The notes below the pieces were generated by a model. It was not told where the DNA came from and did not search any database. It saw nothing but the letters and a program-made list of their open reading frames with translations. 35,382 bases of DNA from Minisyncoccota bacterium (GTDB lineage Bacteria; Patescibacteriota; Minisyncoccia; Phycocordibacterales; UBA2100). This document shows positions 1-35,382 of this stretch, piece after piece. Location of the stretch: assembly GCA_041675105.1 (NCBI GenBank), contig JBAYUL010000001.1, positions 1 to 35,382 of the forward strand. The letters are read 5' to 3'. How positions within the stretch are numbered: position 1 is the stretch's first letter; every line of letters starts with the position of its first letter. The translations under genes and the position numbers were made by a program.

Positions 1-1
1 C

Positions 2-1672
2 TTGCGTCGTCAGACGATTTGTCCGAACGCGTGCTACAACGTTACGATATCGATCTCACTTTCGGGGCTCAGTCTTAAGCTCGTTACCACGACAAAGAAC
101 AAATGCCCAAACCCCGACTCGCTTGGCGGCGCCATAAAGAATGTCTACTCGCAGATGCAGGCGCCGAATGACATTCGTAACTGTTCGGCTGATGGCAAGG
201 GGCCGCCCAGTGTGACACTGGAGTCGACGCCAATACCGACGAAGCTTTCCACCGAGCGAACCGTTGGACCGAAATCGCGCTGTGATCCAAATATCCTTAC
301 GACCATAGACACTTTTTCCAAAGGCAACATAGATGGAGGTTTCAATGCAGCGAGCGCGCTGCAAGACCCGAGCACGGCGACGGAGGACCTTTCCGCAAAA
401 CAAACAACGCCGACACCCTTTATTGGTGCGACCAACGGGAACGAGTCGCTCCTCAGTGCGTTCCAGGCAGCGGGCCTGACGAGAGCAGAAGCGGAGGCGG
501 TGATTCAGAAAGATCCCGTAGAAGCGGTGAACTACATCAATGCCATCACGACGAATGACCAGGAGAAATTGGCCGAAAGCGCAAAGAAACTGGGTCTGAA
601 TCCCGACCTGTCGCAGATCGATTCTCTTGCGGTAAAGCAGGCAGCGGAAGCAGGTGCGCGTGCGAGCGATGAGGAATTCACGCCGGCACCGGGTTCGACA
701 GATGAGACGTTCGGTGCGGAGCGCAAGGATACCGACATTAACCGCGCAAAATGCGCTATCGCGACGATAGAGAGCGGCAGCTGCGGCGGGAATTATGGCA
801 CCGTCGGGCCGCCGACAAGGACGGGAGCGCGTGCATACGGGAAATATCAGGTCATGGATTTTAATATTCCCTCCTGGACGTCTCAGGCGTGCGGGCAAGC
901 AATGAATACCGAACAATTCCGCGCGGATGGTGATTGTCAGGAGAAAGTATTCGAAAAAGTGTACGGTGGCTACGTTTCGTCGTGCGGAAGCTATGAGGCG
1001 GCAGCATCAAAATGGTTCAGCGGCAGATGCAACATCACGAATTCGAACGATGGGTACCTTTCGGTGCCGGGATATGTCGGTAAATTCGCGAAGATCTTCG
1101 GCAGCGATAACATGCCGTTCGGTGCCGCTGGCGCTCCGTACACGGGCGGCGGCAGTCCTTTCGCCAACGTGAATCCGTTCAATTCGTCCGGCTATCAGGA
1201 CCAGGTGGTCTGTACCGGGACCGGATATTGCTACCTGAGCAACTACGGCTCTTCATATCCGGGCCCGGTATCAACGGGATACCCGGTATCGACGGGCGCC
1301 CCCGTTTCGACCGGAAACCCGGTTTCGACAGGGCCTGTAGCGCAGCCGACTATTCCGAATCCGGTCATGCCGACAGGTACCGGTGTAGGGACCATTCCCG
1401 TTCCGGTCACTCCCGTCGCCGTTCTTCTGGTGCAGCCAAAAACGATCCGAAAAGGCGGGACCGCCAGCGTATCGTGGTCAAGCGTGGGAATGTCTGGCGA
1501 CCTGCCGTGCCAGCTTTTTTCCGGCACTTCATTTATCGCTCAAGGCAATGGCGGTTCTCGCAATTTCGATACTGCCGCCATCTCGGCAAGCAGCACCGTG
1601 ACCTTTACGCTGCAGTGTTTCTCCCTCTCGAACACACGAGTGCAGAAGACGGCAACGCTCCTCGTCGAATAA
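2..1672 (+). CDS. Secreted/cell-surface protein with a lysozyme-like (SLT-type transglycosylase) core, an xPVSTG repeat linker and a beta-rich C-terminal domain; probably 5'-partial
   Basis: Longest + ORF, open to the window edge; the TTG at 2 is unlikely to be the true start. 'CAIATIESGSCGGNYG...GARAYGKYQVM' resembles the catalytic Glu-Ser / G-x-Y-Q region of SLT/lysozyme-like enzymes. It is followed by a Gly/Pro-rich linker and a ~90-aa C-terminal domain. Confidence 0.6.
   Translation: MRRQTICPNACYNVTISISLSGLSLKLVTTTKNKCPNPDSLGGAIKNVYSQMQAPNDIRNCSADGKGPPSVTLESTPIPTKLSTERTVGPKSRCDPNILTTIDTFSKGNIDGGFNAASALQDPSTATEDLSAKQTTPTPFIGATNGNESLLSAFQAAGLTRAEAEAVIQKDPVEAVNYINAITTNDQEKLAESAKKLGLNPDLSQIDSLAVKQAAEAGARASDEEFTPAPGSTDETFGAERKDTDINRAKCAIATIESGSCGGNYGTVGPPTRTGARAYGKYQVMDFNIPSWTSQACGQAMNTEQFRADGDCQEKVFEKVYGGYVSSCGSYEAAASKWFSGRCNITNSNDGYLSVPGYVGKFAKIFGSDNMPFGAAGAPYTGGGSPFANVNPFNSSGYQDQVVCTGTGYCYLSNYGSSYPGPVSTGYPVSTGAPVSTGNPVSTGPVAQPTIPNPVMPTGTGVGTIPVPVTPVAVLLVQPKTIRKGGTASVSWSSVGMSGDLPCQLFSGTSFIAQGNGGSRNFDTAAISASSTVTFTLQCFSLSNTRVQKTATLLVE
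1261..1332 (+). repeat. 4 x 18-nt in-frame tandem repeat encoding (G/Y/A/N)PVSTG
   Basis: Read directly: GPVSTG YPVSTG APVSTG NPVSTG in the ORF 2..1672 frame. The nucleotide copies have diverged at synonymous positions. Confidence 0.85.
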
Positions 1673-1675
1673 GCT

Positions 1676-1975
1676 ATGGGATTTACCCGCAATAAGGAGA
1701 ATTTTGTCTGCGGACATTGCGGCGCGGCGGTCGCCGGCGATGGATACACCAATCATTGTCCGCAGTGCTTATGGAGCAAGCACGTAGATGTCGATCCCGG
1801 TGACCGTATGGCAACATGCGACGGCCTCATGGAACCGGTGTCGCTCGAAGGATCGACCCCTGATTACGTGATTACACAGCGCTGTGTTCGCTGTGGCCAC
1901 GTTCGTCGCAACAAGCTGCAAACGGGCGATTCACCGGACGCCGTCATCGCGCTTGCAAAAAAACAGGCGCGGTAA
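1676..1975 (+). CDS. RNHCP-domain zinc-ribbon protein
   Basis: 99-aa ORF starting 4 nt after the upstream stop. Has Cys pairs CGHC / CPQC / CVRC and the 'YTNHCPQCLWSKH' signature typical of the RNHCP family. Confidence 0.75.
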   Translation: MGFTRNKENFVCGHCGAAVAGDGYTNHCPQCLWSKHVDVDPGDRMATCDGLMEPVSLEGSTPDYVITQRCVRCGHVRRNKLQTGDSPDAVIALAKKQAR

Positions 1976-1996
1976 TGTCACGGCTGCGCAATTTGA

Positions 1997-2002
1997 TATA
2001 CT
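1997..2002 (+). promoter_or_regulatory. -10-like box TATACT, 6 nt upstream of ATG 2009 (leaderless-type arrangement)
   Basis: Sequence gaTATACTagaagtATG; same geometry as at least 11 other genes in this window. Confidence 0.35.
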
Positions 2003-2008
2003 AGAAGT

Positions 2009-2155
2009 ATGGTACCGCAAGAAGAAGACAGAGGAGTCGAATCGGGCGAGGAAAGCGTCATCATCGATGGCAAGGAGGTCATCAAACATGTTGAACACGA
2101 AATCGATGGTATCGGTGAACCCGCTGCTCCGGAAGACGACATCGCCGGAGACTGA
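2009..2155 (+). CDS. Small acidic protein (48 aa), hypothetical
   Basis: Below the ORF-track size cut-off. Translated by hand: MVPQEEDRGVESGEESVIIDGKEVIKHVEHEIDGIGEPAAPEDDIAGD*. A TATACT box lies 6 nt upstream and the stop is 2 nt before the next gene's ATG (2158). It fills an otherwise empty 180-nt gap. Confidence 0.35.
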   Translation: MVPQEEDRGVESGEESVIIDGKEVIKHVEHEIDGIGEPAAPEDDIAGD

Positions 2156-2157
2156 GC

Positions 2158-2748
2158 ATGTCAAGAAAGATCTTCCTTTTACTGGGACATCCGGACCGTT
2201 CGGGCTTGTGCGGGGAATTCGCAGACGCATACGAAAAGGCCGCGCGCGCAGCGGGGCATACGGTCGACCGAATGAATATCGGAGAGATGCGTTTCGACCC
2301 GATATTGCATCGCGGTTACCGCGAGAGGCAGGAGCTTGAGCCGGATCTAGTGCGTTTTCAACAGCTCGTGACCAATGCGGAGCACTTTGTCATCGTACAT
2401 CCCATCTGGTGGGTGGGGATGCCCGCGATACTCAAGGGCCTGTTCGATCGCGCGTGGCTGCCCGGTTCGGCATTTCGATATATCAAAACGAAGCACGGTC
2501 ATCGGACCATATTTTGGCACCGCCTCTTTCGGGGCAGATCGGCCCGTATCATTGTGACGAGCGGCACGGCGCCGCTTTTGGTCCGCTTCCTGCCCGGCAA
2601 TGTGAATGCGGAGCTTAAATGGGGGATACTCTGGTTCTCAGGATTCAAAGTGCGCGCGTCGTGGTTCGGTCCCGCGGAGACGGCACACGAGGCGCGAAAG
2701 CAACACTGGTTGAAAAAAGTGAGCGAACTCGGACGCAAGGGGATATAA
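2158..2748 (+). CDS. Flavodoxin-like-fold NAD(P)H dehydrogenase (quinone)/FMN reductase family protein
   Basis: 'KIFLLLGHPDRSGLCGEFADAY' and 'HFVIVHPIWWVGMPAILKGLFDR' match the Flavodoxin_2 (KefF/MdaB/NQO-like) pattern. A GGAGAC SD lies ~7 nt upstream. Confidence 0.8.
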   Translation: MSRKIFLLLGHPDRSGLCGEFADAYEKAARAAGHTVDRMNIGEMRFDPILHRGYRERQELEPDLVRFQQLVTNAEHFVIVHPIWWVGMPAILKGLFDRAWLPGSAFRYIKTKHGHRTIFWHRLFRGRSARIIVTSGTAPLLVRFLPGNVNAELKWGILWFSGFKVRASWFGPAETAHEARKQHWLKKVSELGRKGI

Positions 2749-2773
2749 AAAAGGGCGACCTGGTCGGCCGCCC
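2747..2773 (-). terminator. Rho-independent terminator candidate for the small minus-strand ORF
   Basis: On the minus strand: GGGCG-(11 nt loop)-CGCCC followed by TTTTTTAT, about 30 nt downstream of the stop at 2811. Confidence 0.4.
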
Positions 2774-2810
2774 GTCGCAACGCCGGTACGTCTTCTTAGT
2801 GTCGCTGCCC

Positions 2811-2948
2811 TTATTGTGGAAAGCAAGCGTAGACGATAAGGGCAAGCGAGAGCGCGATGGCGGCCAATCCTGCAATGCCGCCGTAACTCCGGTCTTTGCG
2901 CAGAAACGGTGCCTTTTGAGTTCCCTCGATGCATCGCGGGGTGCTCAT
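2811..2948 (-). CDS. Small membrane protein (45 aa), hypothetical
   Basis: Not in the ORF track. Hand translation: MSTPRCIEGTQKAPFLRKDRSYGGIAGLAAIALSLALIVYACFPQ*. A strong SD (GGGAGG) lies 5 nt upstream of the ATG. Has one hydrophobic helix and a downstream terminator-like hairpin. Confidence 0.45.
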   Translation of the reverse strand: MSTPRCIEGTQKAPFLRKDRSYGGIAGLAAIALSLALIVYACFPQ

Positions 2949-3036
2949 GACGTCCTCCCTGCTTGAAGAGCCGACTCATCCGGTGAACCCAGAACGAGCG
3001 ACCAGCAAAACTATGGCATACACCCGACTTTTCCGC

Positions 3037-3042
3037 TAGTAT
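3037..3042 (+). promoter_or_regulatory. -10-like box TAGTAT, 6 nt upstream of ATG 3049
   Basis: ccgcTAGTATgtgccgATG; supports ATG 3049 over GTG 3043 as the ychF start. Confidence 0.35.
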
Positions 3043-3048
3043 GTGCCG

Positions 3049-4149
3049 ATGTCACTCTCAGTCGGTATCGTAGGTCTTCCAAACGTCGGAAAATCGACGC
3101 TTTTTAATGCATTGACGAAGAAAGGAGTACCAGCCGAAAATTATCCCTTCTGCACCATTGACCCCTCGGTCGGCGTCGTAGCGGTACCCGACCATCGTCT
3201 TCAGGCTCTCAGCAAGATGTCGAATACCCAGAAGATCGTTCCCGCTATCGTCGAGTTCGTGGATATCGCGGGTCTGGTCAAAGGAGCTTCGGAAGGGGAA
3301 GGGCTTGGGAATCAATTTTTGCAGCATATCCGCGAAGTGGATGCCATCGCTGAGGTGGTACGCATGTTCGATGACGAAGACGTGCATCACGTAGCGGGGC
3401 AAGTGGATCCGCTTCACGATATCGAGATCATCGATATGGAGCTGGTGCTCGCGGACCTACAATCGGTCGAGAAGCGACTCGACCGTGTTGAGCGCGACTC
3501 AAAGGGTGGAGATAAGGAATTGCTGGCAGAACGCGACGCACTTCTCAAAATAGTGCCCGCCCTTAAGGAAGGAAAGGCGGCGAGAACCGTAGAGCTGAAT
3601 GAAAAGGAACTTGCCGCGCTTCACACGCTCCATTTGCTTACAATGAAGCCGATCTTGTACGTACTCAACAGAAAGGCGGGTACCGTGAATGTGGATGCCG
3701 AGAATGGCGAGCGTTGGCGCGAGCTGAGAGATTTCTTCGACCGCGCACACGCGCAGTATGTGATCGTCGACGCGGGGGTGGAGAGCGATCTTTCCGATGT
3801 TCACGATGACGAGCGGCCTGATTTTCGACGCGAACTCGGAGTAGCGGACGATGGCATCGATGCGCTCATCAAGGGCAGCTATTCGTTGCTGAATCTTATT
3901 TCATACTTTACGACGGGTGAGAAAGAGACGCGCGCATGGACTATTACAAGAGGCGCGACCGCGCCGGAAGCAGGGGCAGCAATTCACACCGATTTTCGCG
4001 ATAAGTTCATCCGCGCAGAGGTGATCGCGTGGGACAAGCTGCTTGAGATCGGCTCATGGAGCGGAGCCCGCGACAAAGGTCAGATCCGTTCTGAAGGAAA
4101 AGAATACGTGGTCCAGGACGGGGATGTGATGGAGTTCAGACACAGCTAG
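3049..4149 (+). CDS. ychF: Ribosome-binding ATPase YchF (Obg-like GTPase family)
   Basis: 'VGIVGLPNVGKSTLFNALT' P-loop, 'FVDIAGLVKGAS' G3 motif and a C-terminal TGS-like 'FIRAEVIAWD...KGQIRSEGKEYVVQDGDVMEFR'. The ORF track starts at GTG 3043. Confidence 0.95.
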   Translation: MSLSVGIVGLPNVGKSTLFNALTKKGVPAENYPFCTIDPSVGVVAVPDHRLQALSKMSNTQKIVPAIVEFVDIAGLVKGASEGEGLGNQFLQHIREVDAIAEVVRMFDDEDVHHVAGQVDPLHDIEIIDMELVLADLQSVEKRLDRVERDSKGGDKELLAERDALLKIVPALKEGKAARTVELNEKELAALHTLHLLTMKPILYVLNRKAGTVNVDAENGERWRELRDFFDRAHAQYVIVDAGVESDLSDVHDDERPDFRRELGVADDGIDALIKGSYSLLNLISYFTTGEKETRAWTITRGATAPEAGAAIHTDFRDKFIRAEVIAWDKLLEIGSWSGARDKGQIRSEGKEYVVQDGDVMEFRHS

Positions 4150-4199
4150 AGAAACATACCGACCCATGGTCGTTGGCGGACGTAGAATATCATTAAGAA

Positions 4200-4224
4200 G
4201 ATCGCCCGCGGGCTGCGGGCGATC
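4200..4224. terminator. Perfect 10-bp hairpin between convergent genes
   Basis: GATCGCCCGC-gggct-GCGGCGATC-type perfect stem (4200-4209 pairs with 4215-4224). On the minus strand it is followed by TTCTTAAT; there is no T-run on the plus strand. Confidence 0.55.
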
Positions 4225-4235
4225 ACGTCGTGACA

Positions 4236-4592
4236 TCAGTCGCGAACATTGGATACGTCGGTGACCCTTGCCTCCACGCGCTGACAAAACCAATGCTCGT
4301 GAATGCGCGCGCTCACGATAAATGTTGCCTCAGGGGCAGCAATGGCAAGGTGCTTCTTGATCTCAGGCACCTCGATCATATAGGCTCTAATATGGAGACG
4401 CATCGCAGTTTTCCAGCCGAGGCACGAGCTTTCCACGAGCCTTGTCTTGTCCCAGTCGATCACACGATCTCTTCGCATCACGCTCGGTGCAACTAGCCAC
4501 GAGTGCGTAAACTGAGGTTCTGAGTCTGGGGGTTGAGCGCAGCTTGTGACGATCAGCGCGATGCTTAGCGACGCTGCTTGGAGTAGGCGCAT
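4236..4592 (-). CDS. Hypothetical lipoprotein
   Basis: N-terminal signal peptide with lipobox 'LIVTS-C' (MRLLQAASLSIALIVTSC). A GGGG SD-like element lies ~9 nt upstream. No recognisable domain. Confidence 0.6.
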   Translation of the reverse strand: MRLLQAASLSIALIVTSCAQPPDSEPQFTHSWLVAPSVMRRDRVIDWDKTRLVESSCLGWKTAMRLHIRAYMIEVPEIKKHLAIAAPEATFIVSARIHEHWFCQRVEARVTDVSNVRD

Positions 4593-4789
4593 GGGAGTTT
4601 CCCCGTATGTTGAGTGATTTCCGCACAGATGAAATCACGACGTGCACAACGTGTCAAGTGTGTGGTGCCTCGTTCGGAGAAGAGGTTGGGTAATGGCCGT
4701 AATTCACCTGCTCGCACTTAAATAGACCGAGGAAAAACCGCGGACTATCGTCAAGCAGTGTGCAATGTATGAGGCAAATGGTGTGAAGG

Positions 4790-4827
4790 CAAAAAATTGG
4801 GTCCCCGGCACGAGCAGCGCCGGGGAC
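4790..4827 (-). terminator. Rho-independent terminator of the OMP gene
   Basis: 9-bp stem GTCCCCGGC / GCCGGGGAC (4801-4809 / 4819-4827). On the minus strand it is followed by CCAATTTTTTG, 25 nt after the stop at 4852. Confidence 0.7.
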
Positions 4828-4851
4828 TTTATTGATTCGCTCGCGCTGCGA

Positions 4852-5586
4852 TCAGAGCGAGAACTTCCAGAGCGCGTAGGCCAGCACCTTGTCGACATCG
4901 GCCTTGATGTCGTGGCGGAACGTGTACAGATTGTCCGCGGTGCTCGACTTGAGCGCTGTGTAGTAGCCCTTCTGGTACTCGAAGCCGAAAACGAGGTAGT
5001 CGAACGGCGCGTACTTGAAGCCGGCGAGCAGCATCGGGCCGACGGCGCCGTAATCGTTGCACGTCGTCGAGTTGTAGCCGGGGAAGCTGAACCGCTCGCA
5101 TGCCGACAGCACGCCGTAGTTCAGGCCGCCGCCGACGTAGAGCGCGTAGCGATTGAAGGCGACGCCGATCGTGCCAGCAGCGGTGCCGGACCACTTGAGC
5201 GAGGTCGAAAGCAGGTCGCTGTAGCCGCAGCCGGTGCACGCGAGTTCCTTGGAACCGGTGATGTTCGACTTCTCGTAGGCGACGAATGCGCCGACGACGA
5301 GCCATTGCCACTGGTAGTCGAATCCGGCGCGGACGCCAAAGAAACGGCCCTTCATGTCGAACGAATTATCGGTGGCCCCGGAGAAGGCCGGGAAGCCGGA
5401 ATAATTGTAACTCGACGTGTCGGAATTGTTGGCGGCCGCGGTGCCGCCGTAGGCGCCGATGGTGATGCCGGTCCAGCTGAACGGAGCAGTGCTCTGATAG
5501 CCTTTGGTGAGGTCGGCGGCGGAAGCGGCGGAACACGAAGCGATGAGCGCAGCGGCCGCAATTGCGGTTTTGAGCCGTGAAAGCAT
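4852..5586 (-). CDS. Outer-membrane beta-barrel protein, Omp25/Omp31-like (OMP_b-brl type)
   Basis: Signal peptide ending 'ASAADL', 'APFSWTGITIGAYGG', repeated amphipathic beta-strand pattern ('GVRAGFDYQW', 'ALYVGGGLNYG', 'LLAGFKYAP', 'LVFGFEYQKG') and an aromatic C-terminus 'LWKFSL'. A GGGGGA SD is present. Codon third positions are strongly G/C. Confidence 0.8.
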   Translation of the reverse strand: MLSRLKTAIAAAALIASCSAASAADLTKGYQSTAPFSWTGITIGAYGGTAAANNSDTSSYNYSGFPAFSGATDNSFDMKGRFFGVRAGFDYQWQWLVVGAFVAYEKSNITGSKELACTGCGYSDLLSTSLKWSGTAAGTIGVAFNRYALYVGGGLNYGVLSACERFSFPGYNSTTCNDYGAVGPMLLAGFKYAPFDYLVFGFEYQKGYYTALKSSTADNLYTFRHDIKADVDKVLAYALWKFSL

Positions 5587-5711
5587 GCTATTTCCCCCAT
5601 ATGGAGTACGTTAAGATCAGGAAGCCGGGATGGCAGTCCAGCGTCTATTATAGCATATCATTGACATAGCGTCAATAATCACGCCTGCAAAGTTAGCTCG
5701 CAATAGAGCGC

Positions 5712-5717
5712 TATACT
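5712..5717 (+). promoter_or_regulatory. -10-like box TATACT, 6 nt upstream of ATG 5724
   Basis: gcgcTATACTagtggcATG. Confidence 0.4.
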
Positions 5718-5723
5718 AGTGGC

Positions 5724-6677
5724 ATGGAAAAACCAAAAGTAACACCTAAGGACTTCGTGTTCTGGGTCGGGGCTATGGCCGCGCTCTACGGCGGCGTCGT
5801 TTCTTTTATCACCCTTATATTCGATTACATAAATCACGCATATCCGAATCCTGTGACGGGTGGGTATTACTATGATCCGTATTCGAGCAGCATCAGTTAT
5901 GAGACGGCGTCTCTCATCGTGCTCGCACCTGTATTCCTATTGCTCATGCGTCTCATACGCCGCGATATCGCGAACGATCCGACGAGGGGCGATATATGGA
6001 TCCGTCGCTGGGCACTTTTTCTCACACTGTTTCTCGCGGGTGCGACAATGGTCGTGGACCTCATCGTCCTACTGAATGCGTATCTGCAAGGAGAGGACCT
6101 CACGGTCGGTTTCTTGCTGAAAGTGCTCACGGTACTTCTCGTCGCCGGCCTTGGCTTCATGCACTTCATGGCGGATCTGTGGGGGTATTGGGAACGTGAG
6201 CGAGCGCGTGCGCGAATGGTCAATTGGGGAGTCGCCGTACTTGTTGTCTTTACGATAGTCGCCGGATTCTTTATTGTCGGCACTCCACAGCAAATGCGTC
6301 ATCTGAAACAGGACGCGCAGCGAGTACAGGATCTCCAGAATCTACAGTGGCAGGTGGTGAGTTATTGGCAACAGAAGCAAAAGCTTCCGACCACGCTCGA
6401 GCAGTTGAACGATCCGATAACGAACTACATCGTGCCGGTGGATCCGCAGACGAGGGAATCATACGAATACAAGTCAACGGGCGCGCTTGCGTTCCAGCTG
6501 TGCGCGACGTTCGCAGAGGTCGGCAACAGTGCGAATGATGGGCGCTCTGTCGCCAAGCCGGTAAGCGTCGACGGGGAGATCGCGCAAGACAATTGGCAGC
6601 ACGCGGCCGGTGATGTGTGTTTCGACCGCACCATAGATCCTGAGCGCTACCCTCCATTTAGCAAACAGACAAAATAG
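5724..6677 (+). CDS. DUF5671-type multi-pass membrane protein with an extracytoplasmic C-terminal domain
   Basis: 'KDFVFWVGAMAALYGGVVSFITLIFDYINHAYPN...YYYDPYSS...IRRWALFLTLFLAGATMVVDLIVLL' matches the DUF5671 pattern common in Parcubacteria, recalled from memory and not searched. Confidence 0.75.
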   Translation: MEKPKVTPKDFVFWVGAMAALYGGVVSFITLIFDYINHAYPNPVTGGYYYDPYSSSISYETASLIVLAPVFLLLMRLIRRDIANDPTRGDIWIRRWALFLTLFLAGATMVVDLIVLLNAYLQGEDLTVGFLLKVLTVLLVAGLGFMHFMADLWGYWERERARARMVNWGVAVLVVFTIVAGFFIVGTPQQMRHLKQDAQRVQDLQNLQWQVVSYWQQKQKLPTTLEQLNDPITNYIVPVDPQTRESYEYKSTGALAFQLCATFAEVGNSANDGRSVAKPVSVDGEIAQDNWQHAAGDVCFDRTIDPERYPPFSKQTK

Positions 6678-6699
6678 TTGGGATAGCCCCGTGGTCATT

Positions 6700-6724
6700 A
6701 AACGCCTCTTTTAGAGGCGTTTTG
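6700..6724 (+). terminator. Rho-independent terminator
   Basis: AAACGCCTCT-ttt-AGAGGCGTTT perfect stem followed by T residues, 23 nt after the stop at 6677. Confidence 0.8.
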
Positions 6725-6820
6725 GCCGTGATACGCTGGTACGAACATGAAGTACCCCGGTACCACAACCTCGCAGGCTCGGTTGGCTACGGGGCAGGCG
6801 ACCGCAAGACCAAATGTAAT

Positions 6821-9800
6821 ATGAAATACGATCACAAGTCGATTGAAAAGAAGTGGCAAAAGTTCTGGAGTGAGAACAAGATATATACGACGCCGGATAG
6901 CGCTCCGGGAAAGGACAATTTTTATCTGCTGGTAGAGTTCCCATACCCGTCTGGCAACCTCCACGTCGGTCACTGGTACGCGTTCGCGGTACCCGATATC
7001 CTTGCACGTTATGAGAGGATGAGGGGCAAAAACGTGATGTATCCCATCGGCTTTGATGCGTTCGGTCTCCCCGCGGAAAATGCGGCCATCAAGAATAAGC
7101 TCAATCCGCGCGATTGGACGGAGAAAAATATCGCGTATATGAAAAAGCAAATTGAGTCGATGGGGACATCGTTCGATTGGTCGCGGGAAGTGTCTACCAT
7201 CGACCCGGCGTACTACAAGTGGACGCAATGGCTTTTTCTCCAGCTCTACAAAAAAGGCTTGGTGTATCAGAAGGAAACCGCGGTCAACTGGTGTCCCGTG
7301 GACAAGACGGTGCTCGCCAATGAGCAGGTGATCGACGGCAAGTGTGACCGCTGCGGGTCGGAGGTAGAACAGCGGCAAATGCTCCAGTGGAATATCAAGA
7401 TCACTGATTACGCCGATAGACTCATCGACGACCTTGCGGCACTCGATTGGCCGGAGCAGATAAAGGAATCGCAGCGCAATTGGATAGGCCGCAGCGAGGG
7501 TGCTGAGATCGATTTTGCGTTAGACCTTGGAGCAAACGATGGCTCGCGATTTCTACTTCTGCACGGTCGCCAAGGGTCGCCTGAAGCCAACTTCTTTCCG
7601 TGGCTGAAGTCCGAACTTGAGGCAAGGGGCTATGAAGTAGAAGTGCCGCTTTTACCCAACACCGCTGAACCAAACGACGAAGAACAAGCAGATTTTGTTG
7701 TGAAGAACTGCAGGATAGATGAGCGGACTGTGATCATTGGCCACTCATTCGGAGGGGTGGTCGCAATGCGCCTCTTGGAGCGGGGACACAAGGCGCGTCG
7801 CGTCGTGTTCGTCGCGACGCCATGCAGCGGCGAATTTCTTGATGGGAAGGAGCGTCCGTCGGTCAAAGCGGCGATACTGAAGGGATTCGATTTTTTGGCC
7901 GTGCGGAAGAACGCTGACACTATTCAGGTGTTACCGGATGAATCTGATCCTGTCGTGCCCTTCGCTGACGCGGAGCTGCTCGCAAAAGAGACGGGCGGTA
8001 TGCTGGTGCGCGGCAAGGGCACCGAATACCATTTCACCGCGAAAGTAGAGCCGGATGTGCTCATGATGTGCGTCCCAACGATACGCGTATTCACGACGCG
8101 GCCGGACACGCTCTTCGGGGCGACGTATCTGGTGCTCGCGCCTGAGCATCCGTGGGTAACACTCGCGCTCGCGCACAAGACCGTTCTGAAGAACAACGAC
8201 GAGGTTCGAGCGTACGTTGACCGGACGGAGAGGATGTCCGACATGGACCGGCAAACGACCAGAGAGAAGACAGGCGTCCAGCTCAAGGGCGTGGACGCTA
8301 TTAATCCCGCAAACGGCGAAAAGATCCCGCTTTATATTGCCGACTACGTACTCGGGCACTACGGCACCGGCGCCATCATGGCAGTACCCGCGCACGACGA
8401 GCGCGATTTCGAATTCGCGAAAAAGTTTGATCTTCCGATAAAGCCCGTCGTAGAACCACAATATGTCGGGAAAGGGGAGGGTGAACCCAAACAAGGCGAA
8501 GACTTTGTAAAACGTAACGCGGTATGCGTTGTTGTCCGAAATCCGAAGGACGACACGTATCTTTGCATAAGCTGGAAGACAATGCTCATGCACGGGCTTG
8601 TGACGGGAGGCATTGAAGATGGCGAAGATCTTGTGGAAGCGGCGAAACGTGAAGTGCGGGAGGAGACAGGGTATAAGAATTTACGACTTGTCTGGAATCC
8701 TGGCATTGCGAATCACACTTTGTTCTATCATCGGGTAAAAAAACAGAATCGGTGGGCGCGATTTACGAACATATTCTTTGAGCTCGAGAACGACGAGCGT
8801 GACCCTATTGATCCCAAAGAGGAAGCGTTGCATGAAGTACTGTGGCTCAAGAGAGACAAGCTGAAGGATTTCTTTTCGGTATATGAAGGACGCTTCATCC
8901 TTGACCTGCTTGATCATCCCGACTATGTCCACACGGATGCGGGCGTGCTCCACAATTCCGGTGAGTTCGACTGGATGGGCTCCGAGGAGGCCAAGAAAGT
9001 AATGACAGGACGATTCGGACGCAAGAAAACGACGTACAAGCTTCGCGACTGGATAGTCTCGCGTCAGCGCTACTGGGGTGTGCCGATACCGATGATCCAT
9101 TGCGAGAAATGCGGCAACCAGCCAGTGCCCGATGAGCAGCTACCCGTGCTTCTACCCGATGTTGAAGATTACCTACCGGAAGGGAGCGGGAAATCGCCGC
9201 TTGCCAAAGTGAAGGATTTCGTAGAGATACTGTGTCCGCGGTGCGGAGGTAGAGCGCAGCGCGAAACAGATACGCTCGATACATTCGTCGACTCATCGTG
9301 GTACTTTTTGCGTTATCTCGACGCGAACAACGCGGACGAATTTGCGGCGCGAGAGAAACAAGGGATGTGGATGCCGGTGAATATGTACAGCGGGGGAGCC
9401 GAGCATACAACGATGCATCTTTTGTATAGCCGCTTTTGGCACAAAGCGCTCTTCGACATCGGGCTTGTCGGTGATGCGGAGCCGTACGCCCATCGTGTGA
9501 ATCATGGTCTTGTTCTGGGGCCTGACGGACAAAAGATGAGCAAATCAAAGGGCAATGTGCTTGATCCGGACGAGGTGGTGGAGAGGCTCGGAGCGGACAC
9601 GGTACGCATGTACCTTGCCTTTATGGGCCCGTACACGGGTGGAGCCAGCTATCCCTGGAATCCCGACGGGGTCGTGGGAGTGCGACGATTTCTCGAACGT
9701 GTGGCGCGGACCGAAGAGTACGTCCAGAGCTCGCACGTCGACGAATTGGATATGATATTGAACAAGACCATTCAGAAAGTCGGGGACGATATTTCAGTCT

Positions 9801-10204
9801 TTAAATTCAACACGGCAATCAGTCAGCTGATGATTCTGATGAATGCTATCGAGAAGACAAAGAAACTGGGGACAGACCAATGGAAACTCTTGCTGCACAT
9901 TCTTGCTCCGTTCGCACCTCACCTTGCTGAAGAGTTGTGGCATGTACTCGGCGGAACGGCATCCATTCATCTGGAGTCGTGGCCGAAGTATGATCCTTCC
10001 AAAACAGTCGATGACGAGATCGTTTTGGCGGTGCAAGTGGACGGGAAGACGCGAGGTGAAGTGAGGGTGAAAGCAGATGCAGATAAAGCCACTATCGAAA
10101 CGGCTGCGCGCGAAGCGGTCGCATCCAGACTGGAAGGGAAGACCGTGACGAAAACGATCGTCGTGCCAAAGCGGCTCGTGAACTTCGTGCTTAGCGCCTC
10201 GTGA
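6821..10204 (+). CDS. leuS: Leucyl-tRNA synthetase, unusually long (1127 aa) with two nested extra domains
   Basis: 'MKYDHKSIEKKWQKFW' canonical N-terminus at ATG 6821; the ORF-track TTG 6722 extension has no homology-like content. Motifs seen: HIGH 'HVGH', 'NWIGRSEGAEIDF', CP1 'TTRPDTLFGATY' and 'AHDERDFEFAKKF', 'YKLRDWIVSRQRYWGVPIP', KMSKS 'KMSKSKGN'. Confidence 0.95.
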   Translation: MKYDHKSIEKKWQKFWSENKIYTTPDSAPGKDNFYLLVEFPYPSGNLHVGHWYAFAVPDILARYERMRGKNVMYPIGFDAFGLPAENAAIKNKLNPRDWTEKNIAYMKKQIESMGTSFDWSREVSTIDPAYYKWTQWLFLQLYKKGLVYQKETAVNWCPVDKTVLANEQVIDGKCDRCGSEVEQRQMLQWNIKITDYADRLIDDLAALDWPEQIKESQRNWIGRSEGAEIDFALDLGANDGSRFLLLHGRQGSPEANFFPWLKSELEARGYEVEVPLLPNTAEPNDEEQADFVVKNCRIDERTVIIGHSFGGVVAMRLLERGHKARRVVFVATPCSGEFLDGKERPSVKAAILKGFDFLAVRKNADTIQVLPDESDPVVPFADAELLAKETGGMLVRGKGTEYHFTAKVEPDVLMMCVPTIRVFTTRPDTLFGATYLVLAPEHPWVTLALAHKTVLKNNDEVRAYVDRTERMSDMDRQTTREKTGVQLKGVDAINPANGEKIPLYIADYVLGHYGTGAIMAVPAHDERDFEFAKKFDLPIKPVVEPQYVGKGEGEPKQGEDFVKRNAVCVVVRNPKDDTYLCISWKTMLMHGLVTGGIEDGEDLVEAAKREVREETGYKNLRLVWNPGIANHTLFYHRVKKQNRWARFTNIFFELENDERDPIDPKEEALHEVLWLKRDKLKDFFSVYEGRFILDLLDHPDYVHTDAGVLHNSGEFDWMGSEEAKKVMTGRFGRKKTTYKLRDWIVSRQRYWGVPIPMIHCEKCGNQPVPDEQLPVLLPDVEDYLPEGSGKSPLAKVKDFVEILCPRCGGRAQRETDTLDTFVDSSWYFLRYLDANNADEFAAREKQGMWMPVNMYSGGAEHTTMHLLYSRFWHKALFDIGLVGDAEPYAHRVNHGLVLGPDGQKMSKSKGNVLDPDEVVERLGADTVRMYLAFMGPYTGGASYPWNPDGVVGVRRFLERVARTEEYVQSSHVDELDMILNKTIQKVGDDISVFKFNTAISQLMILMNAIEKTKKLGTDQWKLLLHILAPFAPHLAEELWHVLGGTASIHLESWPKYDPSKTVDDEIVLAVQVDGKTRGEVRVKADADKATIETAAREAVASRLEGKTVTKTIVVPKRLVNFVLSAS
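7523..8077 (+). other. In-frame insertion in LeuRS: YdeN/RBBP9-type alpha/beta serine hydrolase domain (~185 aa)
   Basis: 'FLLLHGRQGSPEANFFPWLK', nucleophile elbow 'IIGHSFGG' (Ser codon 7745-7747), 'DESDPVVPF' and 'EYHF'. Lies between the LeuRS motifs 'GAEIDF' and 'IRVFTTRPDT'. Confidence 0.8.
8450..8935 (+). other. In-frame insertion in LeuRS: Nudix hydrolase domain (~150 aa)
   Basis: Perfect Nudix box G-x5-E-x7-REVxEExGY: 'GGIEDGEDLVEAAKREVREETGY' (8606-8674). Lies between the LeuRS motifs 'AHDERDFEFAKKFDLPIKPV' and 'GVLHNSGEFDWMGSEEAKK'. Confidence 0.85.
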
Positions 10205-11651
10205 CACGGGGCCCCTCCGATTCGTCCTTTACTTCGTACCCGTGCTCCGCGATCGCAGCGCGAAGTTCGTCCGCGCGTCGCCAGTCCTTGTTGGACCGTG
10301 CCTCCTCGCGCTGTTCGATGAGCAATGCGATATGAGAAGGAAGATCACTCGCCCCGACATCGTTCTTTGTGAGTTGCTTCAGGATCGGCGGCTGAGAGAG
10401 CCCCAGCCCAAGGACGCGGTCCGCTGCGCGGATACCCGCCGCAATGTCCTCCGGAGAGAGTGCTGTATCTTTCGCCATCTCCCACAACACGGCAAGCGCT
10501 CCCGGCGTATCAAGGTCGTCGTTCACGCGCTCGGTGAATCGCTTCATGTACGCGGCGGGAGTGGTGCCGCCGTCGGGTTTGGCGTATGTGGCGAGACGCG
10601 AGAGAGCGATCGAGGATCCAGACAAAGATTCCCAACTGAAATTCGAACTCGTACGGTAGTGCGCTCCCAGGAAAAGGTAACGAAGCGCCAGCGGATGAAA
10701 TCCTCTTTCAACGACGTCGGAAAGATAGACAACGTTGCCATCCGATTTAGCGATCTTCTGGCTCTCGATCTGCACGTGCGCGCGATGCATCCAGAATCGC
10801 GAGAGAGGCTTCTTTCCCGTCACGGCTTCGGACTGCGCGATCTCATTGTTGTGGTGCACTGGTATGTGCTCGATGCCCCCGGTATGGATGTCGATCTGTT
10901 CACCGAGTGTGCGGCGAATCATGGCGGAACACTCGATGTGCCACCCGGGGAATCCTTTGCCCCACGGGCTCTCCCAACCGAGCTTCTTGTCGAGCTTCCA
11001 AAGCGCAAAATCCGTTGGGTGCCGTTTACCGGAGACGGCGGCGACGCGCGCCCCCTCCTTAAGTCCCGCAAGGTCGATGCCGCCAAGAGCGCCGTATCCC
11101 GAGAAGCGCGTAGTATCAAAATAGACGCCGTCGGATGCTCGGTACGCATACCCCTTTTGTTCGAGGGTCTCGATCATCGCGACCTGCGCAGGAATGTGGT
11201 CGCTCGCGCGGGGGAACTCGATGTGGCCGGTGTCGATATTGAGCGATCGAATGTCTTCCTGGAAGATCGCGGTGTATTTCTCGGCAAGTTCCCGCATGTT
11301 CTCGAGCGTGAGTTTTTTGCCCTCGCGTTTCAGACCTTTGCTCATCTTGTCCTCGCCCTCGTCGGCATCCGACGTGAGATGGCCGACATCGGTGATGTTG
11401 ATGACTTGGCGGACGGTAAAGCCATTGAACTCGAGAGTACGGCGGAGCACGTCGGCGAATACGAACATAGAAAGATTGCCGATATGTTGCTTCCCGTAGA
11501 CCGTGGGTCCGCAGTTGTACATGCGCACTGTGTGCGCACGCGGGGGGAGCGTGAATTGCTGCGAGTCCTTAACAAGAGTGTTGTATAGAAAAAGGGGCGT
11601 ATCGGTTGGTAGCTGCGTCTTTTTACGGGACCAGAGGAAGGGAAACTTCAT
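10191..11651 (-). CDS. cysS: Cysteinyl-tRNA synthetase
   Basis: 'MYNCGPTVYGKQHIGN' HIGH region, 'WHIECSAM', KMSKS-like 'KIAKSDGN'. Start set at ATG 11651 (MKFPFLW...), which has CATACT 7 nt upstream. The ORF track begins at TTG 11687. The 3' end overlaps leuS by 14 nt, convergently. Confidence 0.95.
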   Translation of the reverse strand: MKFPFLWSRKKTQLPTDTPLFLYNTLVKDSQQFTLPPRAHTVRMYNCGPTVYGKQHIGNLSMFVFADVLRRTLEFNGFTVRQVINITDVGHLTSDADEGEDKMSKGLKREGKKLTLENMRELAEKYTAIFQEDIRSLNIDTGHIEFPRASDHIPAQVAMIETLEQKGYAYRASDGVYFDTTRFSGYGALGGIDLAGLKEGARVAAVSGKRHPTDFALWKLDKKLGWESPWGKGFPGWHIECSAMIRRTLGEQIDIHTGGIEHIPVHHNNEIAQSEAVTGKKPLSRFWMHRAHVQIESQKIAKSDGNVVYLSDVVERGFHPLALRYLFLGAHYRTSSNFSWESLSGSSIALSRLATYAKPDGGTTPAAYMKRFTERVNDDLDTPGALAVLWEMAKDTALSPEDIAAGIRAADRVLGLGLSQPPILKQLTKNDVGASDLPSHIALLIEQREEARSNKDWRRADELRAAIAEHGYEVKDESEGPRVTRR

Positions 11652-11658
11652 CCGGTAC

Positions 11659-11664
11659 AGTATG
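11659..11664 (-). promoter_or_regulatory. -10-like box CATACT, 7 nt upstream of cysS ATG 11651
   Basis: Minus strand: tcCATACTgtaccggATG. Confidence 0.35.
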
Positions 11665-11725
11665 GACGTAATACAGCGTATCTTCAAGCGCCATCTACGC
11701 CGTGTGGTAGGATATTGGCAACGAC

Positions 11726-13426
11726 ATGGAGTTATTCGCAGAACTGAGCCTCGTCATCGTTATAGCAGCGTGCGTTGCGGTGCTGATGCGTCTCCTGCGC
11801 CAGCCACTCATCATAGGACATATACTGACTGGCCTGATCGTAGGCCCATTTGTGCTCAATATAGTGCACTCGGCCGAGACGTTCGCTCTGCTCGGCGAGA
11901 TCGGCATCGCGATACTTCTCTTTACTGTCGGTTTGCATTTGAATCCCGACATAATCCGCAAATTCGGTAGGGTAGCCATTATTGCCGGAGTGAGCCAGGT
12001 CGCCATCACCTCTCTGGTGGGCTACGCGATATGTATCATGCTTGGCCTCAGTGCGTTGTCGGCCTTCTATGCCGCCGTGGCGCTCGCGTTCAGCAGCACC
12101 ATCATCATAATGAAGCTCATTACGGACAAAGGCGACCTCGACGTCCTCTACGCGAAGATCGCCATTGGCTTTCTGCTCGTACAAGACCTCATCGCGGTGC
12201 TCTTGCTTCTGGGGCTGCCGCTTTTTTCCTCCGGCAATCTCAGTACCTTGAGTGTGGTGAAGTTCATTTCCGCTGGCGCACTGCTCGTCGCGTTCGTCTA
12301 CCTCGCCTCGCGCTTCTTTGTGTCGAGGGCCAGCAATTTCATATCCGAATCGCAGGAATTCCTTTTTCTTTTTGCAATAACATGGGGAATAGGCGTGGCC
12401 GCCCTTTTCCAATATCTTGGATTTTCGCTCGAGAGCGGAGCACTTATCGCGGGTATTGCGCTCGCCTCATTGCCGGCGCGACAGGAGATAAGCGCGCGGC
12501 TCGTTCCACTGCGAGATTTCTTTATTGTGATGTTTTTTATCTACCTTGGCTCTCAGATGCAGCTCGGCGACATTATGGCGCTTTTGCCTGCCGCACTCAT
12601 ACTTTCGGCGCTCGTTCTTATAGGCAACCCCGTTATACTCATGGCTGTAATGGGACTTCTTCGCTACAAGAAGAAAACGAGCCTGCAAACTGGTTTTACC
12701 GTCGCGCAGATCAGTGAGTTTTCGCTCATTCTTGTGGCTCTTGGGGTGTCGCTCGGGCATGTGCCGCATTCGGTACTCTCGCTGGTGACGCTTGTCGGCG
12801 TGATCACGATATTCGGCTCAACGTATCTTGTCATGTATTCAGACAAGATCTACTCGGTGCTCGCGCCGTATCTTGGCATATTTGAGAGAGCGGACGCCCA
12901 CGAAGTGCGTATCAAGAAAGACGCATATACGGTCGTGCTATTCGGCTGCAACAGGATTGGCTATGACTTTCTCGAATCTCTGGGGGAAATGGGCGAGCGT
13001 TTCTTGGTCGTTGACCACGACCCCGAAGCTGTCGCGGGCCTTACAGCACGGGGGATAGCGACGGAATACGGTGATGCGAGCGACCTCGACTTCCTGGAAT
13101 CACTCGACTTGTCCAAGGTGGAGCTCGCAATATCGACCATACCGAACAACGAAACGAACTCGCTGATCTACCGTAGCGTGAAGTCGGCAAATCCGGATGC
13201 GGTGGTGATGCTCGTCGCGCACAGGGTCACGGATGCGCTCTCGCATTATGGTGAGGGTGTGGACTACGTGATACTCCCGCATTTTCTCGGCGGGAAATAT
13301 GCGGCGGAGTTGGTCGTGAAGTTCCGTGCGGATAAAGGTAAATATGAGACTCTCAGAAATAAACATATCCAACATTTACATTTGCGCGTTTCCTCCGGTC
13401 AGGAGCATCCGCGTGTCGGCAGGTGA
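11726..13426 (+). CDS. Cation:proton antiporter (CPA2/Kef-type) with C-terminal RCK/TrkA-N domain
   Basis: ~380 aa of hydrophobic helices starting 'ELSLVIVIAACVAVLMRLLRQPLIIGHILTGLIVGP' (Na_H_Exchanger pattern), followed by a Rossmann-like 'VVLFGCNRIGYDFLESL...LVVDHDPE...GDASD'. Confidence 0.9.
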   Translation: MELFAELSLVIVIAACVAVLMRLLRQPLIIGHILTGLIVGPFVLNIVHSAETFALLGEIGIAILLFTVGLHLNPDIIRKFGRVAIIAGVSQVAITSLVGYAICIMLGLSALSAFYAAVALAFSSTIIIMKLITDKGDLDVLYAKIAIGFLLVQDLIAVLLLLGLPLFSSGNLSTLSVVKFISAGALLVAFVYLASRFFVSRASNFISESQEFLFLFAITWGIGVAALFQYLGFSLESGALIAGIALASLPARQEISARLVPLRDFFIVMFFIYLGSQMQLGDIMALLPAALILSALVLIGNPVILMAVMGLLRYKKKTSLQTGFTVAQISEFSLILVALGVSLGHVPHSVLSLVTLVGVITIFGSTYLVMYSDKIYSVLAPYLGIFERADAHEVRIKKDAYTVVLFGCNRIGYDFLESLGEMGERFLVVDHDPEAVAGLTARGIATEYGDASDLDFLESLDLSKVELAISTIPNNETNSLIYRSVKSANPDAVVMLVAHRVTDALSHYGEGVDYVILPHFLGGKYAAELVVKFRADKGKYETLRNKHIQHLHLRVSSGQEHPRVGR

Positions 13427-13467
13427 GGATCCGTGCACGGTGTCTTTTCATAGTGTTCGCCGCGTGA

Positions 13468-13473
13468 GATAAT
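13468..13473 (+). promoter_or_regulatory. -10-like box GATAAT, 8 nt upstream of ATG 13482 (possible -35 TTTTCA 17 nt upstream)
   Basis: TTTTCA-N17-GATAAT-gcgtcgtc-ATG. Confidence 0.4.
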
Positions 13474-13481
13474 GCGTCGTC

Positions 13482-14720
13482 ATGAGTGAGCAAAAGACAC
13501 TTTCGTACGGTAGCGCGGCTTTCATGGCCGCGATCGTTTTGGTACTTGGATTCGTGGGCGGTAGTACCTATCAATCGCGTCATGCCACAGCTTCCGGCAT
13601 TGTCTCGGCTGACATGCCACAGAACGTAGACTTTTCTCCGGTATGGAAAGCGTGGAGCATCATCGACAAGAATTTCGTACCCGCCGCTGTTGCCACCTCG
13701 AGCCCTCTTGCCACGACGACCGCGGAGCAAGACCAGAACAAGGTGTGGGGCATGATCAGCGGGCTTGCGGCGTCGCTGAACGACCCGTACACGTTCTTCC
13801 TGCCTCCCGTCGAGAATGAACAGTTCTCGAGCGATATGAGCGGGCAGTTCGAGGGGGTGGGTATGGAGATCGATGTGAAAGACCAGGTGCTCACTGTCGT
13901 GACACCGCTCAAGGGAACCCCGGCGGACCGTGCGGGCATAAAGAGCGGAGATCTCATCCTTAAGATAAATGGCACACTCACGCGCGATATGAGCGTCGAG
14001 ACGGCAATAAAACTGATACGCGGTCCGAAGGGCTCGCAGGTCACGCTAACGGTCATGCGCAGCGGATGGTCCGAACCGCGAGAGATCAAGGTGACGCGGG
14101 ATGTGATCAATGTTCCCATCATAAAGACCACGAAACGGCCCGACGGCGTCTTCGTTATCGCCGTGTCGACCTTTACGTCCAATTCTCCGGACCTCTTCCG
14201 TAATGCTCTGCGCGAATTCGTGCAATCCGGAAATACGCGTCTTGTGCTCGACCTTCGTGGCAATCCGGGCGGCTACCTCGATGCAGCCGTCGATATCGCA
14301 AGTTGGTTCCTGCCATCGGGTAGTGTGGTGGTCACGGAAGACTATGCCGGTCATGCGCAGAACGTTGTGCATCGCTCAAGCGGGTATAATATTTTCAATA
14401 AGAACCTGAAAATGGCGATCCTCGTGGATAAAGGATCCGCATCGGCCTCTGAGATTCTTGCCGACGCGTTGCGTCACTACAAAGTGGGAACTATGGTGGG
14501 AACCAACACGTTTGGCAAGGGCGTCGTTCAGGAACTCTTCGAAATAACCCCGAAGACCTCGCTTAAGGTGACCGTAGCACGCTGGCTCGGCCCGGACGGC
14601 GTCCAGATACCCCACGATGGTCTTATACCGGACATTATGGCAACGACGAGCGACCAGGCGATAAAGGCGGGCGACGATCCACAGATGGACAAAGCGATAG
14701 AGATATTAGAGTCTCAGTAA
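13482..14720 (+). CDS. S41 family C-terminal processing peptidase (PDZ domain)
   Basis: N-terminal TM anchor, PDZ 'GVGMEIDVKDQVLTVVTPLKGTPADRAGIKSGDLILKING', 'LDLRGNPGGYLD', catalytic region 'LVDKGSASASEILADAL'. Confidence 0.9.
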   Translation: MSEQKTLSYGSAAFMAAIVLVLGFVGGSTYQSRHATASGIVSADMPQNVDFSPVWKAWSIIDKNFVPAAVATSSPLATTTAEQDQNKVWGMISGLAASLNDPYTFFLPPVENEQFSSDMSGQFEGVGMEIDVKDQVLTVVTPLKGTPADRAGIKSGDLILKINGTLTRDMSVETAIKLIRGPKGSQVTLTVMRSGWSEPREIKVTRDVINVPIIKTTKRPDGVFVIAVSTFTSNSPDLFRNALREFVQSGNTRLVLDLRGNPGGYLDAAVDIASWFLPSGSVVVTEDYAGHAQNVVHRSSGYNIFNKNLKMAILVDKGSASASEILADALRHYKVGTMVGTNTFGKGVVQELFEITPKTSLKVTVARWLGPDGVQIPHDGLIPDIMATTSDQAIKAGDDPQMDKAIEILESQ

Positions 14721-14728
14721 CGTAACCT

Positions 14729-15502
14729 TTAGTTAGTTAAGTAAAGTCTCTTGAAATGCTCGGTCAAAAGTGCCGTCTTTTTTCTGAGAACTGTTTCCTT
14801 GGAGCAGGCTTGTTGCCACTCTCTTGCTGTCGAGTAATTCTCATTCACAGCAAAAGACTTGGTTTCGCGCAATCTGTTCGAATTGAGGGCGGGATTAAGG
14901 TATACAGCAGAAGCGACCCCAAGGCTGCGACCGGCGTAGGCACTTTCGATGCTGGCGACATCCCCACTGTCCATGTGGAACGAATACACCATGTCATTCG
15001 GCTTCAACGTTTCCAACAGTTTCGTGAACCCGGGTTTAAAATCGATCTTGCTTCCCGCACTCTCTCCACCGGTAGGAAATATTAGAAAGACACCACCATT
15101 CGCTATGTGTGAAGCAACCTCTGACAGCACGTTGGCATCTGCAGGGACGATGTATGTTTCGCCGATGAGAGCACGAAGGGTTTCGTAGCCGTCCCTGTCA
15201 ACCATAATCTTTATATCATTTCGGTCGATACATCGAAGTATTGCGGGTACATCTACATAACCCGGGTGATTTGAAATGATTATCCCAGCGTCCGCATTGA
15301 GCCGTTTTCTTAATTCCAAAAAGTCCTTTTCGCCAGAACGCACATACACGGGAGCTATATTCCAAAGATCAAAGTACTTGTCGACACGATGGTGAAGAGC
15401 GGGCATGCCTTCTGTGGAAACATCGCGCTGAATATCGCCAAAGAGCTCTTTGTCTACTTTGTCGCGCAGATGCACTCCAAATTTCTCGCTCATAGTAATC
15501 AT
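14729..15502 (-). CDS. PlsC-like lysophospholipid acyltransferase family protein
   Basis: HX4D motif 'NHPGYVD' and 'LIFPTGGE' (FPEG-like). The region is visibly AT-richer than its neighbours. An alternative start at ATG 15493 has TAGAAT 7 nt upstream. Confidence 0.65.
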   Translation of the reverse strand: MITMSEKFGVHLRDKVDKELFGDIQRDVSTEGMPALHHRVDKYFDLWNIAPVYVRSGEKDFLELRKRLNADAGIIISNHPGYVDVPAILRCIDRNDIKIMVDRDGYETLRALIGETYIVPADANVLSEVASHIANGGVFLIFPTGGESAGSKIDFKPGFTKLLETLKPNDMVYSFHMDSGDVASIESAYAGRSLGVASAVYLNPALNSNRLRETKSFAVNENYSTAREWQQACSKETVLRKKTALLTEHFKRLYLTN

Positions 15503-15506
15503 TCTA
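15501..15506 (-). promoter_or_regulatory. -10-like box TAGAAT, 7 nt upstream of ATG 15493
   Basis: Minus strand: TAGAATgattactATGAGCGAG. Confidence 0.35.
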
Positions 15507-15536
15507 GCCTATTTTGCCCGGCATCATGTTCTCCTG

Positions 15537-15542
15537 TAGGAT
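15537..15542 (+). promoter_or_regulatory. -10-like box TAGGAT, 6 nt upstream of rplI ATG 15549
   Basis: ctgTAGGATatatatATG. Confidence 0.35.
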
Positions 15543-15548
15543 ATATAT

Positions 15549-15977
15549 ATGAAAGTCATCATGCTCAAGGATGTTGGTGGGGTAGGGCAGCGGGGGAAGG
15601 TGATCGAGGTGTCCGACGGATATGCCCTCAACTTCCTCATTGCAAAGGGGAACGCTATACAGGCGACACCTCAGAAGATCGCCGACGTCGAGAAGACGAA
15701 TGCCGAACTGGCCAAGAACGCTGCCGAGAAGAATGCGGCAATGGAGCAATCGATTCGCGCTCTTGAGGGCACCAGCGTTGATATAAAAGCCAAGGTCAAC
15801 GAAAAGGGGCACCTGTTCAAGAAGATCATGAAAGAAGACGTGGCGAAGGCGCTCTTTCTGTCGCCCGATACGATCGTTGATTTCCAGGGTCCGATAAAGG
15901 AGTCGGGCGAACACAAAATCAAAATCGCCTTCGCGGGTGCGAAGGCGACAGTGATTCTCAAAGTAGATTCGAATTAA
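15549..15977 (+). CDS. rplI: 50S ribosomal protein L9
   Basis: '[36 protein letters not shown]' is the canonical L9 N-terminal domain. Confidence 0.9.
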
Positions 15978-16246
15978 ACGACGTCGACGACGCGGCGGGT
16001 GACGGAGCGTCCGTCAAAGTTTGTCTTGCGCTTGGAGCGGAACTGCACCTTGCCATCGGCAAGTGCGAAGAGGGTGTGGTCGACGCCGACGCCGATATTC
16101 TTTCCTGCCATGATGGCGGTACCGCGCTGGCGGACGATGATCTCGCCGGTGCGCACGATCTGGCCGTCGGAGCGTTTAACGCCGAGATACTTCGGATTTG
16201 AATCGCGTAGGTTTTTTGTCGTTCCGCCTGCTTTTGTATGTGCCAT
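15974..16246 (-). CDS. rpmA: 50S ribosomal protein L27
   Basis: '[24 protein letters not shown]...[10 protein letters not shown]...[19 protein letters not shown]' is the canonical L27 pattern. Confidence 0.95.
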
Positions 16247-16263
16247 GGTGTCGTTCTATTTGG

Positions 16264-16269
16264 TATATT
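16264..16269 (+). promoter_or_regulatory. -10-like box TATATT, 7 nt upstream of ATG 16277
   Basis: ggTATATTtccccctATGGGT. Supports ATG 16277 rather than 16238, which would overlap the rpmA start. Confidence 0.4.
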
Positions 16270-16276
16270 TCCCCCT

Positions 16277-16654
16277 ATGGGTAGCGAGACTATACAGGAA
16301 TTGAGCGCTAAATGCAAGCTCTATATTGAGCAGTCAATAGGGGAATGGGGTGTTTTTGGCCTTGTTTTACTGGCCGCTTTGGGCTCTTTCGGTCTTGGCC
16401 GACTTTCGATCCTTGAAACTGCCCGTCCGATGGTCACGATCACAGAAACCGCTGCAGCGGCCCTTCCCCCTGGCATTCCCATTGGCGGTGAATTTGTCGC
16501 ATCAAGAACGGGAAGCGTGTACTACTATCCTTGGTGCTCAGGCGTGGCGAAGATCGCGGTGACCAACCAGCGATGGTTCAGATCGGAAAAAGAAGCGCAG
16601 GCAGCAGGCTATCGGCCGGCCAAGAATTGCAAAGGTTTGGTGAGTACCGATTGA
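16277..16654 (+). CDS. Membrane-anchored protein with a small C-terminal 'YYYPWC...AGYRP..NC' domain
   Basis: One TM helix (WGVFGLVLLAALGSFGLG). The C-terminal 'SVYYYPWCSGVAKIAVTNQRWFRSEKEAQAAGYRPAKNCKG' resembles the small Ada-like/YHxPxC...GYRPC domain frequent in CPR proteins. Confidence 0.7.
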   Translation: MGSETIQELSAKCKLYIEQSIGEWGVFGLVLLAALGSFGLGRLSILETARPMVTITETAAAALPPGIPIGGEFVASRTGSVYYYPWCSGVAKIAVTNQRWFRSEKEAQAAGYRPAKNCKGLVSTD

Positions 16655-16659
16655 GAGGC

Positions 16660-16665
16660 TACAAT
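16660..16665 (+). promoter_or_regulatory. -10 box TACAAT, 7 nt upstream of ATG 16673, with -35-like TTGGTG (16637-16642) at 17-nt spacing
   Basis: TTGGTG-N17-TACAAT-actgcgt-ATG. Confidence 0.5.
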
Positions 16666-16672
16666 ACTGCGT

Positions 16673-17263
16673 ATGATAGCTGTCGACGTGGAGGCGACCG
16701 GAACGGAGCCGACCAAACATTCAATTGTGAGCATAGGGGCGCTCGATGTGGAGAACCCAACGAACCGTTTTTATATGGAATGCCGCATGTGGGATGGCGC
16801 GCATGTCATGGAGGGGGCGCTGGCGGTCAACGGTTTTACGATGACGCAGATCAAGGACCCGGCGAAGGCGAGCGAGGCGGACCTCACTCATGCGTTCCGT
16901 GCGTGGGCCGATACCGTCGAGAACCGCACCTTCGCAGGCCAGAACGTGTCATTCGACCGTGACTTTCTCAAGGAAGCAGCGGAGCGGGCGGGGCATACCG
17001 ACTGGCCTTTTGCTCATCGCACACTCGATACACACACGATGGCATACATGCACATGATCAGCCGCGGTCAGAAGCCGCCGATGCGTCTCCATCGCTCCGC
17101 GCTCAACCTCGATGCGATCTTGAATTATTGCGGCATCCCTGAGGAGCCGTCGCCGCACAACGCGCTCACCGGAGCCCTCTGTCATGCGGAGGTTATCTCC
17201 CGGCTTCTCTATGGCCGCAAGCTCCTACCCGAGTTCATGCATCTCGAGATCCCGTGGAAGTAA
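16673..17263 (+). CDS. DEDDh-type 3'-5' exonuclease (DnaQ/RNase T-like)
   Basis: ExoI 'IAVDVEATG', ExoII 'GQNVSFDRDFL', ExoIII 'HNALTGALCHAE'. Confidence 0.85.
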   Translation: MIAVDVEATGTEPTKHSIVSIGALDVENPTNRFYMECRMWDGAHVMEGALAVNGFTMTQIKDPAKASEADLTHAFRAWADTVENRTFAGQNVSFDRDFLKEAAERAGHTDWPFAHRTLDTHTMAYMHMISRGQKPPMRLHRSALNLDAILNYCGIPEEPSPHNALTGALCHAEVISRLLYGRKLLPEFMHLEIPWK

Positions 17264-17272
17264 TTTCTTGGT

Positions 17273-17776
17273 ATGGAAAACGTCGAGATAGTGGAGATAA
17301 CGCCGGACGAGTGGAAGACACTCCGCGATCTTCGTAGAGAGGCCGTCATGGAATCACCTGCGGCGTTCGGTCAGAATGAGGAAGAGGTGGATTCAGTCGA
17401 AGAGAAAGAGTGGAGAACGCGGCTCTCCAAGCATTCGTACTTGTTCGTAAAAAAGGGGAATGCGTTCGTTGGTATGGGTTGTGTTGTGCCCGAAAAGAAT
17501 GCGAAAAGTAAGCACGGGGCGAACATATACGGCCTCTACGTTTCTCCTCAAGAGCGGGGCAATGGCACTGGTCGAAAGCTGCTCGAGGCGCTTATCGAGC
17601 ACGCGAGGCGATGGTATCCCGACCTTATCAAGATATCGCTCATCGCTTCGGCAACTCAATCCGCCGCACTCTCGCTTTATGAGAGTACGGGATTCAAACG
17701 GATCGGAGTTCTTGAGAAGGAGATGAATATCAATGGAACGTACGTGGATGAAGTAATGCTCGTGAAATTCTTATAA
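17273..17776 (+). CDS. GNAT family N-acetyltransferase
   Basis: Acetyl-CoA binding motif A 'YVSPQERGNGTGRKLLEALIEHA' and 'YESTGFKRIG'. Confidence 0.85.
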   Translation: MENVEIVEITPDEWKTLRDLRREAVMESPAAFGQNEEEVDSVEEKEWRTRLSKHSYLFVKKGNAFVGMGCVVPEKNAKSKHGANIYGLYVSPQERGNGTGRKLLEALIEHARRWYPDLIKISLIASATQSAALSLYESTGFKRIGVLEKEMNINGTYVDEVMLVKFL

Positions 17777-17784
17777 CATTTTTT

Positions 17785-18285
17785 ATGAAAATCATCCGCA
17801 GAGCGGGGATGTATCTTTCGCTTTCTTTCATTGGGGCGCTCCACATCATCCGCTATTGGGTATCCATATTAATGGGCGATGAGGGATCGCAAGGGGTGCG
17901 CATCATTCTCGTCGATGACCGTCGGGTGCTCCTGGTCGCGCACTGGTATGCACCGTGGACATGGACGCTTCCGGGCGGCGGAGTTGATCGCGGAGAAACT
18001 GCCGAAGCAGCCGCGATGCGCGAGGCGCTTGAAGAAACGGGTCTCAAAGTGAATTCGGTCGCCGGCGAAATAGGTACCTATACCGGCTCGATGGGGAAGA
18101 GAGACCTGCTTACCGTATTCTATACGGGCGATTTCAGCGGTTCCCTCGCGCTTACTCCAAATTTCGAGATCATGGCCCGCAGCTGGTTTGATATCGATAA
18201 TCTGCCCGCGGAGCTCTCACCGGCGAACAGGCGACGTATAGAGGCTTACAGGGACGGCATCAGAGGGGAGCGTGCCCGTTGGTAA
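17785..18285 (+). CDS. Nudix hydrolase
   Basis: Nudix box 'GGGVDRGETAEAAAMREALEETGL'. Confidence 0.85.
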   Translation: MKIIRRAGMYLSLSFIGALHIIRYWVSILMGDEGSQGVRIILVDDRRVLLVAHWYAPWTWTLPGGGVDRGETAEAAAMREALEETGLKVNSVAGEIGTYTGSMGKRDLLTVFYTGDFSGSLALTPNFEIMARSWFDIDNLPAELSPANRRRIEAYRDGIRGERARW

Positions 18286-18324
18286 TCGCTTGGGCCCGGT
18301 CGTGTCGTAATATACCTATTGACC

Positions 18325-18352
18325 ATGTCGCACAATATATCTTTTGCGACGT
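18325..18352. other. dif-like / tyrosine-recombinase core-type site (11-6-11): ATGTCGCACAA|TATATC|TTTTGCGACGT, left junction of the element
   Basis: The arms are inverted repeats (inner 9 nt match 8/9; 11 nt match 9/11) around a 6-bp spacer. The spacer plus right arm form the 15-bp direct repeat. Confidence 0.6.
18336..18350 (+). repeat. Direct repeat copy 1 (TATATCTTTTGCGAC)
   Basis: Identical 15-mer at 23128-23142. Confidence 0.9.
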
Positions 18353-18363
18353 ATAGCCATCTG

Positions 18364-18387
18364 CAAAAAGGGGTTGATTCTACCCCT
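18364..18387 (-). terminator. Rho-independent terminator at the end of the element's last gene
   Basis: Minus strand: AGGGGT-agaatca-ACCCCT followed by TTTTTG. It overlaps the stop codon at 18386-18388. Confidence 0.6.
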
Positions 18388-18808
18388 AAGCTCGAACCAG
18401 CTTGTCGTGCTGATAGCTACTAAGACCTACTGCTTGCGGTGCGGGACACAAATGCCCTCTCGCGTGGTGATACCGTAATAATCCCCTAAGCGATCGCAAT
18501 GCTCTGTCTTCTGCGTACTTAGTCGTCTCTTGCTCCTTCAGATACCGTTCAAAGGCTCTTAAATGGCGTATTTCGATCTCCCCCACATCTGAAATATCGG
18601 CAAACCGAGCAAACCTCGTCAGAATGGGTTTTTCCATTGGAGCCATCGTAGGAGCTGTCAGAACCTTATGACTAAGGTAATCCTGTATCTGCGATTCAAT
18701 TACGCGCTCTTTAAAGCGTCCTAACAGGCTAATTCGATTGATCATGTTCATTATGACTTGAGTCAAGGAGCTAAAGATTATTTTACATGAGAATTGAGCC
18801 GTCTGCAT
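18386..18808 (-). CDS. Stand-alone protein resembling the N-terminal SAM-like (core-binding) domain of tyrosine recombinases; no catalytic domain
   Basis: 'IEIRHLRAFERYLKEQETTKYAEDRALRSLRGLLRYHHARGHL' fits the Phage_integrase_N/SAM-like helix pattern. The ORF ends with its own terminator 36 nt from the element border, so there is no room for an RHRY catalytic domain. Confidence 0.5.
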   Translation of the reverse strand: MQTAQFSCKIIFSSLTQVIMNMINRISLLGRFKERVIESQIQDYLSHKVLTAPTMAPMEKPILTRFARFADISDVGEIEIRHLRAFERYLKEQETTKYAEDRALRSLRGLLRYHHARGHLCPAPQAVGLSSYQHDKLVRA

Positions 18809-18810
18809 AT

Positions 18811-19578
18811 CTATTCCTTTGACCCTTTAAACACACGGTGCCGGCAATTGCCCAGATACCGAGAGTAATACTGCTCGTCCGTCAGAACTTCCTCACCATT
18901 CAGCTCGTCTAAGAGAGACCAAAGTGATGACGTTCCTCGCGAAATGAATGGACGCAAGACATTCCTAGATGCCACATATGATTTCTGGTTTCTTAATCGG
19001 GGATCGGTGAAAGCTTTCGCCATATATTTTGCAAGGTAGTTGGCTATCTTGATATGCCCGTCAGTTTTTTTGTAGTAAACGAATCCCATACCCCATTTCA
19101 TTGCGATTGTTCGAGTAGTCCGTTCTTGTGATACCACCTCCTCGGGTAGCCCCCAGAACAAACTGTGAAAATGAACAGCTCCACGTTTTTGGAATTCAGG
19201 GACGGCAATGTACTTGAATGATTTGCCGTAGCTGTAGCGGAGAGCTTGGTTAAAAGCGCGGAGACGTTTGTATCCGTAAGAGAGATCGGTAATGATATCT
19301 TTGCAGGTAAGAGTAATGAGTACAGGAAGTTCAGATCCGACAAGGTTAGCTTCGACCAGTCTTCTAAAATCCATTTTTGCGCGTCGCGAATGATCGTGTC
19401 TTTTCCCCAACTTCCCTTTCGATACAGAATTGCCTCCATCAGCTCCCAAATCCACATTTGAAGCGTTAGTCTCACGTTTTGGTGATGGGCGTCTTCGTCG
19501 ATCCACCACCCTTGGTTCTCGTTGGTATTCATATATTTCTGTTTTATTCCCGTATTGAATTACTTTGTTGTAGCCCAT
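18811..19578 (-). CDS. HUH-superfamily rolling-circle replication initiator (two-tyrosine, phiX174 gpA-like)
   Basis: Motif 1 'VLITLT' (19320-19306), motif 2 HUH 'AVHFHSLFW' (HFH at 19173-19165), motif 3 'NYLAKYMAK' = YxxKY (19038-19024). Start set at ATG 19578, because the upstream part of the ORF-track call overlaps a terminator and a hairpin. Confidence 0.8.
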   Translation of the reverse strand: MGYNKVIQYGNKTEIYEYQREPRVVDRRRRPSPKRETNASNVDLGADGGNSVSKGKLGKRHDHSRRAKMDFRRLVEANLVGSELPVLITLTCKDIITDLSYGYKRLRAFNQALRYSYGKSFKYIAVPEFQKRGAVHFHSLFWGLPEEVVSQERTTRTIAMKWGMGFVYYKKTDGHIKIANYLAKYMAKAFTDPRLRNQKSYVASRNVLRPFISRGTSSLWSLLDELNGEEVLTDEQYYSRYLGNCRHRVFKGSKE

Positions 19579-19600
19579 TGAATTCTTAGCTATTTGTACT

Positions 19601-19676
19601 GAGTGGCGCGTATAGCAAGTCTGGACAGCCGGCCGCGGCGCTAAAGCGCCTGCGGCACGCCTGTCCGGCGCCACTC
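19601..19676. other. 76-nt GC-rich composite stem-loop upstream of rep: candidate double-strand origin / nick site
   Basis: Outer stem GAGTGGCGC/GCGCCACTC (19601-19609/19668-19676), middle stem GGACAG/CTGTCC (19623-19628/19661-19666), inner ~12-bp GC stem with TAAA loop. A 13-nt asymmetric internal loop reads AGACTTGCTATAC on the rep strand. Confidence 0.5.
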
Positions 19677-19686
19677 CCCTCTCTCT

Positions 19687-19715
19687 GTATAAAAATTCCC
19701 TGCATGACAGCAGGG
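19687..19715 (-). terminator. Rho-independent terminator after the wHTH gene
   Basis: Minus strand: CCCTGC-tgtcat-GCAGGG followed by AATTTTTATAC, ~35 nt after the stop at 19751. Confidence 0.65.
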
Positions 19716-19750
19716 TGCTACAGAACGAGAACCAAGTGTATGGGAACGTT

Positions 19751-20635
19751 TTAACTTTGTTTTGACTCGTCCGAATCTTCGCCAAAAACAAGGCGATATC
19801 CCACTTGAGCGACATTGTGGAGCACGTCGAGCTTCAGTTTCTCCTTGATGCCTTGAATGATCGGATACAGATCCATTCGATCTGTTTTCGTAGGTTCAGT
19901 CCGATTAGGGTAAGCTGCCCGTATAAGATCAGCGTGCGAAGCCTGCATATCAGGACTCTCACACAGGGCAAGTAGCACCTTAAACTCCTTTGATGAGGGC
20001 GTGAAAGTTCCTCGGACATCGCTGAGGACGAAGTCTCCTGTACGGCGGTTGAGGAGTAGAGGGCATTCTTTAGCCGGAGGCTCTTTGGGTGCTTCCATTT
20101 TGGGCAACTTCTCAACCTCTGCAAGGAGCATCAAATGAAACTGTTTTAGCCTATTCTCGAATGATTCACGATTCGCATATCGGCGGGCAAGCCGCTTTAG
20201 ATTCTCCCTGCCCCATTTTGTGGGTGATCTCTTTGCATATTCGGGGTTGATATTCTCGACGCCTTTCATCATGACAAGAGCTTCGGGGTATAAATCATAC
20301 TCAGGCTCGTTGATAGCGTTTTTATAGTCCTCAAGTGGGTCATACACCCATGCTTCAGTAAAACAACCGACGGCATAGAGACTAAAGCGCTCAAGTCGAT
20401 CTGTGCGTTCTGCCCTATCATCAGCCTCCTCGTCAGTTAGTTTGTGATCACGTTCCCATACGGCAATGTGCTTTTCTCGAAGTTCGTTTTCGCTCGCCTC
20501 ATAAAGCCCGTGCAAGACAGGGTCTTTAATTACAAGGTCAAAATAGTGATGTAGGTTTTGATAGAACCTCGAATTGTTGTCGCTCTCGAACACAGCATCG
20601 TAGCGGATTTTTAGGGACTCTTGCAGATTAATCAT
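19751..20635 (-). CDS. Protein with C-terminal OmpR/PhoB-type winged-helix DNA-binding domain; N-terminal ~190 aa unknown
   Basis: C-terminus 'FTPSSKEFKVLLALCESPDMQASHADLIRAAYP...TDRMDLYPIIQGIKEKLK...AQVGYRLVF' follows the Trans_reg_C pattern. There is no receiver domain. Confidence 0.6.
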   Translation of the reverse strand: MINLQESLKIRYDAVFESDNNSRFYQNLHHYFDLVIKDPVLHGLYEASENELREKHIAVWERDHKLTDEEADDRAERTDRLERFSLYAVGCFTEAWVYDPLEDYKNAINEPEYDLYPEALVMMKGVENINPEYAKRSPTKWGRENLKRLARRYANRESFENRLKQFHLMLLAEVEKLPKMEAPKEPPAKECPLLLNRRTGDFVLSDVRGTFTPSSKEFKVLLALCESPDMQASHADLIRAAYPNRTEPTKTDRMDLYPIIQGIKEKLKLDVLHNVAQVGYRLVFGEDSDESKQS

Positions 20636-20644
20636 ATAGGCCTT

Positions 20645-21991
20645 TTACGGCAGGTCCATTTGTCGATTTATTTCGTCAACCCACGCAGAGGCAAGCAGTT
20701 TAAGATTTGCCATATTGTCTGCACCTTGCTCAAGAAACCTTTCGAGATAATCCAATGCTTCTGAAGGATTTTGTAATTTTCGATAGTACAAAAAGCCAAT
20801 CCAAAAAAGCAGCTGAGGTCTTCGGTCGCCGTCAGCAATCATCTTTTTCGAGAAATTAATGCTGTCATTCGAAATGCGAGTATCTCCTTCAGAGGTGTGC
20901 CGTTCAAGACTCCTACAGACTCGTTGTGCATGGTCAAAGTCTTCATTCACCAGGAGCAAAAATGCTCTGTTAAATTTCCACGTGACGTCTCCGGTAGGCG
21001 CTGCTCGTTCCGCGATATCCGTTGTTTCTAGTGCGGCACTAGCGTCATTATCATATTTAAACTCGATTATAGAACGCAGAATAAGAGCGGAATAATTGCG
21101 CTGCGCGATTGTTAACGCCGCTCCCACTTCTTCTCGTGCCTCATCCAGCCTGCCTGCATTAAAGGCCGCGATTCCTTTAACAGCGTGGGCGTCACTAATA
21201 ACATTGTCCAATTTGGAATATATTGCTTGAACATTCGGTGCCAAGGGCTTAGGGAGGGCCGCAATTTCCTCTTTTAAGCGAGTATGTAGATTCAGCGTAG
21301 AGTCGGGTTTACCCGAGATAAGTGCGGCAACGCCAGTAATGTATCTGACTGTGTAATAAATCATATCTCCCGCTATTTCTGAGGCGTGGAACGACATATC
21401 TTCGGTAAACTGCAGACGCACTGGCAATGCTTCTCGGAAATCTCGCGAGAGTTTACTGCCGATGTTTATAGAAACTGGACGATGTGAGACGTAGCCTTCG
21501 AGATCAAGATAGGTGAAGGCTCCCCTATGGCGTGCAAAACCCCAAATCCATATATCGCCTCTAGTTTTTCTATTCCGCCTTGCGATATTCCCCCCGTTAA
21601 CAGTTCTAGCGAAATGTTCTGGCAGATCAATCACATGCGTTGAATCACTAATTCCGCCAGTAACTAGGTCGGCTCGGAGCTTCCTCATCAGGTCACTTTT
21701 CAATACTTCTGCCGACGGGTCATGTTCGGTTGAGATAGAGATTACTATATTCAACCTGTCTCTTTTCTTTCTCGGTAGCCGGAATCTGCCAAACAACCAG
21801 ATAGCAATGAATATAGACACGGTTGCAACGTCAAAATAGAACAAATACTGCTTCGGAAGAAAGGCGTTTAAGATCACGCTGTTTAAGGTTCCTAGAACAA
21901 GCATGATTAATACCACCCAGCCAATAAGCGCCTTGAAGCCATAAAACGGCCTCAACCAACTGACGATTTCCTCGGCAAACTTATCGGGCAT
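20645..21991 (-). CDS. Membrane protein: two N-terminal TM helices, unknown central domain, C-terminal TPR-like repeats
   Basis: Hydrophobic helices 'ALIGWVVLIMLVLGTLNSVILNAF' and 'VATVSIFIAIWLFG'. C-terminal helical repeats ('GIAAFNAGRLDEAREEVGAALTIAQ', 'FWIGFLYYRKLQNPSEALDYLERFLEQ'). The stop is 9 nt before the next gene's ATG. Confidence 0.6.
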   Translation of the reverse strand: MPDKFAEEIVSWLRPFYGFKALIGWVVLIMLVLGTLNSVILNAFLPKQYLFYFDVATVSIFIAIWLFGRFRLPRKKRDRLNIVISISTEHDPSAEVLKSDLMRKLRADLVTGGISDSTHVIDLPEHFARTVNGGNIARRNRKTRGDIWIWGFARHRGAFTYLDLEGYVSHRPVSINIGSKLSRDFREALPVRLQFTEDMSFHASEIAGDMIYYTVRYITGVAALISGKPDSTLNLHTRLKEEIAALPKPLAPNVQAIYSKLDNVISDAHAVKGIAAFNAGRLDEAREEVGAALTIAQRNYSALILRSIIEFKYDNDASAALETTDIAERAAPTGDVTWKFNRAFLLLVNEDFDHAQRVCRSLERHTSEGDTRISNDSINFSKKMIADGDRRPQLLFWIGFLYYRKLQNPSEALDYLERFLEQGADNMANLKLLASAWVDEINRQMDLP

Positions 21992-22049
21992 TGCCGAATC
22001 CTACTGCTCATGAAGGTTTGACACAACTACAGAACATGCCAGAAAACGC

Positions 22050-22082
22050 AAAACCACTCTTTCAGGTGGCCCTATGTCTAAC
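22050..22082 (-). repeat. 33-nt hairpin-containing repeat, copy A (terminator-like; between the cargo genes)
   Basis: AAAACCACTCTTTCAGGTGGCCCTATGTCTAAC, 29/33 identical to 23045-23077. On the minus strand the CCACCTgaaaGAGTGG hairpin is followed by TTTTGCGTTTT. Confidence 0.7.
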
Positions 22083-22113
22083 GCGCCTTTAAAACACGAA
22101 GAATAGTAGAATT

Positions 22114-23109
22114 TTAAGCCTGCTGAGCACGTGCCTCAAGCCAAAGAGGTAGAAGTGCATTCTTCTTTGCTTTTATATCCTTGAGCCAGTCCCTGAAATC
22201 CTTACGGTGCTCCTCTTTCAAAATATGTGCATCCACGAAGTCTAAGAAGTACGCCGTAGTGCCTAGGCCTAAGCTGGCCAGCCAAAAACGCTCACGACCC
22301 ATACCGTGTTTCAAATAAGGATTTCCATGCACGATCTCGGAAACGTAAGAATAAATTTCATATTGCTTTTTTGCGCCAAACACCGTCGCTGCTCTTTTCG
22401 AAAACGACGTCATTTTCTCTTCTGTTAGTACCTCCCTCCAGGGCGGAATGAGGAGTTTTCGATCTCGCAGCCAATAAAAATCAAACTCCGAATGCTTCCT
22501 GGGGTAATCTGGCATCTCTCTGACTAGCAGGGACTCGTTTAAGGCTAAAAGTACCTCGAAACCTCTTATATCGGGAACTAAATGAAAAGTCCGTAGCTGA
22601 TAGGTCAAAATGATCAATGCCCTCCGGTCCTCGCTCATTATTGAAGTGTCGTGGACATAGAGATTTCGAGCATAAATGTCCATCAACGCTCTGAGAGTCG
22701 ATAGTCTAAAGAATGATTTATCATCTTCAAGACGTAAGAACTCATCTGCAATAAAACTCAAATACTGGGAATAAACTTCTAGAGATTTAACACGAAACTG
22801 ATTGAAAAGTATCGCAACAGGATCATCTCTCTGATCAGGATGCTGCGCGTGTTCGTGGATTTGTTTTGCTCTCGCATCGAGCATGATAACGCCGCTCCGC
22901 ATAGACGCCGCATAGCCCTCAAAAACTGAGTCTTCCTCCCTAACCATGATCTCATTATACATATATGCGACTAACCGGTTCCTAAAATAAATCACACCAA
23001 ATTTCGTCCCGTTGTCGTCCCACATGGGGAATATGCTTAAGCATAAAACCACCCTTTCGGGTGGCCCTATGTTTAGCTCCTTGAAGGCTTTTAAGTGTAT
23101 TTTCGTCAT
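22114..23109 (-). CDS. Hypothetical protein (331 aa as called; true start may be ATG 23025)
   Basis: Long AT-rich ORF with no TM segment and no motif I can assign. Codons 10-21 are encoded by repeat copy B, which raises doubt about the 5' end. Confidence 0.6.
   Translation of the reverse strand: MTKIHLKAFKELNIGPPERVVLCLSIFPMWDDNGTKFGVIYFRNRLVAYMYNEIMVREEDSVFEGYAASMRSGVIMLDARAKQIHEHAQHPDQRDDPVAILFNQFRVKSLEVYSQYLSFIADEFLRLEDDKSFFRLSTLRALMDIYARNLYVHDTSIMSEDRRALIILTYQLRTFHLVPDIRGFEVLLALNESLLVREMPDYPRKHSEFDFYWLRDRKLLIPPWREVLTEEKMTSFSKRAATVFGAKKQYEIYSYVSEIVHGNPYLKHGMGRERFWLASLGLGTTAYFLDFVDAHILKEEHRKDFRDWLKDIKAKKNALLPLWLEARAQQA
23045..23077 (-). repeat. 33-nt hairpin-containing repeat, copy B
   Basis: AAAACCACCCTTTCGGGTGGCCCTATGTTTAGC. 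On the minus strand: CCACCC-gaaa-GGGTGG (6-bp stem, GAAA loop) followed by TTTTAT. Confidence 0.7.
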
Positions 23110-23116
23110 CCCCTAT

Positions 23117-23144
23117 CATTCTCGTTCTATATCTTTTGCGACAC
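23117..23144. other. Hybrid (half) core site at the right junction: CATTCTCGTTC|TATATC|TTTTGCGACAC
   Basis: The spacer and right arm are identical to the left-junction site. The left arm is unrelated to ATGTCGCACAA. Confidence 0.55.
23128..23142 (+). repeat. Direct repeat copy 2 (TATATCTTTTGCGAC)
   Basis: Identical 15-mer at 18336-18350. Confidence 0.9.
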
Positions 23145-23329
23145 GTAGGCCTAGGCACATCGGCCTGATATAGTTTACACATCCGGCTGTGAGTTGCCTG
23201 TCCGGATACTGGCCGCTGTAGGCCAGTGAGTGTTGAGCCATGTTTGTCTTGAATGTCGGATCCCGCGTTGGGATTCGATCCCCTAGACTTGCCCCATACA
23301 CCGGTCGTCGGTCGCGGGGCTTTTTCTTT
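23143..23329 (+). ncRNA. Candidate structured RNA or long structured 3' UTR ending in a terminator (family unknown)
   Basis: No convincing ORF. Adjacent perfect hairpins ATCCGG-N15-CCGGAT (23181-23207) and ACTGGCC-gctgta-GGCCAGT (23208-23227), then GGATCCC/GGGATTC pairing and a terminator with a T-run on the plus strand only. Confidence 0.25.
23291..23329 (+). terminator. Rho-independent terminator candidate (plus strand)
   Basis: GCCCC...ACCG-gtcgt-CGGT...GGGGC composite hairpin followed by TTTTTCTTT. Confidence 0.5.
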
Positions 23330-23467
23330 GCTATGCTATGAGGAGCTGGTGCCGGACACTGCGTCCCGCGCCAGCAGTACAGCGGCTGTCGCTGTTGCCC
23401 CTATACTTTTTCAATACAATCTTCGATTGTCACGAAAAAGTCCCTAGGGGCTGTTTCTATGGCGGTC

Positions 23468-23473
23468 TATACT
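23468..23473 (+). promoter_or_regulatory. -10-like box TATACT, 6 nt upstream of ATG 23480
   Basis: gtcTATACTcacgatATG. Confidence 0.4.
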
Positions 23474-23479
23474 CACGAT

Positions 23480-24127
23480 ATGTATACCGACGAGCTCAAA
23501 AGACTTTTGTCGCCGCTCGAGCGACGAATATTCGCACGACTGACTTCCCCGCAAAAGATCCAGGATTTTCTCGATACCCTCTCGATCAATTTTGAGAAAA
23601 GTGGAGAGACGTATATGTCGCCGCGCAGGACCCTCAAGACAAAGACCGCGCACTGTTTTGAGGGCGCGCTGGTTGCCGCCGTGGCGCTGGCATATCACGG
23701 CGAGAAGCCGCTCCTCATGGACCTGCGTACCGAGCCTGATGATGAGGATCACGTGGTCGCTTTGTTTCGAAGGAACGGCCTATGGGGCGCCATGAGCAAG
23801 ACCAATCACGCTACCCTTCGATATCGGGACCCTGTGTATCGATCGCCGCGCGAGCTCGCGATGTCATATTTCCACGAGTATATCGACAAGCGCGGAAGAA
23901 AGACCCTTCGAGAATATTCGGCACCGTTCGATCTGAGAAAGTACGAGACGGACAGCTGGCTCACCGCGGAGTTTGAGCTCGTGTCGCTCGTGAACGATCT
24001 CGATGACTCACGCCACTTCCCTATCGTTCCGAAGAAAAATCTAAGATCGCTGCGCAGGGCCACACAATTCGAGATACGAACGATGGACGCGACCGAGTGG
24101 CGTGCGAGAGATAATTCGACAGGCTGA
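23480..24127 (+). CDS. Hypothetical protein with possible Cys/His (papain/transglutaminase-like) motif
   Basis: Conserved-looking 'KTAHCFEGALVAAVAL' and 'DHVVALF...GLWGAMSKTNH'. The function is inferred only. The ORF track starts at ATG 23459; ATG 23480 fits the -10 geometry. Confidence 0.6.
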   Translation: MYTDELKRLLSPLERRIFARLTSPQKIQDFLDTLSINFEKSGETYMSPRRTLKTKTAHCFEGALVAAVALAYHGEKPLLMDLRTEPDDEDHVVALFRRNGLWGAMSKTNHATLRYRDPVYRSPRELAMSYFHEYIDKRGRKTLREYSAPFDLRKYETDSWLTAEFELVSLVNDLDDSRHFPIVPKKNLRSLRRATQFEIRTMDATEWRARDNSTG

Positions 24128-25402
24128 TCATAAATAATTAAGCGGATTCAGATAGCCGCTGATCGGCGGCACCGGCATTACAGCTCCCGCACACGGCGTT
24201 GTCGCTTTTGTCGCGTCGCCGAGTTTGAGTATTTTGGTCACGGCGGTCACGTAGACCCCGAAATGGAGATGCGGGCCGGTTGCATAGCCCGTTTCGCCGC
24301 TGTAACCGAGCAGTTGGCCGGTGGCAACGGATTGGCCCTGTGTGACGTTTACCTGGGAAAGGTGCGCGTACATGGTGCTGAGGCCGTTGTTGTGCCGCAC
24401 CATGACCCATTTGCCGAACGAGTAGCAGCCGCGCACCAGATCGGTATTACCGGTGCCGGCAATAGTACCGCCGAGCGCCGATTTGATCGGAGTGCCGATG
24501 GGTGCGGCAAAGTCCATGCCGTTGTGACCCTTGCCGCCGTAGGCACCGGAAGCGGCGAACGGCGTATTACCGAAGTACTGCGTAATGCGCACGTTGTCGA
24601 GCGGCCAATGCAGCACTCCTTTGCCGGCCGGAGTTATTTGCGAAGGGTTCACGGCAACGTTCAGCTGCGCTTTCAGGTTGCTGAGCGCCGCTTCGAAACT
24701 CTCCTGCTGCGCCTTCTTCTGTGCAAGTATTTTTTGATAGGTCGATTCCTGCGATTTTGTCTGCGCGAGGAGTTCCGCCTGTGCGCGTCGAGTCGCATCT
24801 AGAGAGCCCTGCTGAGAAGCGAGCGTCTGCTGCTGTTTGAGGAGCTGTGCCCGTTTCGATTCCGCCGTCGCCTTTGATTCCGACAAGCTCTTCTTTTCTT
24901 GTGCGAGCCTTTCGATATCCGTTTGGACCGCGCTCTGTATGTTCGCGATGTAATCGATATCTTGCCACGCGTCCGAAATATCCGCAGCTGAAAGTACGGA
25001 AATGGACAGTGGCTGCTGTTCGGTCTCGTTGAGCGAGCGTATCGATTGAGCCAGCCCGGCCCGGTCGCCCTCGATCGTCGTTTGCTTGTCGGCGATACCG
25101 CTCGCGAGTTGTTGGATCTGGATCTCAGTTGTTTTGATCTGGCTCTTCGTTACGGTGATGGATGCGGTAAGTTTCTTTCGCTGCAGATCGAGTTGTGAGA
25201 TCTTATTCTGCAACGTGTTCTTCTGCTTCGTCGTCGAATCGAGTTGCGCCTGGTATTGCGCTATCTCTTTATTGAGCTGCTCGATCTGGGCGTTGTTTTG
25301 CTCGATCTGTTGCTGCAATTCCGCTTCTGATTGTGCGAAGGAAAAAACAGGCAATAGAATAAGCGCGAACAGCATGTACGCGAACAAGTATCTAAGCGTC
25401 AT
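24128..25402 (-). CDS. M23 family metallopeptidase with N-terminal coiled coil (EnvC-like murein hydrolase/activator)
   Basis: Signal/TM 'MTLRYLFAYMLFALILLPVFSFA', a Q-rich coiled coil, and M23 motifs 'HNGMDFAAPIGTPI' and 'GYSGETGYATGPHLHFGVY'. Start ATG 25402 overlaps the gltX stop (ATGA). Confidence 0.9.
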   Translation of the reverse strand: MTLRYLFAYMLFALILLPVFSFAQSEAELQQQIEQNNAQIEQLNKEIAQYQAQLDSTTKQKNTLQNKISQLDLQRKKLTASITVTKSQIKTTEIQIQQLASGIADKQTTIEGDRAGLAQSIRSLNETEQQPLSISVLSAADISDAWQDIDYIANIQSAVQTDIERLAQEKKSLSESKATAESKRAQLLKQQQTLASQQGSLDATRRAQAELLAQTKSQESTYQKILAQKKAQQESFEAALSNLKAQLNVAVNPSQITPAGKGVLHWPLDNVRITQYFGNTPFAASGAYGGKGHNGMDFAAPIGTPIKSALGGTIAGTGNTDLVRGCYSFGKWVMVRHNNGLSTMYAHLSQVNVTQGQSVATGQLLGYSGETGYATGPHLHFGVYVTAVTKILKLGDATKATTPCAGAVMPVPPISGYLNPLNYL

Positions 25403-26742
25403 ACGAGAACGGAGATGCCCCTCTTGATCCGTGCGAGCGTCGTGTCTTTTCCAATGATCGATGCGATAAGGAATGGGTCTGGAGATCGCGCACGGCCGGA
25501 GAGCGCGTACCGGAGCGGCCACAATACGGCACCTCTTCCCTTTGTTGTCGCGTAATCCCACACGATACCCTTGAGACGTTCGGGGTCGGCGAAGATTTCT
25601 TCCGACGCGCTGCTCAGCAATTCATGAAGCGCCGAGAGATGCTCCGCGGCTTCCGCCGGGGACGCACTTTTTCCGGGCAATTCAGACGCGTCGGGTGTCG
25701 GATCGTTAAAGAAGCAGTCGAACTCACCCTCTAGAGCAAGGTCATTGATGTCACTCCAGACACTGATGCGCTCTTTGACTATCGGCATTATGCGCATGCC
25801 CATCTCCGCATTCCAGAGCAGGCCCCGCTCCCCTGCCACCTTTTGAAGGATGGGCATGACCTGGTGCGCAAATTCGTCATCGCTCAGCTTTAGTATGTAC
25901 TCGCGGTTGTACCAGCGGAGCTTCTCGATATCGAATACGGCGCCGCTTTTGTGAAGGTCTTCCAGTTCGAATTCTTCCACCATTTCGGCAAGCGTAAGGA
26001 TCTCTCGTCCCGAGGGCGGCGTCCAGCCGAGCACGGCTATGTAATTAAGAAGCGCCTCAGGCAGGAATCCCTTTTCTCGGTAGCTACGCACGGCGACATC
26101 CCCGGTGCGCTTCGAGAGTTTTGATTTGTCGGAACCAAGATGCAGCGGGTAGTGAGCGTAGTGCGGTCGCTCGTATCCAAGTGCCTCCTGAATAAGTATC
26201 TGGCGCGGCGTGTTCGATATATGATCCTCACCGCGGATGATATGCGTGATGCCCTGCGTGGCGTCATCAACGACGACAGCGAGATGATAGAGCGGATCGT
26301 CGATGGCGCGCCCGATGGTAAAGTCTCCGAGCTCTGTAGTATCGAATGTGATATCGCCACGTACGATATCCGTGAAGGTCACCGATCTGCCAGGGTTTCG
26401 CAGTCGTATTACTTGCACGAGTTTCCCCGGCTCTTTTTTGCTTTCCTCTTCTGATACGTATGCTTTGTTCTCCTTCACGAGCTGCTGCATGGCCTCTGTG
26501 TGAGCTGCGACGAGCTCCGTGGTGCGGCTGAACTCATCCCATGAGAGTCCGAGCCATTTGAGCTGCTCTTTAATATCCTCTTCGTATTCGATCTTGCTGC
26601 GCTCTTTGTCGGTGTCCTCGCTGCGGAAGAATATCGTGCCGCCATGTTTTTTGGCGAAGAGGTAGTTGAGGACAGCCATACGCGCGGTGCCCACGTGGCA
26701 GTACCCTGTCGGGCTTGGGGGAAATCGTACGCGCACACTCAT
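25399..26742 (-). CDS. gltX: Glutamyl-tRNA synthetase
   Basis: 'RVRFPPSPTGYCHVGTARMAVLNYLFAK' (HIGH region) and 'KLSKR' (KMSKS-like). Confidence 0.95.
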   Translation of the reverse strand: MSVRVRFPPSPTGYCHVGTARMAVLNYLFAKKHGGTIFFRSEDTDKERSKIEYEEDIKEQLKWLGLSWDEFSRTTELVAAHTEAMQQLVKENKAYVSEEESKKEPGKLVQVIRLRNPGRSVTFTDIVRGDITFDTTELGDFTIGRAIDDPLYHLAVVVDDATQGITHIIRGEDHISNTPRQILIQEALGYERPHYAHYPLHLGSDKSKLSKRTGDVAVRSYREKGFLPEALLNYIAVLGWTPPSGREILTLAEMVEEFELEDLHKSGAVFDIEKLRWYNREYILKLSDDEFAHQVMPILQKVAGERGLLWNAEMGMRIMPIVKERISVWSDINDLALEGEFDCFFNDPTPDASELPGKSASPAEAAEHLSALHELLSSASEEIFADPERLKGIVWDYATTKGRGAVLWPLRYALSGRARSPDPFLIASIIGKDTTLARIKRGISVLV

Positions 26743-27881
26743 ACAGGTTCGTGAGACAAAGCGGTTTCGATGATGACCGTGGCGATCTTCTTTGCAGCCG
26801 CGGGACGAGCGAACGCACGTGCGGCTTCGGACATCACCCTGACACGTTCAGGGTCTTGTGTGATGCGCTCTATCTCGGCAATAAGGATGTGAGATGCAAG
26901 GTTCCGCTGATCAATGACCACCGAGGCTCCCGACCGTGCATACGAGAATGCGTTATCGGTCTGATCGTGCGAGACGTTAAGCGGTATCGGTATAAGGATG
27001 GACGGTAGACCCCAGGCAGCGATCTCGAATATCGTGCCGCTGCCCGCGCGCGCAACGATAAGTGTCGCGATCCCGGCAGCCATTCGAAGCGCAAGCGCGT
27101 TCAGAAGACCGAAAGCATGATATCGCTCCGGATACGTGGACTTCTTAAGCACGACGGAAGCGATCCCTGCGGTTTCTTCGAGATTCGCCGTGCCGGTCTG
27201 GTGGATGACATTGTATGTCTTTACGAGCTCGGGCAGTGCGTCGATGATGGTCTCGTTGATCGCCTTTGCACCTTGAGAACCACCCATGATAAAAATGGTC
27301 TTAAGGTTCGGATCAAGCTTCAAAAATTCGTAGCCGCCCTCCGCGGTCGGATGCTCTATCTCACGTCGTATCGGATGGCCGACACGCGCTATTCTGTCCC
27401 GTACGCGTTCGGGAAAGTGTGCGGCCGCCTCGGGATGTGCGACACCTATCCAGCGCGCGAACCGCGAAGACCAGAGCGATACGCGGCCCGGCTTTGCATC
27501 GGCGTCGTAGATGATGCATGGGATGCGCAGCAGGCGTGCCGCGTACAGTGTCGGGAATGCGGCATATCCTCCGGTGGAGAAAATAACGTCGGGATACAGG
27601 CCGTAGAGCATGAACGTCGAGCGTAGTATTCCCAAACCAGTAGAAAACACACTGAATACATTGAGGATGCTGCGGTAGCGGCGCATTCGTCCCGCAGGGC
27701 TCTGTACATAACGGATATCGTGCTCCTGCAAGGAGAGCATGTCGAACGGCGCGGGCCCTATATAAAAGAGTTCTGGCTCAATAAGCGTACGCTCGATAGC
27801 AATGTCCTCGATCGCCTCGGCGACGGCAATAAGCGGGTAAAAGTGACCGCCGGTCCCGCCACCCGTGAGTGCGATTCGCAT
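26739..27881 (-). CDS. murG: UDP-N-acetylglucosamine--N-acetylmuramyl-(pentapeptide) pyrophosphoryl-undecaprenol GlcNAc transferase
   Basis: 'MRIALTGGGTGGHFYPLIAVAEA' and 'GGSQGA'. The stop overlaps the gltX start (ATGA). Confidence 0.9.
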   Translation of the reverse strand: MRIALTGGGTGGHFYPLIAVAEAIEDIAIERTLIEPELFYIGPAPFDMLSLQEHDIRYVQSPAGRMRRYRSILNVFSVFSTGLGILRSTFMLYGLYPDVIFSTGGYAAFPTLYAARLLRIPCIIYDADAKPGRVSLWSSRFARWIGVAHPEAAAHFPERVRDRIARVGHPIRREIEHPTAEGGYEFLKLDPNLKTIFIMGGSQGAKAINETIIDALPELVKTYNVIHQTGTANLEETAGIASVVLKKSTYPERYHAFGLLNALALRMAAGIATLIVARAGSGTIFEIAAWGLPSILIPIPLNVSHDQTDNAFSYARSGASVVIDQRNLASHILIAEIERITQDPERVRVMSEAARAFARPAAAKKIATVIIETALSHEPV

Positions 27882-27889
27882 ATGAAGGT

Positions 27890-27917
27890 ATTGTAACGCG
27901 TCCGTCGCTTTTTGTAA
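27890..27917 (-). promoter_or_regulatory. Internal sigma70-like promoter: TTACAA-N16-TACAAT, -10 box 8 nt upstream of murG ATG
   Basis: Minus strand: TTACAAaaagcgacggacgcgtTACAATaccttcatATG. Confidence 0.45.
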
Positions 27918-27935
27918 CTTTGTGTATGTGCGGGT

Positions 27936-29042
27936 CTAGGAAGTCTTGCGGCTACGCGCCCGTGAGATATTGAGCAGTATGCCGGCTGCGCCGAGCGATG
28001 CGAGCATGGCGCTTCCGCCCTGGCTCACGAAAGTCAATGGTATACCGGTAAGCGGCGCAACGCCGAGCATGGATGCGATATTGATGAACGCCTCGGCAGA
28101 AAGGTATGTTGAGAGGCCCACGGCGAGCAGGGATCCGAAGTGATCGCTTGCGCGAGCCGCGACGCTGAATCCGCGTAGGGCGAACCCAAGAAAAAGGAGC
28201 ACGATGACTACGGACCCGACAAAACCCATTTCCTCAGCCGCTACGGCGAAGATCGAATCTCCCATCGGCTCGGGTAAATAGGTGAACTTTTGTATCCCCT
28301 GCCCGAAACCACGCCCAAGCAGTCCTCCGGATCCTATGGCGATGAGAGATTGTTTCAACTGGTAGGACTCTGCCTGCTGGCCCTGCGACGGATGTATGAA
28401 GGTCATGATGCGGTCCTTCATGTACGGCCTCACGAGCGTCAAGGAGCCAAGTGCGACGATCGCGATGCACAACGTTACCCCGATCTGCTTCCACGATGCT
28501 CCCGCGGCGAAGTACACTGCGCCGACGCCGATGCAGATGACGCCCAAGGTGCCGATATCCGGCTGTGCGACGAGGATAAAGACCGGCAGGGCGAGAATGG
28601 CCGCAAAACCACCGAGGCCGTAGGTGAACGTTTCTGATCGGCGGCCTATTGTTGAATAGTATGCGGCCGCAAGCATGATGGCAGCTATCTTGAGCCCCTC
28701 GGCGGGCTGAAAGGAGATGCCCGCGAGCAGTATCCAACGTCTGCCGCCTCCGTGGGCAAATCCGATATGCGGAATGAACACTGCAAGCGTCGCGAGGACC
28801 GCAAGCCCGAAGATATACGGCGCGTATTTCCTCCAGACGCGGTAATCGATGGTGGCGCCCACAATGAGCGCGACGAGACCCAGTCCGACACCGAGCGCCA
28901 AGTGTCCGAATAGTACAGAGCTCATGTTCGTCGAACCTCGCGCAAGAAGTCCAAAAGCCGCTGATGCGAAGATCATGCATCCGCCTATCACAAGTACGGC
29001 GAGCAAAAGCACGAGAGTTCTATCGAAACGGCCGCGCTTCAT
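27936..29042 (-). CDS. ftsW: SEDS family peptidoglycan glycosyltransferase FtsW/RodA
   Basis: ~10 TM helices, 'FQPAEGLKIAAIM', 'PEPMGDSIFAVAAEEMGF', 'GVAPLTGIPLTFVSQGGSA'. Located between mraY and murG. Confidence 0.9.
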   Translation of the reverse strand: MKRGRFDRTLVLLLAVLVIGGCMIFASAAFGLLARGSTNMSSVLFGHLALGVGLGLVALIVGATIDYRVWRKYAPYIFGLAVLATLAVFIPHIGFAHGGGRRWILLAGISFQPAEGLKIAAIMLAAAYYSTIGRRSETFTYGLGGFAAILALPVFILVAQPDIGTLGVICIGVGAVYFAAGASWKQIGVTLCIAIVALGSLTLVRPYMKDRIMTFIHPSQGQQAESYQLKQSLIAIGSGGLLGRGFGQGIQKFTYLPEPMGDSIFAVAAEEMGFVGSVVIVLLFLGFALRGFSVAARASDHFGSLLAVGLSTYLSAEAFINIASMLGVAPLTGIPLTFVSQGGSAMLASLGAAGILLNISRARSRKTS

Positions 29043-29046
29043 CCCT

Positions 29047-30141
29047 CTATAATATCACCGGCAAAAGTGTGCCGGTCGCCGAAAGGGCGGTGAGTGCGAT
29101 GATCACGCCGGCGAAAGCAAAGACGACGGAAAGGATCCAATAGCGCATGACCACCTTGCTTCCCGGCCAGCCGATGGCCTCAAAGTGGTGGTGAAGCGGC
29201 GCAATGCGGAATAGCTTCCTGCCGAAGATCTTTTTGGAGAGCATCTGCGCGATATCGGAGAGCACCGTCACGACAAGCAACATACCGATAACGGGCAACA
29301 CCGAGATACCGACGCCCCCGCCGAGCTTGTCGGTCATGAACGCAATGACACCAAGGACGAGGGTGAGTCCCATTGTGCCGGTGTCTGTCATGTAAAAACG
29401 CGCCGGGGGCACGTTAAACCACAAGAACGCGAGCAGTCCGCCCACGATAGCGGCGGAAAAAGCGGCGAGGTCGATCTGATTTTGCGCGAACGCGATGATG
29501 GAGTACGACGCAAAAATGGAGGCGAACACGCCTCCCGAAAGGCCGTCGATGCCGTCGATGACACCGGATGCGTAGAGCGCGAGCGACACCAGTATGTAAA
29601 GAGGGATGATGAGTGCACCGATCTCTAGTGGCGCGTGGAACGGTATGCTCACGCTCGTTACATCGAGTTTGTCCCAGAACCACCATCCAATGAATGATGA
29701 GAGCACAAAAACAAACAGCAAGCGATAGCGGAGTGCGAGACCCTCCGCGTTGGGGCGAATGACGAGCAGGTCGTCGACCAGGCCGACGAGGGACCCGCCA
29801 AGAAGTGCGGCAAGCGGCAGCCAAGTCTGGTTGCGGCTGAGGAAGTCAAGACGCAGGATCTCTGCCCGCGGATCGAAAAAAGCTACTATGGAGATGCCGA
29901 CGACCGTCAGCACGACACTGCCCCACACGACGATTCCGCCCATGCGTGGCGCTCGGACCTCGTGACGCACGTGGAGTCTGTTGAATTCCTGCGCCGCAGA
30001 ACCGTCAAGACCGATCTTGCCGGATCGTTTTTTCCATGCCTTGAACTTATATAAATAGTGAGTGAGCGCAGGGGTAAATACGATGCCGATAACGAATGCG
30101 GTGGCGGCGGGTACCAATACTCTGATGAGATCGTACAACAT
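29047..30141 (-). CDS. mraY: Phospho-N-acetylmuramoyl-pentapeptide transferase
   Basis: 'RAPRMGGIVVW', 'GLVDDLL', 'IDGIDGLSGG', 'FNVPPARFYMTDTG', 'APLHHHFE'. Confidence 0.95.
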   Translation of the reverse strand: MLYDLIRVLVPAATAFVIGIVFTPALTHYLYKFKAWKKRSGKIGLDGSAAQEFNRLHVRHEVRAPRMGGIVVWGSVVLTVVGISIVAFFDPRAEILRLDFLSRNQTWLPLAALLGGSLVGLVDDLLVIRPNAEGLALRYRLLFVFVLSSFIGWWFWDKLDVTSVSIPFHAPLEIGALIIPLYILVSLALYASGVIDGIDGLSGGVFASIFASYSIIAFAQNQIDLAAFSAAIVGGLLAFLWFNVPPARFYMTDTGTMGLTLVLGVIAFMTDKLGGGVGISVLPVIGMLLVVTVLSDIAQMLSKKIFGRKLFRIAPLHHHFEAIGWPGSKVVMRYWILSVVFAFAGVIIALTALSATGTLLPVIL

Positions 30142-30143
30142 AT

Positions 30144-31121
30144 CTATTGTGTTACTGCGTCCCTGGCGGCGGTAACAAGCTTTTGAATGTCGGTGAATCG
30201 TCCTTGGTGCGATGAGCCGAGGACAACTGCAACAACGGGATGTGCGAGTCCTATATCAAAAACGACGGCAAGGTTCCCGCCGGCAAGGTCGGTGAATCCC
30301 GTCTTTCCCATGATGAGGCCGGGTATCTTGCCCAGTGCCTCGTTGGTATTGAATGCAGATGTGGTGCCTCCTTGTTCATCGGTGAGTAGCAGCCCGTCTT
30401 TGGCCGTACCGGCGAATACCGCATAGCTCGTAGATGCGGCGTAGGCGAAGATCGCTTCGACGTCCCGAGCGCTGCCATAAGCGCCTGATTGAGTGAGGCT
30501 CTCATCTAAACCGCTTACGTTAAGAAAATAGGTGTGCGAAAGACCAAGTTGCTTTGCGAGATCGTTCATGCGCCAAAGCGTAGCGCCTACGAGCGGAGAG
30601 GCGGGGTACTGCGCATGGACTTCGGCATCCGCAGCGCTCGCCAGGATCTTCGCGCCCTCGTTCGAAGACGCGATGAGCGTGAAGTTGATGACATCGCTTA
30701 CCTTCCAGCGTTCTCCTTTTGCCAGACGCTGCGCGCTTCCCTTCGGAGCGGTGTCGTACGGAATAGTGATCACCGCATCGGCCGGTAAGGAACTGGAGAC
30801 AACGAGGATCAACGGGACTTTCGTAAGTGATGCGAGCGGCAGTTGCGCGTCGGGATTCAATTCGTAGAGTGTCTTTCCAGTGGTGAGGTCCACCACGATC
30901 GCACTTTTTGCCTCTATGGATATATCGGTGAAGGGGTCGCTCGTGGTAGCGGCCGCGGATGTTTGGGCTCTCTGTGCGACGCGAATGTCCAAGAGCGAGA
31001 ATACGACGAACGCCATCGCAATGCCGAGCATGAGCAAAGCAAAGATCCCCACCGCATGCGGTGAACGCAGGAAAGCGTCCGGACTATTCGGAGTGTTCTG
31101 TGTTTCCGGCATGATCGTCAA
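30144..31121 (-). CDS. D-alanyl-D-alanine carboxypeptidase (S11 family PBP)
   Basis: SxxK 'ASLTKV', SxN 'SSNEG', KTG 'KTGFT', plus an N-terminal TM anchor. The 5' end overlaps the scpB 3' end. Confidence 0.85.
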   Translation of the reverse strand: MTIMPETQNTPNSPDAFLRSPHAVGIFALLMLGIAMAFVVFSLLDIRVAQRAQTSAAATTSDPFTDISIEAKSAIVVDLTTGKTLYELNPDAQLPLASLTKVPLILVVSSSLPADAVITIPYDTAPKGSAQRLAKGERWKVSDVINFTLIASSNEGAKILASAADAEVHAQYPASPLVGATLWRMNDLAKQLGLSHTYFLNVSGLDESLTQSGAYGSARDVEAIFAYAASTSYAVFAGTAKDGLLLTDEQGGTTSAFNTNEALGKIPGLIMGKTGFTDLAGGNLAVVFDIGLAHPVVAVVLGSSHQGRFTDIQKLVTAARDAVTQ

Positions 31122-31668
31122 ACGGCTCTTTCGATTTTTGTGATTCCTCGAACGCGGCCAATTCGCTGGCTATTTTAGCATACTCCGGCAGTTCGCGCCC
31201 ATCGCGCGCCCCGAGATGGGCGAGCAGTTCGACCGTAGGCCGATACAGGTACTCGCGAGCATCTTCGGGATTCGCTGTCCTTTCGAGCAGTCCGCGAGCC
31301 GCGAGCAGTCGTATCGTCGAAGACGTGTTGACGCCGCGGATGTAATCGATCTGCGAACGCGTAGAGGGCCCTCGGTAGAGCACGATGGCGAGCACCTCGA
31401 GGCCGGCGTCGCCTATCTCACGACCGAGCTCCCGTTCAAACGCGCCCTGTACCGTCTCTGTCGCCTCCGGAGCGACGGCAAGGGTAACGTCCCGCTCGGT
31501 CTCTACAATGGTGAGTCCGGTCCCCTGTTTTGTGTCACGCAATATCTGTATCGCGGCAGCGAGCTGATCGGGATCAGCTTCAAGGATCTGCGCGAGCTTC
31601 TTCTTGGCGATCGTACCGCCTTCGCTGAAAAGTAACGCTTCGATCTTTTGTTGAAGTTCCATGGTCAT
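31084..31668 (-). CDS. scpB: Segregation and condensation protein B
   Basis: 'IEALLFSEGGTI...LAQIL' and 'LEVLAIVLYRGPSTRSQIDYIRGVNTSSTIRLLAARGLL' (ScpB wHTH repeats). Confidence 0.85.
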   Translation of the reverse strand: MTMELQQKIEALLFSEGGTIAKKKLAQILEADPDQLAAAIQILRDTKQGTGLTIVETERDVTLAVAPEATETVQGAFERELGREIGDAGLEVLAIVLYRGPSTRSQIDYIRGVNTSSTIRLLAARGLLERTANPEDAREYLYRPTVELLAHLGARDGRELPEYAKIASELAAFEESQKSKEPFDDHAGNTEHSE

Positions 31669-32396
31669 ACAGCACTACCGTAACGCGGCACCCCCGCGTT
31701 CTCGATCTCAATTGTAATGTCCTCGAAGAGTTTCTCCTGAGTTATGCTTGCCGCACCCGATCGTACGAGTTCAAGCATAGCAAGAAAGTACACGATGACT
31801 TCGTGTCGATCCTTACTTTTCGTTAACTCGCTGAATTTCGCGCGGAATGCGGTCTTCAGACGCTCCCGCAAGTGAACGATAACCTCTTCAAGCGCAATGA
31901 CTGGTGCGACGGCGGCCTTTGCGAGCTCTTCAGGCTTCGGCAGCATGTTCAGGAGTCGCATCGCTGCCTGATAGATGGTGCTGGAAGCTGCTTCAGCCGG
32001 ACTGAACACCGCAGGACGCATCGGCGCGCGATGGGCGAAAAGTATGGGATGAGTTCCCCACTCCTTACGCAACAGCTTTGCGGCCTTTCGAATGACCGCG
32101 TAACGCGCGAGTCGCTTCTCCAATTCGGCGACCGATTCCTGTTCGCTTTCGGAAAGTTCCAGCATCGGAAGTAATGTTCGCGACTTAATGAGAAGCAGCG
32201 TTGATGCAACGAGAATGAACTGAGCGGTCTCGCCAAGCGGCAGTTGGGGCAGTTTTTCGACGTACGAGAGGTATGCGTCTGCGACCTCCGAAAGAGAAAC
32301 GCTCGAGATCGACATCCGGCGCTCTTCTATGAGATTCAGAAGCGTTTCAAGAGGGCCCTCGAACGCCGGGGTCTGCAGGCTAAATCGGTTGCTCAT
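31665..32396 (-). CDS. scpA: Segregation and condensation protein A
   Basis: 'FEGPLETLLNLIEERRMSISSVSLSEVADAYLSYV' is the canonical ScpA N-terminus. Start ATG 32396 overlaps the aspS stop (ATGA). The ORF-track extension to 32600 lies inside aspS. Confidence 0.85.
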   Translation of the reverse strand: MSNRFSLQTPAFEGPLETLLNLIEERRMSISSVSLSEVADAYLSYVEKLPQLPLGETAQFILVASTLLLIKSRTLLPMLELSESEQESVAELEKRLARYAVIRKAAKLLRKEWGTHPILFAHRAPMRPAVFSPAEAASSTIYQAAMRLLNMLPKPEELAKAAVAPVIALEEVIVHLRERLKTAFRAKFSELTKSKDRHEVIVYFLAMLELVRSGAASITQEKLFEDITIEIENAGVPRYGSAV

Positions 32397-33751
32397 GATG
32401 ACGAGTCCTGTTCGCCCTCTGAAAGAAGGCCGTCGATGCGATGCATATCGCGCGGGAACATCGTTGCTTCGCGGATATTCCTGAGCGCAAGGATCTGCAT
32501 GGTCATACGCTCTGCGCCGAGTGCGAAACCTCCTTCGGGAGGCGCCCCATAACGGAACGCTTCGAGGAACATCTCGATCTTTTTTGGGTCCATTCCCCAC
32601 TTCTCGACGTGGTCCATCAATTGCGCGTAATCATTGATGCGTCGGCCACCAGAGAGCCACTCAACGCCGCGGCAGAGGAGATCCATGCCCTCGTTAAAGT
32701 CCGGATCCTTGGGATTGGGATACACGTAAAAGGGCTTCTCGCGCGTCGGGTACCCGTATACATACACGAAATCAGATCCGGTCTCTGTTTTGATGATCTC
32801 GCAAAGTGTACGCTCGTCCTCGGGATTAAGGTCCTTGTCGCCGCGCGAATCGCGACCCGTCTTTTCAAAGATCATGTTCTGCGCTTCTGTAAGTGAGAGC
32901 GTTGGCGTCGAGTCGATCATCGTGGGAAGCGTCGCCCCGAGAAGCTGGAGCTCTTTTGCACAGCGCATCCCGACCTGGTCGAGAATAAATCGCACGGTGC
33001 GCTCCGACATGTCGCGCACGTCTCGCCACGAGTCGATAAATGCCATCTCCGCATCGAGCGATACTATCTCGGTGAGATGGCGCGTTGTTGAGCTGGGTTC
33101 CGCGCGAAATACCTTATTTACCGAAAAGACGCGCTCGAAGGCCGTCATGACAATTTGCTTATAGAGCTGCGGAGATTGGCTGAGGTACGCTTTCTTGTCA
33201 AAATATTGGATCTGGAATACTTCGGCGCCGCCCTCCGCGGTCGCAGGAGCTATCGAGGGAGCCTGGAACTCAAAGAAACGCTCGCTCTTCATAAATTCCC
33301 TGAATGAGTCGATGATGATGGCTTGCACCTTGAATATCGCCTGGAAACGCGGGTGGCGCAGCGTGAGGGCACGGTGATCGAGCTCCGTGGCAAGATCAAG
33401 ATTGAAACCCGTTTCCGACATGTCAAAAGGCAATGGCTCGGCCTTGGCGAGCACGATAAGTCCTGTGACCTCAAGTTCTATATCGCCATTCTGCATCTTG
33501 GGGTTGCGATTCTTTTCGGGGCGTTGATTCACAACACCTTCCACGGAGACCACATACTCGATGCGCACATCCTTTGCGGTCTCGATAGCCGCGCTCTTGG
33601 GGAGTACGACACCTTGTACCGCTCCTGTCATGTCTCGGAAATCAAAAAATACCATTTTGCCCTGATCGCGTCGCACGTTCACCCATCCCTTGATGGTGAC
33701 GGTCTCACCGACCTTATTCGACAAGTGCTCTATGTACGTTCGTTCAGACAT
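32393..33751 (-). CDS. aspS: Aspartyl-tRNA synthetase, short archaeal/type-2-like form (possibly non-discriminating)
   Basis: Class IIb: an OB-fold N-terminus, motif 2 'FRAEPSSTTRHLTE', motif 3 'GGFALGAERMTM', and C-terminal 'FPRDMHRI' typical of AspRS rather than AsnRS. 452 aa. Confidence 0.75.
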   Translation of the reverse strand: MSERTYIEHLSNKVGETVTIKGWVNVRRDQGKMVFFDFRDMTGAVQGVVLPKSAAIETAKDVRIEYVVSVEGVVNQRPEKNRNPKMQNGDIELEVTGLIVLAKAEPLPFDMSETGFNLDLATELDHRALTLRHPRFQAIFKVQAIIIDSFREFMKSERFFEFQAPSIAPATAEGGAEVFQIQYFDKKAYLSQSPQLYKQIVMTAFERVFSVNKVFRAEPSSTTRHLTEIVSLDAEMAFIDSWRDVRDMSERTVRFILDQVGMRCAKELQLLGATLPTMIDSTPTLSLTEAQNMIFEKTGRDSRGDKDLNPEDERTLCEIIKTETGSDFVYVYGYPTREKPFYVYPNPKDPDFNEGMDLLCRGVEWLSGGRRINDYAQLMDHVEKWGMDPKKIEMFLEAFRYGAPPEGGFALGAERMTMQILALRNIREATMFPRDMHRIDGLLSEGEQDSSS

Positions 33752-33757
33752 AACTAG

Positions 33758-34693
33758 CTATATGGTTACTCCGATCTTTGCTCGGACATCCGCCATCTTT
33801 GCTTGTGCCCGCGTGCGTGCGCGTGCGGCGCCCTCTTTGAGCACAACGACCACGTCTTCATCGGATATGGAATCTCGCACTGCACGCATCGGGGCTACGA
33901 CCGCCTCGATATCCTCGATCAGAGATTCTTTGAGCGCCTTGTAATTTCCCTTGTTGGCCTCGTAGAGAACAGCGAGATCGGCTTCGGTTCGGAACGAGCG
34001 ATGGATGGCGTACACGTTCTCGGGCCGTCCCCCAGAAGAATCCGTGACTATCCCCATCACGGCCTTCGCGATCTCGTCTTTCGTACCGAATAGCGGGATA
34101 GTGTTGCCATAGCTTTTGCTCATCTTCTTTCCGTCGGTTCCGGGCACCGTCGCTATCGCGTCGAGAATGCGCTCTTTCGGTTCTTTGAAGGTCTCTCCGA
34201 ACGAGTTGTTGAACTTGACGGCAGCTTCGCGCGCGTACTCCACGTGTTGTCGCTGATCCGCTCCAACGGGCACTACATCGGTATCGTAGAGAAGTATGTC
34301 AGCGGCCATGAGCATCGGGTACGCAAAGAGCCCTGCGTTCGCTTCGAGACCCTTCGCCACCTTGTCTTTATATGCGTGTGCTTGTTGCAGGAAAGGAACG
34401 GTGACCAGGCACTGGAATATCCATCCGAGCTCCGTGTGTTCCTGAACGTCCGATTGCTTGAATATGATCGACTGCTTCGGGTTGATACCGGCAGCAAGAT
34501 AATCCTTCGTGACCCCTATGATATTGGAACGAAGCTCGCTCGCGCTCTTGAGCGACGTGAGCGCATGGAAGTCGGCCACCATGAGCATGCTGTCGTACTC
34601 GCCCGACAGCTCCACGAATGGGCGCAGTGCACCAATGTAGTTGCCGATGTGCAGTGAGCCCGAAGGTTGAAGTCCGGTAAACAATTTGGCCAT
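33758..34693 (-). CDS. trpS: Tryptophanyl-tRNA synthetase
   Basis: 'LFTGLQPSGSLHIGNYIGAL' (HIGH), 'KMSKS' in 'GKKMSKSYGN', ~311 aa. Confidence 0.95.
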   Translation of the reverse strand: MAKLFTGLQPSGSLHIGNYIGALRPFVELSGEYDSMLMVADFHALTSLKSASELRSNIIGVTKDYLAAGINPKQSIIFKQSDVQEHTELGWIFQCLVTVPFLQQAHAYKDKVAKGLEANAGLFAYPMLMAADILLYDTDVVPVGADQRQHVEYAREAAVKFNNSFGETFKEPKERILDAIATVPGTDGKKMSKSYGNTIPLFGTKDEIAKAVMGIVTDSSGGRPENVYAIHRSFRTEADLAVLYEANKGNYKALKESLIEDIEAVVAPMRAVRDSISDEDVVVVLKEGAARARTRAQAKMADVRAKIGVTI

Positions 34694-34702
34694 AATTCAA
34701 TG

Positions 34703-34708
34703 ATTGTA
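34703..34708 (-). promoter_or_regulatory. -10 box TACAAT, 9 nt upstream of trpS ATG (probable operon promoter)
   Basis: Minus strand: gcTACAATcattgaattATG, immediately after the upstream terminator. Confidence 0.45.
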
Positions 34709-34710
34709 GC

Positions 34711-34747
34711 AAAAAAAATGCCCCCCGCGAGCACGTGGCCGCGGGGG
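34711..34747 (-). terminator. Rho-independent terminator
   Basis: 8-bp GC stem CCCCCGCG/CGCGGGGG (34722-34729/34740-34747). On the minus strand it is followed by GCATTTTTTTTG. Confidence 0.8.
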
Positions 34748-34770
34748 TGGTAGAACTTTGAGTTGCGTGG

Positions 34771-35373
34771 CTATGCAGCCCTGAGACGCACCTTTCTTGC
34801 CGCGCTGTAATACTTTGCGTACCCCTTCCACATCAAGATGCCGTAAGCGTCCAGCAGGTTGTAGACCTTCTCTTGAACGGCGAGCAGCCGGTTGTGCTCG
34901 ATTCTCCAGTCTGCTCCGCGTTTCTGCTTGGGCCACTCCTGCATCTCCAGTATCCGGGCGGCTATTGGAACAAGTGCATCCCTTCCAGCATCTTTCAATG
35001 CTTCGACGCTTGTGCCGGTACGCATTACGTCGTGGCCAAGAGCATGACACAGCGTTTCGTAGTGCCCGGGGAAGCTGTGCTTGTTATCCACTTTGTCGAA
35101 TGCATTATCGCCTAAGCGAATCTCCAGATACAGCCATAGTGCATACGTCGACAACAGGAGCGCCATGAGGGTCACGCAGAGAACGGCGAAGATCGCGCCG
35201 TCACTCCCGGGTCGGAGAACGACTGTCCCAATCATGACAAGAATTGCCGCGACAAGATCAGCAGGGATCAGCAACTTAAATGCGAACCGCGGTAAGTATC
35301 TTTCCCGGTACCGCTTTCTCGTTGATGCAATTGGGTCGTCCCCTTTCCGGAACACCCAGTTGTCGATCAGCAC
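34771..35373 (-). CDS. Hypothetical membrane protein (possibly 5'-partial)
   Basis: Two hydrophobic helices ('LIPADLVAAILVMIGTVVL', 'AIFAVLCVTLMALLLSTYALWLYL'). The frame stays open upstream of the GTG at 35373 to the window edge. Confidence 0.55.
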   Translation of the reverse strand: MLIDNWVFRKGDDPIASTRKRYRERYLPRFAFKLLIPADLVAAILVMIGTVVLRPGSDGAIFAVLCVTLMALLLSTYALWLYLEIRLGDNAFDKVDNKHSFPGHYETLCHALGHDVMRTGTSVEALKDAGRDALVPIAARILEMQEWPKQKRGADWRIEHNRLLAVQEKVYNLLDAYGILMWKGYAKYYSAARKVRLRAA

Positions 35374-35382
35374 TTGTGGTAC

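Follow-up and report, generated by a model that had tools for sequence, protein, structure and literature searches.

A predicted outer-membrane-type beta-barrel protein of the Omp25/Omp31 lineage in a Candidatus Kaiserbacteria genome

A stretch of 35,382 nucleotides (the window, analysed here at its full length) from the genome of a CPR bacterium, Candidatus Kaiserbacteria (0.83 Mb, 85.7% complete), encodes a 244-residue protein that, judged by phmmer homology and predicted fold, is a divergent member of the Omp25/Omp31/OMP_b-brl lineage, and that is very probably a resident, selected and exported barrel protein. CPR bacteria, or Patescibacteria, are taken to be monoderms that build no outer membrane, and a conserved, selected, apparently codon-optimised clade of barrels of outer-membrane (OMP) type among them, with its own, apparently regulated promoter, would imply that such proteins fold and function without BAM, that they act in the membrane of another cell, or that the envelope model is incomplete. 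A literature search found no account of OMP-type barrels in CPR bacteria; NCBI annotation already names one relative “outer membrane beta-barrel protein”.

The gene, its signals and its predicted fold

Features of the gene and its surroundings are collected in Table 1. A preliminary description of this DNA had reported a 244-residue open reading frame (ORF) with a Sec signal, an FSWTG box, its own Shine-Dalgarno sequence (GGGGGA) and a strong terminator, and all of these are present, the signal peptide as MLSRLKTAIAAAALIASCSAASA followed by ADL and the box as PFSWTG at residues 34-39. The span then given, 4790-5586, holds for the reading frame only from 4852, and its start at 4790 takes in the terminator as well. 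In an alignment with family members, the ASAAD region around the cleavage site does not vary. Within the signal peptide, a possible alternative lipobox (IAS before C) occurs at Cys18. GGAGG-like Shine-Dalgarno sites lie at the equivalent position at homologous loci, the same promoter is found 5′ of the homologues in contigs L023, L024, L027 and L028, and equivalent hairpins stand 3′ of those in L023, L024 and L027. The palindrome over the -35 hexamer recurs at all five same-locus homologues, with an N4 variant 5′ of the homologue in genome G379, and the 834-kb genome contains only two copies of it against about 0.6 expected.

Table 1. Coordinates of features at the barrel locus, in window numbering.
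Feature	Position	Strand	Basis
ychF, conserved core gene, left flank	3043..4149	+	Pfam YchF-GTPase_C, MMR_HSR1
1.57-kb segment between ychF and DUF5671	4150..5723	.	tblastn synteny, 19 congener loci
Intrinsic terminator, 11-bp stem (9 G-C pairs, 4801-4827), then T6	4791..4827	-	sequence
Barrel-protein CDS, 244 aa, exported, predicted 8-stranded	4852..5586	-	ORF, phmmer, AlphaFold2, Foldseek
Cys163 to Cys176 codons, predicted hairpin L3	5059..5100	-	sequence and AlphaFold2
Cys117-x-x-Cys120 codons, tip of predicted hairpin L2	5227..5238	-	AlphaFold2 strand positions
Mature N-terminal Ala-Asp codons	5512..5517	-	sequence
Sec signal peptide codons, residues 1-23, ending ASA before AD	5518..5586	-	read from sequence
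Shine-Dalgarno GGGGGA, 7 nt 5′ of ATG	5593..5598	-	sequence
Sigma-70-type promoter, TTGACG, 17-nt spacer with TG, TATAAT; 11/12 matches, extended -10	5647..5675	-	sequence
Palindrome TTGAC-N5-GTCAA over -35 hexamer, candidate operator	5661..5675	.	sequence
DUF5671 membrane protein gene, right flank, divergent from barrel gene	5724..6677	+	Pfam PF18920

The assignment to the Omp25/Omp31 (PF13505) family, also made in the preliminary description, is upheld by phmmer matches to PF13505 proteins and by the predicted fold, but not by the PF13505 model itself (gathering threshold 28.7 bits), which gives no match to the protein even at E <= 10 and none in a six-frame translation of the genome at E <= 1; searches with Pfam and NCBIfam models returned only sub-threshold matches, to MOSP_C and Rck. 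There were 27 non-self phmmer matches at E <= 1e-3, 25 of them with PF13505, and those to PF13505 proteins span E 1e-12 to 1e-29; a second homology search, among 1.84 billion representatives, yielded 811 matches at E <= 1e-3. The model is matched by nine of ten CPR-clade relatives, with a best E of 6e-23. Structure prediction, proposed earlier as a check on the assignment, gave an eight-stranded beta-barrel (AlphaFold2, pLDDT 84.3, pTM 0.75) whose top Foldseek matches are all outer-membrane barrels, namely Ail, OmpX, OmpA, OprG and OmpW. On the Kyte-Doolittle scale the outward face of this predicted barrel scores +1.45 and the inward face -0.30, the outward belt scoring +1.40 in the CPR clade and +1.55 in non-CPR homologues. 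Identity is 0.34 in the belt and 0.25 in the distal half, too small a difference to uphold the idea of loops that change much more rapidly than the belt, which was rejected. The C-x-G-C-G motif that includes Cys117 and Cys120 is invariant in the closest subfamily, and in the model Cys163 and Cys176, a pair common to the window protein, P0031 and P0032, are likely to form a cross-strand disulfide because they are placed symmetrically across predicted hairpin L3. The C-terminus had been described as aromatic; it reads ...LWKFSL, with Phe at -3 and not last. Phe is the last residue in six members of the CPR clade and not in four, and some bona fide PF13505 members extend past it.

Envelope context and possible target membranes

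The search for outer-membrane genes that had been suggested in the preliminary description detected no Omp85/BamA (PF01103) and no LptD in the genome, nor was LpxC found there. With a genome that is 85.7% complete, the absence of BamA leans partly on congeners: PF01103 was found neither in 60 of these (completeness 90% or more in 40) nor in genomes G104, G106, G070 and G379. Small eight-stranded barrels are able to fold without BAM in vitro. A mature start of AAD, ATD or AAN is kept in eight of ten CPR-clade members, and the genome has a single YkuD L,D-transpeptidase, a YkuD + Peptidase_S11 protein encoded at C4:4256-5869. In the outer-membrane proteins of Hyphomicrobiales such as Omp25 and Omp2b, the mature N-terminal Ala-Asp serves as a tether to peptidoglycan, being linked to mDAP via an L,D-transpeptidase (PMC12729407). 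By analogy, the window barrel might be tethered in the same way, a suggestion that we make tentatively.

The explanation that we propose, and that we consider reasonably probable if the choice of target membrane is left aside, begins with a diderm of Hyphomicrobiales type that would have given the gene to CPR bacteria long ago; the gene would by now have settled among Kaiserbacteria as a resident accessory gene, its fixed place lying between ychF and DUF5671. It would be transcribed from its own strong predicted promoter with the conserved palindrome, and the product would be exported by Sec and would then fold without BAM, as it must if, like its congeners, the genome is without Omp85/BamA. 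Signal cleavage would expose Ala-Asp, which the single YkuD L,D-transpeptidase could attach to peptidoglycan, as with Brucella Omp25. Because the hydrophobic belt is kept, the barrel must occupy a lipid layer; for this we would guess, by preference, at a diderm host and its outer membrane where the two cells attach, other candidates being the membrane of the symbiont itself or an outer layer so far undescribed. Taken as a claim in itself, entry of the barrel into a host membrane is unlikely. A shade less likely again is the full picture of a rivet between two cells, in which the N-terminus would stay covalently bound to symbiont peptidoglycan, a host from the Alphaproteobacteria would receive the host-derived barrel, BAM-free, in its outer membrane at the attachment site, a regulator would bind the palindrome, and the protein would diversify with host range; in a weaker version, some CPR cells would build an undescribed outer lipid layer. 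The locus provides an assayable handle on episymbiont attachment, comprising a 244-residue protein, a promoter with its palindrome and, as candidate regulator, a protein of the TrmB family encoded at C6:7475-8260.

The barrel may instead belong to the bacterium’s own envelope, either on the outside of the cytoplasmic membrane, as a membrane-to-peptidoglycan tether, or in an undescribed outer lipid layer that some Kaiserbacteria would make without BAM or LPS. Retention of the hydrophobic belt and of the Ala-Asp N-terminus, the presence of an encoded L,D-transpeptidase, and a codon optimisation suggestive of an abundant structural protein are all consistent with such a placement, which is nevertheless doubtful: a gene present in only about 3% of the species of the genus would be an odd structural component, Omp85, LptD and LpxC were not found in the genome, and where CPR cells have been imaged, in a few cases, they have been described as monoderm (PMC8871954).

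Residence, selection and codon usage

The flanking genes of the locus are widely shared, ychF being 70-84% identical in congeners and the DUF5671 gene being found in 36 of 40, and the gap between them (tblastn, 19 loci) is only 20-110 bp in most congeners and carries unrelated cargo in other species. The 1.57-kb segment is missing from the closest congeners, and no similarity at the DNA level links it to the empty sites. The order ychF, barrel gene, DUF5671 recurs in five other assemblies, a homologue occupying the same slot in L023 (a 201-kb JGI contig), L024 (congener G104), L027 and L028. These same-locus CPR proteins are the closest relatives of the window protein (30-38% identity), and together with P0031 they form one clade (SH-aLRT 95), whose sister group (support 86) includes P0047, from a 192-kb contig of Candidatus Adlerbacteria (NCBI name). 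The window protein alone gave no match against 60 relatives, and it was a profile of the closest subfamily that revealed the congener carriers G104, G106 and G070. The gene is rare, being carried by 3 of 115 congeners, by 1 of 400 genomes of the order and by none of 400 of the class, and its rarity marks it as dispensable. On a tree of ychF and DUF5671 the carriers are mixed with empty-site species, so that many losses or within-genus transfers are needed. The free tree would make the G106 and G070 copies independent acquisitions, a reading that was set aside: a constrained tree that held all 12 CPR-candidate rows together had the higher likelihood (+34.9 lnL, AU p 0.78), and the branches are long.

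Such a patchy distribution, the unrelated cargo that fills the same gap elsewhere, and the erosion of the Pfam signature and terminal Phe in the window copy could suggest that the gene was imported long ago into a variable hot spot and is now a functionless, neutral passenger on its way to loss. That is very improbable. The barrel ORFs are intact at all loci seen, dN/dS is 0.22 (P0280 vs P0030), the promoter, Shine-Dalgarno sequence and terminator are conserved, codon adaptation is extreme, two strains show no synonymous change in the gene, and the amphipathic belt is preserved. The barrel gene is under purifying selection while diverging fast.

The preliminary description rightly observed that the third codon positions are rich in G and C: GC3 is 0.849 against 0.61 in ychF and 0.63 in DUF5671, the highest value among all 616 ORFs compared (genome mean 0.645 +/- 0.063), and GC content shows a local bump at the gene (0.61-0.65, flanks 0.53-0.55). 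A recent horizontal acquisition from a diderm had been one of the two origins inferred there. The donor would have been rich in GC, Bradyrhizobium for example, and would have left unameliorated GC3 and a gene of no settled function. Besides GC3, the lack of the segment in the closest congeners agrees with such a transfer, as do the named homologues outside CPR, all from Hyphomicrobiales, and the near identity of the gene between two strains (1 of 735 sites different, against 1.2-4.2% in the flanks), which a recent sweep could yield. The codons, however, follow those of the host’s own highly expressed genes. The GC3 excess consists entirely of C-ending codons (C3 0.59 vs a genome mean of 0.34 +/- 0.057, with G3 below average), the preferences (CTC, ACC, GCC, TAC, TTC, AAG) are those of EF-Tu, and the gene resembles the native EF-Tu and RpoC genes, ranking 4 of 742 by CAI; once its codons had been set one by one against those of EF-Tu and its CAI had been ranked, the equation of GC3 with foreignness was rejected. 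Homologue GC3 tracks the host, at 0.56 in G379 (46% GC) and 0.75 in contig L023 (60% GC); across five non-window CPR genes (L023-L028) it is 0.75-0.85, the L023 value being no higher than that of its neighbours. With the Bradyrhizobium locus as reference for donor-type usage, codon usage alone does not exclude a foreign signature, because the OMP genes there are likewise C3-rich and G3-poor; yet their GC3 (0.74-0.76) is below that of their neighbours and they have many GGT, GCT and GTT codons, unlike the window gene, which also favours Leu CTC over CTG. The codon bias is suggestive, but not proof, of high expression as opposed to foreign origin, since the GC3 of ribosomal-protein genes is no more than average (0.58-0.72). 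A recent acquisition fails because the best matches are CPR proteins, an outcome that the preliminary description had itself named as a refutation. These proteins belong to one clade and their genes occupy a single site with a common promoter and palindrome, and no diderm homologue above about 36% identity was found among the 5.8 and 1.84 billion sequences searched. We give it slightly less credence even than neutral drift. An old transfer from Hyphomicrobiales-like diderms is the likely ultimate origin of the gene, and such an ancestry suggests Hyphomicrobiales as a candidate group of hosts for Kaiserbacteria. A further lesson is that a GC3-rich island in a CPR genome is not necessarily a recent import.

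The other origin suggested in the preliminary description, an assembly or binning chimera with a proteobacterial fragment in a CPR contig, has the GC bump in its favour and is of negligible probability, given that an independent Logan contig of another strain (L002) matches window positions 3434-5923 at 98.15%, without gaps, through ychF, barrel gene and DUF5671 and across both junctions, and that four further assemblies (the 201-kb JGI contig, G104 and two more Logan contigs) have homologues between the same genes.

Comparison with known systems

The window protein has much in common with Brucella Omp25/Omp31, of the Hyphomicrobiales “outer membrane immunogenic protein” family (PF13505, COG3637): a length of about 240 residues, a signal peptide ending A-x-A before A-D, the FSWTG box after an N-terminal linker, eight amphipathic strands (predicted in the window protein), and the blocks G-x-N/D-Y-Q, V-x-G-x-E, Y-V-x-G-G and E-Y, with phmmer E-values of 1e-12 to 1e-6 at 27-36% identity. 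Unlike that family, it has the arginines of GT-x-RGR and the block GWT-x-GGG-x-EY replaced, carries four added loop cysteines, has Phe at -3 and gives no Pfam match; and, in contrast to the hosts of Omp25/Omp31, BamA, LPS or outer-membrane genes were not found in its genome.

Among small barrels of solved structure, Yersinia Ail (3qra, 3qrc), E. coli OmpX (1qj9), the OmpA TM domain, P. aeruginosa OprG (2x27), OmpW and NspA resemble the prediction in topology, their eight strands running antiparallel and being connected by short turns on one side, by long hairpins on the opposite one. Foldseek matches to small outer-membrane barrels have E 1e-6 to 1e-5 and probability 1.0, and weak profile matches occur too, but identities of 8-18% and TM-scores of 0.3-0.6 indicate the general fold only, and the predicted strands of the window protein, at about 22 residues, are much longer.

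Closest in kind are the CPR relatives P0030, P0280 (both Logan), P0032 (annotated by JGI as “opacity protein-like surface antigen”), P0265 (G104) and P0047 (MDB5225359.1), which share with the window protein a single clade, the promoter palindrome, high GC3 and the CxGC loop motif. Their identity to it is only 29-38%. Four of the five occupy the slot between ychF and DUF5671, while the window lineage alone has a 118-residue ORF between the barrel gene and ychF.

Gene, protein family and predicted fold

The ORF, Sec signal (MLSRLKTAIAAAALIASCSAASA followed by ADL, with an A-x-A site), FSWTG motif (PFSWTG at residues 34-39), SD and terminator listed in a preliminary description of an outer-membrane beta-barrel gene are borne out by the sequence, as is its high third-position G/C content, with a GC3 of 0.849 against 0.61 in ychF, 0.63 in DUF5671 and 0.64 in leuS; the aromatic C-terminus that it also listed is not, the protein ending in LWKFSL, where the aromatic residue is not terminal. 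In a consensus scan of 4100-5800 the single promoter-like site is that of the barrel gene: TTGACG and TATAAT 17 nt apart, plus an extended -10, at 5675-5647 in the direction of the gene, agreeing with the consensus at 11 of 12 positions.

Among 5.8 billion proteins, phmmer matches exclusively PF13505 'outer membrane immunogenic protein' sequences (27-36% identity), the named ones from Bradyrhizobium, Azorhizobium and relatives, and the family blocks ASAAD, FSWTG-Y-G, G-NYQ, V-G-E, Y-GG, EY and terminal Y-F are present in the alignment. With the same alignment, AlphaFold2 predicts eight long antiparallel strands (mean pLDDT 84.3, pTM 0.75), for which Foldseek's top PDB matches are without exception outer-membrane barrels (Ail, OmpX, OmpA, OprG, OmpW, NspA, OpcA), with modest TM-scores of 0.3-0.6; a PDB sequence profile search gives weak matches to the same families. 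Homology and predicted fold place the protein in the Omp25/Omp31 lineage, as the initial family call did, but as a divergent member. The Pfam PF13505 model gives it no score.

Coordinates of the barrel gene, its neighbours and the features compared with them (window positions unless a contig or locus is named)
Feature	Location	Strand	Remarks
Barrel ORF	4852-5586	-	244 aa
Barrel-gene SD, GGGGGA	5593-5598	-	7 nt 5' of ATG
Barrel-gene terminator	4827-4791	-	11-bp hairpin, 9 G-C pairs, T6 tail
118-aa ORF	4236-4592	-	between barrel gene and ychF; lipoprotein-like start (MRLLQAASLSIALIVTS followed by C)
Hairpin by 118-aa ORF	4200-4224
Small membrane-protein gene	C6:7005-7319	-	beside second palindrome copy
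TrmB-family regulator gene	C6:7475-8260	+	PF01978, E 4e-16
YkuD L,D-transpeptidase domain + D,D-carboxypeptidase (Peptidase_S11)	G000 C4:4256-5869	-	membrane anchor; genome's single YkuD
PF13505-type barrel gene	L025 1486-2220 (G106)		palindrome absent
PF13505-type barrel gene	L026 107-820 (G070)		palindrome absent
PF13505-type barrel gene	L034 1420-2094 (G379)		beside smpB; TTGAC-N4-GTCAA upstream
IS200-like Y1 transposase (PF01797)	L014 2434-3159		slot cargo
202-aa protein without assigned family	L021 2445-3053		slot cargo
Small coiled-coil protein, common to both loci	L008 1219-1494, L019 1220-1489		slot cargo

Relatives and the ychF-DUF5671 slot

In most congeners only 20-110 bp separate ychF from DUF5671, which makes the 1.57 kb at 4150-5723 an extra segment in the window genome. 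The recent horizontal acquisition from a diderm that had been proposed for the gene is rejected, because its nearest relatives are CPR proteins that occupy the same slot, form one clade and share a promoter and palindrome. In an exhaustive HMMER search three homologues, P0030 (38%), P0031 (35%) and P0032 (36%), are closer to the barrel protein than any diderm protein. On a 201-kb JGI contig the P0032 gene is flanked by ychF on one side and DUF5671-leuS on the other, oriented as in the window; those of P0030 and P0280 (73% identical to each other) occupy the slot on two further Logan contigs, as does the homologue in the congener G104. In a tree of 155 sequences the same-slot proteins and P0031 form one clade (SH-aLRT 95), whose sister group (support 86) includes P0047, on a 192-kb contig and assigned by NCBI to Candidatus Adlerbacteria. 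All same-slot loci have the promoter in common, its -35 hexamer overlapped by a TTGAC-N5-GTCAA palindrome, and an N4 variant precedes the homologue in G379, from another family of the same order. Sequence comparison thus places the barrel gene in a clade of outer-membrane-type barrels that is resident in CPR bacteria. We found no paper on such barrels in CPR; the NCBI pipeline already annotates one relative as 'outer membrane beta-barrel protein [Patescibacteria group bacterium]'.

As annotated, P0032 (L023 10001-10837, 278 aa) is probably some 34 codons too long at its N-terminus; its annotated 5' end encloses the conserved promoter and palindrome (10019-10033), and a signal peptide begins at the internal start. 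The palindrome occurs twice in the whole window genome (about 0.6 expected), the only other copy, at C6:7358-7372, being flanked by the genes for a small membrane protein and a TrmB-family regulator; the regulator is a candidate controller of the barrel promoter.

The chimera of assembly or binning, the other explanation first offered, is rejected because an independent assembly of a different strain (Logan, run SRR31375405) holds a 2490-bp contig that crosses both junctions, starting in ychF, taking in the 118-aa ORF and the barrel gene and ending in DUF5671, and matches window 3434-5923 without gaps (98.15% identity, 46 mismatches). Of these mismatches 23 fall within 175 bp of 3' ychF (3942-4116) and one in the 735 bp of the barrel gene; the clustered tract looks like a recombination tract, which would put recombination directly beside the variable slot. 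The 118-aa ORF, with no Pfam match and no homologue in congener loci, is intact in this strain (three nonsynonymous and two synonymous differences), the Logan gene caller predicting its last 80 aa only.

Searches for the barrel gene hit 3 genomes among 115 congeners, a single one among 400 from the order and none among 400 from the class, and in a ychF+DUF5671 tree the carriers are interspersed with empty-site species; the gene's history therefore involves numerous losses or, alternatively, exchange between members of the genus. Other congeneric species have unrelated cargo in the gap, which makes the slot an insertion hot spot. PF13505-type genes also occur at other loci, in G106 and G070; these two and that of G379 each have a GC3 above most or all neighbours. 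The AU test does not reject one common origin for every CPR copy (p 0.78), and the tree constrained to it is the better one, in a test weakened by long branches. The nearby LeuRS (6722-10204) has 1160 aa, of which a block of about 185 (residues ~268-453) is absent from the congener loci L008, L016, L018 and L022.

Third-position composition and codon usage

The GC3 of the barrel gene exceeds that of all 616 long ORFs (genome mean 0.645 ± 0.063). The excess is wholly C-ending, with a C3 of 0.59, the genome's highest (genome 0.34 ± 0.057), and a G3 of 0.26, below the genome average. Its codons (CTC, ACC, GCC, ATC, AAG, TTC, TAC, GAC, CCG) follow the usage of EF-Tu in the same genome, not the genome-wide mean, and it ranks 4th of 742 genes by CAI against a reference of EF-Tu, RpoC and five ribosomal proteins, with reference genes in three of the top eight places (1, 2 and 8). 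The GC3 of homologues tracks each host, being 0.56 in a 46%-GC genome (neighbouring genes 0.35-0.47) and 0.75, with no elevation, in a 60%-GC contig; Bradyrhizobium OMP genes have a GC3 below their neighbours and many T-ending codons. Between the two strains the barrel gene has no synonymous change across 177 synonymous sites, against a dS of 0.025 in the neighbouring ORF and 0.16 in ychF. For all these reasons codon selection in a highly expressed resident gene fits better than a donor signature, with the caveats that the ribosomal-protein genes have merely average GC3 and that high C3 with low G3 also marks Bradyrhizobium OMP genes.

Host envelope and a possible working of the barrel

Contig C1, which is the window, belongs to an 834-kb genome (120 contigs, 85.7% complete), among whose congeners the YchF proteins are named Candidatus Kaiserbacteria by NCBI. 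Searches for the bamA and lptD suggested at the outset found neither: Omp85/BamA (PF01103, positive controls matching) was not detected in this genome, 60 congeners (40 at least 90% complete) or four other barrel carriers, nor were LpxC and LptD in this genome, so that a CPR/monoderm framing of the host is reasonable, with the caveat that few CPR envelopes have been imaged so far (PMC8871954).

Besides its export signal, predicted fold and own promoter, SD and terminator, the gene encodes a hydrophobic outward face that has been retained (+1.45, against +1.40 across the CPR clade and +1.55 for homologues from diderms) and bears the marks of purifying selection, with a dN/dS of 0.22 for the pair P0280 and P0030. 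The mature N-terminal Ala-Asp is conserved across the CPR clade despite overall identity of about 30%. In Hyphomicrobiales an Ala-Asp motif is the site at which Omp25-type barrels are joined to peptidoglycan by L,D-transpeptidases (PMC12729407). Given this conservation, that precedent and the YkuD protein encoded here, a wall-tethered barrel is plausible by analogy: the L,D-transpeptidase would attach the Ala-Asp terminus to peptidoglycan, the fused D,D-carboxypeptidase domain providing the tetrapeptide donors needed. Four loop cysteines common to the barrel protein, P0031 and P0032 suggest disulfides in an exposed extracytoplasmic region; in the model C117-x-x-C120 sits at the tip of one hairpin, and C163 and C176 take symmetric positions on the following one.

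Since there is no BAM, folding would have to be unassisted. The first-choice target would be the outer membrane of a diderm host at a contact site, an insertion we consider improbable; the membrane of the cell itself, or some outer layer not yet described, comes lower in our preference. The barrel protein has no strictly terminal aromatic residue and misses the Pfam threshold, and its gene resides in a host that fails the defining cellular context, an outer membrane together with BAM.

Follow-up and report, generated by a model that had tools for sequence, protein, structure and literature searches.

A YdeN/RBBP9-type serine hydrolase domain nested in the editing domain of a bacterial leucyl-tRNA synthetase, probably an undescribed helper of its host enzyme

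The leuS gene and its two inserts

The window analyzed here is a 35,382-nucleotide stretch of DNA from a Minisyncoccota bacterium (GCA_041675105.1, JBAYUL010000001.1:1-35382), which represents one metagenome-assembled contig. It contains a leuS gene (Table 1) whose translation from the ATG at 6821 to the stop codon at 10204 reproduces the product length of 1127 aa given in the initial annotation. The longest open reading frame in this frame starts with TTG at 6722 and encodes 1160 aa; the leuS orthologs of 1122-1136 aa align starting at ATG 6821. An identical copy of this LeuRS is present in the NCBI database (P0008). The protein belongs to the bacterial-type LeuRS, with a full-length match to the NCBIfam profile TIGR00396, leuS_bact (968.7 bits, with the cut-off of 548.4), and contains both the HIGH and KMSKS motifs (HVGH, aa 48; KMSKS, aa 905). 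Pfam identifies the tRNA-synt_1, tRNA-synt_1_2 and Anticodon_1 domains, the latter at aa 980-1089. Rfam and tRNA scans of the whole window yield no match.

Table 1. Features of the leuS gene discussed in the text
Feature	Position (nt)	Strand	Evidence
leuS, bacterial-type LeuRS, 1127 aa, host to both inserts	6821..10204	+	TIGR00396, Pfam
NWIGRSEGAEIDF (aa 220-232), the strand that enters CP1 and borders the hydrolase insert on its N-terminal side	7478..7516	+	conservation, AlphaFold2
Inserted YdeN/RBBP9-type serine hydrolase domain (aa 233-420)	7517..8080	+	PF06821, PDB profile, AlphaFold2, Foldseek
His248, LHG motif	7562..7564	+	H in 116/116 inserts
Ser309, predicted nucleophile in G-H-S-F-G	7745..7747	+	S in 116/116; aligns with RBBP9 Ser75
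Asp373-Asp376, DESD, predicted triad acid	7937..7948	+	D373 in 116/116; D376 aligns with RBBP9 Asp138
His404, predicted catalytic histidine (YHF)	8030..8032	+	H in 116/116; aligns with RBBP9 His165
Glu410, EP..L motif, signature of the LeuRS-associated subfamily	8048..8050	+	E in 115/116
Core of the CP1 editing domain, editing site intact (aa 421-552)	8081..8476	+	PF13603 E=5.1e-53, editing residues
Nudix hydrolase domain forming the second insert (aa ~553-700), with the Nudix box at 8606-8674	8477..8920	+	PF00293 E=1.5e-13
Remainder of LeuRS, comprising the CP1 exit, the second catalytic-domain half, and the anticodon-binding and C-terminal domains	8921..10201	+	TIGR00396 stretch 702-1124

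The hydrolase insert consists of 188 aa located between NWIGRSEGAEIDF and the IRVFTTRPDT motif that begins at aa 421, in good agreement with the approximately 185 in-frame residues noted initially (7523-8077, i.e., aa 235-419). As also noted, its composition is similar to that of the host gene (GC content of 0.56 compared to 0.54 in the remaining part of leuS), and it is free of stop codons. The entry strand shows a median identity of 100% to the window sequence among 119 orthologs, and in the AlphaFold2 model, the N- and C-terminal borders of the insert pair as beta-strands (E2-5 with E192-195). In an alignment with the LeuRS of E. coli, the insert replaces the 7-residue loop 235-241; all E. 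coli numbering used here depends on the reference sequence of this alignment. The original description of the insert as a graft on the editing hinge holds with respect to the presence of an additional hydrolytic module but not with respect to its location, which is the first beta-hairpin within CP1 rather than the hinge strands.

The CP1 core of the window protein retains all seven residues of the editing pocket, including the Thr-rich motif and the Asp. In the E. coli numbering, T248, R249, D251, T252, D342 and D345 show no variation across 120 sequences, and position 247 is T in 117 of these. Of the leuS genes located beside a gene for a free-standing hydrolase, only one (L011) encodes a degenerate Thr-rich motif, DSVPQT. 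Given that the canonical editing residues are all retained, the hydrolase represents an addition to CP1, and the possibility that it replaces a dead CP1 site is rejected.

The second insert contains a Nudix box, GGIEDGEDLVEAAKREVREETGY (aa 596-618), that fits the GX5EX7REUXEEXGU pattern. Among 108 sequences, G596, E611, E615 and G617 are invariant, and E614, R610 and E602 are conserved in 105, 103 and 100, respectively. The AlphaFold2 model of this insert (pLDDT 92.9) adopts the Nudix fold. A profile search places Ap4A hydrolases marginally first (E~1e-8) and a Foldseek search places MutT/NudI-type proteins first; because the matches are only to small, generic Nudix enzymes, assignment of a substrate to this domain is not justified.

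Family, fold and catalytic residues of the hydrolase insert

A Pfam search identifies the Ser_hydrolase domain (PF06821) at aa 245-398 with E=5.8e-8 and a score of 33.3 bits, above the gathering score of 22; the match spans positions 2-148 of the 172 in the model. Comparison of the insert profile with the PDB detects RBBP9 (E=2.7e-32) and YdeN (E=6.9e-30), both with E~1e-30. The AlphaFold2 model of the insert has a pLDDT of 95 and a pTM of 0.92, and a Foldseek search started with this model retrieves RBBP9 with TM scores of 0.79-0.85. The top 7 matches are all to RBBP9 or YdeN (TM 0.72-0.85, rmsd 2.2-3.6 A), followed, at E~1e-7, by generic esterases with TM of about 0.5-0.7. The insert shares with human RBBP9 (PDB 2QS9, 7OEX and 9FCR) and Bacillus subtilis YdeN (1UXO) the same minimal, cap-less fold of about 180 aa, as well as the order of the HG motif, the G-x-S-x-G nucleophile, the acid and the histidine, so that the score, the fold and the order of the triad all place it in the PF06821 family. 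The substrate loop is also similar to that of RBBP9, with L103, D105 and R109 of the latter corresponding to F339, D341 and R345 of the insert. However, the insert is only about 22% identical to RBBP9 and YdeN and, unlike these free-standing proteins, is nested in another enzyme. As judged from the profiles and the predicted structure, the insert is a complete, independently folding alpha/beta hydrolase of the YdeN/RBBP9 type, which is what the initial annotation proposed with regard to both the family and the independent folding.

The insert contains the motifs FLLLHG (aa 244), GHSFG (aa 307), DESDPVVPF (aa 373) and EYHF (aa 402), and the previously recognized order and spacing of the Ser/Asp/His triad correspond to S75, D138 and H165 of RBBP9. 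The glycines flanking the predicted nucleophile are conserved in 115 (G307) and 116 (G311) of the 116 LeuRS inserts compared, and His248, by the alpha/beta-hydrolase convention, presumably belongs to the oxyanion-hole region. The assignment of the acid to the DESDPVVPF motif is accurate insofar as an acid is present, but the residue that aligns with the family acid, D376, and the residue that is invariant among the inserts, D373, are not the same. Position 376 is occupied by D in 100 inserts, by E in 14 and by other residues in 2, and some of the LeuRS inserts located after CP1 contain F or Y at this position while retaining D373, which is therefore probably able to act as the acid. The orthologous inserts are only about 39% identical to one another, compared to 72-81% in the catalytic core of LeuRS, and despite this divergence, Ser309, His404, Asp373 and His248 are invariant. 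Thus, the catalytic residues are conserved among the orthologous inserts, and the domain is not decayed.

Glu410 is present in the inserts of LeuRS, ValRS, AlaRS, TsaD and SecA but is replaced by Ser in the EngA insert, and the corresponding position is gapped or variable in most of the classic free-standing YdeN-like proteins. The classic RBBP9/YdeN members also contain Ser in place of Asp373, in contrast to the subfamily of the insert, which is characterized by the invariant Asp373 and Glu410 in the EP..L motif.

Distribution of the inserts

The insert is present at the identical site, in frame, in 116 of the 120 LeuRS clusters closest to the window protein, from Kaiserbacteria/Paceibacteria and derived from independent assemblies (JGI, ENA, NCBI and Logan). 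This common architecture excludes a mis-assembly, a concern raised for the original observation. The chance that the insert is a product of chimeric assembly, or a decayed domain that serves as a mere spacer, is negligible, considering the shared in-frame location in 116 clusters, the invariant Ser, His and Asp, the pLDDT of 95 and the GC content matching that of the host gene.

A second insertion site in LeuRS, downstream of CP1 and corresponding to approximately 439-443 in the E. coli numbering, is found in P0145, P0184, P0160, P0172, P0190 and P0181. The LeuRS of these lineages also accommodates other inserts, among them Nudix, a Y1_Tnp domain of the IS200-like type (P0181) and stretches of 170-370 aa that match no assigned domain. 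A search for related loci with the single insert detects three, all of them LeuRS genes encoding 940-1134 aa; the names "Woesearchaeota" and "Saccharibacteria" in the respective records are unreliable bin labels. Comparison of the insert with a word index of 5.8 billion proteins yields only 7 free-standing proteins and misses the LeuRS hosts, which reflects the sensitivity limit of this approach; the hosts are recovered by a whole-protein search and an exhaustive profile search.

The architecture is common in public databases and is undescribed rather than unseen. The proteins are automatically named, e.g., "alpha/beta fold hydrolase", "class I tRNA ligase family protein" or "NUDIX domain-containing protein". 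A full-text literature search found no description of a LeuRS with such a hydrolase insert, in line with the initial impression that this architecture had escaped description, and neither a curated model nor a paper was found for the LeuRS with both the hydrolase and the Nudix domain, which NCBI names inconsistently.

Genomic association of the hydrolase subfamily with leuS

The inserts of aminoacyl-tRNA synthetases (aaRS) and a group of free-standing proteins have the signature residues D373, E410 and R345 in common; a neighbor-joining tree of these domains, which includes highly divergent sequences and carries no support values, was used only alongside the signature residues. In 6 of the 8 contexts with readable flanking DNA, the gene for the free-standing member, of about 180 aa, immediately precedes leuS or is part of the leuS operon. 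Specifically, P0137 lies 6 nt upstream of a leuS gene encoding 809 aa, P0138 2 nt upstream and P0164 36 nt upstream of leuS; P0162 lies 24 nt upstream of a leuS gene for a 957-aa protein that contains the Nudix insert but not the hydrolase insert; P0174 abuts a gene for a 957-aa class I aaRS whose N-terminus is most similar to LeuRS; and P0159 belongs to a tight operon that encodes two hydrolases, a YbaK-like tRNA_edit protein, a Ham1-like protein and an archaeal-type LeuRS. In a seventh context, P0169, the distance to leuS is 1.35 kb. In contrast, the classic free-standing proteins P0001 and P0003, examined as a control, are encoded next to peptidases of the M1 and S51 families, not next to leuS. 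The association with aaRS accordingly extends to both the fused form, at two sites of LeuRS, and the free-standing form.

Among the top 150 representative clusters, about 45 are LeuRS, with one cluster for each of the other hosts, although this share is biased by the search profile, which was derived mostly from inserts of LeuRS. TsaD, SecA and EngA contain closely related domains as inserts, and others are fused to adenylate kinase, LspA, peptidase S51, HD, glyoxalase and nucleotidyltransferase domains. Apart from LeuRS, the synthetase hosts include one ValRS (P0180) and one AlaRS (P0183). Among the 120 closest AlaRS clusters, none contains the hydrolase domain. P0183 is thus an isolated case among AlaRS, the idea that all editing synthetases repeatedly recruited the domain is rejected, and the non-LeuRS hosts are regarded as sporadic.

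The best explanation of the signature and the gene neighborhoods appears to be that the insert is a member of a separate subfamily whose function is linked to that of LeuRS. Very probably, the domain is enzymatically active as a hydrolase and acts in functional association with LeuRS, and it is probably an undescribed helper of this enzyme.

Possible functions of the hydrolase

From the identity, fold and conservation of the domain and its coupling to leuS, we infer a substrate and a role in editing. In most lineages, this subfamily is represented either by a protein of about 180 aa whose gene immediately precedes leuS or by a LeuRS domain at the entry or exit of CP1. In the window protein, the hydrolase, built in the first beta-hairpin of CP1 beside the Thr-rich editing motif, would supplement the intact site. 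The Ser-His-Asp triad implies covalent acyl-enzyme catalysis, which would proceed via an acyl-Ser309 intermediate; no aaRS editing module is known to use this type of catalysis. The likely substrate would be a hydrophobic aminoacyl group whose alpha-amine is free, with an aminoacyl ester as the most likely form, and the possible targets include the 3' end of mischarged tRNA(Leu) and released non-cognate aminoacyl-adenylate or aminoacyl-nucleoside. The initial, cautious suggestion that the insert could act on mischarged tRNA, aminoacyl-adenylate or an unrelated ester is now backed by the gene neighborhoods described above. LeuRS would gain a second proofreading or clean-up activity with a specificity unlike that of CP1, and the nucleotide by-product might be processed by the co-inserted Nudix domain (or, in one operon, by the Ham1-like enzyme). 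The chance that the domain is a LeuRS-coupled editing enzyme or aminoacyl-ester hydrolase of this kind seems to fall slightly short of even. More tentatively, the domain might represent an unrecognized class of proofreading enzymes, namely, alpha/beta-hydrolases, free-standing or built into CP1, that deacylate mischarged tRNA(Leu) or destroy non-cognate aminoacyl-adenylate via an acyl-serine and form a multi-step quality-control module with a Nudix or Ham1 pyrophosphatase in Patescibacteria and in some lineages with the archaeal-type LeuRS.

Valacyclovir is an ester formed by an amino acid and a nucleoside analogue. RBBP9 splits off individual hydrophobic amino acids that bear a free alpha-amine. 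This enzyme also activates valacyclovir (Shenoy et al. 2020, as cited in PMC7730578). As in RBBP9, the pocket of the insert is hydrophobic (F339, V378, V379 and F310, along with D341 and R345), whereas Glu108, the alpha-amine anchor of RBBP9, is not conserved, the equivalent position 344 being variable, which counts against a role in editing. Several further observations point in the same direction: the need for additional editing is not obvious given that CP1 is already intact; the proximity of classic family members to peptidases favors peptide rather than tRNA substrates; and the sporadic insertion and fusion in unrelated proteins indicate that the domain tolerates many hosts. Recognition of the free alpha-ammonium via acidic residues is known in other serine hydrolases of the alpha/beta-hydrolase fold, the alpha-amino-acid ester hydrolases BPHL/valacyclovirase and the bacterial AEHs, which cleave amino-acid esters, including those of nucleoside analogues, and by analogy, the invariant D373, E410 and D341 of the insert could perform this role. 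BPHL and the AEHs belong to other subfamilies, are larger and contain cap domains, and neither the sequence nor the fold searches run here place them close to the insert.

The arrangement resembles known editing systems in that a hydrolytic module is located on or beside a synthetase, as with the CP1 domains of LeuRS, IleRS and ValRS and the trans-editing factors YbaK/ProXp, AlaXp and DTD. Similarly to INS/YbaK and to the AlaRS editing domain/AlaXp, the hydrolase exists in both inserted and free-standing forms, and it accompanies a YbaK-like protein in one operon, but its fold is unrelated to those of CP1 and the trans-editing factors. Isoleucine--tRNA ligase with an N-acetyltransferase domain (NCBIfam NF040702) is another class Ia synthetase that carries a small-molecule-modifying domain, a variant architecture of a kind that annotation pipelines recognize; the additional domains of LeuRS differ in being an alpha/beta hydrolase and Nudix and in being nested in CP1 rather than appended.

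A role in amino-acid supply, whereby an RBBP9-like aminopeptidase would clip hydrophobic N-terminal residues, including Leu, from scavenged peptides and feed the tethered or co-expressed LeuRS of these amino-acid-auxotrophic bacteria, is compatible with the aminopeptidase activity of RBBP9, which traps Leu/Ile and Met among others, with the classic free-standing relatives located beside, or fused with, M1 and S51 peptidases, and with the conserved hydrophobic pocket, where position 378 is taken by smaller residues (A/V/I), as would be appropriate for aliphatic side chains. Nevertheless, this role seems unlikely: tethering brings little advantage for a diffusible product, the insertions are at the entry and exit of the editing domain rather than at a terminus, and the one operon that combines the hydrolases with a nucleotide pyrophosphatase and a YbaK-like deacylase of aminoacyl-tRNA speaks of quality control, not nutrition. 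Moreover, in the set examined, the subfamily is almost exclusively linked to LeuRS, with other synthetases for hydrophobic residues represented by one ValRS and one AlaRS. A similarly low probability is assigned to the hydrolase being a passenger independent of its host, i.e., a general house-cleaning esterase that, like Nudix, is parked by streamlined genomes in tolerant loops on the surface of essential proteins with high expression, with LeuRS as a mere scaffold and expression vehicle. Such a passenger would fit the variety of insertion and fusion hosts listed above, the other inserts accepted by the same LeuRS and the roughly 2-fold faster evolution of the insert compared to the LeuRS core, but would predict neither the free-standing form upstream of leuS in 6 of the 8 readable contexts, with both bacterial- and archaeal-type LeuRS, nor two separate insertion sites in LeuRS. 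The prevalence of LeuRS among the best 150 clusters also argues against it, with the caveat of the LeuRS-heavy profile.

Self-protection, a built-in antidote in which the hydrolase would cleave the aminoacyl-nucleotide bond of leucyl-adenylate mimics, natural inhibitors of LeuRS of the agrocin-84 or microcin C type, and the Nudix or Ham1 enzyme would degrade the nucleotide, appears improbable. The family chemistry, in which cleavage of an amide or ester releases an amino acid whose alpha-amine is free, and the consistent presence of a nucleotide pyrophosphatase partner (Nudix inserts or the Ham1-like protein) are indirectly suggestive of such a function. The serine peptidase MccF detoxifies processed microcin C by this kind of cleavage, and the NCBIfam model ileS_w_GNAT demonstrates that aaRS with built-in modifying domains exist. 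However, no toxin is known from these lineages, there is no immunity-island context around leuS within the window, and a diffusible inhibitor could be destroyed without a tether to CP1.

Implications

The proofreading by aaRS is thought to be limited to a few well-catalogued editing folds, namely, CP1, INS/YbaK, DTD and the editing domain of AlaX/ThrRS; none is known to employ a covalent intermediate. The findings described here indicate that a large clade of uncultivated, genome-reduced bacteria has retained two hydrolases, one of the serine type and one of the Nudix type, within the editing domain of LeuRS, with conservation of the catalytic residues, and that related lineages encode the serine hydrolase as a separate gene beside leuS. 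If the serine hydrolase acts on aminoacyl esters, it would represent both a new fold and a new chemistry for translational quality control, and would illustrate how translation fidelity is handled by minimal genomes, perhaps because the amino-acid pools scavenged from the hosts are unbalanced. Even if the actual role is in amino-acid supply or as an antidote, the coupling to leuS would provide a context for the orphan bacterial enzymes of the YdeN/RBBP9 family.

Domain architecture of the leucyl-tRNA synthetase

The leuS gene of the window (plus strand, ATG at 6821, stop codon ending at 10204) encodes a bacterial-type leucyl-tRNA synthetase (LeuRS) of 1127 aa, the length stated in the initial annotation, and its product matches the NCBIfam model leuS_bact with 968.7 bits (cut-off 548). 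A Pfam search identifies the domains expected for class I catalysis, LeuRS editing (PF13603) and anticodon binding, and two additional ones, a serine hydrolase and a Nudix domain (see the table). The initial annotation had proposed a hydrolase nested at the entry of the CP1 editing domain; the motifs that it quoted are all found in place, and the composition of the insert indeed matches the rest of the gene (GC 0.56 vs 0.54 in the remainder of leuS). In an alignment with the E. coli LeuRS sequence, the insert replaces a short loop (E. coli residues 235-241) that connects the first CP1 strand to the one leading into the Thr-rich editing motif.

Features of the window LeuRS and positions of free-standing clade I hydrolases (P handles) relative to leuS genes
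Feature	Position	Strand	Remarks
Serine hydrolase insert	aa 233-420, nt 7517-8080	+	between NWIGRSEGAEIDF and IRVFTTRPDT
Border motif NWIGRSEGAEIDF	aa 220-232	+	N-terminal side of insert
Insert motifs	FLLLHG 244, GHSFG 307, DESDPVVPF 373, EYHF 402	+	from the sequence
Border motif IRVFTTRPDT	from aa 421	+	C-terminal side of insert
Ser_hydrolase PF06821	aa 245-398	+	E=5.8e-8, 33.3 bits, gathering score 22
NUDIX PF00293	aa 564-681	+	Pfam E=1.5e-13
P0137	6 nt upstream of leuS		LeuRS of 809 aa
P0138	2 nt upstream of leuS
P0162 (locus L015)	24 nt upstream of leuS		LeuRS of 957 aa with Nudix insert, without hydrolase insert
P0164	36 nt upstream of leuS		LeuRS of 801 aa
P0174	adjoining a class I synthetase gene		synthetase of 957 aa, N-terminus closest to LeuRS
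P0159	first gene of a tight operon		operon ends in archaeal-type LeuRS
P0169	1.35 kb upstream of leuS

A profile made from an alignment of the window insert with 28 orthologous inserts and 7 free-standing homologues and compared with all PDB sequences retrieves human RBBP9 (E=2.7e-32) and B. subtilis YdeN (E=6.9e-30), the next match being at 1e-7. In the AlphaFold2 model obtained from the same alignment (insert mean pLDDT 95, pTM 0.92), the two LeuRS border strands form a pair, which is the arrangement to be expected if a domain is inserted into a hairpin. In a Foldseek search of the PDB, the 7 best matches are chains of RBBP9 and YdeN (TM 0.72-0.85, rmsd 2.2-3.6 A). The searches for an alpha/beta-hydrolase profile and for an independent fold that had been suggested both bear the proposal out, the Pfam score lying above the gathering score; by profile, fold and triad, the insert is a member of PF06821.

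Conservation of the three hydrolytic sites

The whole protein is identical to an NCBI entry under the name [quoted passage not shown], encoded on a contig of 35382 nt. The next 119 clusters among the matches listed, which come from JGI, ENA, NCBI and Logan assemblies and, where named, from Kaiserbacteria, Parcubacteria or Paceibacterota, show 57-73% identity over the best local alignment. Both inserts are present in 104 of the 120 aligned sequences, the hydrolase only in 12 (LeuRSs of ~970-1005 aa) and the Nudix domain only in 4 (~947-965 aa). Such recurrence of the hydrolase, in 116 of 120 related LeuRSs from several sources, argues against the chimeric assembly that had been considered. Ser309, His404, Asp373, His248 and Gly311 are invariant in all 116 hydrolase-bearing sequences, so that the domain is not decayed, and Gly307 is kept in 115; the position of Asp376, which aligns with the catalytic Asp138 of RBBP9, is occupied by Asp in 100, Glu in 14 and other residues in 2. 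This invariance, despite a median identity to orthologues of ~39% for the insert (72-81% across both catalytic-domain halves), indicates that catalysis is under purifying selection. An artefact or a decayed domain, given the fold model, the family profile, the occurrence in multiple assemblies and the invariant catalytic residues, is so improbable that we consider it excluded.

The protein is a LeuRS with an intact CP1 site: in all 120 listed sequences the editing residues that correspond to E. coli T248, R249, D251, T252, D342 and D345 are invariant, and the one that corresponds to T247 is Thr in 117. On sequence grounds, the hydrolase is an addition to an intact CP1 site and no substitute for one. 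The second insert (window positions 8477-8920, aa ~553-700) lies in the C-terminal part of CP1, in the loop corresponding to E. coli ~360-373, and is closest to small Nudix proteins of the MutT/NudI/Ap4A-hydrolase type. Its Nudix box (8606-8674), a perfect one, was compared in 108 sequences, with G596, E611, E615 and G617 invariant and E614, R610 and E602 kept in 105, 103 and 100, respectively. Conserved catalytic residues in CP1, the serine hydrolase and the Nudix domain thus make three hydrolytic sites in one protein.

Other hosts and subfamily structure

Searched exhaustively with a profile, 1.84 billion representative proteins yield 7090 relatives at E<=1e-3, 401 of them at E<=1e-30. Among the best 150, which were classified, ~45 are LeuRSs, the majority with the domain at the CP1-entry site; the order is reversed, with Nudix ahead of the hydrolase, in some (P0133, P0136 and P0148), and a distinct group (P0145, P0184, P0160, P0172, P0190 and P0181) uses a second site directly after CP1 (E. 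coli ~439-443, straight after “RDWxxSRQRYWGxPIP” and next to a CxxC knuckle). Several post-CP1 inserts have Phe or Tyr at 376 and retain Asp373, which can therefore probably serve as the triad acid. One representative each among the best 150 has the domain within another essential protein, namely ValRS (P0180), AlaRS (P0183), TsaD (P0197), SecA (P0161) and EngA/Der (P0247), with catalytic Ser and His kept and an acid at 373 and/or 376. The AlaRS case is isolated, PF06821 being found in none of the 120 closest AlaRS clusters. Other fusions in this set involve adenylate kinase, LspA, peptidase S51, Nudix, HD, glyoxalase and nucleotidyltransferase domains.

A neighbor-joining tree (without support values) and signature residues split the family into two clades. 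Clade I comprises the LeuRS, ValRS, AlaRS, TsaD, SecA and EngA inserts and some genuine ~180-aa proteins, with Asp at 373, Glu410 in “EP..L” and usually Arg345, a few members differing at one position. Clade II consists of classic free-standing YdeN-like proteins (Ser at 373) and terminal fusions to unrelated enzymes.

Further insertions occur in these LeuRSs. The 998-aa LeuRS P0181 also carries, in frame inside CP1, an IS200-like Y1 transposase domain (residues 269-374, PF01797, E=5.4e-14), which may hint at the way in which foreign domains enter LeuRS loops. Four LeuRSs (P0140, P0154, P0168 and P0176) have additional inserts of ~170-370 aa, without family assignment, situated between CP1 core and second catalytic half or ahead of the anticodon-binding domain. 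In these lineages, LeuRS seems to be a hot spot of domain insertion.

Genomic context

Neighborhoods were sought for 9 free-standing clade I proteins (P0165 is without DNA); most positions are listed in the table, and the short contigs of P0144 contain no leuS. The P0159 operon (locus L014, 5001-9882 of JAHZTO010004402.1, NCBI GCA_020049755.1) encodes, in this order, Ser_hydrolase proteins of 182 and 192 aa, a YbaK-like tRNA_edit protein (162 aa), a Ham1/RdgB-like NTP pyrophosphatase (205 aa) and an archaeal-type LeuRS (883 aa; NF008957, 850 bits). It resembles a complete gene cluster for LeuRS quality control, in a lineage whose enzyme is of archaeal type; the parallel between Nudix and Ham1 suggests a nucleotide pyrophosphatase as a further component of the hydrolase-LeuRS module. 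Two proteins of clade II served as controls; they adjoin genes for peptidases M1 and S51, and leuS is not adjacent. Fusion together with conserved adjacency is a classic signature of functional coupling, and the hydrolase domain shows the genomic coupling to leuS expected of an editing factor.

The leuS downstream of P0138 (locus L011, 2831-4558) has a degenerate Thr-rich motif, “DSVPQT” vs “TTRPDT”, and keeps “AHDERDF”; judging from these motifs, the separate hydrolase may compensate for a weakened CP1 site.

In the window, the neighbors of leuS include no free-standing hydrolase or editing factor. Directly upstream lies a gene for a 317-aa DUF5671 membrane protein (5724-6677, plus strand); cysS (10191-11687, minus strand) is convergent with leuS, the longest ORFs overlapping by 14 nt. 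Another synthetase gene, gltX (25399-26742, minus strand), matches tRNA-synt_1c in 2 stretches and, weakly, DUF6445 at the N-terminus. Three small genes lie side by side at 16673-18285 (plus strand), for a 3'-5' exonuclease similar to RNase T, a GNAT acetyltransferase and a free-standing Nudix hydrolase. The ORF at 18811-19815 (minus strand) contains the replication-initiator domain REP_ORF2-G2P (E=1.3e-16; the RepSA match is weak) and is followed by ORFs without family match; this region may be an integrated small replicon or a phage remnant.

Predicted function

To our knowledge, RBBP9 is the sole family member with a defined activity. Valacyclovir is a nucleoside analogue esterified with L-valine; aminoacyl-tRNA is likewise an ester, between an amino acid whose alpha-amine is free and a ribonucleoside, and the known LeuRS editing substrates Ile, Met and norvaline are hydrophobic. 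[quoted passage not shown] 2020.

In the comparison with the pocket of RBBP9, whose reference sequence is in agreement with the PDB alignment, L103 corresponds to F339 of the insert (F/Y/W in 112 of 116 inserts), D105 to D341 (D in 99), R109 to R345 (R in 112), and F140 and L141 to V378 and V379 (A/V/I and V/I among inserts). The amine anchor E108 has no conserved counterpart, the invariant D373 and E410 being candidate replacements.

The insert is very probably an active hydrolase functionally tied to LeuRS. The chemistry of RBBP9, the nature of the aminoacyl-tRNA ester and the hydrophobic editing substrates underlie the proposal that the domain would be a LeuRS-coupled aminoacyl hydrolase working via acyl-Ser309 and would most likely provide a second proofreading or clean-up step, on mischarged tRNA(Leu) or released aminoacyl-adenylate; by analogy with RBBP9, we give this reading a little less than an even chance. 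An aminopeptidase that supplies Leu to the synthetase, although consistent with the RBBP9 activity and the peptidase neighbors of clade II, leaves the placement in CP1 and the operon with YbaK and Ham1 unexplained and appears rather unlikely. A passenger domain independent of its host, also unlikely, accords with the sporadic hosts and the broad tolerance of these LeuRSs to inserts but does not predict a free-standing gene adjoining leuS. The chemistry of a built-in antidote to leucyl-adenylate mimics is attractive given the Nudix and Ham1 partners, and this role is quite improbable.

A full-text literature search finds no paper on LeuRSs with an alpha/beta-hydrolase or Nudix domain and no link between serine hydrolases and trans-editing, in agreement with the initial annotation, which was not aware of a described LeuRS of this architecture; NCBI names of these insert-bearing proteins are inconsistent. 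The window LeuRS is a synthetase with extra catalytic modules, a kind already known, and its putative aminoacyl hydrolase domain is, tentatively, a candidate for a proofreading factor of a new class that uses covalent catalysis.

Follow-up and report, generated by a model that had tools for sequence, protein, structure and literature searches.

The window, meaning the whole stretch of DNA analysed here, is 35,382 nucleotides long and comes from a Minisyncoccota bacterium. The organism belongs to the candidate phyla radiation (CPR), within Paceibacterota, and is akin to Kaiserbacteria. The forward strand carries leuS at nucleotides 6821–10204, an uninterrupted reading frame of 1127 codons followed by a stop, and the gene order around it is DUF5671-leuS-cysS. 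The product is a bacterial-type housekeeping leucyl-tRNA synthetase (LeuRS) that hosts inserts. It scores 968.7 bits against the NCBIfam model TIGR00396 (leuS_bact), whose cutoff is 548.4, and it is 100% identical to the database protein P0030. Its top PDB match is the Thermus LeuRS 1H3N (E = 1.3e-215), the numbering of which is given below as Tth.

Judged by its motifs, the host is still a normal LeuRS, in which HIGH, KMSKS, TTRPDT and the editing Asp are all intact. The HIGH signature of the class I catalytic site reads HVGH (residues 48–51; nucleotides 6962–6973, forward strand). Two of these residues, H48 and G50, do not vary among 110 orthologues, and V49 and H51 hardly do. The KMSKS signature lies at residues 905–909 (9533–9547, forward strand), and K905, M906, S907, K908 and S909 are invariant in the 110 orthologues. 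The core of the editing domain CP1 corresponds to residues 421–546 (8081–8458, forward strand); Pfam PF13603 matches residues 400–547 with positions 9–143 of its 185. This core contains, on the same strand, the Thr-rich motif TTRPDT (residues 425–430; 8093–8110) and the editing Asp, D526, in the triplet AHD (8393–8398). T426, R427, D429, T430, H525 and D526 are invariant in the 110 orthologues. The remainder of CP1, GVLHNSGEF...YKLRDW (residues 703–744; 8927–9052, forward strand), begins where the alignment to 1H3N resumes and closes with the strand returning to the catalytic core. Its residues G708, L710, R742, D743 and W744 are conserved across orthologues. The leucine-specific domain, which is present in Thermus and E. 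coli LeuRS and is not universal in the family, is absent before KMSKS: Tth 577–634 have no counterpart in the 1H3N alignment, and the query reads GLVLGPDGQKMSKS there.

Between the core and the remainder of CP1, residues 547–702 (8459–8926, forward strand) are a complete Nudix hydrolase domain nested in a surface loop, as the gap in the 1H3N alignment, Pfam, AlphaFold2 (AF2) and Foldseek agree. The alignment stops at query 546/Tth 364 and picks up at query 703/Tth 376, and thus 156 residues stand in place of 11 in Thermus. In the nearest LeuRS relatives that lack the Nudix domain, the loop at this site is 5–9 residues long. A preliminary description of this DNA, made from the letters alone, had placed about 150 extra residues with a Nudix domain at 8450–8935. 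The peptide it quoted is the exact translation of that interval, and the nested domain is confirmed. The location it proposed, at the exit hinge or linker of the editing domain, has to be corrected. The insertion site is inside CP1, at about position 143 of the 185 positions of PF13603, and about 40 residues of CP1 are still downstream. The equivalent site in Thermus is the CP1 surface loop Tth 365–375, which precedes the last helix of CP1 and the return strand.

Pfam PF00293 (NUDIX) matches residues 564–681 (8510–8863) with E = 1.5e-13 and 51.3 bits, at a gathering score of 21.1. The Nudix box, GGIEDGEDLVEAAKREVREETGY, occupies residues 596–618 (8606–8674, forward strand), precisely where it had been reported, and is canonical, with all specified positions of GX5EX7REUXEEXGU present. 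The AF2 model of the isolated insert has a pLDDT of 94.9 and a pTM of 0.88. Foldseek finds 440 PDB matches for this model at E <= 0.001, and the best 50 listed are all Nudix proteins with probability 1.0. The best ones are 2AZW (TM 0.73/0.80) and then NudI/YfaO, which are small NTP-type Nudix enzymes. In the AF2 model of full-length LeuRS (pTM 0.75), both junctions of the Nudix domain have a pLDDT of 89–95. Such confident junctions, rather than flexible linkers, are compatible with a fixed pose of the modelled Nudix domain on CP1.

An intein can be rejected as the nature of the insert. There is no Hint or intein match in Pfam, the junctions VVEP|QYV and YVHT|DAG do not fit, and the fold is that of Nudix. 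Composition was also considered as a sign of recent horizontal insertion. The GC content is 0.47–0.48 over the insert vs 0.51–0.60 in the flanks, a mild dip that does not exceed the variation along the rest of the gene, and it is uninformative on this point.

The second foreign hydrolase noticed earlier at the other margin of CP1 is also real. It is an alpha/beta serine hydrolase at residues 235–420 (7523–8080, forward strand), located after the first CP1 strand (GAEIDF) and replacing Tth 237–242. Pfam PF06821 (Ser_hydrolase) matches residues 245–398 with 33.3 bits at a cutoff of 22. The Ser-Asp-His triad is composed of S309 (GHSFG, in the GHSxG/GXSXG elbow), D373 and H404, and it is present in 116/116 orthologues. 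The AF2 pLDDT is 89–98 over this guest.

The nested Nudix domain is well conserved at its box. Among 108 orthologues, G596, E611, E615 and G617 are found in all 108, E614 in 105, R610 in 103 and E602 in 100. Across 254 embedded copies and 26 free-standing ones, the box positions E15, E18 and E19 hardly vary. Outside the box, R565, L581, N643, L655, E667 and W675 are kept alike in embedded and free-standing members. The box glutamates, E667 and W675 are essentially invariant at an overall identity of only ~30%, which is the signature of purifying selection on catalysis. Judging from these residues, the nested domain is apparently active as a nucleotide pyrophosphatase.

The architecture is widespread among related LeuRS. 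Both guests are present in 104 of the 120 closest LeuRS clusters, while 12 have the serine hydrolase only and 4 the Nudix domain only; the 104 come from NCBI, JGI, ENA and Logan assemblies, with contigs of up to 853 kb. The same architecture is seen in 137 of 149 representatives at 50% identity. It is also seen in seven GTDB species genomes, which hold the only seven close loci of the single-protein scan, all of them embedded in LeuRS. The insert recurs in LeuRS of Ca. Kaiserbacteria/Paceibacterota from more than 100 independent assemblies. Poor conservation of the box and an artefact of assembly had both been raised earlier as reasons to give up the nested domain. Neither fits these data: the box is kept in the 108 close orthologues and in about 250 embedded copies, and the architecture recurs across the independent assemblies. 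Among relatives, the identities of the insert (28–76%) and of the core (65–77%) are uncoupled, and this suggests a possible mosaicism of cassettes.

The insert is colinear from end to end, including its N-terminal lead-in, with free-standing Nudix proteins of ~160 aa from Paceibacterota. With P0002 and P0004–P0021 it shares 42–50% identity at 87–95% query coverage. A profile of the family finds 402 database proteins at E <= 1e-10, and the best 120 of them are all single-domain Nudix proteins of 154–197 aa, except for one LeuRS fragment. In the main free-standing clade, the box is a variant with Q for the Glu of GX5E and A for the Arg of REUXEE, while most embedded copies are canonical, so that the two forms may not have the same activity.

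One metagenome-assembled genome, GCA_028286865.1, contains a free-standing member 50% identical to the insert. It shows the same DUF5671-leuS-cysS synteny, and the loop of its LeuRS at the insertion site is only 6 residues long. A second such pair of genomes was sought with P0062 and P0360; they trace to different samples, which allows no pairing. At the five free-standing Nudix loci examined, the gene never adjoins leuS and has no consistent partner gene. A GNAT gene precedes the Nudix gene at two of the free-standing loci (L003 and L004), and another locus (L010) has a cluster of three Nudix genes.

The window itself contains a stand-alone Nudix gene at 17785–18285 (forward strand; PF00293, 76.8 bits), as the preliminary description had pointed out, and a comparison of this gene with the insert had been proposed. 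It belongs to a different Nudix family. BLASTP gives 26.9 bits, and the likeness is restricted to the Nudix box region. The two are not paralogues, and this gene is rejected as the source of the insert.

In other related LeuRS, members of the same Nudix family are inserted at other sites, with two or three copies per protein. Some of these copies are located far from CP1, in the Zn-knuckle region or before RNWIG. Copies inside one LeuRS are just 20–47% identical to one another and resemble copies from other LeuRS more closely, so recent tandem duplication can be rejected as the origin of the multiple copies. A crude neighbor-joining tree of the family implies at least five transitions between free and embedded forms. 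Such repeated entry into LeuRS is hard to explain unless attachment is selected, and it points to functional coupling rather than hitch-hiking. The Nudix family is not the only guest. Ham1/RdgB, HAD, NTP_transf_5 and alpha/beta-hydrolase domains are also found in related LeuRS, and the Ham1/RdgB ITPase domain is hosted by one of them.

Comparisons of sequence (NCBIfam, PDB profiles) and of fold (Foldseek) return generic Nudix matches only and do not discriminate among substrates. None of the curated NCBIfam Nudix equivalogs (RppH, NudB, NudE, NudI, YfcD, NudC and YtkD) is reached, the best being NF001938 (RppH) with 24.2 bits at a cutoff of 116. In the PDB profile search, two of the top three matches are Ap4A hydrolases, from lupin (1F3Y, E = 1.9e-8) and from Aquifex (3I7U, E = 5.3e-8). 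Their scores of 36–37 bits come mainly from the box region, and ADP-ribose, NudB and NudC-type enzymes reach 31–33 bits. Ap4A hydrolases are said to keep a Tyr ~16–18 residues after the Nudix box. The insert has an aromatic pair there: in the 108 orthologues, position +17 (F635) is F in 79 and Y in 29, and position +18 (Y636) is Y in 69 and F in 35. Aromatic residues prevail there, but Tyr is not fixed.

The best explanation starts from what is observed at the locus and among its relatives, namely the identity and fold of the domain, its conserved metal-binding and catalytic glutamates, its homology to free-standing genes and the intact motifs of LeuRS. On this explanation, which we consider about equally open to belief and to doubt, the insert is an autonomous, active nucleotide pyrophosphohydrolase spliced in frame into the CP1 loop, and LeuRS is mainly its carrier. 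A whole single-domain Nudix protein, from a family widespread in free-standing form in Paceibacterota, would have been inserted into the surface loop. The nested domain would be a Mg2+-dependent hydrolase, cutting the pyrophosphate bond of a soluble nucleotide that is NTP-like or dinucleoside-polyphosphate-like. Its substrate would be the same as that of the free-standing relatives. Carriage by LeuRS could provide 1:1 co-expression and co-localisation with an ATP-consuming enzyme, and the Nudix activity would not be a step of aminoacylation or tRNA editing.

It is conceivable, although we consider it rather unlikely, that the attachment itself is the point. The Nudix domain would then hydrolyse Ap4A, Ap3A, related side products of the LeuRS adenylate chemistry, or non-canonical ATP analogues ahead of the synthetic site. 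The recurrent capture of one Nudix family at several LeuRS sites would fit such coupling, as would junctions modelled confidently rather than as disordered, and the ITPase found in one related LeuRS is another enzyme that cleans purine NTPs. The Ap4A hydrolases 1F3Y and 3I7U among the best profile matches point in the same direction, together with CT771 (Ap4A-bound) and the diadenosine polyphosphatase Rv2985 among the fold matches. The aromatic F635/Y636, at the place of the Tyr in Ap4A hydrolases, is a lead only. The likeness to Ap4A hydrolases is, however, limited to the box and stands a few bits from ADP-ribose, NudB, NudC and Dcp2 enzymes, Foldseek ranks an uncharacterised MutT-like protein and the NTPase NudI highest, and no curated NCBIfam family is reached. 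The enzyme is free-standing in many genomes, one of which has a LeuRS without the insert, and both the site and the copy number of the insertions are variable. The earlier proposal that Ap4A or aminoacyl-AMP is cleared at source gains no specific support, since the Ap4A-hydrolase matches are no better than those to ADP-ribose, NTP and NADH pyrophosphatases, and the family also exists free-standing and at several other LeuRS sites and is absent from the LeuRS of a close relative. An action on RNA or a regulatory role appears doubtful. The Nudix domain, perhaps with the esterase, might, for example, remove a pyrophosphate-linked or nucleotide-linked blocking group from the tRNA end held by CP1, or might sense a signalling nucleotide to bias CP1 between aminoacylation and editing poses. 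Both guests are placed at the margins of CP1, which receives the tRNA 3' end, both have complete catalytic residues, the junctions in the AF2 model are confident, and RNA-end Nudix enzymes of the RppH, NudC and Dcp2 types match weakly by profile and by fold. Yet there is no specific likeness to RNA-acting Nudix enzymes, as the 24 bits of NF001938 (RppH) against its cutoff of 116 illustrate, and the same residues are conserved in free-standing homologues without any LeuRS. Copies are also inserted far from CP1, and the full-text literature search gave no support.

A broader and improbable speculation takes all guests together. The LeuRS of Paceibacterota might be a hub for hydrolases (one to three Nudix copies, alpha/beta esterase, HAD phosphatase and Ham1 NTPase) around and beyond the CP1 pocket for the tRNA end, acting in cis on molecules that LeuRS binds or produces. 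Possible roles would be the unblocking or repair of tRNA ends that are damaged or modified by toxins, the destruction of inhibitors resembling aminoacyl-adenylates, or the clearing of by-products of the Ap4A type. If true, a synthetase would contain its own means of quality control or self-defence, of a kind previously unrecognised. It is very unlikely that the insert is no longer active and persists as a structural relic or an expansion segment, with a fold kept for stability or spacing while hydrolysis is irrelevant. Some copies do depart from the canonical box (R to A, K or M; E to Q), P0100 has no precomputed Pfam NUDIX match, and the inserts evolve much faster than the LeuRS core. These facts stand against the near-invariance of the three box glutamates, E667 and W675 described above. 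Moreover, close relatives cope with a loop of 6 residues, and therefore no structural need for the insert is apparent. An error of assembly or gene calling, by which a chimeric contig fused a Nudix gene into leuS, is negligible as an explanation. The window is a metagenome-assembled contig and the insert has a slightly lower GC content than its flanks, but the reading frame is uninterrupted and the same architecture is found in the closest clusters, the representatives and the GTDB species genomes counted above.

Bacterial aminoacyl-tRNA synthetases are usually seen as architecturally conservative, and domain accretion as mainly a eukaryotic trait. Here a phylum-level group of bacteria has intact foreign enzymes nested in the editing domain of LeuRS. 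LeuRS has taken up one Nudix family again and again, at several places and with as many as three copies, and esterase, ITPase, phosphatase and nucleotidyltransferase domains occur as further guests. Should the attachment be functional, it would be a new link of nucleotide pyrophosphate hydrolysis to tRNA charging or proofreading. If the guests are only hitch-hiking, they still mark out in a striking way where LeuRS tolerates insertions, and they exemplify gene fusion in the streamlined genomes of CPR bacteria. Because natural forms with the insert, without the insert and free-standing all exist, the system is directly testable.

The preliminary description also left room for the architecture being already catalogued. 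That is true in part: the sequences are in public databases with precomputed Pfam matches, yet they are misnamed and uncharacterised. The LeuRS proteins are called 'alpha/beta fold hydrolase', 'NUDIX domain-containing protein' or 'RdgB/HAM1'. The free-standing relatives have generic names ('NUDIX hydrolase', 'MutT family'), and a few are wrongly called 'leuS'. Such names distort metabolic reconstructions of CPR genomes. As for publications, the search of the full-text literature found no account that describes a Nudix domain within CP1, several Nudix copies in one LeuRS, or guests of the Ham1 or HAD type in LeuRS.

Among known proteins, the closest to the insert are the free-standing Nudix proteins of Paceibacterota/Parcubacteria (~155–170 aa; P0002, P0004 and P0357 = MDB5238542.1). 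They are from the same phylum, are colinear with the insert, and share its R, N, E and W outside the box. In contrast to the insert, they are encoded by independent genes that do not adjoin leuS, and the box of their main clade is GQT..EAARAE, while that of the insert is GE...KRE. In fold, the E. faecalis MutT/nudix protein 2AZW and NudI/YfaO (6DT3, 3OGA) resemble it at TM 0.62–0.80 and probability 1.0, with the same single-domain size and an alpha/beta/alpha sandwich with the box helix. 2AZW is uncharacterised, these proteins are only 16–22% identical to the insert, and none of them is nested in another enzyme.

With respect to chemistry, the Ap4A hydrolases (lupin 1F3Y, Aquifex 3I7U and human NUDT2) and the LysRS-Ap4A-NUDT2 axis provide a precedent of Nudix enzymes destroying a side product of a synthetase. 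In the known Ap4A systems, synthetase and hydrolase are not joined in one protein. The match of these hydrolases to the insert (E ~1e-8) is confined to the box and is indistinguishable from that of other Nudix subfamilies.

With respect to architecture, CP1 itself, the INS domain of ProRS and NF040702 ('isoleucine--tRNA ligase, N-acetyltransferase domain-containing') are cases of an extra enzymatic domain in or fused to a bacterial synthetase. The entry NF040702 indicates that curators already recognise at least one enzyme-in-synthetase fusion. CP1 and INS act on aminoacyl-tRNA, and the domain of NF040702 has another fold (GNAT), unlike the nested Nudix domain. Nudix modules joined to a second domain are known as well. 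MutT1 of M. smegmatis (5GG8, among the Foldseek matches) has a Nudix domain and a second domain in one polypeptide, and NadM-Nudix is a Nudix module fused to another enzyme. Both are end-to-end fusions of metabolically related partners, whereas the Nudix domain of LeuRS is nested within a domain of a translation enzyme.

The leuS gene is one long open reading frame on the forward strand (6722-10204), which gives 1127 residues from the ATG at 6821. In the protein database comparison its product is 100% identical to P0030, a protein of "Candidatus Paceibacterota bacterium". It is a LeuRS of the bacterial type (TIGR00396, 968.7 bits; cutoff 548.4), and the closest solved structure is Thermus thermophilus LeuRS, 1H3N (E 1.3e-215). 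By its motifs the host enzyme looks fully functional: HIGH, KMSKS, the Thr-rich TTRPDT and D526, the editing Asp, show little or no variation among 110 orthologues. In the 1H3N alignment this LeuRS lacks the leucine-specific domain that the enzymes of Thermus and E. coli have ahead of KMSKS, and its KMSKS stretch (about 9500-9550, forward strand, residues 895-909) reads GLVLGPDGQKMSKS.

The Nudix domain claimed inside this LeuRS is present at residues 547-702 (nucleotides 8459-8926). Translation of 8450-8935 gives the peptide quoted in the preliminary description, and Pfam NUDIX matches residues 564-681 with 51.3 bits against a gathering score of 21.1. The Nudix box, GGIEDGEDLVEAAKREVREETGY, corresponds to residues 596-618 and lies exactly at 8606-8674, as had been claimed. 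The alignment with 1H3N breaks at residue 546 (Thermus 364) and picks up at residue 703 (Thermus 376), so that 156 residues in the window LeuRS stand against 11 in Thermus. The Pfam model of the editing domain (CP1; 185 positions) is matched only to about position 143 ahead of the Nudix domain. Downstream follow, in order, the conserved GVLxNSGEF strand, a helix, and the YKLRDW strand back to the catalytic core. These facts put the Nudix domain inside a surface loop of CP1 itself. The site had been taken for a linker at the exit hinge, which is wrong, since a CP1 strand and helix are still to come. The AF2 model of the insert, built on an alignment of 54 family members, has pLDDT 94.9 and pTM 0.88. 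In the full-length model (pLDDT 89.4, pTM 0.75), both foreign domains and both Nudix junctions score about 89-96.

The second guest domain occupies residues 235-420 (7523-8080, forward strand) and is matched by Pfam Ser_hydrolase (PF06821) and several alpha/beta-hydrolase models. It is nested directly after the first CP1 strand (GAEIDF), in place of Thermus residues 237-242 in the 1H3N alignment. Apart from the hinge placement, it is broadly correct that CP1 has one hydrolase at each margin. The motifs HG, GHSxG (S309), D373 and H404 are recognizable, and the triad is kept in 116/116 orthologues, which suggests that this putative esterase is active as well. The aminoacyl-tRNA bond is an ester.

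The architecture is widespread. A query made of the CP1 C-terminus, the Nudix domain and the return to the core was run exhaustively against 1.84 billion cluster representatives (50% identity). Among the best 150 matches, most are LeuRS aligned over the whole query in one stretch, and a custom HMM built from the insert detects it in 137 of 149 representatives. The 120 closest LeuRS clusters (57-72% identity) come from NCBI, JGI, ENA and Logan assemblies, with contigs up to 853 kb; 104 contain both guests, 12 the hydrolase only, and 4 the Nudix only. Those that carry a name belong to Ca. Kaiserbacteria or Parcubacteria. Seven GTDB species genomes have close copies, which all lie within long LeuRS ORFs and have canonical boxes. 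An assembly artefact, which the preliminary description had considered, is very unlikely in view of these independent assemblies. On one 27.5-kb contig (L001, 2925-5819), a Nudix-bearing LeuRS is split across five ORFs in a row, and many genes nearby are fragmented too, which resembles the outcome of a frameshift-rich (long-read) assembly more than a true pseudogene. For genomes with close copies (L013, L014, L016 and L018), the taxonomy given by the submitters is inconsistent, "Bacillota bacterium" and "uncultured Candidatus Saccharibacteria bacterium" versus Paceibacterota/Parcubacteria, suggesting mislabelled or misbinned MAGs.

The box residues are conserved in orthologues, a point on which the preliminary description had made its claim depend. 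Among 108 Nudix-bearing LeuRS, G596, E611, E615 and G617 are each kept in 108/108, E614 in 105, R610 in 103, and E602 in 100. Outside the box, R565, N643, E667, H671 and W675 are conserved in the same set. Judged from these counts, the box is clearly under purifying selection, which makes it very improbable that the insert is a dead relic.

A search with the insert alone finds mostly free-standing Nudix proteins of Paceibacterota (154-197 aa), which show 42-50% identity to it across about 90% of its length. They are colinear with the insert from the N-terminal lead-in (EPLYIDxG...PF-ER) through the C-terminal helix, so the insert is essentially a whole gene product. The family profile matches 402 proteins at E <= 1e-10, and the best 120 of them are nearly all single-domain, from Staskawiczbacteria, Nomurabacteria, Kaiserbacteria and others. 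The embedded and free forms agree in their conserved residues, with G, E, E, G, E124 and W132 invariant and R22, N100 and L112 nearly so. One clean complement is the Kaiserbacteria MAG GCA_028286865.1, which shares with the window the gene order DUF5671-leuS-cysS. The LeuRS of this MAG (P0055, MDB5238432.1) retains the alpha/beta hydrolase but shows a loop of just 6 residues where the window has the Nudix domain. The MAG also encodes a free-standing member of the family (P0357, MDB5238542.1), with 50% identity to the window insert. The same MAG contains COX1, COX3, COX4 and UbiA genes (L006, 10050-12268), respiratory-oxidase components that are not generally expected in CPR genomes.

The stand-alone Nudix gene of the window (17785-18285), which the preliminary description proposed to compare with the insert, belongs to a different family and shares the box alone (26.9 bits). 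It is directly preceded by a gene for a GNAT acetyltransferase (17273-18285 for the two, forward strand). GNAT genes also precede free-standing members of the insert family in two other loci (L003, 7413-8489; L004, 1142-2218); the pairing may be conserved or coincidental. In another locus (L010, 2449-5019), three different Nudix genes are found within 2.6 kb around a free-standing family member. The window also shows a lower-GC island at about 18000-24000 (0.46-0.50 versus about 0.55 elsewhere), with a rolling-circle-type replication protein at its edge (18811-19815, reverse strand; Pfam REP_ORF2-G2P, 61 bits). Such an island could stem from the integration of a phage or a plasmid-like element.

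The tie between this Nudix family and LeuRS is both recurrent and plastic. LeuRS of related CPR lineages contain 2-3 copies of the family or other guests, at no fewer than six different insertion sites. Two tandem copies are seen before LDWPE...RNWIG in P0151, P0152, P0155 and P0210, with or without a third at the window's site. P0154, P0169 and P0274 have one copy where the window has the esterase and one at the window's Nudix site, while P0192 and P0269 have tandem copies at the latter. In P0206, a copy is located in the Zn-knuckle region upstream of RETDT. Other guests are HAD_2 at the Zn-knuckle site (P0175), Ham1/RdgB between the catalytic and anticodon-binding domains (P0191), and NTP_transf_5 (P0261). 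Copies within one LeuRS are only 20-47% identical and are nearer to copies in other LeuRS or free-standing genes, indicating old or independent acquisitions; the second copy of P0206, for instance, shares 55% identity with a clade of free proteins. A rough NJ tree built from 261 embedded and 120 free-standing domains, without support values, implies at least 5 transitions between the free and embedded states and places the window copy in an all-embedded clade. Among the close orthologues P0031-P0149, identity to the window is 65-77% for the core, 28-76% for the Nudix and 31-63% for the esterase, and the two guests vary without correlation with each other or the core (P0031: Nudix 70%, esterase 35%; P0045: Nudix 35%, esterase 63%). 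This suggests cassette-like mosaic evolution, by cassette exchange between leuS alleles or by very uneven rates.

The best fold matches of the insert are 2AZW, an uncharacterised MutT-like protein (TM 0.73/0.80), and NudI/YfaO. The best PDB profile matches are the Ap4A hydrolases 1F3Y and 3I7U and 2AZW (E about 1e-8, with coverage mostly of the box), and the scores of ADP-ribose, NudB and NudC enzymes lie just a few bits below these. None of the curated NCBIfam Nudix families is near its cutoff. Sequence and fold together place the insert among the small NTP-type Nudix enzymes. We favour, with about even confidence, the reading that the insert is an autonomous nucleotide pyrophosphohydrolase and LeuRS its carrier. 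Carriage on LeuRS would have it co-expressed and co-localised with an enzyme that consumes ATP, within a genome that is streamlined. This reading is favoured because the catalytic machinery is intact and under selection, the same enzyme probably also works as a free protein, LeuRS apparently works without it, and site, copy number and sequence type are interchangeable.

The chief objection to this reading lies in the repeated capture of a single family by a single host, together with the confidently modelled junctions, which leave room for a role truly coupled to the synthetase. Clearance of Ap4A or adenylate by-products is the less improbable form of such a role, at a minor probability; action directed at the tRNA end, or a regulatory one, is doubtful.

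These LeuRS are already in public databases with precomputed Pfam hits, and are inconsistently named. The window LeuRS itself is listed as an "alpha/beta fold hydrolase"; names given to others include "class I tRNA ligase family protein", "NUDIX domain-containing protein" or, for P0191, "RdgB/HAM1", and three free-standing Nudix proteins (157-162 aa) are named "leuS". The misnamed records are P0030, P0079, P0125, P0144, P0299, P0310, P0311 and P0357. Annotation errors are propagating, with full-length LeuRS named for a guest domain. A full-text search, with most subscription journals outside it so that absence is not proof, found no published account of LeuRS, or of any CPR synthetase, with a Nudix or another foreign hydrolase inside it. 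Being widespread, conserved, modular and experimentally tractable, the insert has real interest for specialists in synthetases and in CPR bacteria. The finding builds on known phenomena, domain accretion in aaRS and Nudix fusions, and NCBIfam NF040702, which describes an IleRS carrying a GNAT domain, is the nearest curated precedent seen for an enzyme domain in a synthetase.

Follow-up and report, generated by a model that had tools for sequence, protein, structure and literature searches.

Several described elements exploit the dif site of their host. TLCphi, a satellite of Vibrio cholerae of ~4.7-5 kb, encodes a rolling-circle Rep and integrates at dif, although it carries neither an integrase nor virion morphogenesis genes. 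Its attP has one arm and the central region as in dif and a divergent second arm, and its small factor XafT (DUF3653) acts on the host recombinase (PMC5357621, PMC6744903, PMC9226527). The inovirus-type replicons CTXphi and VGJphi, which have HUH Reps, likewise integrate at dif via host Xer (PMC4246890, PMC5357621). The gonococcal genetic island (GGI), at 57 kb, is flanked by a functional difA and by difGGI, which has a good arm and centre and a divergent other arm (PMC5357621). In the Legionellales, a dif mimic on the mobile element LME-1 revealed an unrecognised dif with a single recombinase, XerL (PMC9765430). In xerS-difSL, xerH-difH and some xerA-dif systems, the recombinase gene directly adjoins a near-symmetric site (PMC5357621).

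Here we describe a 4.8-kb element within a 35,382-nucleotide stretch of Patescibacteria DNA, the whole of which we refer to as the window. We consider it likely that this element is an integrated rolling-circle replicon whose target is a counterpart of dif, and that it depends on a host tyrosine recombinase and a SAM-like helper.

A 4.8-kb insertion between a full and a one-armed site

The features of the element and its borders are as follows (window positions).

18325-18352, plus strand: attL, a complete 28-bp dif-type site, ATGTCGCACAA-TATATC-TTTTGCGACGT
18336-18350, plus strand: left copy of the 15-bp repeat (spacer and 9 nt of the right arm)
18360-18373, plus strand: arm-like motif TCTGCAAAAAGGGG, between the site and the SAM-like gene
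18386-18808, minus strand: predicted stand-alone SAM-like core-binding domain protein, 140 aa; stop codon 33 nt from attL
18811-19578, minus strand: HUH Rep, a rolling-circle replication initiator of about 255 aa, from PF23343, phrog_3419 and motifs
19751-20635, minus strand: 294-aa cargo protein whose C-terminus weakly matches a winged-helix domain (Trans_reg_C, under the Pfam cut-off)
20645-21991, minus strand: 448-aa cargo protein with TPR repeats after a hydrophobic segment at the N-terminus
22050-22080, minus strand: 31-nt repeat, copy 1, with the minus-strand sequence GGCCACCTGAAAGAGTGGTTTT; located downstream of the gene for the 331-aa protein
22114-23109, minus strand: 331-aa cargo protein, no family match in profile searches
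23045-23075, minus strand: copy 2 of the 31-nt repeat, GGCCACCCGAAAGGGTGGTTTT, in the same place in a related element (L128)
23117-23144, plus strand: attR, a one-armed pseudo-dif, CATTCTCGTTC-TATATC-TTTTGCGACAC
23128-23142, plus strand: right copy of the 15-bp repeat, an exact match

The 35-kb window has two exact copies of the 15-bp direct repeat TATATCTTTTGCGAC and no third one at up to two mismatches; 0 of 100 shuffles produced two matches. Five co-oriented minus-strand ORFs occupy the interval between the copies, where the G+C content is 44-49%, as against 53-57% on either side. At attL, the arms ATGTCGCACAA and TTTTGCGACGT pair at 9 of 11 positions (8 of the inner nine bases) around the spacer TATATC; at attR, the left arm CATTCTCGTTC bears no relation to the palindrome. 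On each of these points (the exact repeat, the AT-rich block of five genes, the 11-6-11 palindrome at the left copy and the single arm at the right one) we recovered what an earlier note on this DNA had described, and its report of an HUH Rep without a complete integrase likewise held up, as set out below.

The repeat is the stretch in which attP and attB are identical, and the crossover must fall inside it. attL combines a host-derived left arm with an element-derived right arm, and attR a degenerate arm from the element with a right arm from the host. The GTATAG that trails attL is also found in the empty sites of L004 and L007, and the host flank ACGTAGGCC beside attR matches L005. In relatives with a flank protein ~70% identical, the corresponding syntenic gap contains ACGTCGCACAATATATCTTTTGCGACGTATAG once and no element, and one relative reads ...GCGACACGTAGGCC, which is the window's reconstructed junction. 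With this empty site, which the earlier note had proposed to look for, the insertion and its borders are established, and the full and one-armed copies on its two sides are consistent with integration at the site in the layout of an IMEX (integrative mobile element exploiting Xer).

A second, independent element, L128, has the same arrangement of a full and a one-armed site. It carries the same Rep (77% identical) and 140-aa module alongside different cargo, its attP aligns with that of the window element, and the degenerate attR arm is kept in both (ATTCTYG).

The Rep matches PF23343 (REP_ORF2-G2P) at 1.3e-16, with 61 bits against a cut-off of 27.8, and phrog_3419 at 1.3e-24, and its motifs I-III (LITLT, HFHSLF and YLAKYMAK) are kept in an alignment with 15 homologues. 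These matches point to the inovirus/plectrovirus G2P-ORF2 family; a weak similarity to RepSA is also present. Its homologues (n = 677) are about 255 aa long, and a longer ORF extending to 19815 is probably not in use. Searches of Pfam, PHROGs and NCBIfam gave no recombinase catalytic domain for any of the five ORFs, so the element lacks a complete integrase. Profile searches of the ORFs found neither Zot nor coat genes. The absence of these genes rules out an inovirus or other filamentous phage and indicates a satellite- or plasmid-like replicon. Copy 1 of the 31-nt repeat alone folds no better than shuffled sequence, so that it is the 90% identity between the two copies that speaks for a hairpin or terminator; in the circular form, copy 2 would lie just downstream of the Rep, the SAM-like gene and attP.

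The target site across Patescibacteria

The target is conserved and, among the matches listed, single-copy. The reconstructed 24-mer GTCGCACAATATATCTTTTGCGAC, whose letters are those of the attL core, occurs exactly and once each in at least 119 contigs of at least 119 different Patescibacteria assemblies, which belong to different species. These range over Paceibacteria (Kaiser-, Nomura-, Yonath-, Azam-, Adler-, Vogel- and Moranbacteria) and records named Saccharimonadia. No contig among the matches listed, two complete chromosomes included, has two copies, which argues against the dispersed repeat that the earlier note had allowed for.

The site consensus, RYGTCGCACAA-TATATC-TTTTGCGACRY, consists of two 11-bp inverted arms around an asymmetric 6-bp centre, in keeping with dif sites, which span about 28 bp and have a centre of 6-8 bp. 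Outside the 24-mer, flanks are unconserved except for an RY..RY preference that completes the 11-6-11 layout, and in a variant site both arms are altered symmetrically (TTCGCA...TGCGAA). Of 96 loci, 90 have the site between genes, and in 60 of 86 the nearest genes converge on it. When 85 loci are oriented alike by the site, the GC skew falls from +0.072 to its left to -0.040 to its right (p = 2e-12), and 93% of coding on the left uses the plus strand and 74% of that on the right the minus strand, though these loci are not independent, since synteny near the site is conserved, and the skew is confounded with the coding-strand bias. The earlier note had proposed to test for a switch in GC skew here: across the 85 loci both skew and gene orientation converge on the site, whereas in the window gene orientation switches there and the skew keeps its sign. 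Within the two complete genomes, the position of the site is 68% and 78% of the way along the records as deposited, counted without reference to an origin.

The conserved, once-per-contig 24-mer, its intergenic position and its convergent neighbours support the suggestion that the reconstructed site is the chromosomal dif, and we infer that the 28-bp site functions as such. The near-symmetry of its arms makes it probable that just one Xer-type tyrosine recombinase serves it.

tRNA genes serve as attachment sites, and the 24-28-mer might be not dif but a structured RNA or a bidirectional terminator hairpin that doubles as an attachment site. The site can fold into a hairpin with a 6-nt loop and lies between convergent genes in a conserved syntenic block; furthermore, flanking positions 3-8 covary more than in shuffled controls, and in 14 of 116 sites the palindrome runs on into the flanks, beyond what the binding of a protein calls for. 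We nevertheless regard this explanation as unlikely, as no Rfam or tRNA/tmRNA match was obtained even at E-values up to 10, conservation ends sharply at the 28-bp edge in most genomes, mismatches of the G.U and C.A types show no strand asymmetry, and no T-run follows the stem. The 11-6-11 layout with its asymmetric spacer, together with a crossover in spacer and arm, instead fits the core site of a tyrosine recombinase. Two observations described below, a recombinase gene adjoining the site in one lineage and the repeated use of the site by integrase-less elements, also speak against an RNA or terminator and for a counterpart of dif.

Candidate recombinase, other elements and the 140-aa protein

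Neither the 35-kb window nor the 8-kb pieces around the at least 119 sites contain a tyrosine recombinase gene, so that the only pointer to the enzyme is adjacency to the site in a single lineage. In Taylorbacteria contigs, a chromosomal gene for a 310-aa tyrosine recombinase (PF00589, 1e-22) lies ~455 bp from the site, with the same M23 peptidase-gltX-murG-ftsW block on the other side of the site as in the window. In L149 and L150, the gene is placed between an S49 peptidase on one side and the site with the M23 peptidase-gltX-murG block on the other. Its presence on many contigs of one lineage at ≥90% identity makes it look like a chromosomal gene, and we consider it a candidate Xer for the site.

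A dif-specific tyrosine integrase of a helper element, rather than the housekeeping Xer, could mobilise the element in trans. The SAM-like protein would then be a relic of, or an adaptor for, the helper integrase, and the site would still be dif or a favoured att. The only full-length recombinase found near the site, as seen in L145, is on a contig that IMG/VR lists as viral, and the SAM-like family resembles its N-terminal domain. The missing morphogenesis genes are also satellite-like, and relatives of the Rep occur in Zot-encoding circular genomes (Zot matches were found in the Rep relatives L139 and L140 and in the dif-adjacent L146). We give such a helper only a slight chance, however, given that in L149 and L150 the same recombinase is flanked by ordinary chromosomal genes, that it recurs on many contigs of its lineage, and that the window element, L128, L146 and the cassettes described next all come without such an integrase. 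A host-encoded Xer remains our preferred catalyst.

Other integrase-less elements use the same site. L146 is a Zot-encoding inovirus-like prophage that abuts it, and L068 and L151 are small cassettes bounded by a full site and one-armed sites, with the spacer TAGAAA in the L151 cassettes. Rep-mediated integration has been proposed for some ssDNA replicons, and with a two-tyrosine HUH Rep in the element and a target able to form a hairpin with a 6-nt loop, the Rep itself might have carried out the insertion, nicking and joining the DNA where the palindrome is extruded. This is very improbable: L146, L068 and L151 use the site without this Rep, circular relatives with the same Rep family contain no dif-like sequence, and the junctions show a reciprocal exchange in which the spacer and one arm are duplicated, the pattern of a tyrosine recombinase. 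Moreover, close relatives of the Rep have a dedicated large serine recombinase beside it, in the position of the SAM-like gene and without dif half-sites, which argues that the Rep is not the integrase of its family.

The 140-aa ORF was ruled out as a tyrosine recombinase: the C-terminal catalytic domain (R-K-H-R-H/W-Y) is absent, and the protein stops after the core-binding domain, 33 nt from the site. The earlier note had called it a SAM-like recombinase fragment. Its SAM-like character is borne out at the level of the family and the fold, but it is not a fragment, as its homologues form a conserved family of stand-alone proteins of 100-180 aa. Phage_int_SAM_4 is matched by 9 of 24 family members (best 2e-6) and SAM_1 by 4 of 24, and Phage_int_SAM_5 matches are likewise present across the family; by itself, the window protein matches Phage_int_SAM_4 at E = 0.12 only. 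In Foldseek, its AlphaFold model (pLDDT 87) best matches N-terminal domains, namely those of XerA, Cre, IntI and phage integrases; the E-values are weak, and the probabilities reach 1.0. Family profile and modelled fold agree in predicting a Phage_int_SAM-like core-binding domain, and the family profile also matches the N-terminus of the dif-adjacent Taylorbacteria recombinase (HMM 2e-10; hhalign 91%).

The SAM-like gene is tightly linked to dif-type sites. It lies 22-49 bp from such a site in 4 of 4 close relatives with enough sequence, and adjoins one in the window, L128, L138 and L134. Between site and gene, the motif TCTGCAAAAAGGGG is kept as CCTTTTGYAG on the gene strand in L128 and L138 and may be an accessory binding site. 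That the ORF is the dead remnant of an integrase that lost its catalytic domain, in a decayed and immobile island, is scarcely credible: although it sits beside att, where integrase genes usually sit, and holds only the N-terminal type of domain, its length of 120-140 aa is repeated in independent elements (representatives span 100-180 aa), remnants of a catalytic domain would not fit into the 22-49 nt between stop codon and site, the two att copies are intact, and a dN/dS of 0.12 between the window and L128, as low as that of the Rep, points to purifying selection.

Proposed integration and comparison with known systems

We propose that a 4.8-kb circular rolling-circle replicon without morphogenesis genes integrates by site-specific recombination. 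Its one-armed attP, CATTCTCGTTC-TATATC-TTTTGCGACGT, which as reconstructed has spacer and right arm in common with dif in the manner of an IMEX attP mimic, would recombine with the host 28-bp site ATGTCGCACAA-TATATC-TTTTGCGACAC, the presumed Patescibacteria counterpart of dif in chromosome-dimer resolution. As the element has no recombinase catalytic domain, a host tyrosine recombinase should carry out strand exchange, which would occur at the borders of the shared TATATC spacer. Integration would restore an intact dif at attL, so that dimer resolution is preserved, and leave the one-armed pseudo-dif attR on the right. The SAM-like protein, encoded 33 nt from attP, most likely either aids the assembly or activation of the host recombinase on the defective attP or sets the direction of the reaction. 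Like the cholera-toxin phages, the element probably borrows host Xer, and we infer that this enzyme catalyses its integration. The absence of an integrase, the dif-type borders and the empty sites support the earlier note's view of an IMEX-type integrated rolling-circle replicon.

A broader and more tentative possibility, on which we would not yet rely, is that Patescibacteria have a phylum-wide dif served by a single Xer, which elements hijack via a stand-alone core-binding domain encoded beside a one-armed attP. If so, the SAM-like protein would make up in trans for the DNA-binding half that a defective arm fails to recruit, or else activate or steer the host enzyme. The module would also be portable, occurring in rolling-circle satellites and apparently on a dsDNA phage (L135), and swappable with a serine recombinase.

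Among the known systems, pSAM2 is likewise an integrative rolling-circle replicon; the window Rep has a weak similarity to its RepSA, and relatives of the Rep have their own recombinase beside it; this is a tyrosine integrase in pSAM2 and a large serine recombinase in the Rep relatives, whereas the window element has neither. As in the xerS-difSL and xerH-difH systems, a recombinase gene stands beside the site in Taylorbacteria L149 and L150, but most Patescibacteria loci examined have no recombinase within ~4 kb of the site; the 6-bp spacer is that of classical dif. The logic of LME-1, an element whose dif mimic exposes a dif-type site, is the same, although XerL/dif was tested genetically in Legionella while the present case is computational and its recombinase a candidate. 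The Zot-encoding prophage L146 abutting the site, and the Rep relatives in Zot-encoding circular genomes, recall CTXphi and VGJphi. In contrast to these phages, the window element has no Zot or coat genes and its attP keeps the full dif spacer without mismatch; the L151 cassettes, with spacer TAGAAA, are closer to their situation. Like the GGI, the window element lies between a full site and a one-armed copy, but the GGI has a type IV secretion system and neither a rolling-circle Rep nor a SAM-like factor. The likeness to TLCphi extends to size, rolling-circle Rep, absence of integrase and morphogenesis genes, dif-type target, form of attP and a small factor, here a candidate. By contrast with TLCphi, the host belongs to another phylum, both arms of its putative dif are XerC-like and nearly symmetric, the Rep belongs to the G2P/ORF2 type, and the candidate factor is a predicted stand-alone core-binding domain of the tyrosine-recombinase type and not the DUF3653 protein XafT. 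The element is best read as an IMEX of the TLCphi/GGI type from a phylum new to such elements, accompanied by a candidate accessory factor of a new kind.

Borders, gene content and empty site of the element

The window contains exactly two copies of the 15-mer TATATCTTTTGCGAC, at 18336-18350 and 23128-23142. A third copy was not found in the window with up to two mismatches allowed, and two matches arose in 0 of 100 shuffles. The left copy lies within ATGTCGCACAA-TATATC-TTTTGCGACGT, whose arms are complementary at 9/11 positions, and the right copy within CATTCTCGTTC-TATATC-TTTTGCGACAC, where the left arm bears no relation to the palindrome. Between the copies, five minus-strand ORFs occupy DNA of 44-49% G+C, compared with 53-57% outside. 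The repeat, the palindrome, the one-armed right copy, the AT-rich five-gene block and an HUH Rep are all present as the earlier note described them.

Features of the 4.8-kb element (18325-23144)
18325-18352: attL, full 28-bp site
18811-19815, minus strand: Rep ORF, HUH rolling-circle initiator (PF23343 REP_ORF2-G2P, 1.3e-16; phrog_3419, 1.3e-24)
Minus strand: 140-aa SAM-like protein
Minus strand: 294-aa cargo protein, weak winged-helix match
Minus strand: 448-aa cargo protein, membrane segment and TPR
Minus strand: 331-aa cargo protein, no family match
23117-23144: attR, one-armed copy

Homologues of Rep (n = 677) are ~255 aa long, so the true Rep gene is 18811-19578; they retain the motifs LxTLT, GAVHFHxLFWGL and YLxKYMxKAF. 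The three cargo proteins gave no convincing match to defence and function libraries. None of the element ORFs contains a recombinase catalytic domain, in agreement with the earlier description of an element without a complete integrase. A 31-nt repeat with 90% identical copies lies at 22050-22080, after the 331-aa gene, and at 23045-23075, near attR. Only the attR-proximal copy forms a stable terminator-like hairpin (z-score -3.0), the other folding no better than shuffles, and a similar hairpin is kept at the equivalent place in the related contig L128; possible roles are as a terminator or within the replication origin.

It had been proposed that relatives be searched for the empty site, and such sites exist. 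The 222-aa protein encoded beside attR is listed at NCBI under a Candidatus Paceibacterota MAG, and its relatives belong to Kaiserbacteria and other Patescibacteria. At three loci (L004, L007 and L008, ~70% protein identity), the 222-aa gene is separated from an RNase T-like gene by a stretch with a single ACGTCGCACAATATATCTTTTGCGACGTATAG and no element. The sequence at a fourth locus, L005, is ...CGCACAATATATCTTTTGCGACACGTAGGCCCAGGCA; this is the window's left arm joined to its right flank and matches the reconstructed host site, attB. The element-free junction expected for the window locus is ...CGCACAATATATCTTTTGCGACACGTAGG....

Between attR and the 222-aa gene (23165-23335, plus strand) lie two small hairpins, TCCGGCTG.GAGTTGCCTGTCCGGA and CTGGCCGCTGTAGGCCAG, in which base changes relative to L007 and L005 are compensatory. 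A terminator-like GCCCC...GGGGCTTTTT comes next, with a sub-threshold mmgR/suhB match on it that scores 24.8 bits (gathering score, 41). A conserved RNA preceding the 222-aa gene was considered and set aside, the 13-locus alignment being too poor beyond the closest relatives. Elsewhere in the window, a leucyl-tRNA synthetase of ~1160 aa (6722-10204, plus strand) has precomputed Pfam Ser_hydrolase/Abhydrolase and NUDIX matches between its synthetase domains, an unusual set of insertions.

The target as a candidate dif site and a candidate recombinase

The conserved core of the target, the 24-mer GTCGCACAATATATCTTTTGCGAC, is present exactly once per stretch in at least 119 stretches from at least 119 different assemblies, all of those listed being Patescibacteria: Kaiser-, Nomura-, Yonath-, Azam-, Adler-, Vogel- and Moranbacteria, Minisyncoccia and records named Saccharimonadia. 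Two complete chromosomes carry it, CP174360.1 (at ~395.8 of 578.8 kb) and CP060229.1 (at ~771.7 of 994.8 kb). The flanks beyond the 24-mer are unconserved, except that both sides favour R-Y, which extends the core to an 11-6-11 site. Of 96 loci, 90 have the site in an intergenic position, and the nearest genes are directed at it in 60/86. After all loci were turned to a common direction by their asymmetric core, GC skew measured +0.072 to the left of the site and -0.040 to its right (p = 2e-12), a signal inseparable from coding-strand bias; the left side has 93% of its coding bases on the plus strand, and the right side 74% on the minus strand. Genes of the window converge on the site likewise, and its GC skew keeps its sign across the site. 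Half of the loci share M23 peptidase, gltX and murG genes on the right and L27, L9 and S41 peptidase genes on the left, so the loci are not independent.

The proteobacterial XerC arm is TTCGCATAA, from which one variant arm, TTCGCACAA, differs by one base. The right arm mirrors the left rather than being XerD-like, and this sequence pattern suggests that a single recombinase serves the site. The target, raised earlier as a possible chromosomal dif, is very probably the dif site of Patescibacteria.

In 14/116 of the genomes at L009-L127, the dif loci compared, the 10-nt variable flanks of the 24-mer can pair with each other at no fewer than 7 of their 10 positions, against a mean of 3.5 in shuffles, as in ATACCATAGC[site]GCTATGGTAT. 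Recombinase binding does not explain these flanks, which may be bidirectional terminator stems around the site. They are what one would expect if a conserved RNA or terminator served as the att site, a reading that we nonetheless consider unlikely, as it leaves unexplained both the sharp 28-bp boundary and the site architecture and no RNA family matches. ARAGORN found no tRNA or tmRNA as a target, and Rfam gave no match at either junction, at gathering level or with E up to 10, other than the sub-threshold mmgR-like one.

A candidate enzyme for this probable dif lies on L145, an IMG/VR contig with the exact site, where a gene for a 310-aa tyrosine recombinase (PF00589, 1e-22, plus SAM_4) is ~460 bp away; an E. 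coli XerD query matches it at 6e-10. The enzyme (P0273/P0275) belongs to a 21-member cluster at 90% identity, whose members are named tyrosine recombinase or XerD and come from Candidatus Taylorbacteria. On two contigs (L149 and L150) its gene stands between an S49 peptidase gene and a dif-type site, beyond which runs the M23 peptidase-gltX-murG-ftsW-scpBA block, as on the right of the window site. Judged by gene order, recombinase and site look like a chromosomal xer-dif module. The arrangement resembles the modules of XerS, XerH and some XerA systems, in which the recombinase gene adjoins its site (PMC5357621). Within 8-kb pieces around the remaining 119 loci, no recombinase was found with the SAM-like HMM or the E. 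coli XerD query, the latter of which does detect the L145 enzyme. That the integrase of another, helper element acts in trans has a low probability in our view; the only candidate enzyme has a chromosomal context on L149 and L150. A palindrome with two dif-type arms, TTTTGCGACACAATGTCGCAAA, lies within the recombinase coding sequence (L149:2201, L150:1935 and L151:643, minus strand) and could be an autoregulatory binding site or a coincidence.

Other elements at the site and relatives of Rep

Several further elements occupy this site. The closest is on L128, a 5.2-kb contig with a Rep 77% identical to that of the window, followed by a 140-aa ORF; 35 nt past this ORF is a variant site in full, CTTCGCACAATATATCTTTTGCGAAG, and at the far end stands AATTCTTGCCC-TATATC-TTTTGCGAAGT, a copy with one arm. 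Its cargo is unlike that of the window element (DndB/DpdB-like), and the reconstructed attP regions of the two can be aligned; common to both are, among other features, the degenerate arm (ATTCTYG), an arm-like motif (CTRCAAAARG) and a hairpin. Two IMG/VR contigs, L146 and L148, carry the exact site ~270 bp from the contig end and share the left flank, with different sequence to the right of the site. On L146 an inovirus-like prophage with a Zot-like ATPase (phrog_197, 5e-11) abuts the site, and the flank is identical to that of the Minisyncoccia genome L038. At L068:1-2600, a 2.56-kb AT-richer cassette encoding a DUF3800 protein and a secreted coiled-coil protein is bounded by a one-armed ACGTCGCACAA-TATATC-TTATCGTACAC, with which the contig exactly starts, and a full site. 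At L151:1572-7700, two tandem cassettes, one with AbiEii, lie between the recombinase gene and a full site, and neither has an integrase, Rep or SAM-like gene; each starts at GTCGCACAATAGAAACTTGCACG, with a good left arm and a different spacer, resembling the attP of CTX/VGJ-type IMEXs, whose spacer is mismatched, or the pdif modules of Acinetobacter. A further candidate, L103, was rejected as a second IMEX because its extra half-site lies inside host genes and is a chance match.

With several integrase-less elements present, the site is a hot spot for them, as dif is in Vibrio, Neisseria and others (PMC5357621). The cargo (DndB/DpdB-like, AbiEii and unknown proteins) suggests that dif is a hot spot of defence-gene traffic in these minimal genomes.

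Relatives of Rep at 41-46% identity are found on ~5-kb circular genomes with 121-123-nt terminal overlaps and a Zot gene, which are inovirus-like. The window element has no Zot or coat genes and is thus a satellite- or plasmid-like derivative. Relatives at ~55% identity (L129-L133) head 8-10-kb integrated elements in which a ~500-aa large serine recombinase directly follows Rep, at the exact position of the 140-aa gene. These carry defence-type cargo (SMC/AAA_15 ATPase, AbiEii), are inserted beside housekeeping genes away from dif-type sites, and lack dif half-sites. Next to Rep, the SAM-like gene is interchangeable with a serine recombinase. Insertion by Rep itself is highly improbable, with relatives of Rep paired with a serine recombinase and Rep-less elements occupying the same site. 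Together, the empty site, the conserved single-copy target and the integrase-less elements found there support the earlier reading of the window element as an IMEX-type integrated rolling-circle replicon, at the probable dif of Patescibacteria.

The 140-aa protein and comparison with known IMEXs

A profile-free search of 1.8 billion representatives returned 24 relatives of the 140-aa protein, nearly all 100-180 aa long. Phage_int_SAM_4 matches 9/24 family members (best 2e-6) and SAM_1 matches 4/24, and the AlphaFold model (pLDDT 87) retrieves almost only N-terminal core-binding domains, from XerA, Cre, integron integrase and phage integrases. The N-terminal part of the Taylorbacteria recombinase is also recognised by the family profile (HMM 2e-10; hhalign 91%). 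Relative to L128, dN/dS is 0.12 for the 140-aa protein and 0.15 for Rep. In all close relatives with enough sequence (the window, L128, L138 and L134), a dif-type site lies 22-49 nt from the end of the gene. The notion of a decayed, truncated integrase gene can be dismissed almost entirely, being at odds with the conserved family length and purifying selection. Of the earlier description as a SAM-like recombinase fragment, the domain type stands, but the protein is stand-alone rather than a fragment. An SSV-type split integrase was likewise rejected: the ORF stops within the element, and the 331-aa ORF at the other end does not resemble a recombinase.

A distant member (29% identity; L135/L136 and the 9.3-kb contig of P0250) is encoded on dsDNA-phage-like DNA, with a holin/CHAP lysis module on one side and ERF/YqaJ genes on the other, the usual integrase position, and has a half-site, TTCGCACAATATATG, ~320 nt downstream. 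Scanning metagenome contigs for the family gave one short locus, and the broad family alignment is too divergent for pattern searches. One 3237-aa representative, P0244, has 22 SAM-like stretches, which points either to a giant repeat protein or to an error in assembly or annotation.

Family length, domain type, selection and site linkage mark the 140-aa protein as a functional core-binding domain, borne by the element and moving with an attP that mimics dif. In the mechanism we propose, it would subvert the host Xer system.

No description of a dif site, Xer system or IMEX of Patescibacteria (candidate phyla radiation) was found in the searchable literature. IMEXs as a kind are already known. 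Novelty lies in the phylum, in the stand-alone core-binding-domain module and in the sequence of the dif, on which the literature search gave no paper. With an exact 24-mer common to lineages from Kaiserbacteria to those named Saccharimonadia, the terminus could be located in hundreds of fragmented genomes, and curation would benefit too. The site would also be a universal, neutral integration target, with a natural 4.8-kb replicon using it, and hence a handle where genetics has barely begun.

If the 140-aa protein acts as proposed, it would represent a third known way for a mobile element to subvert Xer, beside the exchange of single strands used by CTXphi and the activator XafT carried by TLCphi. 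Among known elements, TLCphi comes closest to that of the window. It encodes a rolling-circle Rep and a small Xer-acting factor but lacks an integrase, and its attP keeps the dif spacer and one good arm (PMC5357621, PMC6744903, PMC9226527); the window element likewise combines a Rep, the lack of an integrase, a one-armed attP and a small protein in the putative role of that factor.

Follow-up and report, generated by a model that had tools for sequence, protein, structure and literature searches.

A predicted rolling-circle replication module with a hairpin-associated origin and a candidate nested gene in an integrated Patescibacteria element

Known rolling-circle systems and the Rep of the element

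Two-tyrosine HUH initiators are defined by the order of three motifs: uuTu, HUH, and motif III (PMC3218068). The A protein of phiX174 (513 aa), whose family is assigned to Pfam Phage_GPA (PMC5714925, which also describes the general rolling-circle scheme), is of this type, with YVAKYVNK as motif III and HFH within a VPE(F/Y)...HFHA block. The phiX174 origin lies inside gene A; the phiX174 record annotates it between G and A of CAACTTGATATT, i.e. CAACTTG/ATATT (the slash marks the nick), and the viral-strand origin continues as CAACTTG/ATATTAATAAC. Gene A also contains a nested gene, B (PMC8227390). The initiators of pC194 and pUB110 (Rep_1) and RepSA of pSAM2 are HUH proteins with a CTTGATA-type nick site (PMC10378824, PMC3218068), CTTGATA being named as the nick site of the pC194/Rep_1 double-strand origin (PMC10378824). 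Among these replicons, pSAM2 is an integrative element that undergoes rolling-circle replication after excision (PMC10378824, PMC3218068). Another group comprises plasmids and phages of the REP_ORF2-G2P type: pGTG5 with its Rep5, cryptic plasmids of Brevibacillus and Bacillus, gokushovirus-like Microviridae with VP4, and inoviruses of the Ralstonia phiRSM type. They exist as free plasmids or as viruses that carry virion genes. Finally, Patescibacteria (CPR) harbour integrative rolling-circle elements that have a large serine recombinase; our literature search for these CPR elements found no published description.

The locus described here belongs to a window of 35,382 nucleotides, which is the whole stretch of DNA analysed. 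We consider it likely that an integrated rolling-circle element of 4.8 kb, in a Patescibacteria bacterium, has its replication module at positions 18811–19676, an assessment that includes the mechanism proposed below. A repeat search revealed a palindromic dif-like 28-mer, ATGTCGCACAA TATATC TTTTGCGACGT (18325–18352, plus strand), which holds the left copy of a 15-bp direct repeat (18336–18350); the right copy, TATATCTTTTGCGAC (23128–23142, plus strand), is the right end of the element. The 28-mer occurs once in the genome, and the empty site of sister genomes consists of the same palindrome alone. The closest second integrated element, L114, has the same direct-repeat arrangement, with the copies 4977 nt apart. 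An ORF of 140 aa (18386–18808, minus strand; ORF and profile searches) starts 2 nt after the rep stop, at the place where 45 other loci carry the large serine recombinase, and among the loci fetched it has a homologue in L114 only. The window element and L114 share the Rep clade, the hairpin and ACTTG origin, and the nested ORF with the other Patescibacteria elements, but they have the 140-aa ORF instead of the serine recombinase and a dif-like palindrome as the site instead of a tRNA gene end. In contrast to phiX174, the window element has no capsid genes; unlike the REP_ORF2-G2P-type plasmids and phages it is integrated and has neither capsid nor transfer genes, and, in a further difference from the pC194/pUB110 and pSAM2 replicons as a group, it has no Tra or Int-Xis module. 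A microvirus or inovirus prophage was rejected as an identity, because the conserved backbone genes include no virion-gene families.

The gene rep (18811–19578, minus strand) encodes a 255-aa HUH rolling-circle initiator of the two-tyrosine superfamily I, as judged from PF23343, the motifs, and the homologues. The three HUH motifs listed in the original prediction are all read, in order, in the minus-strand rep frame: VLITLT (motif I, 19306–19323, minus strand), HFH (19165–19173, minus strand), and YLAKYMAK (motif III, 19015–19038, minus strand). The order of motifs I to III, together with two tyrosines three residues apart and a lysine, is that of the two-tyrosine superfamily I, and T91, H136, H138, Y181, K184, and Y185 are invariant among 23 homologues. 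The start codon, as judged from homologues, is the ATG at 19578 (MGYNK, kept in nearly all of them) and not the ATG at 19815 that begins the mechanically called 334-aa ORF.

Rep had been described as phiX174-A-like. The description fits the motifs, including an HFH within the same VPE(F/Y)...HFHA block, but not the family. Upon comparison with HUH family profiles, Rep matched PF23343 (REP_ORF2-G2P) with 62.7 bits against a gathering cut-off of 27.8 (E = 4.2e-17, 97 of 99 profile positions), whereas the Phage_GPA profile gave no match at E ≤ 1. A Rep without a match to HUH families, an outcome named beforehand as adverse to the origin, is thus not what was observed. An hhalign comparison with phiX174 A aligned only 50 columns around HUH (probability 49%, E = 1.7e-4), and the window Rep is also much the shorter protein. 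Rep_1 was not among the Pfam matches of Rep, and RepSA remained below threshold (Pfam, 33.2 bits against a cut-off of 34; NCBIfam, 18.8 against 700). Rep further matched phrog_3419 (E = 8.5e-25), and 891 homologues were found; the REP_ORF2-G2P-type plasmid and phage proteins are 28–35% identical to it. The AlphaFold2 (AF2) model of Rep (pLDDT 81.8) gave weak Foldseek matches to the Rep domains of Helitron, circovirus, AAV, and nanovirus (E = 0.017–0.2), and a sequence search of the PDB with Rep returned no match. On the strength of its sequence, Rep is a two-tyrosine HUH initiator of the REP_ORF2-G2P family and a predicted nuclease.

The candidate origin upstream of rep

A double-strand origin adjoining rep, with the nick at ACTTG/CT, was the core of the original prediction, and it is supported by the conservation of a box at a fixed place throughout the family. 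The putative nick and recognition box, AG ACTTG/CTATACGCGCCACTCAGTAC (19594–19622, minus strand), was delimited by family conservation, and the nick was positioned by analogy with phiX174. The ACTTG core occupies 19616–19620 (minus strand) inside this box of about 25 nt, and GACTTGCTA at 19613–19621 (minus strand) is the sole exact copy in the window. The predicted nick, in its occurrence as well as in its exact position, lies between G19616 and C19615. Homologues devoid of an upstream hairpin or ACTTG motif, which had been named as evidence that would speak against such an origin, are not what was found: ACTTG[AC]T occurs once, 15–100 nt before the rep ATG, in 46 of 52 homologous loci, against 0.66 expected by chance. 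Columns flanking ACTTG that nothing in the search forced are also conserved in the 46 loci (G−1 in 43, T+6 in 46, C+13 in 45, and A+16 in 46).

The core extends beyond the family. AACTTGAT lies 40–80 nt before rep in distant Rep relatives (28–35% identity) and is also present in the rolling-circle plasmid pGTG5 (Geobacillus) and in the Microviridae genome MG945510; in the latter two, ACTTGAT stands about 35–40 nt before rep and is preceded by GC hairpins, as in the window element. The base after the nick G is mostly C in the window family, whereas it is A in the REP_ORF2-G2P-type plasmids and phages. The phiX174 origin likewise has ACTTG followed by A or C and then T, although it is located inside gene A and the origin of the window element is located upstream of rep, after the GC hairpin. 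The site has the features of a phiX174/pC194-type double-strand origin: near rep, the rep-sense strand reads CTTG, A or C, and T, and this order is kept among replicons with related Reps. The similarity of the boxes follows that of the Reps (Spearman 0.43); this correlation was not used as evidence, because linkage alone accounts for it.

Part of the conservation of the box could be regulatory, because the box overlaps the likely rep promoter region. Rolling-circle Reps often autoregulate, and the box, at 21–55 nt from the ATG on its 5' side, occupies the expected place of a promoter and has an A/T-rich, −10-like 3' part. The box might then be mainly a Rep operator or promoter element, with the true nick site elsewhere. 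We regard this as very improbable. The invariant core matches exactly the heptamer at the nick of phiX174 and pC194-type origins, and it is retained both by relatives from other phyla and by the microvirus, in which other promoters would be expected. Promoter calling gave no sigma-70-like promoter for the region, and an examination of the whole element for other conserved candidate nick sites found none.

Directly 5' of the nick box lies a conserved GC-rich hairpin (19623–19666, minus strand), identified by covariation and folding. It has 44 nt, 18 bp, and the apical loop C-TTTA-G, and its 3' end is 2 nt 5' of ACTTG. As originally noted, the GC-richest stretch of the island lies upstream of rep; 19601–19676 has 71% G+C, against 45.7% for the island, and is the GC-richest 76-mer of the entire window. 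The rep-sense single strand folds into the three tiers that had been described, an outer stem of 9 bp followed by 6 and 12 bp (ΔG −33.9 kcal/mol, z = −5.9; none of 200 shuffles folded as well), with AGACTTGCTATAC in the asymmetric internal loop; the opposite strand of the same region gave z = −5.0. The 3' arm of the outer stem, GCGCCACTC on the rep strand (19601–19609, minus strand), overlaps the conserved 3' box of the origin, and the 5' arm, GAGTGGCGC on the rep strand (19668–19676, minus strand), is lineage-specific. The outer stem is not general in the family and is different, shifted, or absent in the nearest relatives, and with it the geometry of the internal loop is lineage-specific too. 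A nick site in a loop was rejected as a family rule: only 19 of the 46 loci have at least four enclosing pairs, and shuffled-tail controls performed equally (3.9 versus 3.3). In one subclade (L005–L009), ACTTGCT is enclosed by a small inverted repeat peculiar to that subclade. Alignment of the homologues, which had been suggested as a check on the loop, thus showed that the inner hairpin and the linear nick box are kept but the three-tier structure is not.

The inner hairpin is widely distributed. Hairpins of at least 10 bp are present in 39 of the 46 loci and absent in 7, with a median z of −4.6. In 32 sequences, 91.2% of the cells were paired, against 66.3% after shuffling, and none of 500 shuffles equalled this value, in an alignment that was fitted to the structure of the covariance model and in which kinship of the sequences inflates the shuffle statistics. 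Compensatory change is evident in 16 of 17 pairs, where both sides are altered. The nicked, rep-sense strand gives the stabler hairpin in 28 of 33 cases (strand bias 28 versus 1), and G·T pairs in this strand comparison numbered 16 versus 6. A covariance model combining the hairpin and the box located the module before rep in 33 loci, including that of the microvirus. The stems are too divergent for sequence alignment, and MAFFT with RNAalifold on 16 origins accordingly detected no structure; the covariance model resolved it. Members of the family have between 0 and 36 nt separating the hairpin from ACTTG, a variation that fits poorly with a single rigid complex of Rep, hairpin, and nick site. 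By these comparative data, the hairpin is a conserved, strand-specific, putatively single-stranded structure directly 5' of the predicted nick.

The strand bias would suit a rep-sense RNA as well as DNA. In about 36 relatives the end of a small co-directional ORF falls within the hairpin or just beyond it, and in 9 of these the stop is the TAG of the loop, so that the hairpin could act as a terminator, attenuator, or mRNA-end stabilizer between the upstream gene and rep, leaving only the ACTTG box in the origin. This explanation seems to us improbable. No T-run follows the hairpin in the window element or in most relatives, and a separate canonical intrinsic terminator (6-bp stem and T-run; 19688–19715, minus strand), 22 nt before the hairpin, belongs to the upstream 294-aa gene. 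In L114 the upstream gene is divergent, and yet the hairpin is nearly unchanged; on these two grounds a role as terminator of the upstream gene was rejected for the window element. The same hairpin-then-ACTTG layout is found in the microvirus and in a 1.5-kb plasmid, and an Rfam search gave no family match. The variable tail of the small upstream ORF enters the hairpin in many relatives, in differing frames, and the hairpin is therefore not strictly non-coding. A coding hairpin had been named as an outcome adverse to the origin; the overlap with ORF tails is real, but coding does not account for the conservation.

The 8-mer GCTATACG, said to be shared by the internal loop and the left junction, is indeed present at 19609–19616 and 18350–18357 (minus strand). 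Of the two explanations offered for it, coincidence is the one that held. Two copies are unremarkable in the window (0.65 expected; two or more in 13 of 100 shuffles), and in L114 the loop and the junction do not have it in common, so that a second Rep site was rejected.

A second reading frame inside rep

A nested ORF of 144 aa (19098–19532, minus strand) lies in the +1 frame of rep and was recognized by its conservation. As read from the sequence, the ATG of the putative protein is created by the conserved Tyr-Glu codons of Rep (YEYE). The arrangement recalls that of phiX174, an initiator gene with a nested gene, but gene B is in frame +2 and unrelated. The +1 frame is open for 150–170 codons in 46 of 58 relatives, with conserved start and end positions, whereas the +2 frame has a median of 42; the other 12 relatives have no nested ORF, and it is absent from the distant REP_ORF2-G2P-type plasmid and phage relatives.

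The conservation of the frame could be a by-product of constraint on Rep, DNA, or RNA. No ribosome-binding site is evident for the ORF, its conservation largely coincides with conserved Rep motifs, and, besides the 12 relatives without it, the protein had no family in Pfam and its model no solved fold in the PDB. We nevertheless think this explanation unlikely. Under a synonymous-shuffle null that kept the Rep protein and codon usage, the probability of at least 150 open codons was 2%. Third-position entropy at the four-fold sites of rep was 0.89 bits inside the overlap and 1.61 outside (p = 3e-5), and the freezing of synonymous sites is confined to the overlap. The identity in the alternative frame was 0.418, against a null of 0.231 ± 0.002, and a downstream control region showed almost no excess (0.275 versus 0.254). 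The conserved start and end and the closed +2 frame likewise argue against a by-product, and the second frame is thus both open and under purifying selection beyond the constraint imposed by rep. The AF2 model of the nested protein, built from 20 sequences, is helical and was called confident (pLDDT 76, pTM 0.72), and its best-conserved N-terminal helices overlie the disordered linker of Rep (residues 26–55).

When the nested protein was searched by HMM among 1.84 billion representatives, 24 matches were returned, most of about 150 aa. Seven of them were read, including one copy of about 150 aa and two frameshift fusions with Rep; neither the search nor these seven sequences gave a sign of a free-standing family. 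Taken together, we lean toward the view that rep is dual-coding in this clade, the overprinted product being a helical protein of about 150 aa with no detectable relatives and an essential accessory of replication, for example in copy control or single-strand handling. The role in replication or copy control is a guess.

Proposed mechanism and significance

We propose that the element would be excised as a circle and that the 255-aa Rep would recognize the box of about 25 nt, TG-ACTTG-CTA...C(C/A)C. On the rep-sense strand, Rep would cut between 19616 and 19615, just 3' of the G of ACTTG, and join the 5' end through Y181 or Y185; the free 3'-OH would serve as primer for leading-strand synthesis. 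With one round completed, the other tyrosine would cut the regenerated site, and the displaced strand would be closed into a single-stranded circle, as is known for phiX174 and pC194-type replicons. The hairpin would belong to the part of the displaced strand that is released last, and would most likely act on that strand. It may be a structural mark by which Rep finds the origin or terminates, comparable to the hairpin 5' of nic that serves relaxase-type HUH enzymes. Alternatively, it may be a start site for complementary-strand synthesis.

In the strict form of the latter, only the nick box would be the Rep origin, and the hairpin would be a separate single-strand origin (sso) primed by host primase or RNA polymerase, with Rep not involved. 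We consider this a sizeable possibility, though less than an even one. The region 5' of the nick, displaced last, is the usual place of the sso in rolling-circle plasmids, and the hairpin occupies this place, with its structure favoured on the displaced strand. Among elements whose Reps share only about 50% identity, the loop C-TTTA-G is constant and the stems are free to vary, as would be expected of a signal for a host factor, and the distance of the hairpin from the nick also varies, as given above. On the other hand, ssoA and ssoU elements run to 150–300 nt, and 44 nt is much shorter. In the window element, TTTAGCGC from the loop and stem resembles CS-6, TAGCG(A/T), of ssoA origins (PMC10378824), but TAGCG is not conserved (TAGCC in L017, TAGTA in L022, and TAGAG in L024). 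Of the ssoA features, the strand bias is present, and no RSB-like element was found; the hairpin would fit a termination signal for Rep equally well.

As a rolling-circle module of the phiX174/pC194 type, Rep with its origin is a clean example, though an expected one. Comparison of some 50 elements defines the cis-acting origin in a widespread family of CPR mobile elements: the hairpin followed by TGACTTG(C/A)TA...CTAAC. To our knowledge, CPR organisms have almost no genetic tools, and a compact cassette of rep and origin is therefore a natural start for a shuttle replicon. The occurrence of the hairpin-then-ACTTG layout in the microvirus and the Geobacillus plasmid suggests that this architecture of the origin is ancestral to the REP_ORF2-G2P family as a whole. 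The putative nested gene would be a new and well-supported case of overprinting outside viruses proper, and its product, if real, would be a plasmid-like, non-viral counterpart of phiX174 gene B.

The Rep protein and its integrated element

Profile comparison places the 255-aa product of rep (18811–19578, minus strand) in the family REP_ORF2-G2P. The protein scored 62.7 bits against this Pfam profile (cut-off 27.8) and matched PHROG 3419, "rolling circle DNA replication initiation", with E = 8.5e-25, and it fell below the thresholds of Phage_GPA, Rep_1 and RepSA. The mechanical ORF begins at 19815; however, nearly all homologues examined begin with MGYNK, which places the true start at the ATG at 19578. 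The three HUH motifs predicted originally, VLITLT, HFH and YLAKYMAK, were found in that order, with key residues that do not vary across 23 homologues sharing 49–78% identity with the window's Rep. Almost all Rep homologues come from Patescibacteria/Paceibacteria genomes. The AF2 model (pLDDT 81.8) is confident apart from residues 26–55, and HUH nucleases were among its top Foldseek matches, weakly. Residues 26–55 (window positions ~19414–19503) form a basic, predicted disordered linker that joins an N-terminal beta-hairpin (residues 3–18) to the HUH domain.

The protein had been described as phiX174-A-like. This likeness is real but local: motif III reads YLAKYMAK in the window's Rep and YVAKYVNK in phiX174 A, and hhalign aligned the two over 50 columns around VPE(F/Y)...HFHA (E = 1.7e-4, probability 49%). 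It does not extend to the family, which is REP_ORF2-G2P and not Phage_GPA.

The window is one complete contig (35,382 bp); the genome it comes from totals 834 kb in 120 contigs. Its AT-rich island (18336–23142; 45.7% G+C vs ~55% in the flanks) carries five genes, all on the minus strand. The usual backbone of the clade consists, in order, of a small ORF, the hairpin, the nick box, rep and a large serine recombinase (45 loci), and no virion or transfer genes are conserved among the clade loci. In the window's element and in L114, the closest second integrated element, rep is followed by a 140-aa ORF and, unlike in their relatives, there is no serine recombinase. Each of the two elements is bounded by direct repeats representing the core of a palindromic dif-like 28-mer, located in the window at 18325–18352 (with the left repeat) and 23128–23142 (right repeat copy), and in L114, which sits at a site of this kind in a different host, at 122–138 and 5099–5126. 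The 28-mer is unique in the genome, and in sister genomes (loci L119, L123 and L126) it is conserved, unoccupied and alone between the same two host genes. The host genome has a tyrosine recombinase split over two contig ends. The only two Phage_integrase matches in this genome, on contigs C90 (3388–3696) and C92 (4–171), are at contig ends and look like a single Xer-like gene that the assembly split in two.

The nick box and the origin hairpin

Loci of Rep relatives (80 genomic and 32 from IMG/VR, plus the three closest contigs) were compared. Exactly one ACTTG[AC]T was present on the rep strand 15–100 nt 5' of the ATG in 46 of the 52 loci of the Rep clade, against 0.66 loci expected from how often the motif occurs elsewhere in these loci. 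With ACTTG as the anchor, the unforced columns G −1, T +6, C +13, T +14, A +16 and C +17 are near-invariant, and the consensus of the box is TGACTTG(C/A)TAnnTA(C/A)CTAAC. Relatives whose Rep is 28–35% identical (Firmicutes, Gammaproteobacteria and viral contigs) have TCTTAACTTGATTATAnCCACACATCTAA 40–80 nt before rep. The same layout as in the window was seen in the Geobacillus rolling-circle plasmid pGTG5 (1,540 bp), with ACTTGAT 39 nt before Rep5, and in the Microviridae genome MG945510, with a GC hairpin, 4 nt, and then ACTTGATAA ~35 nt before a VP4-like gene. The phiX174 record assigns the origin of viral-strand synthesis to base 4306, which is the A of CCCCCAACTTG|ATATTAATAAC. CTTGATA is the conserved nick site in the double-strand origins of Rep_1/pC194 replicons (PMC10378824). 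The candidate nick site in or near ACTTG is well supported by the 46 loci, the distant relatives, pGTG5, the microvirus and the phiX174 record, and by analogy the cut would fall between G19616 and C19615.

No other 76-mer in the entire window is as GC-rich as 19601–19676. As predicted, its rep-sense ssDNA folds into three stems (9, 6 and 12 bp) that leave AGACTTGCTATAC in an internal loop (dG −33.9 kcal/mol, z = −5.9). When the 75 nt before ACTTG were folded at each of the 46 loci, 39 gave a hairpin of at least 10 bp (median 18 bp) ending 0–36 nt before ACTTG; the median z was −4.6, with 38 of the 46 below −2, and about half of the origin hairpins have the apical loop C-TTTA-G. MAFFT with RNAalifold found no structure in the origins, because the hairpin stems vary widely in sequence. 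With a covariance model trained on seven origins, the module was detected immediately 5' of rep in 33 loci, the microvirus included (E < 5e-4). In the resulting alignment, which is fitted to the model's structure and contains sequences related to one another, standard pairs fill 91.2% of the cells (66.3 ± 1.4% when shuffled), both-sided changes occur in 16 of the 17 hairpin pairs, 86 double-change cells were observed vs 19.7 expected, and partners slid by 1–3 columns were 26–47% paired. Among 33 distinct hairpins, the rep-sense strand was the more stable in 28 and the antisense strand in one, with 16 and 6 G.T pairs, respectively. The hairpin structure is thus strand-specific, which argues for a hairpin acting either as RNA or as ssDNA on the strand that is nicked and displaced, and against a symmetric duplex binding site. 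phiX174 has a small GC hairpin (CCCC GAA GGGG; 4328–4345) just 3' of its origin, whereas the hairpin of the CPR family lies 5' of the nick.

Neither coding nor termination explains the conservation of the hairpin, since the window's hairpin is intergenic, a separate terminator at 19698–19715 serves the upstream gene, and the upstream gene of L114 is divergent. A small upstream ORF, seen in about 36 relatives and containing a conserved ...EYLNSFAELF... part, has a variable tail that enters the hairpin in at least three configurations (its stop is the loop TAG, the TGA within TGACTTG, or a codon further on); its conserved part stops short of the hairpin.

This small ORF (~66 aa, ...ISxExAxEYLNSFAxLFxxFAE) is located 5' of the origin in 36 loci (L002–L047), about 60–200 nt before the hairpin (e.g. 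6744–6944 in L025), and is absent from the window. In 9 of the 36 loci the ORF terminates on the TAG within the TTTAG loop of the hairpin. Pfam gave a single hint for it, DUF2164 (E = 0.014).

The outer 9-bp stem puts ACTTGCTATAC in an internal loop in the window, but across the family such enclosing pairs are no commoner than with shuffled 3' tails. Exactly the two box positions creating this stem differ between the window (GCGCCAC) and its closest relatives (GCCTCAC), of which L115 has a shifted alternative stem and L114 and L116 none that is clear; a separate subclade (L005–L009) has a small inverted repeat directly around ACTTGCT. The 8-mer GCTATACG is present in two copies, but at least two copies were also found in 13 of 100 shuffles, within chance.

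Rep probably recognises the box, and would cut after ACTTG and then run a phiX174-like two-tyrosine cycle (scheme in PMC5714925). The hairpin would sit in the last-displaced part of the leading strand, and may serve Rep as a structural cue when replication starts or ends, or act as a minimal complementary-strand origin; we entertain this last role tentatively. The variable spacing between hairpin and nick tends to favour a signal recognised by a host factor, as does the conserved loop, and the tight adjacency to the nick (2–3 nt in the window's clade, 4 nt in the microvirus) leans towards reading by Rep.

A candidate gene nested in rep

A 144-aa ORF (19098–19532, minus strand) occupies rep's +1 frame. 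In 46 of 58 relatives, that frame stays free of stops over 150–170 codons, spanning roughly nt 40–500 of rep; the longest opening in the +2 frame has a median of 42 codons. Under a synonymous-codon shuffle preserving the Rep protein and codon usage, 150 open codons arose 2% of the time. Over 41 four-fold codons in the overlap, third-position entropy was 0.89 bits, compared with 1.61 bits over 23 such codons downstream (Mann-Whitney p = 3e-5). Alternative-frame amino-acid identity was 0.418 in the overlap against a null of 0.231 ± 0.002, and 0.275 against 0.254 in the downstream control region, while Rep-frame identity was alike in both regions (0.53 and 0.55). Judged from these sequences, selection has conserved the nested ORF in ~80% of the clade, and the pattern is likely the signature of a clade-restricted overprinted gene.

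The nested ATG derives from Rep's conserved Tyr-Glu codons, TAT GAA. An AF2 model from 20 sequences shows five helices and a beta-hairpin (pLDDT 76, pTM 0.72), with no match among solved folds or Pfam. The conserved N-terminal helices overlie Rep's disordered linker, and the ORF is absent from Rep relatives below ~35% identity. A profile search of 1.84 billion proteins gave 24 matches, most of ~150 aa; the seven sequences read from them included one ~150-aa copy and two frameshift fusions with Rep. P0127 and P0137, which join the nested N-terminus to the Rep C-terminus and the reverse, are probably assembly frameshifts. An analogous arrangement is found in phiX174, where gene B lies within gene A (PMC8227390).

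The original finding is real and was correctly read, and the window's Rep and origin are an ordinary rolling-circle module of a CPR element family. New here are an origin defined by comparison across loci and the candidate nested gene, which the original prediction did not contain.

Follow-up and report, generated by a model that had tools for sequence, protein, structure and literature searches.

A compact block of three co-oriented minus-strand open reading frames, encoding proteins of 331, 448 and 294 amino acids, raises the question of whether its genes form one system. The block lies in a low-GC island of ∼4807 bases (4.8 kb; 45% GC against 55% around it) within the 35,382-nucleotide stretch analysed here, hereafter the window, and a 15-nt direct repeat, TATATCTTTTGCGAC, flanks the island, with copies at 18336 and 23128 (Table 1). 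The original prediction located the ORFs and their share of the element correctly (3359 of the ∼4807 bases, 70%), and took the trio to be a candidate uncharacterised defence system. We arrive at a different answer. The 3.36-kb block, carried by an integrated 4.8-kb rolling-circle element in a Paceibacterota (CPR) bacterium, would be a mosaic of three pieces with separate functions, and we consider it likely that these comprise a 294-aa backbone regulator and two independent accessory genes. The three-ORF block is a case of ordinary mobile-element mosaicism, of modest novelty.

Table 1. Features of the integrated element, by position in the window
Feature	Position	Strand	Remarks
Left end: palindromic core GTCGCACAA-TATATC-TTTTGCGAC	18327..18350	+	Includes the 15-nt direct repeat
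140-aa protein	18386..18808	-	Weak resemblance to tyrosine-recombinase SAM-like/XerD N-terminal domain
HUH rolling-circle Rep	18811..19578	-	255 aa from M80 of a long ORF; 52–58% identical to Reps of sibling elements
39-aa remnant of conserved small gene	19586..19705	-	∼100 nt coding for the conserved N-domain missing
GC-rich hairpin, then conserved GACTTGCTATA	19611..19680	-	Just 5′ of the Rep ATG; DNA fold z = -5.8
294-aa backbone protein	19751..20635	-	Helical N-domain aa 1–175, disordered linker, wHTH aa ∼190–285
448-aa protein (accessory gene 2)	20645..21991	-	N-terminal 2-TM hairpin, ∼190-aa domain, C-terminal TPR repeats
Hairpin repeat, copy B	22050..22080	-	90% identical, weakened stem; between the 331-aa stop and the 448-aa start
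Annotated 331-aa ORF (accessory gene 1)	22114..23109	-	Conserved DUF5677-like all-alpha core, aa ∼58–331
Hairpin repeat, copy A: 31 nt, ACATAGGGCCACCCGAAAGGGTGGTTTT	23045..23075	-	Terminator-like; RNA fold -20.6 kcal/mol, z = -4.5
Right end: direct repeat copy TATATCTTTTGCGAC	23128..23142	+	Repeat search

The 294-aa winged-helix (wHTH) gene is element backbone, not cargo, because in at least ten other independent CPR loci its homologues (42–58% identical) are immediately followed by a small gene and an HUH Rep and, in most cases, by a large serine recombinase as well. The full order wHTH–small gene–Rep (PF23343 or Phage_CRI)–large serine recombinase is found at L001, L002, L005, L019 and L021. 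The same wHTH–Rep–serine recombinase order occurs at L020, where no small gene was detected, and contigs that end early (L007, L008, L009, L017) keep the backbone order as far as the sequence reaches. No Rep follows the homologue in L018 or in L024/L025, which have the N-domain only, so the linkage between wHTH and Rep is strong but not absolute. The earlier view that none of the three genes is needed for replication or integration is thus not upheld for this conserved neighbour of Rep. The sibling elements adjoin tRNA genes, and those of ∼4 kb contain backbone genes only.

On sequence comparison, the window element belongs to this CPR rolling-circle family (wHTH–small gene–HUH Rep–recombinase), which is defined in the present analysis. 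Its 294-type wHTH gene stands directly upstream of a homologous HUH Rep, and the wHTH–Rep intergenic region can be aligned with those of the siblings, including a conserved hairpin and the motif GACTTGCTAWA. It departs from the family in having neither an intact small gene, which is 67–86 aa in the siblings and carries an internal ∼100-nt deletion here, nor a large serine recombinase with its 3′ end abutting a tRNA gene. Neither a serine recombinase nor a tRNA gene is present; instead, the 140-aa SAM-like protein stands where siblings have the serine recombinase, accompanied by the palindromic site. The Rep falls in the inovirus/plectrovirus G2P/ORF2 family (PF23343; phrog_3419, E = 1e-24) and also has a weak RepSA match (Pfam/NCBIfam). 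Next to it, the hairpin and GACTTGCTATA form a candidate double-strand origin and nick site, with GACTTGCTATA presumably comparable to the phiX174/pC194 nick site.

The C terminus of the 294-aa protein is an OmpR/PhoB/ToxR-type winged helix, as predicted, and the fold is confirmed. The AdeR DNA-binding domain is matched by the 294-family profile (E = 0.0025), and Foldseek aligns ∼93 residues with dozens of OmpR-family DNA-binding domains (target-normalised TM 0.55–0.69, rmsd 3.4–4.5). Against Pfam Trans_reg_C (PF00486) the window protein scores 20.0 bits, below the gathering score of 26.2, and a match at E≤1 is given by four of eight family members (best 1.4e-4). Superposition of the C-terminal ∼95 aa on the ToxR, NsrR, PhoB, OmpR and AdeR domains gives TM 0.6–0.69, and the VGYRL wing motif is present. 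Unlike response regulators, however, the protein has no receiver domain, as had been noted (no CheY-like match in Pfam or PDB), and unlike ToxR it has no transmembrane segment. A further difference is the N-terminal 175-aa domain, which is all-helical and conserved, and for which Foldseek and profile searches found no relative in structure or sequence. Of the 52 invariant columns of the family alignment, nearly all fall in this domain, and the wHTH part is variable. From its fold and position, the protein would be the element's own DNA-binding regulator: the variable winged helix would recognise element-specific sites, the helical N-domain would serve for oligomerisation or for contact with a partner, and the protein would control how the rep(-recombinase) genes downstream are expressed.

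The first accessory gene is probably shorter than annotated. Homologues of the 331-aa ORF align only from aa ∼55–58 on, the model has pLDDT 47–66 at aa 1–57 and >90 elsewhere, and a strong terminator-like hairpin lies within codons ∼12–22. The first ∼50 codons are probably non-coding, with the start at M50 (22962) or M55 (22947). Of the soluble helical protein originally described, the all-alpha core stands but the full 331-aa length probably does not. Nor does the protein lack a placeable motif, as was stated: R140, S257, H261, W276 and W323 (SExxHGNPY motif) are invariant in a 45-sequence family alignment, and all are present in the window protein. The family is ∼275 aa in length, with 67 cluster representatives, 46 of them below 1e-10. 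The window protein itself matches no Pfam family at E≤1, and its membership of a DUF5677-like family is established transitively, via homologues. DUF5677 (PF18928) is matched by 9 of the 45 members at E≤1, and P0069 (E = 2.4e-6 to the window protein) scores 36.1 bits against the DUF5677 cut-off of 27.1, over profile positions 32–153 of 166. The two families overlap, and both are all-alpha and similar in size; the branch of the window protein differs in that its recovered loci are all CPR. No solved structure was found for DUF5677 or for this branch. An assignment as a HEPN RNase was considered and rejected, the R and H of RNLYVH (aa 148–153) not being invariant among the 45 sequences and Foldseek returning no HEPN structure.

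The genome scan recovered seven 331-family loci, all of them CPR; at each the gene is solitary, with no 448-like, 294-like or Rep-like neighbour. Three of the seven adjoin restriction-modification, AIPR, GmrSD or AAA_15 genes (N6_N4 methyltransferases and DUF4268; Fic, EcoRI methylase, AIPR and GmrSD_N-HNH; an AAA_15/AAA_21 ATPase), and no obvious defence neighbours are present at the other four. In the window the gene is bracketed by a hairpin repeat that occurs exactly twice. Copy A lies upstream of the homology core and, in the circular form, would close a long operon. The ORF would thus be a self-contained cassette between two terminator-like copies, encoding a ∼277–282-aa DUF5677-like protein that is solitary elsewhere, often in defence-island-like neighbourhoods. 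For the encoded protein, the most likely role is to act alone in some form of conflict, be it defence, exclusion or addiction. The one DUF5677 ORF with a published experimental test, in E. faecalis, is absent from the five ORFs that the study lists as protective by reduced plaquing (PMC12632615).

The second accessory gene encodes a protein whose predicted architecture, two N-terminal TM helices and C-terminal TPRs, is well supported. Hydrophobic helices at aa 15–46 and 49–68 are followed by RFRLPRKKRDR, with the bulk of the protein predicted to be cytoplasmic, and Pfam TPR matches exceed their gathering scores (TPR_2, 28.6 versus 27, aa 267–298; TPR_14, 29.0 versus 23.5, aa 402–435). Neither a word-index search nor tblastn found a relative; this ORFan status is provisional, because the word-index search also failed to pick up any of the 66 distant relatives that the 331-aa protein proved to have. 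The protein would be a lineage-specific, membrane-anchored cytoplasmic TPR protein; its gene lies immediately upstream of the wHTH gene, from which it is separated by 9 nt, with AAGG upstream of the ATG. This spacing suggests translational coupling.

The genes upstream of the wHTH gene differ in every element, and the 448-aa gene fills this variable slot, in which siblings carry Mrr-helicase, BsaWI restriction-modification, ThsB-TIR and 8xMP, or MmeI genes. At L005, a Mrr_cat_2/ResIII/Helicase_C gene lies 24 nt upstream of the wHTH gene; the L019 cargo comprises Mrr_cat+STAND, 8xMP, ThsB_TIR, LexA-S24-methyltransferase and RE_BsaWI; and L020 carries MmeI_N and ThsB_TIR. The defence genes of L005 and L019 lie within a low-GC island contiguous with the backbone, and at L020 there is no compositional contrast, so that the limits of the element are not definable there. 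In three sibling lineages (L002, L008, L018) an Xre-type HTH regulator is directly upstream of the wHTH gene. The 448-aa protein is most likely an accessory protein of the exclusion or abortive-infection type, or else a sensor at the membrane that signals to the regulator. A search of PADLOC-DB 2.0, one of the checks proposed at the outset, gave no credible match for any of the three proteins: none for the 331-aa protein, whose family has just scattered single matches at E≥0.002, none for the 448-aa protein, and for the wHTH family just PbeC at 14.4 bits in one of eight members. The suggestion that the accessory load is conflict-related is supported indirectly, by the defence genes in the sibling slot and by three of the seven 331-family loci. 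From genomic context, a defence or conflict role for these two genes is plausible.

How do other readings of the block compare? Under the original prediction the three genes would be one uncharacterised system for defence or abortive infection, in which a TPR sensor works with a membrane effector and a wHTH regulator. The genes are indeed tightly packed and co-oriented, with 9 nt between the 448- and 294-aa genes, and sibling elements do carry defence cargo. However, a terminator-like hairpin separates the 331- and 448-aa genes, the 294-aa gene is linked to Rep and not to the other two, and PADLOC gives no match. Moreover, the three families are never found together, with no 331 or 448 relative at the 294-homologue loci L001–L009 and L017–L027. 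This is the outcome that the prediction itself had set against a system, and the trio is accordingly not to be read as one; we regard a joint system as very unlikely. A narrower association, in which the 448-aa protein is the sensing partner of the downstream wHTH regulator (ToxS/ToxR- or anti-activator-like) and makes replication or excision respond to a cue from the envelope or from infection instead of acting as a defence effector, is rather doubtful but more credible. The suggested translational coupling, the Xre-type regulators found in the same position in siblings, and the wHTH fold, closest to the ToxR and OmpR DNA-binding domains, are all in keeping with it, as are the TPRs, since TPR domains are modules for protein-protein interaction. 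Yet the 448-aa protein is unique to the window element, the wHTH family works without it elsewhere, and L005 has a restriction-type enzyme at the same position.

The Rep family and the 4.8-kb length, within the size range of ssDNA phages, would also suit an integrated small ssDNA phage with the 331- and 448-aa products as virion or morphogenesis proteins. This is extremely improbable. None of the three proteins has a PHROGs match, so the phage structural or morphogenesis relatives that would have spoken against the original prediction did not appear; the 331-aa model has no structural match in BFVD (Foldseek, TM<0.3), and IMG/VR viral contigs contain no relative of any of the three. In addition, neither a Zot-like ATPase nor a gene for a small coat protein was seen, 331-family members are solitary chromosomal genes beside restriction-modification genes, and the ∼4-kb siblings manage with backbone genes alone. 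The window element lacks the serine recombinase typical of the family and has a truncated small gene, so it may instead be in decay, its cargo having lost its function; the two accessory ORFs would then be passengers, and the absence of detectable relatives of the 448-aa protein fits this. Against an immobilised remnant in which both accessory ORFs are non-functional, all five ORFs are intact, including one of 1347 nt with supra-threshold TPR matches, the 331-aa core folds confidently with every family-invariant residue in place, conservation extends to the Rep and the ori-like region, and a clean direct repeat marks the element ends. We consider such decay unlikely.

The mosaic reading finds parallels among known elements. 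In pSAM2-type integrative elements of actinomycetes, the regulators korSA/pra lie upstream of repSA-xis-int. Like these, the CPR elements are small integrative elements with an HUH rolling-circle Rep, to which the RepSA match of the window Rep corresponds, a recombinase gene downstream of rep, a DNA-binding regulator encoded upstream of it and, in the siblings, integration into tRNA genes. The 294-aa regulator may thus be analogous to those of pSAM2-type elements. In contrast, the host is a CPR bacterium, the siblings use a large serine recombinase and not a tyrosine integrase, there is no conjugation gene, the wHTH protein shares no sequence relationship with Pra or KorSA, and the window copy lacks a complete recombinase of either type. 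DUF5677 has also been reported as a domain enriched beside serine recombinases in RADS, serine-recombinase-associated defence islands (PMC12632615). The siblings resemble these in that their large serine recombinase has restriction-modification, ThsB-TIR, Mrr-STAND and MmeI genes beside it, whereas the window element has no serine recombinase and its 331-aa protein is just a distant DUF5677 relative.

CPR bacteria have tiny genomes, reportedly mostly without CRISPR, and are largely uncultured, so little is known of the ways in which defence functions are gained and exchanged among them. Horizontally transferred genes in Patescibacteria are reportedly enriched in defence functions (PMC12455944). 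It is possible, albeit on balance doubtful, that the CPR-specific 331-aa DUF5677-like protein, the 2TM-TPR protein or both act as anti-phage or anti-plasmid effectors of a new, single-gene kind, carried on undescribed tRNA-/dif-targeting rolling-circle elements that move defence genes between ultra-small bacteria under a new class of regulator with a helical domain and an OmpR-type wHTH. The 294-aa family is in any case a defined regulator family that is open to testing. The window element is one of a recurring family of very small rolling-circle integrative elements in which the four-gene backbone is fixed and the cargo slot can be exchanged. With restriction, Thoeris-like TIR and STAND genes in the slot of its siblings, this family gives the traffic of defence genes among CPR bacteria a concrete vehicle.

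All three genes named in the original prediction exist, and they lie on the minus strand within an island of about 45% GC flanked by sequence of about 55% GC (window GC profile). A 15-nt direct repeat, TATATCTTTTGCGAC, bounds this island, a 4.8-kb integrated rolling-circle element that also carries an HUH Rep (PF23343, E = 1.3e-16; phrog_3419, E = 1.3e-24) and a 140-aa ORF faintly resembling the XerD/SAM-like N-domain of tyrosine recombinases, without the catalytic domain.

Coordinates of features in the window and in loci (L numbers) carrying homologues of its genes
Sequence	Feature	Position	Strand	Basis or remark
Window	331-aa ORF	22114-23109	minus	ORF call
Window	448-aa ORF	20645-21991	minus	ORF call
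Window	294-aa ORF	19751-20635	minus	ORF call
Window	140-aa ORF	18386-18808
Window	Small-gene remnant	19586-19705	minus	39 aa
Window	+1-frame ORF in rep	19098-19532	minus	candidate overlapping gene
Window	Hairpin and GACTTGCTATA	19611-19680	minus	origin-like
Window	GTTCTRTA	19719-19726	minus	candidate operator
Window	GTTCTRTA	21068-21075	minus	candidate operator
Window	GTTCTRTA	22028-22035	minus	candidate operator
Window	GTTCTRTA	23124-23131	plus	candidate operator
Window	Direct repeat, left	18336
Window	Direct repeat, right	23128
Window	dif-like palindrome	18327-18350		spans left repeat
Window	Partial palindrome	23117-23142		right copy
Window	suhB/mmgR-like match	23254-23335	plus	sub-threshold Rfam match
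L001	tRNA-Trp	11669-11740
L002	tRNA-Trp	11404-11475
L005	tRNA-Trp	11678-11749
L019	tRNA-Gln	9295-9366
L021	tRNA-Gln	10356-10427
L020	tRNA-Glu	9379-9453
L002	Small gene	8940-9146		comparison set
L008	Small gene	3438-3662		comparison set
L009	Small gene	2830-3033		comparison set
L012	331-family homologue	4133-5591
L019	Low-GC island with several defence-type genes	1-5936
L021	wHTH homologue region	6061-7686

The third gene, which the original prediction counted as cargo, is part of the element backbone. A search of 5.8 billion proteins returned seven homologues of the 294-aa protein at 42–58% identity, and a metagenome scan added further ones. Wherever the sequence suffices, the homologue is followed on its 3′ side by a small gene (67–86 aa, N terminus MQ(G/D)F(S/L)FS), a rolling-circle Rep of the REP_ORF2-G2P or Phage_CRI type and a large serine recombinase (∼490–575 aa). 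This order is seen in the CPR loci L001, L002 (L003 and L004 are identical), L005 (L006), L007, L008, L009, L017, L019, L020 and L021, with the small gene not detected in L020; L018 and the N-domain-only proteins of L024 and L025 depart from it. The window Rep shares 52–58% identity with its counterparts in L002, L008 and L009, and the wHTH-Rep spacer can be aligned with those of sibling elements at the DNA level.

The winged helix predicted at the C terminus of this protein is borne out, as OmpR/ToxR-type, by a sub-threshold Pfam match, by a family profile that finds the AdeR DNA-binding domain and by an AlphaFold model (pLDDT 81.7), whose last ∼93 residues overlay dozens of DNA-binding domains of the OmpR family (TM 0.55–0.69). 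Almost all invariant positions of the family alignment fall in the N-terminal 175 residues and the winged helix is variable, as would be expected of a common effector or oligomerization domain joined to an element-specific DNA-recognition domain. Structure and profile searches found no structural or sequence relative of the N-domain; a PADLOC match to PbeC occurs in one of eight members at 14.4 bits and is therefore treated as chance. From its position and fold, we infer that the protein is a putative element-encoded regulator of the rep(-recombinase) genes. In L021 the wHTH homologue is shorter (235 aa) and is separated from the small gene by a 157-aa ORF on the opposite strand; this ORF, which begins ...YKTEYHIVWTPRYRRK, is on visual inspection only a candidate IS200/IS605-type TnpA.

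The 448-aa protein has the expected two hydrophobic helices (aa 15–46 and 49–68), followed by a basic stretch, and its TPR matches exceed Pfam cut-offs. A word-index search across 5.8 billion proteins found no relatives, nor did tblastn searches of phage and plasmid sequences; none turned up in IMG/VR, among PDB sequences or in any locus fetched for 294-aa or 331-aa homologues. It is an apparent ORFan, provisionally so because the same word-index method failed to recover any distant relative of the 331-aa protein. A TIR-like or 8xMP-like assignment of its central and TM region was rejected, since phmmer --max comparisons with sibling-element ThsB_TIR, 8xMP and TM proteins scored negative throughout.

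The slot corresponding to the 448-aa gene differs in content from one sibling element to the next. Upstream of the wHTH gene, L002 and L008 carry an Xre-type HTH gene; the Xre gene of L018 is ∼1 kb away on the upstream side, beyond an ORF on the opposite strand. In L005 the slot holds an 880-aa Mrr_cat_2/ResIII/Helicase_C enzyme 24 nt upstream of the wHTH gene, and in L020 it holds MmeI_N, Xre and ThsB_TIR plus a TM protein. L019 encodes an 863-aa Mrr_cat+STAND NTPase, a 447-aa LexA-S24-methyltransferase protein and a BsaWI-like endonuclease (RE_BsaWI), and here an 8xMP membrane protein adjoins a ThsB_TIR protein. The 447-aa protein is itself an unusual fusion of LexA DNA-binding, Peptidase_S24 and N6_N4 methyltransferase domains. 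GC profiles place the cargo of L002, L005 and L019 in one low-GC island with the backbone; in L020, where GC is low throughout, the element limits are not readable in this way. By analogy only, the sibling cargo supports a role in conflict for the genes carried by elements of this family, in agreement with a report that defence functions are enriched among the genes Patescibacteria have acquired horizontally (PMC12455944).

The 331-aa ORF exists as called, but its start needs correction and it proves to belong to a DUF5677-linked family. The word-index search returned only the protein itself; when 1.84 billion representatives were scanned in full with HMMER, 67 proteins matched, 46 of them below 1e-10. 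Family members are nearly all 265–300 aa long and align with residues ∼58–328, with R140, S257, H261, W276 and W323 invariant and a motif SExxHGNPY. Pfam DUF5677 is matched by 9 of 45 members (P0069 at 36.1 bits, gathering score 27.1). An AlphaFold model built from the family alignment is all-alpha over residues 58–331 (pLDDT >90, pTM 0.81) and poor over residues 1–57. Foldseek searches of PDB and BFVD with this model gave only helical-bundle or GPCR-like noise (TM < 0.35), and sequence searches of PDB with the protein and its family gave no match. A HEPN assignment was rejected, as RNLYVH lacks conservation across the family and no HEPN fold emerged from Foldseek. The window contains exactly two copies of a 31-nt repeat, ACATAGGGCCACCYGAAAGRGTGGTTTT (0 expected): within codons ∼12–22 of the annotated ORF, where it forms a strong terminator-like hairpin (−20.6 kcal/mol, z = −4.5), and, with a weakened hairpin, between the stop codon and the 448-aa gene. 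The true start is therefore probably M50 or M55, and the gene probably its own hairpin-bracketed unit.

A scan of GTDB species genomes with a 12-sequence alignment found seven 331-family loci, all in Saccharibacteria or Paceibacteria, and none has a 448-like, 294-like or Rep-like neighbor. Three have conflict-type genes beside the homologue: two N6_N4 methyltransferases and DUF4268 (L010); Fic, EcoRI methylase, AIPR and GmrSD_N-HNH (L013); and an AAA_15/AAA_21 ATPase with a nucleotidyltransferase (L014). The other four have no obvious conflict-type neighbors. In a 2025 preprint, DUF5677 was enriched beside serine recombinases, and one DUF5677 ORF assayed in E. faecalis against six phages was not among the five ORFs reported protective (PMC12632615). 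The L012 homologue has ClpB on one side and tRNA-Tyr/tRNA-Trp on the other, with miaA and parB nearby. The RCR/serine-recombinase elements of L001, L002 and L005 also sit in this chromosomal neighborhood, which suggests a common integration hot spot in Paceibacteria.

The large serine recombinase gene of sibling elements extends at its 3′ end up to or into a tRNA gene of opposite orientation, which indicates that these elements integrate at tRNA genes. The window element has neither a serine recombinase nor a tRNA gene, and carries the 140-aa SAM-like ORF instead; tRNA and Rfam searches of the window found no gene at the insertion site. Its left repeat lies within a dif-like palindrome, GTCGCACAA-TATATC-TTTTGCGAC, of which the right copy retains no more than the centre and a single arm. 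Together with the adjacent 140-aa ORF, the palindrome would fit recruitment of a host tyrosine recombinase, a candidate route. To the right of the element, a 300-nt gene-free stretch contains a suhB/mmgR-like match (24.8 bits, gathering score 41; E = 0.0043) that includes a T-arm-like GGGATTCGATCCCC; ARAGORN finds neither tRNA nor tmRNA there.

Close to the Rep ATG, on its 5′ side, lie a GC-rich hairpin (DNA fold z = −5.8) and, after it, GACTTGCTATA, a sequence conserved in four elements that resembles the CTTG^ATA nick sites of phiX174/pC194-type origins. GTTCTRTA would be expected about once in the entire window but occurs five times, four of them in the element. Of these four, one is upstream of the 448-aa gene, another upstream of the ori/rep region and a third at the right att site, and two sites share the 13-mer TTCTCGTTCTRTA; the motif is a candidate operator. 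The 5′ half of rep also contains a +1-frame ORF, open in L002, L008 and L009 as well (141–161 aa, ATG near Rep codons 9–18, +2 frame closed). Its identity between elements, 46–77%, is similar to that of the Rep frame over the same bases (54–72%), and L017 and L019 have open +1 stretches of 156–175 aa. It may be an overlapping gene.

The original prediction grouped the three genes as a candidate uncharacterised defence or conflict system and named a lack of co-occurrence elsewhere as a finding that would count against it. The observation itself was real, but three points need correcting: where the 331-aa ORF starts, which family it belongs to and whether the third gene is cargo. The three genes do not co-occur in the loci recovered with 294-aa or 331-aa homologues, and for this reason the three-gene reading is unsupported; a true trio is very improbable. 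A sensor-regulator pair formed by the 448-aa and 294-aa proteins is unlikely, if the best placed of the alternatives. The 448-aa gene stops 9 nt short of the wHTH start codon, and an AAGG precedes the ATG; the loci with 294-aa homologues have other genes in that slot.

The window copy may reflect a different integration route or decay. Its small gene is a remnant from which an internal ∼100-nt deletion has removed the conserved N-domain coding sequence, and whose start codon lies within a conserved hairpin, CCCTGC...GCAGGG. Against its missing serine recombinase stand the Rep and the alignable spacer, and we consider a decaying remnant rather improbable. We give hardly any credence to an ssDNA phage. 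What remains is an ordinary mosaic in which a backbone gene of regulator type is joined by two accessory genes that are independent; for these two, a defence or conflict role is plausible from context. The novelty is modest. The literature searched contained no description of this element family in CPR, and the most interesting by-product is a recurrent family of CPR rolling-circle integrative elements with a swappable defence-cargo slot.
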